DNA from: Thermoplasmatota archaeon
GTDB lineage: Archaea; Thermoplasmatota; Penumbrarchaeia; Penumbrarchaeales; Penumbrarchaeaceae
DNA: 29,797 bases
Direction of reading: 5' to 3'
Assembly (NCBI GenBank): GCA_030600725.1
Contig: JAUVLN010000001.1
Span: 1-29,797 of the forward strand
In this document: in pieces, positions 1-29,797 of the stretch
How positions within the stretch are numbered: the stretch's first letter is position 1
Layout: each line of letters starts with the position of its first letter
Made by a program: the position numbers and the translations under genes
Notes under the pieces: model-generated
What the model saw: the letters and a program-made list of their open reading frames with translations, nothing else
Database searches by the model: none
What the model was told of the DNA's origin: nothing

Positions 1-1
1 A

Positions 2-46
2 GGTTAAGAAGAGAGGATTGAATGCGTGATGAACTAAAAAAATCAC
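2..46 (+). repeat. Dispersed ~45-bp repeat, inverted copy of 25383-25426
   Basis: GGTTAAGAAGAGAGGATTGAATGCGTGATGAAC(T)AAAAAAATCAC matches the reverse complement of 25383-25426 except for one indel. It may extend past the window start. Confidence 0.9.
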
Positions 47-179
47 TTACTCCCGCCAGCACCAAATTGATTAGGAAATACATAAATGTTGAGGCGAATA
101 TCAGGTCGAGTCCGTTGCAATGCGTTGCATCCCAACTTTGACAGATCGAATATGATCTGAAACGATACTTCGGTGAAGG

Positions 180-647
180 TTGGATGAATCTACCGATTCA
201 TCAGGATCTGAGCCTCTCAATGTTGGGAGAAGCCTCACTTTGACACTCATCTGTACTCATATGTCAAAGTTAGGCTGTACTCATATGTCAAAGTTAGGTT
301 GCATAGAAAAACAACACCTGATGCAACGCCTCAAGATCCGGGAGATTATGGAGTATGAAATGATACCAAAGGGATTCGGGGATTTGAGAATTTTCTTTTG
401 GTGTCCCAAAAACGAGAGTTTTAGGGACACTTTTGTTTCCGACTTGGTCCGAATATCAGATAATGCAGTAGCATTTTCTTATGTGTGGAAAATTACATTT
501 TCCAAACAAATCGGAAACGAACCCTCGAATCCTGAAAACACCCTTGAGGATATTAAAAAAGTACCGATTAATGATTCCTTTTCAGGGGGGATCAGGAAAG
601 TGAGTGGAAATGAATGTTTTAAAATTTTGAAATATATTACGTATTAA
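180..647 (+). CDS. Hypothetical or eroded ORF; C-terminal part weakly EVE/PUA-like
   Basis: 155-aa ORF in the AT-rich patch. The N-terminus is doubtful and contains a duplicated CTHMSKLG. The segments GDLRIFFW...LEDIKK...GGIRKVS..ECFKIL loosely resemble EVE-domain patterns. Confidence 0.3.
   Translation: MDESTDSSGSEPLNVGRSLTLTLICTHMSKLGCTHMSKLGCIEKQHLMQRLKIREIMEYEMIPKGFGDLRIFFWCPKNESFRDTFVSDLVRISDNAVAFSYVWKITFSKQIGNEPSNPENTLEDIKKVPINDSFSGGIRKVSGNECFKILKYITY
251..298 (+). repeat. Perfect 24-bp tandem duplication
   Basis: CTGTACTCATATGTCAAAGTTAGG at 251-274 and 275-298. Confidence 0.95.
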
Positions 648-1236
648 TCTCTTTAATTAAATGGTACATAAAGGTGATTGGATTGCTTTCACTATGAAAT
701 ATTTTATTATTCGAATCTCGGTGGTATTTTTCCAATTTTTCCGCATTTCTTGTTGCTTGAGAAATTTTATCTTTTAATATAGAATAATCATCTTTTGTTG
801 TACTCTCTGATTCAGTTAACTCTTTCCATTTTTGTTTTGTGTCTTCTTTTGTCAATGAACCTTGAATAAAATTATAATGTAATAGAAACCATATTTCAAT
901 ATTTGGATTGGAAAAGGCAAATTTAATATTCTCTTTTTCTGCAGATAGATAACAGTTATCAATATCTGTGGGGTTTTTGTCATCTAAATCAAAAGCAATC
1001 CACAATTGATCTGTACCATTGAGTAATAATCTGTGAGATCTTTTTTCACTTCTTGCGTTTCTGAGCATATTTTTAATATCTGTACAACCAGTATAAATTG
1101 GTATTATTTCTATGTTTTTCTTACCCTCTTTAAATGAGTTTAAGTATTCTATCTCGGTTTTCTCTCCTTCGCATATAATGATAATTTTTGGGTTAAATGT
1201 CCTTCCTCTATCTTTCCTTTTTTTATAAGAACTCAT
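637..1236 (-). CDS. rloB: RloB-family (TOPRIM-like) protein, AbiLii-like
   Basis: IICEGEKTE..Y, FDLD (DxD) and SNPNIEIWFLLHY motifs. Overlaps the stop of the upstream AAA ATPase by 1 nt. Confidence 0.85.
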   Translation of the reverse strand: MSSYKKRKDRGRTFNPKIIIICEGEKTEIEYLNSFKEGKKNIEIIPIYTGCTDIKNMLRNARSEKRSHRLLLNGTDQLWIAFDLDDKNPTDIDNCYLSAEKENIKFAFSNPNIEIWFLLHYNFIQGSLTKEDTKQKWKELTESESTTKDDYSILKDKISQATRNAEKLEKYHRDSNNKIFHSESNPITFMYHLIKEINT

Positions 1237-2531
1237 TAAAAAACCTCGTTGAGGTAATCAATATATGGAATTGCCCCATACCTTCCATCAAGATATGCTT
1301 TTAATAGTATTTTATCAAATCTTTGATTATATTCTAATAGAGAGAAGAGATCAGTACTACCGTCAGTATCTCTTTTTTCTGTAAACCATATTTGATCTCT
1401 TCTGAATATTTTTTGATCCAATAAATTCAAATCGTGAGTTGTAACGATTAATTGAGCATTCTTCTTATTATATTTTGGATTATTAAACAATTCCACTAAG
1501 AATTTTGATAATAAATGGTGAATCTTAATATCTAATTCGTCAACAAGCAAAACATAACCATTCTCCAATGCTGAAATCCATGGCCCTAATAATGAGAAAA
1601 ATCTCTGAGTTCCATGAGATTCTTCAGTAAAAAAATTTAGAGAATAATCGTTTTCAATCCCATTCTCATTTTTATATCGATGGTCAAAAGTAATTTCTCT
1701 ATGAGTCACCTCAATTTCATCCAATGAATTTGTGTTCAATGTTTTTTCGATATCTTTTGAAAGATTTTGGGGTATGGTTGATTTTTCATACTTTTGAATT
1801 TCTGCGTGAATATTTGATATGCCAAAATCAGCGATATTAATTAATTTCGTTACTTTATTTCTAAAACTCTCATCATTCATCATGCTTGATGCTGTAAAGT
1901 CTAAGATGCCTAGAACATCATTTGCACCAATATCTCGTAAGGAATTTTTAAACCAATTATATGCCACTATCGCATCATGATAATTCCATTGTGCTAGACT
2001 TGATAATAATAGTACATTTGGTCTAGTTTTTTCCATAATATTTTTAATTGTTGTCTTATCCTTTTTAGGGATGTTTGAATCAATAATATTGTCCATTTCT
2101 CTTTCAAATAAAGTCCTTTTTCTTCCTTTCGGATAATAATATAATTTTTCTTCCATTACTTGATTGGATTTTAAGGATAAGAAATAAGAATATCTGACAT
2201 CATCATGTATGAAAATAATTGAATATTTTGTAGGTTCCTTTGAGTTATTATCATTAAACTTAAACGGTGTTATTAACGAAATGTTTTCATCTACTTTAAA
2301 TTGATGTGAATTAATTACTAGGTGTTTCAACACCATGAGAGAGTATATAATATTTGTTTTTCCAGATGCATTTGGTCCATAAATTATTGAAGATCTCAAT
2401 AATTTATCATTTTTTAGGGTTTCAATAATTGTGTGGTCATCTTTCTTTTTAATTCGATTAGATGCAAGTAAACTAAGAGATACTTTTTCATTGATCGATC
2501 GAAAATTTTCCACAGAATATTCTATTAATAT
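1236..2531 (-). CDS. RloA-like AAA/ABC-type ATPase (AAA_21/AAA_15), AbiLi-like
   Basis: Walker A GPNASGKT, ESHGTQR signature, Walker B LLVDELD, H-loop TTHD, QIWFTEK and YLDGRYGA. Start extended from the ORF-track GTG (2513) to ATA 2531 to recover the typical xLIEYSVENFRS N-terminus; SD GGGGGTG at 2543-2537. Confidence 0.85.
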   Translation of the reverse strand: MLIEYSVENFRSINEKVSLSLLASNRIKKKDDHTIIETLKNDKLLRSSIIYGPNASGKTNIIYSLMVLKHLVINSHQFKVDENISLITPFKFNDNNSKEPTKYSIIFIHDDVRYSYFLSLKSNQVMEEKLYYYPKGRKRTLFEREMDNIIDSNIPKKDKTTIKNIMEKTRPNVLLLSSLAQWNYHDAIVAYNWFKNSLRDIGANDVLGILDFTASSMMNDESFRNKVTKLINIADFGISNIHAEIQKYEKSTIPQNLSKDIEKTLNTNSLDEIEVTHREITFDHRYKNENGIENDYSLNFFTEESHGTQRFFSLLGPWISALENGYVLLVDELDIKIHHLLSKFLVELFNNPKYNKKNAQLIVTTHDLNLLDQKIFRRDQIWFTEKRDTDGSTDLFSLLEYNQRFDKILLKAYLDGRYGAIPYIDYLNEVF

Positions 2532-2731
2532 ATTAACACCCCCGTTTCTCCCTATATGGAGATATTTTCACAACAACAAGGCATTAAAGCCAATCTATAT
2601 AAATATTATCCCTCTATGGTGCAAAATTGTCGCTTAAGACCAACATAACGAGGGCGACATAATAATCTATCATTTTTCCTTTTTCCGCATAATGTGGAGC
2701 ACAATATTTTATTTGTATAGGTGATGAAAGG

Positions 2732-3430
2732 ATTATATCCCCATTCCCCATTAGGGACTATTGTGGGGGCCGTATCACGTATTTTCTGGAGAAGTTTACC
2801 CTGAAGCCGCTGCTCAGGCTCTTCCTGATCAAGGAGATCAAGGGGCGATCCAATCTCAGTAGTGATAAGGCCCAGCTCATGGCGGTCAACCACAACAGCC
2901 ACATCGACGAGTTCGTCGTGATGGTCCCAATGCTCACAATCTCGAAGAGGGCGACCCACTTCTTCGCGGACAAGAAGCACTTCTTCGAGGGGAAGTTCTA
3001 CTTCAAGCTCCTTGCCAAGAGGTTCCAGGCGATCCCGATCGACAGGGGGACGGGAAATGCCGATAAGGCGTTAAAAATAGGTGAGAGGTACCTCAACAAG
3101 GGGGACAACATCATAATCTATCCGGAGGGGACCAGGGGGCACTCCAACAGGCTGATCAGGGGGAAGGTTGGAGTGGCCAAACTGGCCCTCTGGACCGGCA
3201 GACCGGTTATCCCGATAGCCATCTGGGGGACACACATACTGATGCCGAAAGGGGTCCACAAACCCACCATCAAGAAGATCGTCAGGATAAACATCGGAGA
3301 GCCCATGACATTCGAGGAGTACAAGGGCAGGGCCGACGACCCCCGGGCCCTTCGTGAGGTGACAGATCAGATCATGGTGCGGATCGGGGAACTGCTCGGC
3401 CAGGAGTACGACCCGGAATACAGGGGATGA
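2732..3430 (+). CDS. plsC: PlsC-family (lysophospholipid) acyltransferase
   Basis: NHNSHID (HX4D), FFAD-K, IPIDR, YPEGTR and VIPIAIWG motifs. The frame is open upstream of ATG 2879 through a typical amphipathic N-terminus. The true start is uncertain (ATT 2732 or ATA 2735 after AGGTGA, or a frameshift). Confidence 0.8.
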   Translation: MISPFPIRDYCGGRITYFLEKFTLKPLLRLFLIKEIKGRSNLSSDKAQLMAVNHNSHIDEFVVMVPMLTISKRATHFFADKKHFFEGKFYFKLLAKRFQAIPIDRGTGNADKALKIGERYLNKGDNIIIYPEGTRGHSNRLIRGKVGVAKLALWTGRPVIPIAIWGTHILMPKGVHKPTIKKIVRINIGEPMTFEEYKGRADDPRALREVTDQIMVRIGELLGQEYDPEYRG

Positions 3431-3439
3431 ACGCCAGTA

Positions 3440-4207
3440 CTACTCCCAGACGATAGAAGGTGCGCCCTTCTTTTTCTTGTGCGGCTTCCTGTGACGTTTC
3501 TCCTTGTGCTTCCTGCGTGCCTCCTTCCTGGCCCGCTCCCCGTCGATATCATCCACCAACCTCCGTTCACCCAGGGAGATGAGCATCCTTCTGGATGTCT
3601 CATTGTCCCCGTCGAGGAGTAGACATTTCTGGAATGAGTATACGGCACCGGTCCGATCACCGATCTGCCTGAGCGCCACCCCCCGGTTTGACCATGCTTT
3701 CGAGTATCCCTCATCCTCCTCGATGGCCCTGTCGAAGAATGATAGGGCACTGGAATAATCCTCCTCAAGGATGGAGATTATAATGCCCTTCAGGGTGAGT
3801 GATATCGCATCGTGACCGTCCAACTCGATCGAGGTGTCGATCTCCAAGAGGGCACCACTGTAATCCTTCATCGCATAGAGGACCCTCCCGAGGAGGAGGT
3901 GCGCCCTGGCGTTTCCCGGGTCCAACCTGCACGCACGGTCTGCCGCCCTCTTTGCCATCTCGATCTTTCCCAGGTCCTCGAGGGCGGATGCCTTCGCCAT
4001 CCAGAGTTCCGGGTCGGAAAGATGCAGGACAAGGGCCATGTCAAAGCGTTTCAGGGCCTCTTCGAGGTCCCCCCTCTCCCGGAGGTACAGGCCTTCAAGA
4101 TACAGGAAACGGGTCCTGTCCACGGAGCGTCTCAGTTCCTTGAGTGCCGATCTTGCCCTCTTTAGATTATGTTTCCTGAGATGTATGAGAAAATCCTGTT
4201 CGTGCAT
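3440..4207 (-). CDS. Tetratricopeptide-repeat protein with a basic C-terminal tail
   Basis: Several TPR-like 34-aa units (LWMAKASALEDLG, AWSNRGVALRQIG); K/R/H-rich tail. Confidence 0.85.
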   Translation of the reverse strand: MHEQDFLIHLRKHNLKRARSALKELRRSVDRTRFLYLEGLYLRERGDLEEALKRFDMALVLHLSDPELWMAKASALEDLGKIEMAKRAADRACRLDPGNARAHLLLGRVLYAMKDYSGALLEIDTSIELDGHDAISLTLKGIIISILEEDYSSALSFFDRAIEEDEGYSKAWSNRGVALRQIGDRTGAVYSFQKCLLLDGDNETSRRMLISLGERRLVDDIDGERARKEARRKHKEKRHRKPHKKKKGAPSIVWE

Positions 4208-4209
4208 GT

Positions 4210-4662
4210 TCAGGACCCCTCCTCCTGCTCTCTGCCAAGGCTTTCGATGTCAACGGTGAACACGTACCTGATGGGTTTCCTCTCCCATTTGCCCGTCCAG
4301 TACCTGCACATGCCGCACATCTTCCCCGTGTTCACGGTCCACCCGTAGAGCGTCGCGTTCTTGATCGATGACATCTTCCCGCCGCACACGGGACAGTTGC
4401 TCTTCCTGGAAGGGCGATCCAGATCCCTGCAGTGGGCGATGATGTCGACCCCCTCGGTGGAGGCGGCGATCCTTCTCAGTCGGCCCGCGGAGAGCTTGAA
4501 GTTGCCCCCGTACCTCTCCTTCAGTATGTTCCTCACAAGTCTGTGCAGCAGCGTCTGAGAACGGATGGTCCTGGCCTCCGAAAGGATCTCCAATATCATC
4601 TCGGATACCTGAGAACCATTGGGAATCCTGTAGCCCCCCTTGGCGGGGCTTGAGCCTTCCAT
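4210..4662 (-). CDS. Hypothetical protein with a C-terminal Zn ribbon
   Basis: 150 aa; CPVC...CGMC; coding-like composition; ends 2 nt before the TPR gene start (probable operon). Confidence 0.7.
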   Translation of the reverse strand: MEGSSPAKGGYRIPNGSQVSEMILEILSEARTIRSQTLLHRLVRNILKERYGGNFKLSAGRLRRIAASTEGVDIIAHCRDLDRPSRKSNCPVCGGKMSSIKNATLYGWTVNTGKMCGMCRYWTGKWERKPIRYVFTVDIESLGREQEEGS

Positions 4663-4749
4663 GGCAGCCCTATGGAGTTGAAATTAAAAAAAGCAATCGC
4701 ATGAATGCGGTGAAGTTCGGATGGGTTTTATTTTTTGGAGTTCGATCTA

Positions 4750-4757
4750 TGTATAAG
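4750..4757 (+). promoter_or_regulatory. Possible TATA box upstream of the repeat array
   Basis: TGTATAAG about 26 nt before the first array unit (4777), the usual archaeal TATA-to-TSS spacing. Confidence 0.35.
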
Positions 4758-4776
4758 TCCAAAATCGATGCTCATC

Positions 4777-5166
4777 CGTAAGTTTCTCACGTCGCTTATA
4801 AGTGATTCGAAACTTCGAAACCTAACCAACCAGATCGTCGCTTATACTAGCGGTTGGTTGGTTTTCTTTTAAGGTAACGAATGAAAACGTTGTCTTGAAC
4901 CTTGAAGAACTCGTAAGTTTCTCACGTCAATTACAAATGCCACGAAACTTCGAAACCTAACCAACCAGATCGTCGCTTATACTAGTGGTTGGTTGGTTTT
5001 CTTTTAAGGCAACGAATAAAAGCGTTGTCTTGAACCTTGAAGAACTCGTAAGTTTCTCACGTCGCTTATAAGTGATTCGAAACTTCGAGACTCACCCCAA
5101 CATATCGTCGCTTATACTAGCGTTGGGGGAGTTTTATTTTAAGGTAACGAATGAAAACGTTGTCTT
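4777..5166 (+). repeat. Tandem array of three 135-bp-period structured units (candidate ncRNA array)
   Basis: Units start at 4777, 4912 and 5047. Each has hairpin A, hairpin B, a T-tract and hairpin C. Compensatory substitutions occur in hairpin B. Confidence 0.95.
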
Positions 5167-5209
5167 AAAAGAAAAAGCGGACGGGGAAAGGGGAAATCAA
5201 ACCCCGTCC
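5167..5209 (-). terminator. GC-rich hairpin followed by a T-tract on the minus strand
   Basis: GGACGGGG (5179-5186) pairs with CCCCGTCC (5202-5209); the minus strand continues GCTTTTTCTTTT. Confidence 0.5.
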
Positions 5210-5264
5210 TTAGGTCGGGATGCATACGGGTAGCCCGGGCGGCTCCCCATGTACAATAAACAAG

Positions 5265-5274
5265 AAAAAAAAAA
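5265..5274 (-). terminator. Oligo-T terminator of rps17e
   Basis: T10 on the minus strand about 45 nt after the rps17e stop. Confidence 0.55.
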
Positions 5275-5320
5275 GGTATTAATACAGGGGCCAAGGGGTT
5301 AGGCGAAAGTACCTGTGGAA

Positions 5321-5518
5321 CTATATCTTCCTGGCCAGGACCTTCTGGTACCTGGTGATGTATCCGGCCACCCTGTTCCTTACCTTATGTGAGTGGAAAT
5401 CCGCCAGCTTCCCCGCGGATTCCTTGTTGTTCTGAAAGTCATTGTTGAAATGCTCCGGATACCTCTTGAGCAGTTCGATGGCGGACCTTTTTATGAATGT
5501 AGGCCTGATATTTCCCAT
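5321..5518 (-). CDS. rps17e: 30S ribosomal protein S17e (eS17)
   Basis: MGNIRPTFIKR...F..DF..NK...KVRNRVAGYITR; ATG at 5518 after SD AGGTGA. Confidence 0.97.
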   Translation of the reverse strand: MGNIRPTFIKRSAIELLKRYPEHFNNDFQNNKESAGKLADFHSHKVRNRVAGYITRYQKVLARKI

Positions 5519-5596
5519 TGACTTCACCTATTGCGAGGCGAGCGAGAGGAGTTCACGTATATATACGTTGTCCAGATAACGGACGGATGGTCCCGT

Positions 5597-8500
5597 CTAC
5601 TCCTCCAGAAGTTCCTCCAATTCCCCCTCCTCGAAGTCATCCAAAACCTCATCCTTCAAGCTTCCCCTGAAGTCAAGCGGATCGTAGAGGTACCCGCAGT
5701 CGTCGCACTCGTCGAGGCCGCCCCTGATCACGGATCCGCACTCGGGGCACGACCACACGTCGAGGTCCTTGTCGATCATCTCTATCTCCTCGGAGCCTTT
5801 CCTCGAGAGGACCAGGAAAACGACTACCGTGATGAAAAGAAGTAAGACCAGGCCGACGAGTATGATCAATCCCGTGCTTATCTCAGGGGGAGGCGGATCG
5901 GAACCGGGAACAACGGTGATGGTCATGGTGTGGTTCACCGTGACCGTCCCGTCCGATACCCGCAGGGTTACGATGTAAACCCCCGTGATCTTGTATGAAT
6001 ATGACGCCTTCTCCCCCACGTACTCCCTCTGGAGACCGTCCCTGTCGTCGAAATCCCAGATGAACGTAAGTTCATCACCGTCCGGGTCCACGGTCCCCGA
6101 GGCGTCAAAGAGGATCTCGCTCCCGACGATCACATTGGTCTCGGGACCTTTGACCGATATCACAGGTTCACTGTTCTCCACGATCAGGGAGAAATCCGCC
6201 GTTCTGGCTATGAAGTGGCCGTCATCCGCCTCGAAATAATATGTGTGGGAGCCCGGATCAAGGTCAACGGGGGACGATCCGTAGAAGCTGTACCTGATCG
6301 GATCGACGATGCCCTCGGAGGAGAGTCCTATGGGTTCACCCCCGTCGATGACAAGCCTCACCCATATCGGATCCTCCCCGTCCGCGTCCTTGTATTCCAC
6401 CCTGAATTCCATGCCCGCATTCGAATCCGCCTCCCTCACATCGCTTTCCGGCCTGTGCCTCAGGTTGGGGGCGTTGTTATCCATTATCCCCACCGCATAG
6501 TATCCGGCGGTCAATTCCGAGAAGTTCCCGTATCCGGCCTCCTCCACGAGGACCCCACCCGAAGCGGGCGGTGCATCCCAGATCCCATCATGATATCTGT
6601 ACACCTTGATCAGGTCCTCATGCATCCGTATGGGAAACTCCTTACCGGCATGCCCCATCGTTACGTTGATCCACTCGAATAGATAGGAGGCGTAGGTGGG
6701 AAGTGGTGTGAACTCCAGGTGGCATACAAATATCGCGCCGGGAGCTTCCGGGGGCATCTCGGGGATGGTAATATCCACCATGCCCCTGCCGTTGGGTTCC
6801 GATATCCCGAAGGACATCTTCACAATGATCCCATTGTAGAAGTCGGTGAACTCCTCGACTACCCTCTTGAGCAAAGTCACATTTACAGACGCCTCTCCGG
6901 ACGCCCTCATCTCATCGAATACGCGTAGGGTCAGCTTTTTCGTGCCCACTCCGTCAAGGGTCACCTCGGTTAACGCGTCCGGCCCTTCGTAGATCGGAGC
7001 CTCCTCCCCCTCGATATACCAGGAGTAGGTTAGATGGTCCCCGTCACCATCGTATGAGAGGGAGCCGTTCAGCGTTATAGTCTCCTCCGGGAAAGCCATC
7101 AGGGCTTCGCCGGGGGAGGAGATCACCGCAACGGGTGCGAGGTTCCTGTCGCCGATGGATAAAAGCGTACCCCCAGATAGGGAGATGATCATATGCTTCT
7201 TCGAAATGGACGGCTCTCCACGGGGACGGGCATCCAGGGGAAGGGTCCATCTCATCTCGTATCCCCCGCTTCCATCGGGCGAATATGAGGTGACGATCCA
7301 GGGGTCCGCCCCTACGATCGTGTAGAAGGAACTCCCCCCCGATATCGCCCTGGTGATCGGTTCAAGGGGCATAGAGATGTTGGATATTATGGTCCCATTG
7401 TTCAGGTACATGAACAATATCCTGCCATCCACCTGCATGGATATCACACTGGCGGCTTCGGAGACCGCTGGTGGGGCGATCATATCGTAGGGAAGGGGGG
7501 AGGTCCAGATCAGGTCCACGCCAGTGATATTGTCCGGTGCGCCCTCATCCGTATCCTCTGCGTCAACGATCCCATCCTCGTTATCGTCGGGGTTGGAATC
7601 CAGCACCGCAACCACCATGCTGCTCACTGCGATCAGTTTACCGTTAACATACGAAAGGGAGAGTATATCGTCGGAGAAGATGGCGGACAGTTCCATGGTA
7701 TGTATCAGTGATCCGTTGTTTGCATCGATGATCTTTATCATATCGTCATCTGCAATATATATCTCACCGAGTGAGGCTGCAATGGGGCAGTGCTCCGTGC
7801 CCACCGCCACCTTCCACCTGGCCATTCCGTCATCGTCATCGTAAGCGGTCATATTTCCATCCGAGGTGATGACTATCACATTTCCTCCAGCGATCATTAT
7901 AGGGGCCGCTGCAGGGGCGGGAAGGGGTTTCCTCCAGAGGACATCGCCCGCGCTCATCCGGGTGTCCTCCTCCTCCTGATACGCCCCGTCGTTCACACCG
8001 TCCCGGAAACCTATCCAATCAAAGGCCCAGAGCGCCTGATCGTCGCCTATTGCGAACACCTTGTTCGCGAATGCCCAGGACTGCTCGTTCTCCATATGCA
8101 GCGCGGGCCTTCCGATTAGATTGGATGATGCGTTGGTGTAGGTCCAGAGCCTGCCTGTCCCACCGTTATCATCCGTCGATGTGTTCAGGGCCGTGAGGTC
8201 GCCCTGCGGCGTAGTAAAGAATAGGGCCGAACCCACGGCGGATGATGTTCCGGAACCCGCCAGGGAATCAAGCCACAAGGGCTCAACGGGATCGCTCCAC
8301 TCCCCCTCGAGGTCGTAGGACCAGTATGTCCGATTGCTCTGAAGCTCCCCCTGCGACCAACCTGTCCGTCCGGGCCCGCCCCCGGCGGATGTCCAGAAGC
8401 CCGTCAGTATCGGCCTGACGTAGATCTCGATGCTGTCTATATTGTCCTCTGTCGGCGTCACCTTATCCTTGGGTGCTGCCTCTATGATCCGCCCCACTAT

Positions 8501-10102
8501 CAGGGGATATCCGGCCTCTGCGACCCAGTCCTGTGAGACGATCACATCCTCCCCAGGTTCGACCCTGAGGTCGGATACCTTGCCGACGGCCTTCTGATTC
8601 AGGAAATCCTGCGTCGAGATGCGGAACTCCACGGAGACCGTGGCACCGACCGTCCCATTGTTCAGCACATTCAGGCTGATCCGAACGTTCTCACCCTCGA
8701 AGGGAGCGGGATCGTTGAGTTCTATGGAATGGACCCTTAGATCGGGCGATCCTATTGCGATGACCTTTCCGTCGTTCATAAGGTTCTTCCTTGAGATGAA
8801 TACCCGCCCCATCCCGACGGCCAGTGTGGAGTCGATCTTCGACCCGATGTTCCTCTTCCAGATGATCCGGTCCTCGTCCGCGATGTTCAGGGTTGTGGTG
8901 GATATGCAGTAAACCTTGTGCTCCCTGTTGCCAAAGAGCAGAACACCGTCGCCGATGATGGGCGATGAGCCGGATAGCTCCCCCGTCGTGTTGAACCTCC
9001 AGAGGAGTGAGCCGTCCGCTGAGTCAAGGGCATATGCGGATCCCCCGACGTATTCGTTGTACTGGCCCCAAGCCCTCTTCGTTGTCAGGTATATCGTGCC
9101 ATCGTGATAGGACGGGCACGAGGATATCTTGGGTGGGGCACCGGACCCCACATCCACAGACCATACGTCCGCTCCTGTCAGGGCGTCGAGGCAGAAGAGC
9201 GTCCCGGTCGCGTTTCCGTAGAAAACGTTGCCCTCGGCAAGGAGGGAGTGACCCTGTATCGTCGTTCCGGGGTCCTCCTTCATCCAGAGGATATCCGTAT
9301 TACCTATGGATTTGTTGGCCTCCCCGGCATAACCCTGGTCCCCGTCGAAGAAACCGTCGCTGTCCAGGCAGTAGAATGTCCCCCACCCGTCTGCGACGTA
9401 TAGCCTCCCGTCGTGGAACGCTGGATTCATCTGGAAACCCCAGAAGTTCTCCTGACCCCCCATGATGAGGGTCCAGTTCACGGAGCCGTTGTTGGCGTTC
9501 AATGCGTAGAAAGTGCTGTTGATCAGGTTTGATGTCCCCACGAAAACCTTCCCGTCGGCCACCATCGGCGTGGAGCGGATCGAATCCGCGTGAAGATTCG
9601 CATCCCAGAGCCTCGTGTTCGTGTCGATGTCGACGGCGTAGAAGTGGCCGTTGTCCGCACCGAAGTAGATCACTCCGTCCCTGGCCGTTCCTCCAACAGA
9701 TATATGGTAATTGCCAATGTAATGGTCCCAGACCACCTCCCCGTTATCCGGATCCAGCCCCCTCATGTGGCCGTCGCCCGATCCGATGAAAACCATCGAA
9801 TCGTACAGGATGGGAGAATCGAACTCCTTCAGTCCAGGAATATCGGTGGTCCACAGGGTGGTATTGTCCGAGGGGATCAGCGAGGGAGTATAACCCGTGT
9901 GGTTCTCATCGCCCATGTACATTGGCCATGAATCTCCGTCCTGGGACGCCTCCCTTGTCGGAGCGGAGAACCGGGTGATTTCGATATCGCCCTCGATACC
10001 GGAGGCCGCGGAGGGCGTGAAAATCACCATTGACGAGGCCAGCATCATGAGAACGGCCAGCGTTGAGATATATCTGATTATAACCTTTCTGTTCACGATC
10101 AT
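5597..10102 (-). CDS. Large membrane-anchored surface protein with PQQ-like beta-propeller repeats, CARDB/PKD Ig-like domains, C-terminal TM helix, Zn ribbon and acidic tail
   Basis: Signal peptide (RKVIIRYISTLAVLMMLASSMV); WPMYMGDENHTG and repeated ALDA..G..LW..G..SSP propeller blades; PKD motifs (LNGSLSYDGDGDHLTYSW, FDASGTVDPDGDELTFIWDFDD); TM helix; CPEC..CDDC. Start is ATG 10102 or GTG 10096 after GGAGTG. Confidence 0.85.
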   Translation of the reverse strand: MIVNRKVIIRYISTLAVLMMLASSMVIFTPSAASGIEGDIEITRFSAPTREASQDGDSWPMYMGDENHTGYTPSLIPSDNTTLWTTDIPGLKEFDSPILYDSMVFIGSGDGHMRGLDPDNGEVVWDHYIGNYHISVGGTARDGVIYFGADNGHFYAVDIDTNTRLWDANLHADSIRSTPMVADGKVFVGTSNLINSTFYALNANNGSVNWTLIMGGQENFWGFQMNPAFHDGRLYVADGWGTFYCLDSDGFFDGDQGYAGEANKSIGNTDILWMKEDPGTTIQGHSLLAEGNVFYGNATGTLFCLDALTGADVWSVDVGSGAPPKISSCPSYHDGTIYLTTKRAWGQYNEYVGGSAYALDSADGSLLWRFNTTGELSGSSPIIGDGVLLFGNREHKVYCISTTTLNIADEDRIIWKRNIGSKIDSTLAVGMGRVFISRKNLMNDGKVIAIGSPDLRVHSIELNDPAPFEGENVRISLNVLNNGTVGATVSVEFRISTQDFLNQKAVGKVSDLRVEPGEDVIVSQDWVAEAGYPLIVGRIIEAAPKDKVTPTEDNIDSIEIYVRPILTGFWTSAGGGPGRTGWSQGELQSNRTYWSYDLEGEWSDPVEPLWLDSLAGSGTSSAVGSALFFTTPQGDLTALNTSTDDNGGTGRLWTYTNASSNLIGRPALHMENEQSWAFANKVFAIGDDQALWAFDWIGFRDGVNDGAYQEEEDTRMSAGDVLWRKPLPAPAAAPIMIAGGNVIVITSDGNMTAYDDDDGMARWKVAVGTEHCPIAASLGEIYIADDDMIKIIDANNGSLIHTMELSAIFSDDILSLSYVNGKLIAVSSMVVAVLDSNPDDNEDGIVDAEDTDEGAPDNITGVDLIWTSPLPYDMIAPPAVSEAASVISMQVDGRILFMYLNNGTIISNISMPLEPITRAISGGSSFYTIVGADPWIVTSYSPDGSGGYEMRWTLPLDARPRGEPSISKKHMIISLSGGTLLSIGDRNLAPVAVISSPGEALMAFPEETITLNGSLSYDGDGDHLTYSWYIEGEEAPIYEGPDALTEVTLDGVGTKKLTLRVFDEMRASGEASVNVTLLKRVVEEFTDFYNGIIVKMSFGISEPNGRGMVDITIPEMPPEAPGAIFVCHLEFTPLPTYASYLFEWINVTMGHAGKEFPIRMHEDLIKVYRYHDGIWDAPPASGGVLVEEAGYGNFSELTAGYYAVGIMDNNAPNLRHRPESDVREADSNAGMEFRVEYKDADGEDPIWVRLVIDGGEPIGLSSEGIVDPIRYSFYGSSPVDLDPGSHTYYFEADDGHFIARTADFSLIVENSEPVISVKGPETNVIVGSEILFDASGTVDPDGDELTFIWDFDDRDGLQREYVGEKASYSYKITGVYIVTLRVSDGTVTVNHTMTITVVPGSDPPPPEISTGLIILVGLVLLLFITVVVFLVLSRKGSEEIEMIDKDLDVWSCPECGSVIRGGLDECDDCGYLYDPLDFRGSLKDEVLDDFEEGELEELLEE

Positions 10103-10187
10103 CACTCCACGATATAGGGTGATTAGCAACAAAATTCTATTTATATAAACGTTGTGTAAAGTCATTCGTTCATGCACATGGGATGAT

Positions 10188-11420
10188 TCATATCTCGTAC
10201 GTATCATCCGTTGTCGGGACCAGGACCTCTGTGAACGTCGAGATGGCGTCTGCAAGCGGCGTTCTATCGTCCCCGTGTATCAGGATAACTTTCTCCGCAC
10301 CCGTTTCCTGGGCGAACTGGGTGAGCTGTTGGTGCCCCGCGTGTGCGGAGAAATCAAAATGGACCACCTCGCAGTCCACTTTCTCGACAACCCCTGCGAT
10401 CTCGATGGAACCCGTCTCCATCAGCATCCTTCCGTTGGTGTCATCCACCTGATATCCCGTGAGGAGGATGCCGCTTCTCGGATCCTTCCTCCTGTTTCCG
10501 ATGTAATCAAGTACGGGCCCACCGTCCAGCATGCCCGATGTTGTTACGACTATCGGGGCCTCCCTGGCCTTTATCCTGTGTCCCGGGTTCTTGACGAACT
10601 TTATCGATCTCAGGGCGTGGATAAGGGATTTGGGGTCCCTCAGGAATCCGGGGTTCTCGAGGTAGAGTTTCGAAACCCTTGTCCCCATTCCGTGGAGCCA
10701 CTTCTCCTTCCGCAGGGGTGAGATGATCTGTATCACCTCCTGGGTCCTTCCGACGGCGAAGGCGGGGATGATCACCTTGCCTCCCCTTTCAAGGATCTCC
10801 TCTATCTTTCTCAGGAAGTCGTATTCCACCTTCTCCCTGTCGGGATGGGGGCGCCCGGAGTAGGTCGACTCCATTATCAGGACGTCGCATTCCGGGGCCG
10901 TTGCCCCGGTCTGGAGCCTCGTATCGACCGTGTTGATGTCCCCGGTGAACAGAACATCCTTTCCGGACCCATCGTTGAACATGTACATCGTGGACCCGGG
11001 GATGTGGCCGGCATCGTATGCCGTGACCGAGAATGGGCCTACTCGTATTGTCTGCCCGTATTCGATGTAGTTGAACGAGTCCTTGAACCTTCTCACGTCG
11101 AACTGATCGTACGGAAGGGTGTAGCCCTCGATCTTGGCGATCTTGATAGTGTCCATCAGGAGGATCAATGCGGTCTCGAGCGTTAGCCGTGTCCCGTACA
11201 CCCTCGCCCCGTATTCGCCGCAGACCCATGGGGCCATCCCGATGTGATCGAGGTGGGAATGGGTAAGGAAAAGGGCATCCGAGGGTTTCACCTTTCTCGG
11301 GAACTTCGGTGGCTTGGATGGGGTGAGGCCGTAGTCGAAAAGAATCCTCGTCTCCTTCGATTCGGCGGTTATACCAAGGCTGCCTATCTCCTCCACTCCT
11401 CCCGAGAAACCAATGATCAT
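10188..11420 (-). CDS. Metallo-beta-lactamase / beta-CASP ribonuclease (archaeal aCPSF2-like)
   Basis: [50 protein letters not shown] and IHGD motifs; no N-terminal KH domains. Confidence 0.9.
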
Positions 11421-11564
11421 CTGTGCACTTCCAGGCCAGCCCAGTCCGTAACTGTTATAATAGCTTTATTCCATGTTTTCCGTGTTGATCTCATATGGCC
11501 CTATCTACAAACATTTATTAACAACTTGATTATAGGGGAATTTCACAACGGCAGGTTGACCATT

Positions 11565-11756
11565 ATGATAATACCGGTAAGATGTTTCACATGCGGCAAG
11601 GTCATAGGCCAGCTATATGACGAGTACAGCCTCAGGGTCAAGGGAGGGGAGGATCCAAAAAAGGTCCTCGACGAACTGGGTCTGGAGAGGTACTGCTGCA
11701 GGCGCATGTTCCTGACACACGTCGACCTTATCGACCAGATCATGCCCTATTCCTGA
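11565..11756 (+). CDS. rpoN: DNA-directed RNA polymerase subunit N (Rpo10)
   Basis: [14 protein letters not shown]...[23 protein letters not shown]. Confidence 0.98.
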
Positions 11757-11885
11757 TCACGATCATAAAGGAAACGTGGGATAGTTGGACCTAACTGAGC
11801 AATCTTCTCGCTCAAGGAAAGGATACAAACTTACCTGCGTTCCGCAGGGGCTTATTGCCTCACTCCATTCGCCAACAAGCCAATT

Positions 11886-11960
11886 GGGGCCGTAGGGTAG
11901 CTTGGTCCATCCTTGTGCCTTGGGGTGGCATAGACTCGAATTCAAATTTCGACGGCCCCA
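11886..11960 (+). tRNA. tRNA-Pro(GGG)
   Basis: Acceptor stem GGGGCCG/CGGCCCC plus A73; D-arm GGGT..TCCT; anticodon arm GTGCC-TTGGGGT-GGCAT; T-arm TCGAA-TTCAAAT-TTCGA. Position after rpoN is typical of archaea. No encoded CCA. Confidence 0.95.
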
Positions 11961-12171
11961 CTACTTCTTCTCATCAATCTTTAATTCGAAGTGGTCCCCG
12001 TCATGGAAATTTGAATTTAAATCTTTCAAGCCCGGAGATTTGATAAACTATAAGTATTAAGCTGTTTCTGGGTTGCCTGGAGATATCGATTTGGCCTATT
12101 CACGAAGACCCAGCAATCGGAGGCGTGGCGATAGACCTCGAATGGATAAGAAATCGACACAGAGGACCCCG

Positions 12172-12411
12172 ATGTTGAACATACATCGTATTGGCTATTT
12201 CAAGTACGATATCAAGGAGCTGATGGCCAGATCGGATATGGAGGAGGATCTGATCGCATCCTTCATTGCCACCCTGACCGCAAAGGCCTCTCGCATGTCG
12301 ATCAAGGATGCAAGGGATTACATAAGGGAGGTGGAGGAGAGGGAGTCCTTCTCCAAGGAAACCGCCGACAGGCTCTGCGCCCTTCTCGACCGGTACTCCA
12401 AGTACAGATGA
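12172..12411 (+). CDS. Small helical hypothetical protein
   Basis: MLNIHRIGYFKYDIKE...LLDRYSKYR; ATG 12172 has GAGG upstream (alternative starts 12142 and 12073). Confidence 0.7.
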   Translation: MLNIHRIGYFKYDIKELMARSDMEEDLIASFIATLTAKASRMSIKDARDYIREVEERESFSKETADRLCALLDRYSKYR

Positions 12412-12547
12412 TGTGCCCCTGTACCGTTCTTTCGCCATAGTTTCATTTTACCCGGGGAAAATTATATATCCCAATAAACCAACTTTACACCCGGTGTCGT
12501 TAATTCGACGGATTGTGATGAGATACACGAAACCCTGAAGAGGAGGA

Positions 12548-12976
12548 ATGATCATGTATGCTCTCGAGATACTGGAGATCCTAAGTGACAAATACTCGCT
12601 TAAGATAGTCCAATCATTATCGGTAGATCCCAGTACCATACCCCAGCTGAGCAGGAAGCTGGATATCCCAATGGCAGCATGCTACAGGAGGGTGAACACG
12701 CTCCTGAACGAGGGGCTCATACAGGAGGACGGGGTCAACCCTCGGACGAGGAGGAAGTCCGTTATCTACAGCACCAACATATTCAAGCTGGACATATCCT
12801 TCGGCTCGGGCAAGCTGTTCATAATCACGTATTTCAAGGACAATACAAGACTTGGAAAGGTCATCGACCTCCGGAGCGAGCCGTACGAGGAGCAGATCAT
12901 CCAGGAGGATCTGATCCACACGATGAAAAGGGATCCGGGGGGCGTCACCATAAGCCGGGAGAACCCCCTACTCTGA
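12548..12976 (+). CDS. Winged-helix transcriptional regulator (ArsR/HTH-like)
   Basis: ILSDKYSLKIV...TIPQLSRKLDIPMAACYRRVNTLLNEGLI...Y; SD GAGGAGG. Confidence 0.8.
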   Translation: MIMYALEILEILSDKYSLKIVQSLSVDPSTIPQLSRKLDIPMAACYRRVNTLLNEGLIQEDGVNPRTRRKSVIYSTNIFKLDISFGSGKLFIITYFKDNTRLGKVIDLRSEPYEEQIIQEDLIHTMKRDPGGVTISRENPLL

Positions 12977-13064
12977 TCCGATCCCGATTATCTTTCATGG
13001 ATCGGTCATCTTTCACATATTCGATGTAATACTTTATCTCAGAGAATTGCACTATGCCCAAAAG

Positions 13065-13592
13065 ATGCCCAGGTATTGCCCCAGGTGTTCGGCCTTTCTG
13101 AGGGACCCGAACGTGAGCATCTGCGACAGATGCGGAGGAATGATCCACGAGGAACTGGAGAGAAAGGAGAGGGTCCAGTCCGCCCTTGTTAGAAAGAGCC
13201 TTCTTGTCAAGGGGCCCTTCTATCCTGTCACCGGTATGAAATGCCCGAAATGCGGGGAGAACGTGGAGGTGCTCTCGAAGGATACCGAGGAGTTCCAGAT
13301 CAAAGGCTCCAAGACGGGCAACGGGCCGGCCGGTGAGGAGTTCGCCCTCTTTCGCGCGAGGATATCCTTTCAGAAATGGAGATGCCAAAAAGGGCACATG
13401 TTCTTCTCACAGTACGATGTTGAGTGGAAGGAGCTCTGCCCCAGATGCAGGAAACCCAACACCCCCTACGGCGACATCGTACGATCCTGTGCTACCTGCG
13501 GCATAATGGTGCCCAACGACCTTTACAGAAAAAAGGACCCGCTGGTCCTGATGGAAGAGAGGGGCTACATCTACGCTCCGGACCTCAGATGA
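13065..13592 (+). CDS. Multi-Zn-ribbon protein
   Basis: Five CxxC motifs (CPRC, CDRC, CPKC, CPRC, CATC) plus CQKGH; start ATG 13065 or TTG 13047. Confidence 0.75.
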   Translation: MPRYCPRCSAFLRDPNVSICDRCGGMIHEELERKERVQSALVRKSLLVKGPFYPVTGMKCPKCGENVEVLSKDTEEFQIKGSKTGNGPAGEEFALFRARISFQKWRCQKGHMFFSQYDVEWKELCPRCRKPNTPYGDIVRSCATCGIMVPNDLYRKKDPLVLMEERGYIYAPDLR

Positions 13593-14201
13593 TCAGAGCG
13601 CCGTAAGGATGGCCCGGTCAGCATCATCCAGCGTTGATATCCCGGACCACTCCCCTTCAGGAGATCCCTCGATCTCACCCACAGATACGAGGGACAGCTT
13701 TCCGGATCCGGGATCCCATATCGGGCGGGGGCCATCAATGATCTCATATCCCACGCCCATCTCTCCGGCTATGCGCCTTAAGGAATCCACGATTGACAGC
13801 TTCTTTTTTATAGTCCCCCTTGGCAGACGCCCGTTCAGGGACAGGACATCTTCTCCCCTCCTTGCCACAAGTACAAGCTCCACACTGACAAGGTTTCCAT
13901 CCAGTGCCTCGGAGACAAGGTCCCTGGCGATCTCGAATTCGGATATCAACTCCCTTGCCAGATCCGTCAATTCCGTCCTGCCCCCTTGCGCCCCTCCCCT
14001 GTGAGATACCACCAACGGGCGGCCCATCTCCTCCTCGAGATGCTTGATAACGCCCCAGGCGTATCTGTAGGACATCGACATGGCGGAGGCGGCCCCGGAC
14101 AGGGAACCCTTCTCATCGATGAGCCTGAGCAGGTCGTATCTCCCCTCCCCGATGACCGTTTTGCCCTTCCTTCCTACGGTTACCTTCGCCCTGGCATCCA
14201 T
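13593..14201 (-). CDS. ModE-family winged-helix regulator with a degenerate Nudix-like C-terminal domain
   Basis: IGEGRYDLLRLIDEKGSLSGAASAMSMSYRYAWGVIKHLE...LV.SHRGGAQGGRTELT is the ModE N-terminal domain. No Mop/TOBE domain. C-terminus contains RLPRGTIKKKLSIVDSLRRIAGEMGV. ATG at 14201. Confidence 0.85.
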   Translation of the reverse strand: MDARAKVTVGRKGKTVIGEGRYDLLRLIDEKGSLSGAASAMSMSYRYAWGVIKHLEEEMGRPLVVSHRGGAQGGRTELTDLARELISEFEIARDLVSEALDGNLVSVELVLVARRGEDVLSLNGRLPRGTIKKKLSIVDSLRRIAGEMGVGYEIIDGPRPIWDPGSGKLSLVSVGEIEGSPEGEWSGISTLDDADRAILTAL

Positions 14202-14234
14202 ATAACCCCATGCCCAGCTAATTATAAGTAACCG

Positions 14235-14262
14235 ACCGATATACCCGAACAAGCATATCGGT
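14235..14262. promoter_or_regulatory. ModE-type operator, just downstream of a TATA box (ATTATAAG, 14221-14228)
   Basis: ACCGATAT-N12-ATATCGGT is a perfect 8-bp inverted repeat, 28 nt in total, in register with the bacterial ModE consensus ATCGNTATATA-N6-TATATANCGAT. Confidence 0.75.
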
Positions 14263-14270
14263 GGGTCCAT

Positions 14271-14915
14271 TTGAAAGATGGCAAGAAGGTAATGGGAAAA
14301 AACATCAAAAAGGTCAGGAGGGCCGTGATCGGCCCCCCTCTGACGCCGATGGTGATCGTCTATCTCTCCCTGTTCGCTGCGATCGGGATGGCCGTAAAGC
14401 AGATAGCGTATCCATTGGCGGCTGTTGCGGCCGCTCCGCTCCTCCTCCCGGTGTCCCCGCTCGTGGCAGGGGCGTATATGATGTGGCTGGTTGCTGGTCG
14501 GGCCATAACCGGCTACAGGTGGAGCGGGACCTTCATGGGGGCGGTACAGGCTTTCGCAGCTTTCCTGCTCATCTTCGGCAGGCACGGTGCATTCAACTTC
14601 CCACTCTATATCGCCACGGGATTGACGGTGGATATCGCATTCATCGTGATGGGCCCGCTGTCAAGGACCATGATCGGTCATGTCGCCGCGACCGCGGTCT
14701 CCTCGGTCGTCGGCACACTTATGGTGGTGGGAGTCGAGCTGGAACTGGGGAACGAGCTGGTCATCGCCTCGGGGCTGATAGCGCTGGGCGGCGGGACGAT
14801 CGGCGGTTTCGCAGCCTATCAAGTGATCACACTCCACGAACGCGTACTTGGGGACAGATATTCGATATCGAAAGATCGTAGGACATTTGCAGAGGGAAAT
14901 AGGGAGGTGACCTGA
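14271..14915 (+). CDS. Probable ECF transporter substrate-specific S component
   Basis: About 200 aa with ~6 hydrophobic helices; AxxxA (AIGMA) in helix 1; same operon as the EcfA-A' and EcfT genes. Start TTG 14271 or ATG 14292. Confidence 0.65.
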   Translation: MKDGKKVMGKNIKKVRRAVIGPPLTPMVIVYLSLFAAIGMAVKQIAYPLAAVAAAPLLLPVSPLVAGAYMMWLVAGRAITGYRWSGTFMGAVQAFAAFLLIFGRHGAFNFPLYIATGLTVDIAFIVMGPLSRTMIGHVAATAVSSVVGTLMVVGVELELGNELVIASGLIALGGGTIGGFAAYQVITLHERVLGDRYSISKDRRTFAEGNREVT

Positions 14916-17114
14916 TTGGTCGAAGATGAATTATCAGAGGAAGAAACCGATAATATACAGGCGACGGAAGAGGAGAACGACGGGGAGATCAAGGAGGACC
15001 TCACCATTCAGGGAGGGGCTTCCCCCTCCGAGGGCCGGGGAGGGAGCCGGATCGCCATCGTCCTGATCTCACTTATGCTCGTGGTCGCCGGCGGCATTGC
15101 CGGGGTTGTTCTGCTAGGCAAGAACCTGGATGATGGCCCGGACGAAATGGATGATACAGAGCCGGAGATCGACATCATTTCGGAGGATGTCGGATACGAC
15201 GGAATACCCTTCAGCTTCGTTGCAGGGGTGACCGGAATGGATCCGGGTGACATGGTAATATCCTGGGATTTCGGGGACGGACAGACAAACGCGGGAACCA
15301 ATGTGGAACACATCTTCGAGGAGACCGGCATATTCACCGTCACGCTGACCATAGAGGACGATGGAGAGGTGGTCCTGCAAACAACGAAGCTGGTGACGGT
15401 TGCACCCGCATCCGGGCCTGCGGAGGGGCTCCTGCCCGACGGGCGCATCCCTGATTGGAACATCGAGTTCACCGGCGACTGCGGTGAGGGAACACTCGCA
15501 CTGCTGGATATCGTAACCAATCCGGATATGATCATGGAGATCAATATCACCCTGAACGGCCAGGAGAGGAGCTTTGTCGGCGTCGAGCTGATGGAGGTCT
15601 TCAACCTGGCGGGGATCAGGTTCGATGCTGATGATTTCACGGTCATCGGTGATTCCACTTACGCCTCCGATGTATTTACAACACTGAGCCTGCCCTTCAA
15701 CGGGGGAAACTCAACCTACCTAATTCTCACCGAGAATGATAGATGGCTTTCAAATACCGATCTGAACAGCACCTACATGCTCATCGGCCCCGGAGGTGAG
15801 GTGGTGACCAACGTACACACCGTCGATATCGACCCCTTCCATCTTGTGATAACCGGCCAGGGCATCCCCGAGGATATCTCGTTGACCATCGACCGGATCC
15901 ACGAGCTTTTCGAGCTCACCGATTACAACGTATCCGACGGGAGGGAGATGTACCGTTTCTCCGGATATCCCCTGTGGCCGATCCTCGAATACGCCTCGAT
16001 ACTGAGGAACGCCACCGAGGTCTCATTCAAAGCGCTGGACGGATACACCGTGGATTTCCCGGTGAACTACATCCACGACAACCCCGAGAGCGATGATCCC
16101 TTTTTCCTCTCGATCAGCGAGGATGGGGTATTTCACGACCGCCTGAAAGGGCCTTACATGCTCGTCACGCCGGATGCGGATTACCTGGATAACCCCGCCC
16201 AGCCCTGGTACAAGCAGTTCTGGGTGAAGCAGGTATCGAGCATCATAGTGGATGCCGACGACGGCCCCGCACCCGACCTTCCCTGGGGCGAGCCCGAGGA
16301 AGCGGCGCTCAACATCACCTGGGATGGTGGCTCATATTCATTCACCTCCTCCGAACTTGCATCGTATTTCGATCTACTCGTTACGGCGGAATGCACCAAG
16401 GTTAAGAGGACGGGGACCACGATAACCGACGTTTACACCGGAATCCCCGTATTTGATCTGCTTGAACTTGCCGGGGCGCCAGCGGTGTACGGGGGGCTCA
16501 CCTTCATCTCATCCGACGGATACGCCAAGACCGCAGATCCCTGGGAGATATATCAGGGAGAGCTTGCAGGTAATGTGACCATGGTTGCCCTTACAGAAGG
16601 GGGGGAGTGGATATCGGAGGAGGACGGAGGCCTGATGATCGCTGGCTCCCCCCTTGCAAGCAAATACTGGGTATCCATGCTATCCGAGATTCATCTGGAG
16701 GAGTGGTCCCTGGAGGTCAACGATGAGGCGATCACCCTGGGCGATCTGAAGTATTCAGGCTACACCTACTCCGGAAACGCCTCGAAGCTGAGGGACGACA
16801 ACACGACGACCAATGTAACGGCAAAGGGTACGATCGTGTACGATCTCCTGGGCTCATATCTCAACCTCACCGGGATGAACAACATGACCTTCTTTTCAGT
16901 GGATGGATCGAACATCACCATCTCCCTGGATGACCTGAAGGACCGGAAGGCCTGGAATGTCTCCGCATTCCTGGCCTGGGAGGTGGATGGTGAAACCCTC
17001 TACTACCACAGCGGCCTGCTGAGGTTGGTCCTGCCCGATGAGATGATCGATGGTGACGACTGGACGGCAGACATGTGGCTTTCAGGCGTATACCGGATCG
17101 AGGTGACCCCTTGA
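14916..17114 (+). CDS. Membrane-anchored protein: PKD domain plus four tandem molybdopterin-oxidoreductase (sulfite-oxidase-fold) like domains
   Basis: N-terminal TM helix; PKD motif ISWDFGDGQ...VEHIFEETGIFTVTLT; four repeats of [FY]xG..L..LL...F.[AS].DGY......G...L..P...W[VL]..V..I.V. Confidence 0.75.
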   Translation: MVEDELSEEETDNIQATEEENDGEIKEDLTIQGGASPSEGRGGSRIAIVLISLMLVVAGGIAGVVLLGKNLDDGPDEMDDTEPEIDIISEDVGYDGIPFSFVAGVTGMDPGDMVISWDFGDGQTNAGTNVEHIFEETGIFTVTLTIEDDGEVVLQTTKLVTVAPASGPAEGLLPDGRIPDWNIEFTGDCGEGTLALLDIVTNPDMIMEINITLNGQERSFVGVELMEVFNLAGIRFDADDFTVIGDSTYASDVFTTLSLPFNGGNSTYLILTENDRWLSNTDLNSTYMLIGPGGEVVTNVHTVDIDPFHLVITGQGIPEDISLTIDRIHELFELTDYNVSDGREMYRFSGYPLWPILEYASILRNATEVSFKALDGYTVDFPVNYIHDNPESDDPFFLSISEDGVFHDRLKGPYMLVTPDADYLDNPAQPWYKQFWVKQVSSIIVDADDGPAPDLPWGEPEEAALNITWDGGSYSFTSSELASYFDLLVTAECTKVKRTGTTITDVYTGIPVFDLLELAGAPAVYGGLTFISSDGYAKTADPWEIYQGELAGNVTMVALTEGGEWISEEDGGLMIAGSPLASKYWVSMLSEIHLEEWSLEVNDEAITLGDLKYSGYTYSGNASKLRDDNTTTNVTAKGTIVYDLLGSYLNLTGMNNMTFFSVDGSNITISLDDLKDRKAWNVSAFLAWEVDGETLYYHSGLLRLVLPDEMIDGDDWTADMWLSGVYRIEVTP

Positions 17115-17773
17115 CGGGACAGCCACATCTGATCAACGTGATCGGGCTCAAGAAGAGCGGGAAGACCACGGTCACCGAGGGCATCGTGGCTTCCCTCGGG
17201 GCAAGGGGATACCGCGTCGGCACCGTCAAGTCCATGGTGCAGTCGGTTTTCTCCCTGGATACGGAGGGTAAGGATACCCATCGACACGGCAGGGCCGGCG
17301 CGGAGTTCACGGTCTCCCTCTCCCTGGGGGAGACCGTCCTGCTTCAGCGCCACGACGGAGGAAGAAGGGGGATCGAGGAGATCTCGCACCTCTTCCCTGA
17401 AGGGACCCAGTACGTCGTATGCGAGGGGCTGGAGGATCCAGGGGCACCGCAGCTTCAGGTGGTCTGCCTGCGCGATCCCGAGGATATGGAGAGAACCGTG
17501 CAGGTGAGGATGGTCGATCATAAGAGCATAATATGCCTTTCGGGCCTGATCGCACTGAAGGGGAAGGGGAAACTCCCCTACCCCCTTTTCAACATAATGG
17601 AGCCGTCCGAAAGGGAGGAGCTTGTGGACCTGATCGTGGAACGGACCGGATGGCCGGACCCGGCCGGCAGGCCATCCGGACCGATTGTTGACCATGGTGA
17701 GGATTGGAGGCCGGGAGTTCTCCCTCCAGGGAAGATTCCCGAGGTCCCCCCCATGATCCACGGAGGTGAATGA
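17111..17773 (+). CDS. mobB: Molybdopterin-guanine dinucleotide biosynthesis protein MobB
   Basis: INVIGLKKSGKTT, GYRVGTVK, DTEGKDTHRHGRAGA and VVCEG motifs; TTG 17111 overlaps the upstream TGA (TTGA) after GAGGTGA. Confidence 0.85.
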   Translation: MTGQPHLINVIGLKKSGKTTVTEGIVASLGARGYRVGTVKSMVQSVFSLDTEGKDTHRHGRAGAEFTVSLSLGETVLLQRHDGGRRGIEEISHLFPEGTQYVVCEGLEDPGAPQLQVVCLRDPEDMERTVQVRMVDHKSIICLSGLIALKGKGKLPYPLFNIMEPSEREELVDLIVERTGWPDPAGRPSGPIVDHGEDWRPGVLPPGKIPEVPPMIHGGE

Positions 17774-17774
17774 T

Positions 17775-19259
17775 GTGAAGTGGGGGCCGACCATCGCCGT
17801 GGTATTGATCATACTGCTGGCAGCAGGGGCCTTTTTGATTTTTACCCTGCAGGATGAGGGAACAGGGGCATCATTGACCGTGCTGACCCCTTCCTCCACA
17901 CACGAGGTGGATCTCGAGGAGGGGGCCGTTCCGATCCGTCGGATCATCAAGAACACGGGGATGACATACGACAGCTCGACCGTCCTTGCCACCACCACGG
18001 ATGGGGATATCCTATCCGTGGGCGGTGGGACCGAGATATCGGTGAGGGACGGGAGGTGCCTGCTGGGAGGCGATAGCGAGCTCCTTGGCCTTGCGTGGGG
18101 GGGCGGGATGGAGATCACAACGACCATGTCGGTGGCGAGGACCGCCCTGTGCTCCCTGAACCTCTCCGCTCCCGGGGTCCCCCTGGTGTGGACGGACGTG
18201 GAGAGGGTGGTGGTCCTCGAGCTGGACGGATTGGGTTGGGGCCTGTACTCGAATACCAATGGGATGCTGAACAACCTCTCAGGAATGGATGCGCTGATGC
18301 CGGCGCTGACCGCATATCCGCCCATCACCAATGTCGGTACAGCCATGGCCGTCACCGGCCTGCCGCCAGCGGAGAACGGGATCAGGGCCCGGAGCGATCA
18401 CACCCTGCTCAAGCCGACCTTCCTGGATGTGGGGGGAATAGAAGGGCATTCCACGGCCTGGATCGAGGGCGACAGCGGTTTCCTCGATGCCGATATGGAG
18501 AACAATGTGGATTCGGACGGGGACGGCACCATAGACGACGAGATCCATGAGGTGGTGATGGAGCACCTGAGGGCCGGGACGGAGATCATCCTCGGCCACT
18601 ATCACTCGATAGATGACGCAGGCCACCAGAGCGGCCCTGAAAGCGCGGAACAGATGGATGCGGTGGGGAATATCGATCGCTATATCGGCGAGGTGGCGTC
18701 GTTCCTTGAGAACGGAACAGACCCCTCAATTCTCATCGTATTCTCGGACCACGGCATGCACGAGGATGACGACGGGCTGGGGGTTCACGGGGAGTTTAGA
18801 CATAAGGATATGTTCTCCATCGTCGGCTATGAACTTCTTGGCGGAGCGGAGCCCCTTCCCGAACCCGGCCTTATCATAGCGGGCGACATTTCAAACCCCG
18901 TTGAAATAACATTAGAGGAGTTCGTGGAACTGCCCTCGGTTGAGGCCTACCTTGTGGTCAAGGGGTCGAAGGGAGATGAGGGTGGAAACTACAGGGGCGT
19001 GGAGCTGTCGACCGTAATGGAACTGTATACCTCCGGAGACGTCGTAACCATTCGGCTCTCGGCAATCGATGGATACACCGTCACACTCCCCGGGCATTAT
19101 GCCGATGAGGGGAGCGGCGTGATCCTTGCATACGAGAAGGACGGCGAGGGCCTCGGAGATGACGGCCCCATCAGGCTGATCGTCCCCCAATCCCTGGCCG
19201 GGGAGTATAACGGCCAGGAGTGCCTCAAGGGCGTGATAAAGCTGGAGGTGAACCGCTGA
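17775..19259 (+). CDS. Secreted alkaline-phosphatase/NPP-superfamily hydrolase fused to a sulfite-oxidase-fold domain
   Basis: Signal anchor; LELDGLG, YPPITNVG..MAVTGLPPAENGI, HYHSIDDAGHQSGP and VFSDHGMH motifs; C-terminal YRGVEL...AIDGY...YEKDG...GPIRLIVP...LKGVIKLEV. GTG 17775 follows GGAGGTGA. Confidence 0.8.
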   Translation: MKWGPTIAVVLIILLAAGAFLIFTLQDEGTGASLTVLTPSSTHEVDLEEGAVPIRRIIKNTGMTYDSSTVLATTTDGDILSVGGGTEISVRDGRCLLGGDSELLGLAWGGGMEITTTMSVARTALCSLNLSAPGVPLVWTDVERVVVLELDGLGWGLYSNTNGMLNNLSGMDALMPALTAYPPITNVGTAMAVTGLPPAENGIRARSDHTLLKPTFLDVGGIEGHSTAWIEGDSGFLDADMENNVDSDGDGTIDDEIHEVVMEHLRAGTEIILGHYHSIDDAGHQSGPESAEQMDAVGNIDRYIGEVASFLENGTDPSILIVFSDHGMHEDDDGLGVHGEFRHKDMFSIVGYELLGGAEPLPEPGLIIAGDISNPVEITLEEFVELPSVEAYLVVKGSKGDEGGNYRGVELSTVMELYTSGDVVTIRLSAIDGYTVTLPGHYADEGSGVILAYEKDGEGLGDDGPIRLIVPQSLAGEYNGQECLKGVIKLEVNR

Positions 19260-19768
19260 AAGCCTTACATCTTCTGGTGCCCGCAGTGGGGATCCTGCTG
19301 ATGGTCGTGGGGACCCTGATATACATGGCATCGGACAGGGTTACCCCCGATGAGGATGACTGGTTCATCCGCGTTTCCGGCATGGTTGGGAACGAGACGG
19401 AGATCCACATGGAGGAGTTCAGGGGGCTGAACACCTCCGTTTTCAGCATGGCGCTCGAGGGCACAGGGGAGGATGGAGAGAAACACGATTACAGGGGAAC
19501 CCCTCTAATGGAGCTGCTCGTCGGACAGGGGTTGTATGAAAATGCCACCGGGGTGGCCGTCCGTGCCGCTGACGGGTACTCCAGATCCTTTTCCATTTCA
19601 GAACTCGATGAGGGCATACTCCTCGTCTACGAGAAGGACGGAAAAGAGCTGAAGGGGAGGTCCGAGGGGGGAGATGGACCCATCCGGCTGATAGTGAGCC
19701 AGGAACATGCGGGAACGTTCAACGCCCAGTACAGCGTGAAGTGGGTCAGCGAGGTGGTGGTCTCATGA
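19256..19768 (+). CDS. Membrane-anchored single sulfite-oxidase-fold (molybdopterin-binding-like) domain protein
   Basis: YRGTPLMELL...AADGYS...LLVYEKDG...GPIRLIV...SVKWVSEVVV; probable CTG start at 19256 overlapping the upstream TGA, SD GGAGGTGA. Confidence 0.75.
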   Translation: MKALHLLVPAVGILLMVVGTLIYMASDRVTPDEDDWFIRVSGMVGNETEIHMEEFRGLNTSVFSMALEGTGEDGEKHDYRGTPLMELLVGQGLYENATGVAVRAADGYSRSFSISELDEGILLVYEKDGKELKGRSEGGDGPIRLIVSQEHAGTFNAQYSVKWVSEVVVS

Positions 19769-20367
19769 GGACCGGGACCCACCTTCTTATCGTCTCCTCC
19801 CTCTCCTTGACCCTGTTGATCTCCATATTCGTCTCGGCCGCATTGACGGATCAAAACGAGGAGGGATGCGACTCGTGCCATGCGGGGAGCCGGCCGGAGG
19901 GCGGATATCAGCTTGAACTGCCTGACATCGTTGTGCTTGCGCCTGACAACGTCTCGTCCGGAGGGTCCTTTCAGCTGCTTGTGAGGATGGTGGAGAGCGA
20001 ACCTTACGACGTGATATCCCCTACAGCATCGCTCGACCTATCCGGCCTCGAGGGCGCGGGGGCGGACAGACTACATGTTGATCTTGAGTTGACGGGCGAA
20101 TATTTCGAGGGCTTCTTCCGGATCCGGGACGTCCACGAGGGGGGGGTCCTGAAGGTGGTCGTTTCATTCACCATACACTACGATCATCCCGACCCGGAGG
20201 ATGGGGATATCGGCACCTACTCGATCGAGAGGTCTCATATGGTCGAGGTTTACGGAGAGGTTCCGGGTGATGAAGAGAGGGGGGATGAGGATACGCCCCT
20301 ACCGCTGATGATCGCGCTTCTCTCCGCTGCGGCCACGGGGGTGATCCTGCGCAGGAAGAGGAGCTAG
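19765..20367 (+). CDS. Secreted CxxCH-containing protein with a C-terminal TM anchor and basic tail
   Basis: Signal peptide, GCDSCH, beta-rich body, LMIALLSAAATGVILRRKRS; ATGA overlap with the upstream gene. Confidence 0.7.
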   Translation: MRTGTHLLIVSSLSLTLLISIFVSAALTDQNEEGCDSCHAGSRPEGGYQLELPDIVVLAPDNVSSGGSFQLLVRMVESEPYDVISPTASLDLSGLEGAGADRLHVDLELTGEYFEGFFRIRDVHEGGVLKVVVSFTIHYDHPDPEDGDIGTYSIERSHMVEVYGEVPGDEERGDEDTPLPLMIALLSAAATGVILRRKRS

Positions 20368-21956
20368 CGGTCTCCCTCCGGGGGATCGGCTTCACCTATC
20401 GTTCAGCCGGCAAAAGCACCCTTTCAGGTCTGGACCTTGAGGTTGAACGGGGGGAATATCTGGGCCTCGCCGGCAGAAGCGGCGGGGGCAAATCCACCCT
20501 GCTCTACATCCTGTCGGGGCTTGCGCCAGGATTGATACGAGGGAGCCTGAAAGGGGAAGGTATCGTTCTGGGAAGAAGGCTCCCTCTCTCCCTCCCCGAC
20601 ATATCAATGGATATCGGGGTTGTGTTCCAATCCCCTGCCGATCTCTTCGTCCAGGGCAGATGCAAGGATGAGATATCATTCTCGCTCCGGTGCAGGGGAG
20701 TAGGTTATGATAAGGCGAATTCTATGGCCGTGCGGGCGGCGGAAGAGCTCGGGATCGCCCATCTGCTGGACCGAAGGAGCAGGGACCTCTCCGGCGGGGA
20801 AAAACAGCTGGTTGCCATTGCATCCTCCCTTGCGGTCAAGCCCAGGGTCCTGATCATGGACGAGCCCTCCTCCCAGCTGGACCCCAGGGGCAGACGGAGA
20901 TTCCAAAACGGCATCGAGAGGATCGGAAGGATCCATCCTGACATCACCATCATACAGATAGAGCAGCGTCTGGACTGCCTTCGTTTCTGCGATCAGGTAG
21001 CGGTCCTGGATGGGGGGAAGATCGTTCACAAGGGCCCCTCCTCCAAGGTATTGATGGGGGACCTGGAGAGGTTTTCCCTGAAGGAGGACCCCATGGTGGG
21101 GGCCTACAGGAAGGCGGTTGAACGGGGGTTCCACGACGGAAGCGGCGTCAGGAGGGGCCTCCTTCGGACCATGGGAGATGCGCTTCGGGGGAAGCTTCCA
21201 CCGGTGGAACACAGGGGGAGGTCCGGCTCTCTCTCCCTCGACCTTGAGGATGTATATTACCGATATCCCGGGTCCGGAGGGGGGATACGGGGATTGAACC
21301 TCTCGTTGAAGGGGATCCGTTCCCTGGCGCTGATGGGTCCCAACGGCTCGGGGAAGTCCACGCTTGGAAAGACGATCGCGTCGCTTATCACCCCGGACAG
21401 GGGCACTGTGATGGTAAATGGAAAGGTGTTCTATCTATTCCAGGAGCCCTCCAACATGTTCTTCTCCGAGACGGTGGAGGATGAGCTGGGGGGACTGGAC
21501 GCGGAGAAGATCGGATTGTTGGAACTGCTTGAACTCTCGGACCTGACGGAGAGGGAGCCGCAGCTTCTCAGCCAGGGCGAGAAACAGAGGCTTGCGATGG
21601 TTCTGGCATTGACATCGGGAAGCGATCTTCTGGTGCTCGACGAGCCCTTCAGGTCCCTGGACGGGGTCATGATACGGAAGGTTAAAGGGCTCCTCAGAGA
21701 GGCGTCCACATCGCCCCACATCATCATAACCAACGACCCCGAGGCGGCCTCCTCCGCGGATCGTATGTTGATCATGAAGGGAGGACGGATCGTCGGAGAT
21801 GGATCTCCGCAGGACCTCCTATCCGACCCGCACATGATGAAGGTCCTCAACTGGCCCATGTACGGTGCGTCCGTCATCGCCCGCAGGTCGGGGATGGGGA
21901 GCGGGGGCAGCTATCATCAGATCAAGCTGGCACTGGATAAGGGGGTGAAGGCCTGA
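20364..21956 (+). CDS. ECF transporter fused double ATPase (EcfA-A')
   Basis: NBD1: GRSGGGKS, VFQ, LSGGEKQ, MDEP. NBD2: GPNGSGKS, LFQ, LSQGEKQ, LDEP. The first Walker A lies upstream of the ORF-track start (20532), so the gene must start earlier; there is no canonical start after the in-frame stop at 20286. Confidence 0.85.
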   Translation, partial: LAVSLRGIGFTYRSAGKSTLSGLDLEVERGEYLGLAGRSGGGKSTLLYILSGLAPGLIRGSLKGEGIVLGRRLPLSLPDISMDIGVVFQSPADLFVQGRCKDEISFSLRCRGVGYDKANSMAVRAAEELGIAHLLDRRSRDLSGGEKQLVAIASSLAVKPRVLIMDEPSSQLDPRGRRRFQNGIERIGRIHPDITIIQIEQRLDCLRFCDQVAVLDGGKIVHKGPSSKVLMGDLERFSLKEDPMVGAYRKAVERGFHDGSGVRRGLLRTMGDALRGKLPPVEHRGRSGSLSLDLEDVYYRYPGSGGGIRGLNLSLKGIRSLALMGPNGSGKSTLGKTIASLITPDRGTVMVNGKVFYLFQEPSNMFFSETVEDELGGLDAEKIGLLELLELSDLTEREPQLLSQGEKQRLAMVLALTSGSDLLVLDEPFRSLDGVMIRKVKGLLREASTSPHIIITNDPEAASSADRMLIMKGGRIVGDGSPQDLLSDPHMMKVLNWPMYGASVIARRSGMGSGGSYHQIKLALDKGVKA

Positions 21957-21964
21957 AGGGGGGC

Positions 21965-22705
21965 TTGAAGGAACTGGATCCCCGCGTGACGTTCATCGGG
22001 GTGATCGTGGTGAGCACGGCCGCATTTGTCCTCGACGGCCCGACAATGCTCCCCCTCCTTCTTATCCTGCTCATCATCTGCATGTACCATTCGGAGGATA
22101 TCCGCAGATACGGAAGGGGCGTTAGGGGGCTTCTGATGATGATGGCCTTCATCGGGTTGGTCCAATCCGTGTATCCGCATGGTGACGGCCTGATCTCTAT
22201 GTCGATCCCGTATGTCGGAGAGTTTTGGGTTTTTTCCGTTATCGGTTTGGAAACAGCTGCGAGGATCATGGGGAGGATCGCCATCCTGGTGATGACCACG
22301 ATGCTCTTTGCATCAACGGTGGATGAGGGTGAGTTCCTGAGGGGGTTGAACAGCTTCAGGATACCCTATCCCGCCATCTTCTCTATCAATCTCGTTCTGC
22401 GTCTGATCCCGGACCTGTCGGAGGATCTGCTGGATATCGAGATGGCCTTCCGGGGTCGGGGCCTGGGCATTAGGAGGGGGTACCTGGGCCGCTGGAGGAA
22501 TTACATCCGTATGATCAAACCGCTCTTTATCAGGCATCTGAGATTGGCCTATCTCATGGGCCTCTCATTGGAGCTGAGGGGGTTTACCGGAAAAAGGCTG
22601 GAAGAACAGGGAAGCGGAAGGGCGCTGAGGCTGTTCGAGAAGGCTATTCTGGCCCTGCTTGTCTCTGGTGAGGTCCTGCTTGTCGCCTGGGGCCTGTTGA
22701 GATGA
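21965..22705 (+). CDS. ecfT: ECF transporter transmembrane T component (EcfT/CbiQ family)
   Basis: LDPRVTF, hydrophobic N-terminal half, LRLIP, AFRGRG and LELRGF coupling-helix motifs. Confidence 0.85.
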   Translation: MKELDPRVTFIGVIVVSTAAFVLDGPTMLPLLLILLIICMYHSEDIRRYGRGVRGLLMMMAFIGLVQSVYPHGDGLISMSIPYVGEFWVFSVIGLETAARIMGRIAILVMTTMLFASTVDEGEFLRGLNSFRIPYPAIFSINLVLRLIPDLSEDLLDIEMAFRGRGLGIRRGYLGRWRNYIRMIKPLFIRHLRLAYLMGLSLELRGFTGKRLEEQGSGRALRLFEKAILALLVSGEVLLVAWGLLR

Positions 22706-22707
22706 TC

Positions 22708-22950
22708 CTACACTCCGCCCAGGCTCGACTCGATGAACGTTTCGGTATGCACGACGCCGGGTATGGAGCGGATCTGGCCGATTATGTTGTTGGCGAGGTC
22801 TTCGGGGTCGTCTCCCTTGACATGCACTATGAAATCGTACTCGCCCAGAAGGGGGTAGGCCTCGATGACAAAATCCAGGGTCTTGAGCTTGCTGAAAACC
22901 TCATGCTCCACGGCAACATCACACTTTACCATCATGAAACCGAATACCAT
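22708..22950 (-). CDS. Stand-alone Lrp/AsnC ligand-binding (RAM) domain protein
   Basis: 80 aa: F.MVKC....V...L...V.EAY.LLGEYDFIVHV...I..IRSIPGVVHTET. Confidence 0.85.
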   Translation of the reverse strand: MVFGFMMVKCDVAVEHEVFSKLKTLDFVIEAYPLLGEYDFIVHVKGDDPEDLANNIIGQIRSIPGVVHTETFIESSLGGV

Positions 22951-23148
22951 AAGCAGGGCAATGACATTGACTAGCTTTTAGCTTTTTCCCCATGTAAGGC
23001 GAATATAATTACTGGCGGATGTCCGGGGAAAAAAGTTATATCAAAGCCCGTAATCCCACACAGGTGATAGGTCCCTGTGGGAAGGTAGTATCTATGCGTT
23101 GTTCAGGACCCGTCACGATAACGTTTCAACGAACCAGGAGTTGTCCAA

Positions 23149-24834
23149 ATGGAGAAAAAGGTAATGAATAGATGGATCATCGTGGTCGGTGCGATCCTCA
23201 TCCAGCTCTGTCTGGGAGCGATCTATGCCTGGTCGGTGTTCACGCCGCCTCTCGTGGCGCCGCTGCCCGATGAAGATCCAATGGAGGATCTTGGCACGGG
23301 CATAATGATAGACGTGGAGGGTGAACTCGCCGTAGGATCGGAGGAGACGATCATCCTCTCCTTCTCGGAGAACGGAGATCCCTATGCTGGATATTCAAAT
23401 GTATCAGTTCTTATGGAATTGAAGGATAAGAACGGAAATATCGTAAAAAGCGAGAAGATGATCCCCTACATCGGTTACGTTTACGATGAAGGAGAGCCAA
23501 TCACCGCAGGTCCTTACGAGAGTGCTTTGGTTGGAAATACCACAACCATAGAGGCAAAGGTGACCAGGAGCGGTACCTGGCACATGATGATCACAGCCTC
23601 TGATGGAGACAATACCACCACATTTGAGGTCGTGCAGAACGTCGGGACCGGAGAGTTCGGATTCACAAAGACCCAGTCCCAGATGATATTCGCCGCCGGC
23701 CTTTTCACATTTGCACTTTTCACCATTTTCGGTGGAAGGCTTTCGAAGAAATATGGGCCGAGAAAGATGGCCATCGCAGGCGGTATCGTTCTCGGATCAG
23801 GATATATCCTTGCCTCATTTGTCGGCGGATCCTTCATCATGATGCTGCTATCCATCGGCATCCTTGGCGGAGCCGGTATCGGTCTTGCCTATGTCGTCCC
23901 GATCGCAGTGGGAGTCAAATGGTTCCCCGACAAGAAGGGGATGATCTCCGGTCTTGCCGTTGCAGGATTCGGATTTGGGGCGCTTCTCTGGATGAAGCTT
24001 TGCACCGGGTTCGTTTTTGGACCCGTCAAGATCACCGGGGACTGGGGCGGCCTCTATGAGTACTTCGACGTCACACAGGTCTTCCTGATCTACGGCATAG
24101 CCTTTGCAGCGGCCGTTATCGGGGGCGGATTGATCATGAGAAATCCCCCGGAGGGGTGGCTTCCAAAAGGATGGGAACCCCCGGAGGTCAAAAAGGATTC
24201 CGCCACAGGTTCCGTTGAGTTCACCTCATCACAGATGAGAAAGACCCCACAATACTGGATGCTGTTCTTCATGTTCATGGTGGGCGCAGGATCTGGCCTC
24301 ATGGTCATCGGGGTCATCAAATTGTTCGGGATAGATGCGTTGCAGGAATCCGGCAGCACGGCCGCAGAAGCATCCGTCATAGCCGGAACCGCGATGGCGC
24401 TCTTCTACTCGCTGGCAAACGGCATCGGACGTATCGCCTGGGGCCTTGTATCCGACAAGATCGGAAGGAAAATGTCATTGATCCTGATGTTCTCCCTGCA
24501 GGGATTGATGATGCTGGCCTTCTTCTTCATTGGCGGCAACGAATACCTGCTCTATGCTGGAGCTGCGGTGATCGGATTCAACTTTGGAGGGAATTTCGCC
24601 CTGTTCCCTGCGGCAACGGCCGACTTCTTCGGAAATAAGACCGTTGGCCTCAACTACGGATGGGTCTTCCTCTCCTATGGATTCGGCGGTATAATCGGAC
24701 CCATTGCAGGTGGCATCATGGGAGACAACGAGGCGTGGATGTGGGCTTTCATACCCGCGGGCATTCTGCTTCTCGCATGTGCCGGTATCGCCTTCATGCT
24801 CAAGCCTCCAAAGGCCCCCGAGCAGGTAGAGTGA
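23149..24834 (+). CDS. MFS transporter, oxalate/formate antiporter (OFA) family, with a large extracytoplasmic insertion
   Basis: NRWIIVVGAILIQLCLGAIYAWSVF, GGRLSKKYGPR, KWFPDKKGMISGLAVAGFGFG, GRIAWGLVSDKIGR and FPAATADFFG.K..GLNYG motifs. Confidence 0.9.
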   Translation: MEKKVMNRWIIVVGAILIQLCLGAIYAWSVFTPPLVAPLPDEDPMEDLGTGIMIDVEGELAVGSEETIILSFSENGDPYAGYSNVSVLMELKDKNGNIVKSEKMIPYIGYVYDEGEPITAGPYESALVGNTTTIEAKVTRSGTWHMMITASDGDNTTTFEVVQNVGTGEFGFTKTQSQMIFAAGLFTFALFTIFGGRLSKKYGPRKMAIAGGIVLGSGYILASFVGGSFIMMLLSIGILGGAGIGLAYVVPIAVGVKWFPDKKGMISGLAVAGFGFGALLWMKLCTGFVFGPVKITGDWGGLYEYFDVTQVFLIYGIAFAAAVIGGGLIMRNPPEGWLPKGWEPPEVKKDSATGSVEFTSSQMRKTPQYWMLFFMFMVGAGSGLMVIGVIKLFGIDALQESGSTAAEASVIAGTAMALFYSLANGIGRIAWGLVSDKIGRKMSLILMFSLQGLMMLAFFFIGGNEYLLYAGAAVIGFNFGGNFALFPAATADFFGNKTVGLNYGWVFLSYGFGGIIGPIAGGIMGDNEAWMWAFIPAGILLLACAGIAFMLKPPKAPEQVE

Positions 24835-24907
24835 TCAATAGGAATACGGGGGGCAAGATGCCCCCCGATAATTTAATTTAAAATATATTGCCGAAGAAAT
24901 GAGATGC

Positions 24908-25078
24908 TCATCTTTTAACGACGGTTATTGGGATAAGGCCCTTATTGAACTCCAGCCTGGCTATCTCGATAGGGTCCACAAGGTCGTCGGGGATCTTCAT
25001 CAAAACGGGGGCTCCCAGTGCGATCTGAAGACCCCTTGCACCGATTATGCGGGACTTCTCAAAACGTGTGAGCCTCAT
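24908..25078 (-). CDS. rpoK: DNA-directed RNA polymerase subunit K (Rpo6)
   Basis: LTRFEKSRIIGARGLQIALGAPVL...DPIEIARLEF..G.IPITV. Confidence 0.97.
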   Translation of the reverse strand: MRLTRFEKSRIIGARGLQIALGAPVLMKIPDDLVDPIEIARLEFNKGLIPITVVKR

Positions 25079-25335
25079 GTTGCGGTCAACGAAGAGGATT
25101 GATATAAACGTATTGCCTTTCATGGCGTATCAGGGAGAATTTAGATATATGGATGAGCGCGTTTATGTGATAATCTCAAAAAACGGATGTCTTATCTAGG
25201 AGAAGTTCATAATTTGAGATTATTATAGCTTTTATGCTCATTCTGAACCTTGACGGCAATGTAATGTAACATTTTTTAGCCAATTAAACATTATAACAAT
25301 AACATTTATATACTCCCTATACATATTGAAATAAT

Positions 25336-25514
25336 ACGCAGTGTACGCACTGTGTCTATAAAGGAACCGAATAGAGAGCGAGGTGATTTTTTTGTTCATC
25401 ACGCATTCAATCCTCTCTTCTTAACCCCTTGCTCTCTATACTCCTTTACCCCAGACCCTGTTTTGTTTTAGCCCATGGTTTTTTCTTATAACACGGTCTG
25501 ATGATCTCTTTTTT
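25336..25514 (+). ncRNA. Candidate structured ncRNA between rpoK and tiaS
   Basis: TTTATATA at 25305-25312, three consecutive stems and a T6 end. Prediction only. Confidence 0.35.
25383..25426 (-). repeat. Second copy of the ~45-bp dispersed repeat (see 2-46)
   Basis: Direct sequence comparison; one indel. Confidence 0.9.
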
Positions 25515-25561
25515 ATCCAGAACCTGTTGCTGTTTAGCCGACAGGCTGTTTGAAAAGGGAT

Positions 25562-26866
25562 CTATAACCTGTTGCCAAAGTAAGGGCCACTTTGATCGAT
25601 GGTACCAACCTCCGGCAGGGATGACGGTTTGAAAAGATGCCTCCAGGCATCCTCCGGAGGCTCCATCATGCCCTTTTGTATGGACCTCATAACTGTGATC
25701 TCCAACTTTTTCAGGGAAGGGTCCACATGTCTACACCCCTTGCACCTGAGCGGCTGTCCCTTTCCCATGGATCCCATCTTCGCACCACACCTGGGGCAGG
25801 GGGGATTTGTGATCTCTACCTTCCGTGCCGGCGAGAGGACCTCCACCTTCTCCAGGTTCACGACCCTTGGATTGTCATTATCCGCGGAACGGACCCCCCC
25901 AAATATTCGAATTGCATCCCCGACGATGAGCTCGGACAGCTCCTTCCTGAAGCCTTTTGTGGGCTCGTAGGCGCCGCATCTGATCGAATCGCCCCTGTCG
26001 TCATCCACCTCGAAGAAGAGATGGCTCCCCCTCTCATATCTCGGTGGCGATGATACCATAGCGACCATTCTGATCGAGGAATGATCCCTGATCGACCGGA
26101 TGTCCCTGGTTTCCTCGATGTGGGCGTCCGTGTGCTGGTTGGTGGCCCACAGTACCCATCTCTCGATTCCCTCCGTGTCTATATTTGAGGCCATGGCCAG
26201 GGCATCCTTTGGGTCCATCCCCCTGATACCGAACAGGACCGGGCATGGGGACCTCGGGATGCAGAGGACCTTTCCATCCCTCGATACGTTGAAGAAGGTG
26301 GAGGGGTGCTCCAGGGCCGCTTTTATTATGCTTGCTTCATCTACCACCTTGGGCCCCTTGTCCTCACCCGACCGGTAGACGACCACCTCATTGGTGATAT
26401 CGGTCAATTCAGCACCAACAGCCGCCAGTGCGCCGATCAATCCCCGCCGGTTCTTCCACCCCCTGAAGAGCGCATTGCTGTTGCTTGCAAGGCGGACGGC
26501 TTCTTGAGTGTCCAGTACCTCGTGGAGCGCCCTGTGATAGAACCCATTTACAGCGTTAGGTACATCTCCCTCCAGCACGACCAAACCCGGATTGGTCTGG
26601 GGGTCCTCGAAGACAGAGAGCTCTTTGACGGCCTGCTCGGATATCCTGAAGATCTCTTCCCTGATACCTTCCTCCCCCTCGAGCCTGAGGCATACCGCCC
26701 CGTTCCCCCTCGTCTTCCAGGGGATGTTGGGATTGAGCCTGATCAGCTCCGGATGGGAGGCGGCTTTCAGTTTCAGGCGTTCCAGCAGGACGGCTCCCAG
26801 GTAGGTCGTACACATGCCCAGCGTGGCGGAGTCCGTGCAGTCGATACCCACATGATAGCGGGTCAC
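25562..26866 (-). CDS. tiaS: tRNA(Ile2) 2-agmatinylcytidine synthetase TiaS
   Basis: VGIDCTDS..GMCTTY, RLNPNIPWKTRGNGA, GLIGALAAVG, PCPVLFGIRG, TNQHTDAH, AYEPTK.FR and C-terminal CPRC..C. GTG 26866 overlaps the dys stop (GTGA). Confidence 0.93.
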   Translation of the reverse strand: MTRYHVGIDCTDSATLGMCTTYLGAVLLERLKLKAASHPELIRLNPNIPWKTRGNGAVCLRLEGEEGIREEIFRISEQAVKELSVFEDPQTNPGLVVLEGDVPNAVNGFYHRALHEVLDTQEAVRLASNSNALFRGWKNRRGLIGALAAVGAELTDITNEVVVYRSGEDKGPKVVDEASIIKAALEHPSTFFNVSRDGKVLCIPRSPCPVLFGIRGMDPKDALAMASNIDTEGIERWVLWATNQHTDAHIEETRDIRSIRDHSSIRMVAMVSSPPRYERGSHLFFEVDDDRGDSIRCGAYEPTKGFRKELSELIVGDAIRIFGGVRSADNDNPRVVNLEKVEVLSPARKVEITNPPCPRCGAKMGSMGKGQPLRCKGCRHVDPSLKKLEITVMRSIQKGMMEPPEDAWRHLFKPSSLPEVGTIDQSGPYFGNRL

Positions 26867-27819
26867 CCTCGTCCCCCTTCCATCTCCTGGATAAGCGAGG
26901 ATATCATCAGGGGAAGAAGGACCGTGGCGTCCCCTTCGACGGTGATGTGGGGGGCCTGCTCCTTCACCTTCCCCCAGGAGATGGCCTCCCGGATGCGGGC
27001 GCCGGAGAGGGATCCGTCCCACTCCACGGCGGTTGTAAGGCCTATTGCGTAATCGAGGCCTTCCCTGAACTGGTTCCACCAGATGACGTGGTGTTTGGAT
27101 ATGCCCCCCCCGATCATCAGGGCCCCTGTTTTTTTGGCGTCCCAGATGATGTCGGAGAGCTCCTGCTCGTCCTTGAGCAGGTCCAATCTGAAGTCCGAAT
27201 GCGTCTGCCGCCACATCCATAGCTGGGCTCCGAAGGCTCCGTCGAACGGCCCGGGGAGGTAGATGGGGATGTCGTTCTTTGCGGCCCAGTATGTTATGGA
27301 GGATTCGTCGTCGATCCTCTTTCCGATCTCCCGGACGATCCCCCTTGTGGAGAACTCCGTCTTCCCACCTTTCCAGATATCCTCCATCAGCTCCCTCATC
27401 TTCTTCTCGAGGATGATCCCGTAGGAGTCCATGGGAATGAGGATGTTGCCCAGCCTGTGTATCTCTTTTTGATGGAGCTCCACGTCGTCCATATCAAAGC
27501 TGCCGTGGTAGTACTTTCTCCAGATCCTGGCCAGGTCGTGGTCAAGGGTCCCGCAGGTTGTGATGACGCAGTCCACCCATTTCCGCTTTATCATTTCCTT
27601 GATGACCCCTCTGGTGCCTGTTGAGATGATACATGCAGGGAACGACAGGAAGTTGTAGCAATCCTCATCCTGGATCATGTCCCTGAGGATCGTTGCGGCC
27701 TCGTACACCTTCTTCGCCGTGAACCCTCCCGATCTGCCCATCTGCTCCATCAGGTCCTGTACGGTCGTGATGCTGCTCGGGTCGATATCCTCGACCGGTG
27801 GGAGGTCGTTTTCATTCAT
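26863..27819 (-). CDS. dys: Deoxyhypusine synthase
   Basis: GGFTA, FPACIISTGTRG, TTCGTLDHD, RLGNI, GGGISKHH, WDGSLSGA and EAISWGK (catalytic Lys). Confidence 0.95.
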   Translation of the reverse strand: MNENDLPPVEDIDPSSITTVQDLMEQMGRSGGFTAKKVYEAATILRDMIQDEDCYNFLSFPACIISTGTRGVIKEMIKRKWVDCVITTCGTLDHDLARIWRKYYHGSFDMDDVELHQKEIHRLGNILIPMDSYGIILEKKMRELMEDIWKGGKTEFSTRGIVREIGKRIDDESSITYWAAKNDIPIYLPGPFDGAFGAQLWMWRQTHSDFRLDLLKDEQELSDIIWDAKKTGALMIGGGISKHHVIWWNQFREGLDYAIGLTTAVEWDGSLSGARIREAISWGKVKEQAPHITVEGDATVLLPLMISSLIQEMEGGRG

Positions 27820-28001
27820 CTTGATCGGGCCGATATTATTGTGGTCCCTCTATTACCTTTCCCTTAGGGGGGATGTTTCATAATCGGGTGACGCATACCC
27901 TTGTTACATGTCGGGTGATTCGATTGAAAATGATTATAATTTTTATAATATTCACAAAACACATAGTAGAATTTATAAACCAAGGCGTAGGTTTCTGAAT
28001 A

Positions 28002-28745
28002 GTGTTTCAATATTCAATACCCTTTGAATTCGTTATAGATGTCTCAGGGACCCCAAAGGGCTCTACTTATTTTGGTATGGCCTCATTTCATCCAGGCTAT
28101 AAAGCGCGTGTATTGGGCGGTCTATATGCTCATTGCCGAGAGTGTAATTATCAAAAAGGAAGACAAATAAGTAGAGATGGCCTGATTGAAATTCTATCCT
28201 ATCTTAGCGAGCATAGGGTTAAAATGGCGCTCCTCCATTTTTCATCAATTGCTTGGAAAGAAAATTATGATAAGTACAAGAGGCACCATGATTTCTTAGA
28301 GAAAATGTATGCATCAAACTACATGAAATTATTAAGTTTATTTATGTGGAAAAATAATGCATATACATTGACAAGTTGCGTGGAATCTCAAGCTGGTAAA
28401 ATTGACAGAATTTTCCACAACTGCAACCGACTTGCATCAAAGTTGGAAGTGGATTTGGATTTTAATTATGGACATGATAAAACTAATAGAGGCATCAGAG
28501 TTGCTGATATAATTGCAAATGCGGGTAGAAAAATAAAAAGGGAGGATCTTGAAAATATTGAAAATTTAATAATCGTGAAGGATGCGCAGTTGAAACATTG
28601 GACCAAATGGACCACAAGATACTTGTTTGAAATCAGGAAGAAAAGCAAGTGGTCACATCATTCCGCAAAGGGGGTCCCTTTCACTTCAGAACAGGATATC
28701 CCGTCCGTACTTCGGGCCGACCCAGTGAGGTCAGTTCGGAGGTGA
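28002..28745 (+). CDS. DUF3800-like (RNase H-fold) protein
   Basis: N-terminal VIDVSG and C-terminal GIRVADIIAN match the DUF3800 pattern (DESG...ADxxA); AT-rich. Confidence 0.6.
   Translation: MFQYSIPFEFVIDVSGTPKGSTYFGMASFHPGYKARVLGGLYAHCRECNYQKGRQISRDGLIEILSYLSEHRVKMALLHFSSIAWKENYDKYKRHHDFLEKMYASNYMKLLSLFMWKNNAYTLTSCVESQAGKIDRIFHNCNRLASKLEVDLDFNYGHDKTNRGIRVADIIANAGRKIKREDLENIENLIIVKDAQLKHWTKWTTRYLFEIRKKSKWSHHSAKGVPFTSEQDIPSVLRADPVRSVRR
28667..28745 (+). ncRNA. Candidate DUF3800-associated structured RNA overlapping the gene's 3' end
   Basis: GC-rich tail with a 12-position closing stem (28681-28692/28734-28745, one mismatch), two internal hairpins and a preceding AAAGGG/CCCTTT hairpin. 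Confidence 0.55.
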
Positions 28746-28840
28746 ATAATGACTACACATACTATCATGTGTCATCACCTCAAATATAAAATGGTTTAGA
28801 TATATTTAATATTTACCTATAAAAAATTGAAGAATGAAGA

Positions 28841-29330
28841 TCAATATTGATAAATAGATGATAATATTAAATTAAGTTGGTATTTTTTTGCTTTCTTTAA
28901 ATAGACCAGCCAAGGATTATAGGCAGGCATAGACAGTCCTGCTATCTGTGCAGGTGCCATACCTTCAAGCCCCATATGAGGTCGGATGAAATTGTATAAA
29001 ACCCCTCATTACCTTGGTCCTCTCCCTGAAGGTTCCGTTTAACCTCTCTATATTCTGGTTGAGAAAGTGTTTCCTTTTTGATGGTGTTCTGTAATGTATT
29101 GTCTTATTTTTATTTTCATAGAATACTTTTCTATTGGCATCAATATATGATTGTAGGCCATCTGTTATCAATGCATCTGGTTTCTTACCAGCTCTCTCTT
29201 GATCTTGTTTATAGACCATTGAGGCATCCTTAACCTATCTGTTCTTAGTGATGGTCGAGGCCAATAGGAAACGAGTGGAGCTGTCCATGAGGTTCCAGAT
29301 TAAAAAATATTGTTCATCACCCGAAATGTA
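28841..29330 (-). pseudogene. Degraded IS6-family (DDE) transposase fragment
   Basis: YFLIWNLMDSSTRFLLAS..KNR*(TAG)...KKPDALITDGLQSY...NQNIERLNGTFRERTKVMRGF, then a frameshift into YNFIRPHMGLEGMAPAQIAGL..NPWL. No N-terminus and no terminal inverted repeats found. Confidence 0.8.
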
Positions 29331-29435
29331 ACAGCTTTTAAGATTCAGGCCATTTCACCCGTTAATGAAACAGCACCCCCTTCGGGGAGGTATTGTTCCG
29401 CAAGGAATATTGCCTAGGAGACGATTGAAAGGGAT

Positions 29436-29797
29436 ATGGATGATATCATCCGGGGCACCCTTCTCATCTGGGCCGCCGCCTTCGTTCTCCTGCGGATGGA
29501 CGGCCTCGTCCTGATCTACATGAGGAGGGGTCGGATCAATGTGATGCCCGCCGTCCTTCTCGTCCTGGCGTCCCCTGTTCTTGGTTTGGGGTCCATAGCG
29601 CTCAGCACGTCGGAGGGGTTCACCAGATCATGGAGGGGGAGGACCTCCTTCACCATCCTGGTGTATTTCATGATCTTTTTGATGTCGCAGATTGCTGCGG
29701 GCTTCCTTGCGGTCCAGGCGTTCGTCTTCATGGGCATAGGGGTGCCTTCCGGAAGGGCGATCGGTCCCGGTGCGGATGCTGTTGGTTTCTCCCCCGT
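29436..29797 (+). CDS. Hypothetical multi-pass membrane protein (partial, runs off the window)
   Basis: Open from ATG 29436 to the window end: MDDIIRGTLLIWAAAFVLL... with three or more hydrophobic segments. Absent from the ORF track because it has no stop. Confidence 0.6.
   Translation, partial: MDDIIRGTLLIWAAAFVLLRMDGLVLIYMRRGRINVMPAVLLVLASPVLGLGSIALSTSEGFTRSWRGRTSFTILVYFMIFLMSQIAAGFLAVQAFVFMGIGVPSGRAIGPGADAVGFSP

Follow-up and report, generated by a model that had tools for sequence, protein, structure and literature searches.

Small structured repeats between genes are well known from bacteria, but descriptions in archaea are poor and those in uncultured Thermoplasmata almost lacking. Pneumococcal BOX elements are built of boxA and boxC modules around a tandem array of boxB, form stem-loops, and are over-represented between convergent genes (PMC3049150). 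The repeats that we describe here resemble BOX and the terminator-like SPRITE in their composite modules, variable tandem inner module, stem-loops, dispersed intergenic positions and excess between convergent genes, and the size of BOX (∼70–640 bp) is a further likeness (PMC3049150). The REP/BIME (REPIN) elements of Proteobacteria are short intergenic palindromes that occur in mosaics, in both orientations and at gene 3′ ends, and these traits are shared by the present repeats, as are compensatory changes that keep the structure and a role as insertion targets of the IS110 family (PMC11208160). Like the MITEs of archaea and bacteria, the repeats are small, non-coding and dispersed, are present or absent at orthologous sites, and break assemblies. 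The protein-sequestering CsrB/RsmZ RNAs share with them a variable number of hairpins and one short loop motif.

The locus lies in the DNA of an uncultured Thermoplasmata archaeon, in a stretch of 29,797 nucleotides that was analysed as a whole (the window). A 658-bp gap flanked by two minus-strand genes contains an array of three units. An initial sequence-only reading had proposed an exact 135-bp period, and TRF indeed returned, at positions 4777–5166, a period of 135 with 2.9 copies, 86% matches and 0 indels, while all three 135-base units could be aligned without gaps. Each unit folds on the plus strand into the hairpins A, B and C that had been claimed, with minimum free energies of −32.5 to −36.7 kcal/mol (z of −3.4 to −4.1); folded on the minus strand, the same units reach −28 to −29.6 kcal/mol. 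Unit 1 (4777..4911, plus strand), defined by TRF, alignment and folding, comprises hairpin A (4777–4817), hairpin B (4819–4863), a T-rich linker (4864–4870), hairpin C (4871–4896) and a spacer (4897–4911). It was matched at 4776–4863 with 86 bits by R1, a covariance model of hairpins A and B with 89 positions. Unit 2 (4912..5046, plus strand), defined by alignment and folding, gave the top R1 match of the genome (91.9 bits) and contains A at 4912–4952, B at 4954–4998, C at 5006–5031 and a spacer at 5032–5046. Unit 3 (5047..5166, plus strand), defined by alignment, folding and an R1 match, is without the spacer, and is made up of A (5047–5087), B with a re-written stem (5089–5133) and C (5141–5166). 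The 11-mer CGTCGCTTATA occurs five times within the array on the plus strand (4790–4800, 4836–4846, 4971–4981, 5060–5070 and 5106–5116), against 0.17 copies expected by chance.

The unit alignment was used to re-derive the four double compensatory changes by which hairpin B differs between unit 1 and unit 3. These are C-G to A-T at 4830/4853, A-T to C-G at 4828/4855, A-T to C-G at 4825/4858 and C-G to T-A at 4822/4860, and the alignment also showed the claimed shift of the B bulge by one position and the single base difference in the B loop. The units differ mainly in two places, the A loop of unit 2 and the stem of hairpin B in unit 3, and are otherwise nearly identical. The A loop of unit 2 carries the consensus of the wider repeat family described below, CGTCAATT, at 4925–4932, and units 1 and 3 have CGTCGCTT instead. 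Judged by this consensus, therefore, it is units 1 and 3 that deviate, and the loop of unit 2 is not a hypervariable one. Each B hairpin of the window is followed by TTTTCTTTT, and a T-run on the minus strand precedes the array. Contigs from independent DNA runs (cold seep and marine sediment) contained all parts of the array at 100% identity, but broke inside the repeat. This indicates that the sequence is real, and that the count of three units depends on the assembly of the MAG.

The two flanking genes encode a DUF5679-like zinc-ribbon protein of 150 aa (4210..4662, minus strand), the promoter region of which faces the array, and ribosomal protein S17e (rpS17e; 5321..5527, minus strand; PF00833, 4e-12). 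Comparison of syntenic loci showed that the non-repeat DNA at 4700..4776 is extra, together with the array, in this genus relative to the empty site elsewhere. A TATA-like sequence, TATGTATAAG, lies within it at 4749–4758. Directly downstream of rpS17e, and abutting the array, family alignment and folding revealed a small-RNA-like element of two hairpins ending in a T-run (5167..5262, minus strand; ∼85–95 nt). This element is ∼80% identical across the family, is found in all genera whether or not an array is present, and is separate from the repeat. A G-U pair is kept on its minus strand, a TATA-like box lies upstream in relatives, and Rfam gave no match for it. The element looks like an unannotated small RNA gene or a structured 3′ end of the rpS17e transcript. 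Elsewhere in the window, a 425-aa AAA_21 (AbiEii-like, SMC_N-related) ATPase is encoded at 1236–2513 on the minus strand, 2.3 kb from the array; this family is common in defence systems, and no link of the gene to the repeat was seen. A 1552-aa PQQ beta-propeller/PKD surface protein is encoded at 5597–10255 on the minus strand, and many arrays in relatives are flanked by very large secreted proteins of the PQQ/PKD kind.

The array had been regarded as an orphan, a description that did not hold. In a BLAST search against relatives, seven genomes of this family gave short matches to hairpin A. When read, these loci proved to have the same hairpins, with stems that differ in sequence and with CGTC(A/G)ATT as the loop motif. 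The model R1 was kept to hairpins A and B, and a further model extended to the complete stems of B and C was dropped, because MAFFT had put the upper stem of B out of register; the full B and C stems were assessed by folding of each copy. Apart from the three array units, R1 found two weaker loci in this genome (C188:26010-26100 and C155:3919-4004), and well over 200 matches across related genomes. Copies are present in 21 of the 24 genomes of the family, with 1–7 copies in most genera and 15–53 in one genus. Beyond the family, a scan of the class and a sample of 151 genomes of the phylum produced matches in one genome of a second family only (G028, up to 17), and 135 other genomes of the phylum had none. 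Many matches are a few hundred bases or less from the end of a contig, and in all three assemblies of the same genus the contigs with the window locus end at the array or within ∼50 bp of it. The C188 locus is a second, diverged array (B-C-A-B-C; ∼25900–26200 of G000:C188, L015:1395–1640), which lies antisense to the 5S rRNA gene of a 23S-5S operon, ∼55 nt past the 3′ end of that gene. Copies directly after the 5S rRNA gene were seen in two genera, that of G009 (L025) being in the same position as the C188 array. A match to a known Rfam family or MITE had been named beforehand as evidence against the original reading. A scan of the window at the Rfam gathering threshold gave no match, the region 4600–5400 produced chance-level scores only (E of 0.58–7.9), six homologous loci gave only rRNA, 5S and tRNA matches beside the element, and a tRNA scan returned nothing. 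What was found instead is a MITE-like dispersed repeat outside the known families.

Full elements at other loci have the form L-(A-B-C)n. L is a leader of ∼60 nt, highly conserved across genera, whose outer stem pairs an A-run and CCC with GGG and a T-run around an inner hairpin. This outer stem covaries (CCC/GGG, ACC/GGT, CCTT/AAGG, CTC/GAG and TCCTA/TAGGA), and encloses a small hairpin that also covaries, as well as the block CACAACATAG-N-ATGA(A/G)(A/G)AT. In a scan of 60 loci with 15 L matches, L lay directly 5′ of A in every match that was followed by an A module, and a T6 run separates the two in full elements. Because its hairpin is flanked by T-runs on both strands, L would have the shape of a two-way terminator. 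Hairpin A has 10 bp with a bulged T after the third pair, and its loop starts with CT-NN-CGTC(A/G)(A/C)TT. Hairpin B consists of a short lower stem, a bulged A or T, an upper stem of 7–10 bp and a loop with (A/G)A(T/C)CGTC, and hairpin C is AT-rich with arms that often contain T- and A-runs. The loop motif claimed to be common to A and B proved to be a conserved feature of both, with CGTC as the invariant core in the consensus of 121 copies and in the second-family copies. Units measure ∼135–210 nt, contain three or four different hairpins, and occur singly or in tandems of 2–5, with or without L. Modules are found in both orientations and units are sometimes head to head (the G002 syntenic locus and G020:C14). 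A simpler form consists of L and one long hairpin. The array of the window has no L, and its C is unlike the common type.

We then asked how far pairing in the stems is conserved across these copies. The claim of selection for stem pairing was strengthened by the addition of homologues, with which covariation became very strong. In the stems of 121 distinct copies, standard pairs make up 97.3% of cells, compared to 77.3% in column shuffles, and only 19–47% are paired when the partner is slid by 1–3 columns; the alignment was fitted to the model, which favours pairing, and the margin is very large. Fourteen of the 15 pairs change on both sides (336 cells), several of them with four pair types. 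On these copies, the modules are shown to be nearly perfect Watson-Crick inverted repeats that are kept while the sequence of the stems drifts. The extrahelical base and the foot of the stem are conserved, and the upper stems vary. In the second-family copies, the bulged U and the CGUC loops are kept on re-written stems, including the A foot that is otherwise constant. In the richest genome, the median identity between copies is 62% and folding is retained, and B hairpins had a mean z of −2.9 across 58 units from the collected copies, about half of them from this genome. A few pairs of copies on different contigs of the same genome are 98–99% identical, so that duplication to new places is still ongoing.

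The genes next to the window locus are syntenic across the family, which allowed a comparison of occupied and empty sites. From the start of the DUF5679-like gene to the conserved small element, the distance is ∼60–230 nt with no repeat unit in five other genera (G013, G015, G009, G021 and G006), and ∼500 nt with the array. At the TBP locus, a 200-bp L-A-B-C element lies upstream of the gene in two species (G010 and G020). The gap is shorter by ∼165–230 nt, the size of the element, in G005 and G018 of the same genus and in other genera. The TBP intergenic sequences of G005 and G018, as read, contained no element, and one of these two TBP-empty species is the 53-copy carrier. Presence/absence polymorphism at orthologous sites, as known for MITEs, was therefore found at both the window locus and the TBP locus. 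Within the genus of the window, G002:C541 (L003/L050), syntenic with 4210–4800 of the window, carries C, B and A inverted and then direct modules, and the locus is therefore rearranging within the genus. Comparison of loci shows that units multiply and vanish at a given site. Genes flanking full elements vary by genus and include an M29 peptidase, a NosD-like protein, the PolD large subunit, TBP and others. Copies are intergenic, and most of them are found at the 3′ ends of genes. Neighbours could be called for 68 arrays, of which 27 lie between convergent, 30 between tandem and 11 between divergent genes, against a rough expectation of 17, 34 and 17. Read from A to C, 22 of the 30 arrays in tandem contexts run antisense to the genes and 8 run sense; these counts are trends, as they derive from crude ORF calls and related copies. 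The left end of the element (an A-run and CCCTCATGAG) is not the inverse of its right end (CTTCATAC and AAA), so that terminal inverted repeats were not seen, and no target-site duplication or insertion boundary was definable at the empty sites, which are too diverged.

Matches to A and B are scattered across one family, and the repeat is therefore a counterpart of REP or BOX, rather than a unique RNA gene. We propose, with moderate confidence, that it represents a new lineage-restricted family of dispersed, modular and insertion-polymorphic hairpin repeats, REP/BIME- or BOX-like, and that the array of the window arose by local three-fold tandem duplication of the A-B-C unit of this family. 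The hairpins may function when a single strand folds, probably within transcripts that read through them on either strand, and would there terminate RNA or shield its 3′ ends. A putative protein may contact them at the bulged base and at the CGTC loops, and the repeats would persist and spread as semi-selfish DNA, as do REP/BIME or pneumococcal BOX. Of the earlier proposal of a tandem family of selected structured RNAs, the selected pairing stands; a unique RNA family, a transcript and a general preference for the plus strand are not supported. A plain role as terminator or stabiliser leaves the conservation of the loop motif and of the bulged base without explanation, which counts against our own reading. 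So do the lack of L in the window array, its position after a minus-strand T-run, its few wobbles in favour of the plus strand, the three small metatranscriptomes, in which no transcript of the array was seen, and the searches for a mobilising enzyme, which found none.

The likeness to described repeats is also incomplete. Unlike BOX and SPRITE, to which it shows no sequence relation, the repeat has an archaeal host and no terminal inverted repeats were seen, and here the CGTC loops and bulged base are the most conserved parts while the stems covary strongly. Compared to REP/BIME, it shows the dispersed intergenic short palindromes in mosaics, but REPs, which rely on RAYT (Y1) transposases, have a GTAG foot and a length of 20–40 nt, whereas units here are ∼135–210 nt in genomes in which no Y1 transposase was found, and copy numbers are mostly low. 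In contrast to MITEs, the ends are not inverted repeats, no target-site duplication was defined, no parent IS was found, and copies within a genome are diverged (median identity of 62%) and not near-identical.

A doubtful alternative is that the array is a trans-acting plus-strand non-coding RNA of several hairpins, whose CGUC loops, several in each unit or in L-A-B-C as a whole, would titrate or scaffold a protein, in the manner of CsrB/RsmZ, or pair with targets. One conserved loop motif on repeated hairpins, with a unit number that varies by locus, would suit such an RNA. So would the AT-rich TATA-like sequence upstream of L and unit 1, the TTTTCTTTT after each B hairpin of the window, which has the shape of a small-RNA gene end, and the mostly antisense arrays in tandem contexts, which fit an independent transcription unit. 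The wobbles of the window also favour the plus strand, and it had been argued that this is the folded strand because all wobbles are G-T. This holds within the window (five G-T, one A-C) but not across the family, where G-T and A-C number 25 and 23, respectively. The stems defined by the model contained 1726 Watson-Crick pairs and 25 other mismatches besides these. In a wider, strand-symmetric count of single mismatches between flanking Watson-Crick pairs over A, B and C, A-C (80) exceeded G-T (48). The family average fold is slightly better on the minus strand (−40.4 kcal/mol) than on the plus strand (−37.7 kcal/mol), so the few wobbles of the window array go against a weak trend of the family. 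Single-stranded RNA structures normally tolerate G-U far better than A-C. Here neither is tolerated, a pattern compatible with function on both strands or at the level of DNA.

Further observations speak against a trans-acting RNA. The T6 run between L and A should stop plus-strand transcription ahead of A, and the copies are non-syntenic, number between 0 and 53 in a genome and are missing from orthologous sites, unlike CsrB/RsmZ with one conserved gene per genome. Archaea are not known to have a CsrA-like partner. Three small metatranscriptomes of the same study, two of them from array-bearing samples, contained no transcript of the array, which is a weak negative; a same-sample RNA run placed on the window gave a contig over rpS17e only (5364–5522). 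The 11-mer has no complementary target, its complement being absent elsewhere in the genome. Its sole other genomic copy is same-sense and lies inside a RadA-like coding region, and antisense targeting by the 11-mer was rejected. The sequence CGUCAAUU would be complementary to the universal 16S ‘915’ region, but the flanking loop bases vary and this assembly has no 16S gene, and pairing with it was set aside. As read, the units contained neither C/D boxes (RUGAUGA, CUGA) nor the ACA box that an H/ACA RNA would combine with a pseudouridylation pocket and K-turn, and they had no Rfam match, which argues against C/D-box or H/ACA guide RNAs. The boxes required for K-turn or hammerhead-like readings of the loops are likewise absent. 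A type III toxin-antitoxin RNA (ToxI-like) was dismissed given the 135-nt units, the lack of a downstream plus-strand gene and two flanking genes on the minus strand.

It is similarly improbable that the hairpins fold as single-stranded DNA and serve as recombinase or transposase sites, following the logic of REP-RAYT, attC-IntI or IS110 bridge RNA, with the bulged T and CGTC as contacts. Stems that are almost purely Watson-Crick, without strand-specific wobble, would be expected of such sites, and the conserved extrahelical base and stem foot below variable upper stems, both orientations of modules (as in the G002 syntenic locus) and the polymorphic presence between species are in keeping with them. 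The enzymes are the difficulty. A search for the Y1 (IS200-like, RAYT) transposase PF01797 found none in the 24 genomes of the family or in G028, though the same domain was detected in the control genomes and in six further genomes of the class. No integrase was found beside the arrays, no gene recurred beside the 20 arrays of the richest genome (G005), and copies within a genome are old and diverged, unlike a recent burst.

IS110-family transposases are present in 10 of the 24 genomes of the family. This genome has one on a short contig (G000:C27:690-1172), and no repeat module lies within 1.5 kb of it. Among 15 IS110 loci, a single one has an A+B module at this distance or closer, and the non-coding left end of that IS did not match R1. 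Two IS110 elements of one subfamily, from two genera, are nevertheless located exactly at the apex of an L-type long hairpin, the arms of which flank the IS (L074, G016:C108, and L075, G004:C22), and these favour single-stranded DNA sites. In the non-coding left ends of the two elements (∼190 nt) there is a long-range stem, GATGGCAAAGGA ... TCCTTTGCCATC, together with a block, ACAACATAG, that L carries too. IS110 elements are without terminal repeats and insert into repetitive palindromes such as REPs (PMC11208160). Because of the position at the apex and these known REP-like targets, the two cases are read as IS110 targeting the L-type hairpins of the repeat family. With n=2, L and the 3′ arm of C might also be the ends of that IS110 subfamily. 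An identity of the array itself with an IS110 bridge RNA or seekRNA was a lead from one locus and was rejected, since 14 of the 15 IS110 loci have no modules and the IS has a non-coding end of its own.

The conservation of the bulge and the CGTC loops implies a specific partner. That the bulged U/T of the A foot and the CGUC loops dock a putative hairpin-specific protein, either a Y1-free recombinase or an RNA-binding regulator, is a tentative proposal that we consider unlikely in its specific form. If correct in the form of a recombinase, the system would be an archaeal one of the REP/RAYT or attC/IntI type; in the form of a regulator, L-(A-B-C)n transcripts would be multi-site platforms.

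The least tenable reading is a guide RNA array of the TIGR, CRISPR or bridge-RNA kind, with the A loop (unit 2) and the B stem (unit 3) as the variable parts that would programme a trans-encoded enzyme. The differences between units are concentrated there and an IS110 recombinase gene exists elsewhere in the genome (C27), but the ‘variable’ loop of unit 2 is the family consensus, the variable part of B is a duplex and not a loop, no cas, Tas, integrase or recombinase gene was found beside the window array, and the loop variants are related by descent, have no complementary targets in the genome and are not guide-like, so that we regard this reading, which the original account had entertained, as highly improbable. 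A bridge RNA has two internal loops whose guides pair with target and donor DNA; hairpins A and B have one large loop each, both with the same conserved motif. The variable parts also showed no excess complementarity to their own B or C, and a kissing-loop of the variable A loop with these was rejected (own versus foreign, 5.6 versus 5.7 and 5.0 versus 5.2).

A REP/BIME- or BOX-like repeat family, as we favour, has practical consequences for work on these archaea. The repeat accounts for many contig breaks in their MAGs, and a covariance model of it could be used by annotators to mask copies or as a marker of the lineage. The family combines unusually clean covariation, over more than 120 copies, with conservation of loop and bulge that points to a specific partner, and no recognisable mobilising enzyme accompanies it. 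If a partner protein exists, the repeat would be a route to a new archaeal system that recognises hairpins.

Follow-up and report, generated by a model that had tools for sequence, protein, structure and literature searches.

A candidate ECF importer of a molybdopterin-type cofactor in a Thermoplasmatota archaeon

The eight-gene operon described here, together with its divergent regulator gene, probably encodes a dedicated (group I) ECF importer of a molybdopterin-type pyranopterin cofactor that is scavenged from outside the cell. It lies in a window of 29,797 nucleotides, which is the whole stretch of DNA analysed, from a metagenome bin that is 80% complete; the genomes used for comparison are likewise metagenome bins. 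The cargo is most likely the tungsten or molybdenum cofactor, or a metal-free or trimmed form of it. We base this reading on the inability of the host to make the pterin cofactor of its tungsten enzyme AOR and on the composition of the cluster, which joins surface pterin-binding domains, a surface phosphodiesterase, a vitamin-type importer and MobB. The core idea of the original prediction, scavenging of a Mo/W pterin cofactor by an ECF system, is supported by five lines of evidence, namely the PruR-like nature of the surface domains, the recurrence of the gene combination, the Mo/W-cofactor riboswitch RF01055 on its bacterial versions, fusions of the S component to a pterin-binding-type domain, and hosts that lack MoaA, MoaC, MoaE, MoeA and Mo/W oxyanion binding proteins yet possess AOR. 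Our searches found no description in the searchable literature of an uptake system for the ready-made cofactor in prokaryotes, and this cofactor class would be new for prokaryotic uptake.

Organization of the locus

As originally predicted, the eight genes are co-oriented and mostly abut or overlap, and a ModE-like regulator gene diverges from them with an operator in the intergenic stretch (Table 1).

Table 1. Features of the locus; positions are those of the window.
Feature	Position	Strand	Evidence
Transcription regulator, ModE-type winged-helix and Nudix-fold sensor	13593..14201	-	TIGR00637, PF00126, AF2 model
TATA-box-like element of the transporter operon	14220..14229	+	AATTATAAGT, read from sequence; putative promoter
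Dyad operator CCGATAT-N12-ATATCGG, ModE-box type	14236..14261	.	Read from sequence; putative regulator binding site
Operon, eight genes	14271-22705	+	Overlaps or 0-10 nt gaps, fused ATPase start apart
S component of dedicated ECF transporter, PF09819 family	14271..14915	+	PF09819 E 1.4e-3; homology to G008 protein
Membrane-anchored surface protein, 732 aa, PKD and PruR-like domains	14916..17114	+	Pfam, family HMM
MobB-like P-loop protein, cytoplasmic	17075..17773	+	PF03205 6.8e-18
Membrane-anchored ecto-phosphodiesterase/pyrophosphatase with C-terminal PruR-like domain, 497 aa	17766..19259	+	PF01663 3.4e-15
Small single-domain PruR-like membrane-anchored protein, 182 aa	19220..19768	+	PF00174 3.2e-12, AF2 model
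CxxCH surface protein, 208 aa, anchors at both ends	19741..20367	+	Motif conservation
Fused EcfA-A' ATPase	20364..21956	+	Two PF00005 domains, TIGR04520; start non-canonical or damaged in assembly
EcfT transmembrane coupling component	21965..22705	+	PF02361 7.1e-24, TIGR02454 6.4e-13

The S component has five to six hydrophobic helices, and its own score against PF09819 is under the Pfam cut-off. It is homologous to a protein of genome G008 (E 9e-21) that matches PF09819 at 2.5e-17, and 12 of the 13 members of the S-component family match PF09819 and no other family; a search with the family profile found no solved chain. PF09819 is presumably the Pfam family that holds the thiamine S component YkoE. 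As to whether the S component belongs to a family of unrelated specificity, it does fall into PF09819, but the match is distant, and the control is of the Mo/W type and not by a THI box. In five other Thermoplasmatota genomes (G001, G002, G005, G218 and G268) the S component and a sulfite-oxidase-like (SO-like) domain form one ORF. The fused ATPase matches TIGR04520 (ECF_ATPase_1) at 1.8e-75 with 254 bits, below the cut-off of 315. Its open frame spans 20289 to 21956 and reaches a first ATG, GTG or TTG at 20532, 3' of the Walker A motif; relatives start with a TTG or ATG that overlaps the upstream stop codon, and the same site in the window reads CTA.

Surface domains of the PruR type

The 732-aa protein combines a single N-terminal hydrophobic helix (aa 40-71) and a PKD domain (PF18911, 3.7e-13) with SO-like domains, which the family HMM places clearly at aa 321-445, 461-594 and 596-730 and weakly at aa 196-252. 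Of the four sulfite-oxidase-fold domains originally proposed for this protein, three are therefore solid and the fourth is marginal. For the 182-aa protein an AF2 model (pLDDT 93.5) has the PruR proteins 7KOM, 7KOS, 7KP2 and 7RKB, the last a neopterin complex, as its top PDB matches (TM 0.81 by target and E 1.3e-9 against 7KOM), and the SO-like family profile also matches 7KOM, with an E of 3.4e-12. The N-x-Y motif with which PruR contacts the pterin aligns with D-G-Y in the SO-like family, in which D118 is invariant. All 54 members of the family lack a cysteine at the Mo-ligand position, and the loop that bears the Mo-ligating cysteine in enzymes is short. The pterin contacts of PruR have been described, and its pocket is truncated and thought to be too small for the whole Moco (PMC11194511). 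Since the loop is short here too, the domains may accommodate just the pterin ring of some smaller or modified molecule.

The 208-aa CxxCH protein has no Pfam or NCBIfam match above cut-off. Its hydrophobic helices span aa 11-36 and 185-204, its CxxCH and (Y/F)DHPD motifs are kept in four homologues, and its gene is restricted to two archaeal genera (g1 and g3).

Phosphodiesterase and MobB

The 497-aa protein belongs to the alkaline-phosphatase superfamily, and aa 368-496 form its SO-like domain. In the phosphodiesterase the motifs of the metal ligands and of the Thr nucleophile are conserved in 12 of 13 homologues, and a crude hydropathy scan places an N-terminal hydrophobic anchor on all but two. 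In bacterial homologues the pterin-binding-type domain is N-terminal (hhalign 95.7%, E 8.5e-9), and fusions of the two domains occur in both orders.

The MobB-like protein, in which no TM helix is predicted, scores 71 bits against TIGR00176 (cut-off 76) and probably starts with a TTG at 17111, which overlaps the upstream stop codon. The suggestion that MobB feeds re-guanylylation was not borne out, as neither a MobA above cut-off nor a bis-MGD enzyme (PF00384) was found in the present genome, and AOR, the sole pterin enzyme detected there, uses a cofactor that carries no nucleotide.

Regulator, promoter and operator

In the 209-aa frame starting at 14222 the regulator consists of a ModE-type winged-helix domain (aa 7-110) and a Nudix-fold domain (aa 107-209). 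It matches the ModE repressor domain TIGR00637 at 5e-21 and PF00126 at 3e-7. In its AF2 model (pLDDT 82) the N-terminal domain resembles E. coli ModE (1B9M, Z 14.2) and 2IJL (Z 12.7), and the C-terminal domain has many Nudix matches with Z of 10-12, among which are two regulators, NrtR (3GZ5) and AraR (5BS6). The Nudix box is degenerate (RRIAGEMGV). No Mop/TOBE domain was found in the regulator, in which the Nudix-fold sensor takes the place of the molybdate-binding domains; P0184, a canonical relative, does carry TOBE. The sensor suggests a nucleoside-diphosphate-linked effector and not molybdate. A pairing of a ModE-type HTH with a Nudix domain was not found described in the literature. The regulator, like the operator, is conserved.

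The dyad, which we take to resemble the E. coli ModE-box consensus, begins 7 nt 3' of the TATA-like ATTATAAG and covers the expected transcription start. Both elements are kept in L001 and L003, two relatives with 60-67% identity in the S protein, the TATA-like element as AATATAAGT and GATATAAGT, respectively. The L003 dyad reads CCGTTAT...ATAACGG, and its paired half-site changes preserve the symmetry.

Recurrence in archaea and bacteria

Conservation of the gene combination extends to a distant archaeal family and to bacteria. The archaeal version (L012) has the order S component, SO-like, MobB, phosphodiesterase, SO-like, EcfA, EcfA' and then a MocA/MobA-like gene; further archaeal-type contigs bear the same gene set. 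Ca. Contubernalis alkaliaceticus and 14 related genomes have SO-like, S component, phosphodiesterase, SO-like, EcfA, EcfA', EcfT, MobB and a kinase-like gene. Among the members of the set MobB is constant. The Bud32/APH-like kinase occurs in the bacterial operons and in some archaea and was not found in the present genome. In relatives without ECF genes, SO-like proteins and MobB adjoin AOR.

Regulation is linked to Mo/W, by the ModE-type regulator and operator here and by RF01055 on the bacterial operons. Upstream DNA is intact at 12 bacterial loci, and in 10 of these RF01055 lies directly upstream on the same strand. P3 is missing from the one riboswitch alignment inspected, and Regulski et al. 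tie the P3-less type to the tungsten cofactor (PMC2408646). The operon of Ca. Contubernalis adjoins tupABC, which is itself under a second riboswitch. Of 18 genomes of the bacterial class that bear the module, 12 have MoaC; most bacterial hosts thus retain de novo synthesis, and in bacteria the system is not tied to auxotrophy.

Cofactor auxotrophy of the hosts

None of the 24 host-family genomes, several of which are 95-97% complete, yielded MoaC, the MoaA C-terminal domain, MoaE or MoeA; the same searches were positive in seven other genomes of the class (MoaE in two) and in archaeal controls. AOR is present in 22 of these 24 genomes and, across the class, in 35 of 37. Among 401 sampled genomes of the phylum, MoaC occurs in none of the 12 with the S-component family and in 187 of the 389 others. 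These 12 genomes represent eight genera and seven families, and all have AOR.

As predicted, the locus contains no ModA, TupA or WtpA, and none was found genome-wide in G000, G021, G026, G008 and G029, which include the present genome. Matches to PF13531 proved to be sulfate-type and SfuA/thiamine-type binding proteins, and those to PF12849, checked in G000 and G029, to be PstS. As the host family lacks biosynthesis and MoeA, and no Mo/W oxyanion transporter was found in the four of its genomes that were checked, the metal probably arrives with the pterin. Some points weigh against the reading as cofactor import. Moco is very labile. Were the imported pterin metal-free, there would be no MoeA for the insertion of tungsten. 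Most host-family genomes have AOR and lack both the biosynthesis and this S component and EcfT, and therefore the ECF system cannot supply them.

Proposed mechanism

We suggest that the five to six cysteine-less PruR-like domains at the surface capture pterin cofactor released by other cells, a role to which their fold and conserved pterin-contact motif point. The ecto-enzyme of the alkaline-phosphatase/NPP type, whose catalytic motifs are intact, would then trim the captured molecule, for instance by cleaving a dinucleotide pyrophosphate or by removing phosphate. Given the S-domain fusions in relatives, the 182-aa protein is the likely donor to the S component and would pass the pterin to it for import powered by EcfA-A' and EcfT; the species transported could be the intact W/Mo cofactor, molybdopterin without its metal or a dephosphorylated form. 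In the cytoplasm MobB may take the cofactor and deliver it to apo-AOR. Bound to the dyad, the ModE-HTH/Nudix regulator would repress the operon once a nucleotide-linked effector signals sufficiency, and regulator and dyad together would be the archaeal counterpart of the cofactor riboswitch of the bacterial operons.

Alternative explanations

But could the system import the metal instead, as tungstate or molybdate or in a thio- or complexed form, with the SO-like domains as metal binders of an unusual ECF transporter? Such an importer would fit the Mo/W-linked control by the ModE-type regulator here and by RF01055 in bacteria, the lack of any other Mo/W oxyanion binding protein in five genomes, and the proximity of riboswitch-controlled tupABC in Ca. 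Contubernalis. We nevertheless consider it unlikely. The domains are PruR-like, retain the pterin-contact motif and have no metal-ligating cysteine; the conserved phosphodiesterase and the bacterial kinase-like protein would have no role in metal uptake; and, because the hosts lack any pterin synthesis, metal alone would give no active AOR. It is also established that known ECF metal transporters have S components of the CbiM/NikM type and not of PF09819 (PMC5037267). Uptake or sensing of a pterin other than Moco, be it of the neopterin/monapterin type or a folate or methanopterin precursor, would extend PruR-type biology to transport, and the closest solved relatives indeed bind neopterin and monapterin in a pocket considered too small for Moco, the Mo-ligand loop being short in the SO-like family as well. 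Against this stand a bacterial riboswitch of the Mo/W-cofactor and not the folate/THF class, the constancy of MobB, the adjacent MocA/MobA-like gene in G008, the SO-like genes next to AOR in relatives, and the perfect mutual exclusion with MoaC in 12 archaeal genomes, so that this explanation seems to us similarly improbable.

Very improbable, finally, is that the SO-like proteins are themselves extracytoplasmic molybdo- or tungsto-enzymes, or redox proteins acting with the CxxCH protein, with ECF transporter and MobB serving their maturation or clustering incidentally. Their PF00174 matches do exceed the gathering score, and the conserved CxxCH protein, which has weak matches to the dihaem family NF041762, might serve as a c-type haem partner of the kind that sulfite dehydrogenases have. 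However, a cysteine at the Mo-ligand position is missing from 54 of 54 family members, and the SO-like proteins have no catalytic or dimerisation domain and carry N-terminal anchors with, by eye, no evident twin-arginine motif. Neither does the explanation agree with hosts that cannot make the cofactor, with the established role of characterised ECF transporters as importers, or with the absence of the CxxCH gene from the bacterial and most archaeal versions. Import of a molybdopterin-type cofactor is our preferred explanation.

Comparison with known systems

PruR of A. tumefaciens (Atu3496; PMC11194511) is, like the domains described here, a small extracytoplasmic SUOX-fold domain without a Mo-ligating cysteine, and in the PDB PruR proteins match them best by both structure and sequence, with the N/D-x-Y pterin-contact motif aligned. 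In Proteobacteria PruR binds monapterin or neopterin as signalling partner of the c-di-GMP enzyme DcpA (PMC11194511), whereas the present domains are multiplied, membrane-anchored and fused to a phosphodiesterase or an S component, are tied to MobB, AOR and Mo/W-cofactor regulators, and lack the Pro-Trp motif that PruR has at the cysteine position. The regulator shares sequence and fold of its N-terminal part, and probably an operator of the ModE-box style, with E. coli ModE but not the molybdate-binding Mop/TOBE domains of the latter, and its C-terminal domain has the fold that serves NrtR and AraR as a non-catalytic sensor.

ECF transporters are defined as functioning without extracytoplasmic binding proteins; here, such binding domains are constant partners and sometimes fused to the S component. 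A close parallel is YkoEDC of Bacillus, a dedicated ECF transporter of group I that imports thiamine (structure paper, PMC5037267); it likewise has an operon-encoded S component, an EcfT of its own with ATPases that are paired or fused, and a riboswitch for the end-product cofactor as on the bacterial versions of the present system. YkoE is only distantly related to our S component, however, control is by a THI box instead of a Mo/W-cofactor riboswitch or a ModE-type regulator, and the present operon further includes surface binding domains, an ecto-phosphodiesterase and MobB.

Warnhoff and co-workers reportedly found that C. elegans takes up dietary Moco, that is, the ready-made cofactor of other cells as proposed here, but with no homology and no parts in common. 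In its logic the system would resemble vitamin salvage, in which a compound is trimmed outside, imported and rebuilt inside, as exemplified by riboswitch-controlled uptake through ThiT and RibU and by NAD/NR salvage with a surface nucleotidase. A surface hydrolase, a small-molecule importer, cytoplasmic handling proteins and repression by the end-product cofactor would be common to both, the cytoplasmic partners here being MobB and, in bacteria and some archaea, the Bud32/APH-like kinase.

Organization of the locus

Eight + strand genes (14271-22705) overlap or lie no more than about 10 nt apart, except at the start of the ATPase gene, and a gene for a ModE-type regulator diverges from them (see table). 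The window is of archaeal origin: its flanks code for RNA polymerase subunit N, TiaS and deoxyhypusine synthase, and homologues of the locus proteins carry the label Thermoplasmata archaeon. GC content is 0.30-0.37 at positions 1-3000 and 28001-29000 as compared to 0.51-0.60 over most of the window, and these low-GC stretches at both window ends may be foreign or mobile DNA.

Searches with a hidden Markov model of the 182-aa protein family locate further copies of its sulfite-oxidase-fold domain, hereafter the PruR-like domain, in the 732-aa protein (aa 321-445, 461-594 and 596-730, and marginally at aa 196-252) and in the 497-aa phosphodiesterase (aa 368-496). The 732-, 497- and 182-aa proteins have one N-terminal hydrophobic anchor each and the 208-aa protein is anchored at both ends; no hydrophobic anchor was found in MobB. 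Because of this anchor pattern the PruR-like domains and the phosphodiesterase are predicted to be extracellular. The 208-aa protein, presumably on the surface as well, is present only in two archaeal genera. It has conserved CxxCH and (Y/F)DHPD motifs and may be a haem protein of the c type or a partner in thiol or metal handling.

Features of the window and of loci fetched from other genomes (L-numbers; G-numbers denote genomes, C-numbers contigs)
Feature	Position	Strand	Basis or remark
ModE-type regulator	13593-14201	-	ModE repressor domain TIGR00637, 5e-21; divergent from operon
TATA-like element ATTATAAG, putative promoter	14221-14228
Dyad, candidate operator	14236-14261		CCGATAT-N12-ATATCGG
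Membrane protein (S), 214 aa	14271-14915	+	PF09819, weak, 1.4e-3
Surface protein, 732 aa	14916-17114	+	PKD domain and PF00174-like repeats
MobB	17075-17773	+	PF03205, 6.8e-18
Phosphodiesterase fusion, 497 aa	17766-19259	+	PF01663 and C-terminal PF00174-like domain
Small protein, 182 aa	19220-19768	+	PF00174-like, 3.2e-12
208-aa protein	19741-20367	+	no family match
Fused double ABC ATPase (EcfA-A')	open frame from 20289, end 21956	+	top match ECF_ATPase_1
EcfT	21965-22705	+	PF02361, 7e-24
MFS transporter, 561 aa	23149-24834		N-terminal extension of about 160 aa
ECF-less AOR operon, L014 (G029:C20)	11650-19470
ECF-less AOR operon, L015 (G032:C14)	2856-9069
Second RF01055, L021 (Ca. Contubernalis alkaliaceticus)	3222-3341
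tupABC-type tungstate transporter, L021	3552-5909
FMN riboswitch, L043	5794-5917
S/PruR-like fusion ORF, L045	3852-5081
S/PruR-like fusion ORF, L046	5980-7020
S/PruR-like fusion ORF, L047	554-1666
S/PruR-like fusion ORF, L048	4525-5652
S/PruR-like fusion ORF, L049	4875-6059

The surface domains and the phosphodiesterase

The AlphaFold model of the 182-aa protein (pLDDT 93.5) finds its best matches among solved structures in PruR proteins (7KOM, E 1.3e-9; 7KOS; 7KP2; 7RKB), with TM scores by target of 0.72-0.81 (0.81 for 7KOM), and one of these top matches, 7RKB, is the PruR-neopterin complex. Sulfite oxidases, SorA and YedY rank below PruR with Foldseek E values of 1e-7 to 1e-5, which assigns the model to the SUOX fold, and the sequence profile of the family likewise has 7KOM as its first match (E 3.4e-12). 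PruR, a periplasmic protein of about 170 aa with the SUOX fold, has no Mo-binding cysteine; its pterin ring is sandwiched by a Tyr and a Trp and hydrogen-bonded by an Asn (PMC11194511). The N-x-Y of PruR aligns to a D-G-Y in the family, the Asp of which is invariant in 54 of 54 sequences; the contact Tyr corresponds to Y120 and the Asn position to D118, and a counterpart of Trp160 was not located. No conserved cysteine column is found among the 54 family sequences, which have Ser or Gly at the position of the SorA 'CSG', and DcpA (GGDEF-EAL), the operon partner of PruR, was seen in none of the loci examined. These domains therefore count as non-catalytic modules of the pterin-binding type, presumably with a pterin as ligand. 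Most of the 290 matches that phmmer returned for the 182-aa protein from 1.84 billion cluster representatives are proteins of about 170 aa composed of an anchor and one such domain.

The motifs DG.G, P.T, HFH..D..H, (S/A)DHGMH and G.HG of the phosphodiesterase (PF01663, 3.4e-15), and with them the metal ligands of the alkaline phosphatase superfamily and the Thr nucleophile, are retained in 12 of 13 homologues. In bacterial homologues, about 500 aa long, a diverged pterin-binding-type domain forms the N-terminal part (hhalign 95.7%, E 8.5e-9), and in the archaeal enzyme it is C-terminal; therefore the fusion occurs in both orders.

The ECF module and its S component

EcfT is encoded inside the operon (PF02361, 7.1e-24; 85 bits against a cut-off of 25). 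The ATPase contains two PF00005 stretches, and its best NCBIfam match is TIGR04520 ECF_ATPase_1 at 254 bits, under the equivalog cut-off of 315. Its frame has no ATG, GTG or TTG ahead of the Walker A motif (20289-20532), and the window reads CTA (GAGCTAGCG) where the EcfA-A' starts of relatives (TTG or ATG) overlap the upstream stop codon. This anomaly could mean that translation starts at a non-canonical codon or is coupled to that of the upstream gene, that a change has inactivated the gene, or that the assembly is wrong at this point.

The putative substrate-capture (S) component has 5-6 helices and shares its operon with EcfT. Its own match to PF09819 lies below the Pfam cut-off; a homologue found at 9e-21 matches PF09819 at 2.5e-17, and PF09819 is the sole Pfam match for 12 of 13 members of the S family. 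We take PF09819 to be the Pfam family that contains YkoE. YkoE binds thiamine as the S component of YkoEDC, a group I transporter under THI-box control (PMC5037267). Judged by sequence, the kinship of the S family to YkoE appears distant, and the S-family profile matched no solved chain among PDB sequences at E <= 1, YkoE thus included.

In five other Thermoplasmatota genomes (G001, G002, G005, G218 and G268) the S component and a PruR-like domain form a single ORF of 346-409 aa. A fused EcfA-A' and EcfT follow this ORF in four of the five; the contig of G001 carries the fused ORF alone. Multi-domain surface proteins with up to five PruR-like domains lie upstream in two of the four fusion loci with ECF genes, such proteins come after EcfT in a third, and a kinase-like gene is present in two. 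At the level of sequence these fusions are the most direct evidence for cooperation between the surface domain and the S component. In another locus (L043) the neighbour of the pterin-type operon is a PF12822 ECF S-component gene behind an FMN riboswitch, which is an ordinary riboflavin-uptake arrangement.

Regulation

The putative promoter element and the dyad occupy the interval between regulator and operon. The dyad is kept in two diverged relatives, one of which altered both half-sites jointly (GATAT/ATATC to GTTAT/ATAAC). The ModE domain of the regulator scores 74.6 bits in TIGR00637 against a cut-off of 98.5; the model of the protein (pLDDT 82) matches the fold of E. coli ModE over residues 7-110 (1B9M, Z 14.2). 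Residues 107-209 adopt a Nudix fold with a degenerate Nudix box and resemble many Nudix proteins at Z 10-12, among them NrtR and AraR with their sensor domains. A Pfam search gave no match of the regulator to TOBE, the molybdate-binding domain, and we found no description of a ModE-HTH plus Nudix architecture in the literature. Since the sensor is a Nudix fold, we suggest that the effector is nucleoside-diphosphate-linked, possibly a dinucleotide form of the cofactor.

The bacterial operons described below are linked to the Mo/W-cofactor riboswitch: of the 12 bacterial loci that have upstream DNA, 10 carry RF01055 directly before the operon and in the same orientation. Ca. Contubernalis alkaliaceticus (L021) has a second copy before the tungstate transporter genes located directly upstream of its ECF operon. 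The P3 hairpin is absent from the RF01055 copy inspected (one alignment), and the P3-less type has been associated with tungsten-cofactor genes (Regulski et al., PMC2408646).

Recurrence of the gene set

Relatives with S proteins 60-67% identical to that of the window retain all genes in the same chromosomal neighbourhood, a third contig ending inside the ATPase gene; because the neighbourhood is the same, they show vertical descent only. G008, a genome of another family of the same class, has an S component 29% identical to that of the window (PF09819, 2.5e-17) in the order S, PruR-like, MobB, phosphodiesterase, PruR-like, EcfA, EcfA' and a MocA/MobA-like nucleotidyltransferase. The complete genome of the bacterium Ca. 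Contubernalis alkaliaceticus (CP054699.1) has PruR-like, S, PruR-like, EcfA, EcfA', EcfT, MobB and a gene without assigned role, adjoining tupABC. Three more contigs carry either S, phosphodiesterase, PruR-like and ECF genes, or S, PruR-like, MobB, PruR-like and EcfA/A' with or without the phosphodiesterase. Matches occur in 43 of 149 genomes of the bacterial class to which Ca. Contubernalis belongs, about 18 of them strong, and 15 bacterial loci show, with minor variation only, multi-domain PruR-like, PruR-like, S, phosphodiesterase, PruR-like, EcfA, EcfA', EcfT, MobB and a kinase-like gene of the APH/Bud32-type fold (PF01636, 5.7e-11). A search of the window genome (G000) with one archaeal query did not find the kinase-like gene. 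The gene combination is conserved across both prokaryotic domains.

Loss of the biosynthetic pathway in archaeal carriers

Six-frame family searches of 37 genomes of the GTDB class detected MoaC, the MoaA C-terminal domain and MoeA in the same 7 genomes and MoaE in 2; none of the four occurs in G008 or in any of the 24 genomes of the host family Penumbrarchaeaceae (G000 included), five of which are 95-97% complete. The same searches gave matches for all four proteins in four archaeal control genomes. The tungstopterin enzyme AOR is found in 35 of the 37 genomes and lies on contig C81 in G000. WtpA was not found in G000, G021, G026, G008 or G029. As Mo/W binders we rejected the PF13531 proteins of G000, which are sulfate-type and SfuA/thiamine-type binding proteins, and the PF12849 proteins of G000 and G029, which are PstS (the matches in G021 and G026 are similar in size).

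Across 401 sampled genomes of the phylum the S-family profile detects 12, from 8 genera and 7 families. Of the 401, 187 have MoaC, whereas all 12 carriers lack it and have AOR; as genome relatedness inflates any P value, the comparison is better read by genera, eight of eight without MoaC against a background of about one half. The S-component family is a clean marker of missing biosynthesis. The PruR-like domains fail as a marker exclusive with biosynthesis across the class, as their profile also catches SUOX-like proteins of 345-355 aa in pathway-positive genomes. In bacteria the link to auxotrophy is weak, with MoaC absent from 6 of 18 module-bearing and 18 of 131 other genomes, which are related and of unknown completeness.

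The MobB domain scores 65 bits in PF03205 (cut-off 26.6) and 71 bits in TIGR00176 (cut-off 76.2) and has the Walker A motif GLKKSGKT. MobA above cut-off and PF00384 (bis-MGD) enzymes were not found in G000, G021 and G026, and the last step of the original prediction, that MobB feeds re-guanylylation, therefore does not fit the window genome. G008 has one PF00384 enzyme and also the nucleotidyltransferase beside its locus. The function of MobB has, to our knowledge, never been settled, and an uptake system gives it a testable role.

Relatives without the ECF genes

Most genomes of the host family have no such S component and no EcfT; in these AOR is present and biosynthesis is absent. Their AOR operon has the order anchored one-domain PruR-like protein, two-domain PruR-like lipoprotein, 231-aa membrane protein, ferredoxin, AOR, ThiF-like protein and MobB, and shares with the locus of the window its placement next to the MFS gene and a double-zinc-ribbon gene. 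Because these genomes keep the pterin-binding-type proteins and MobB in the AOR operon, the two are tied to AOR throughout the family, with the membrane step differing. This operon may be another way of obtaining the same cofactor that needs no ECF transporter. The conserved multi-helix membrane protein (228-231 aa) has no family match, and as a diverged S component it is not supported, since BLASTP gives E 0.003 to one S protein but hhalign a probability of only 7.6%, and no EcfT is found in those genomes.

In relatives the MFS gene follows the locus or MobB. It was excluded as a member of the system, being an L-lactate/oxalate-formate family transporter (343 bits, above the cut-off of 320); its synteny is conserved, and a functional link is not evident.

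Discussion

Uptake of a molybdopterin-type cofactor is the best-supported explanation of the locus. The surface PruR-like domains would capture the cofactor, the ecto-phosphodiesterase would trim it and the ECF module would import it; cytoplasmic MobB would then handle it and pass it to AOR, and the ModE-HTH/Nudix regulator would repress the operon. The analysis establishes the folds, the conservation of motifs and gene set, the fusions, the connection to the riboswitch and the absence of the pathway; from these we infer the ligand, the transport direction, the substrate of the enzyme, what MobB and the CxxCH protein do, and the effector of the regulator. Import of a metal-loaded cofactor fits best because MoeA and an oxyanion transporter are missing. 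Against this, the pocket of PruR-like proteins may be too small for whole Moco (PMC11194511), and the kinase-like gene of the bacterial operons hints that the imported form might rather be a dephosphorylated pterin.

Could the system serve another purpose? Uptake of a metal by the ECF transporter would leave the pterin-type fold, the phosphodiesterase and the kinase unexplained, and it would be of no help to a cell without pterin synthesis. A pterin other than Moco is compatible with the fold of the surface domains but at odds with the riboswitch class, with MobB, with the linkage to AOR and with the mutual exclusivity with MoaC. That the PruR-like proteins are themselves true extracytoplasmic molybdoenzymes is excluded, as both the Mo cysteine and the cofactor pathway are missing.

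The Mo/W cofactor is taught to be self-made by every user and to be too unstable for sharing. The chances seem to us evenly balanced that prokaryotes possess a dedicated, energy-driven uptake of the ready-made W/Mo pyranopterin cofactor; that whole archaeal lineages have dropped biosynthesis, insertase and oxyanion transporters and supply their tungsten enzyme with cofactor from neighbours; that the ECF transporter uses PruR-like surface domains, sometimes fused to S; and that a so far undescribed ModE-HTH/Nudix regulator may sense a dinucleotide form of the cofactor. If this is true, a conserved importer and lineages in which the enzyme has outlasted the pathway would make the cofactor a traded public good of anoxic communities, like B12 and thiamine, and "no moa genes" would no longer equal "no Mo/W enzymes" when metabolic potential is read from genomes. 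In practice, the system could supply stable pterin-binding modules and a candidate transporter of Moco/Wco for producing enzymes in heterologous hosts. The hypothesis is directly testable because the archaeal case offers a natural auxotrophy, which is absent from the bacterial cases.

Full-text literature searches yielded neither a prokaryotic Moco or molybdopterin transporter nor an ECF system with a link to the Moco riboswitch; they turned up only the uptake of dietary Moco by C. elegans and a speculation, made in passing, on T11SS. New in this work are the archaeal form of the system, the ModE-HTH/Nudix regulator with its operator, the archaeal S-domain fusions, the ECF-less AOR-linked variant and the census of archaeal carriers that have lost the whole biosynthetic pathway.

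Comparison with known systems

Like PruR, the 182-aa protein is a small, presumably exported SUOX-fold protein that lacks the Mo cysteine, and it has an N-terminal anchor. With the SUOX molybdoenzymes (sulfite oxidase, YedY/MsrP) the window domains have the fold in common, whereas the Mo-ligating cysteine is found only in the former. The regulator differs from canonical ModE in that it has a Nudix fold where a canonical relative has TOBE. As in group I ECF transporters, EcfT, two ECF-type ATPase domains and a small S component are all present in the operon. The upstream element is not a THI-box riboswitch as for YkoE components but RF01055 in bacteria and a putative ModE-type operator in the window. 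Finally, the definition of the ECF family excludes an extracytoplasmic binding protein, whereas here PruR-like domains are constant members of the operon. Binding-type domains as partners of an ECF transporter are a departure from this definition and the main mechanistic novelty of the system.
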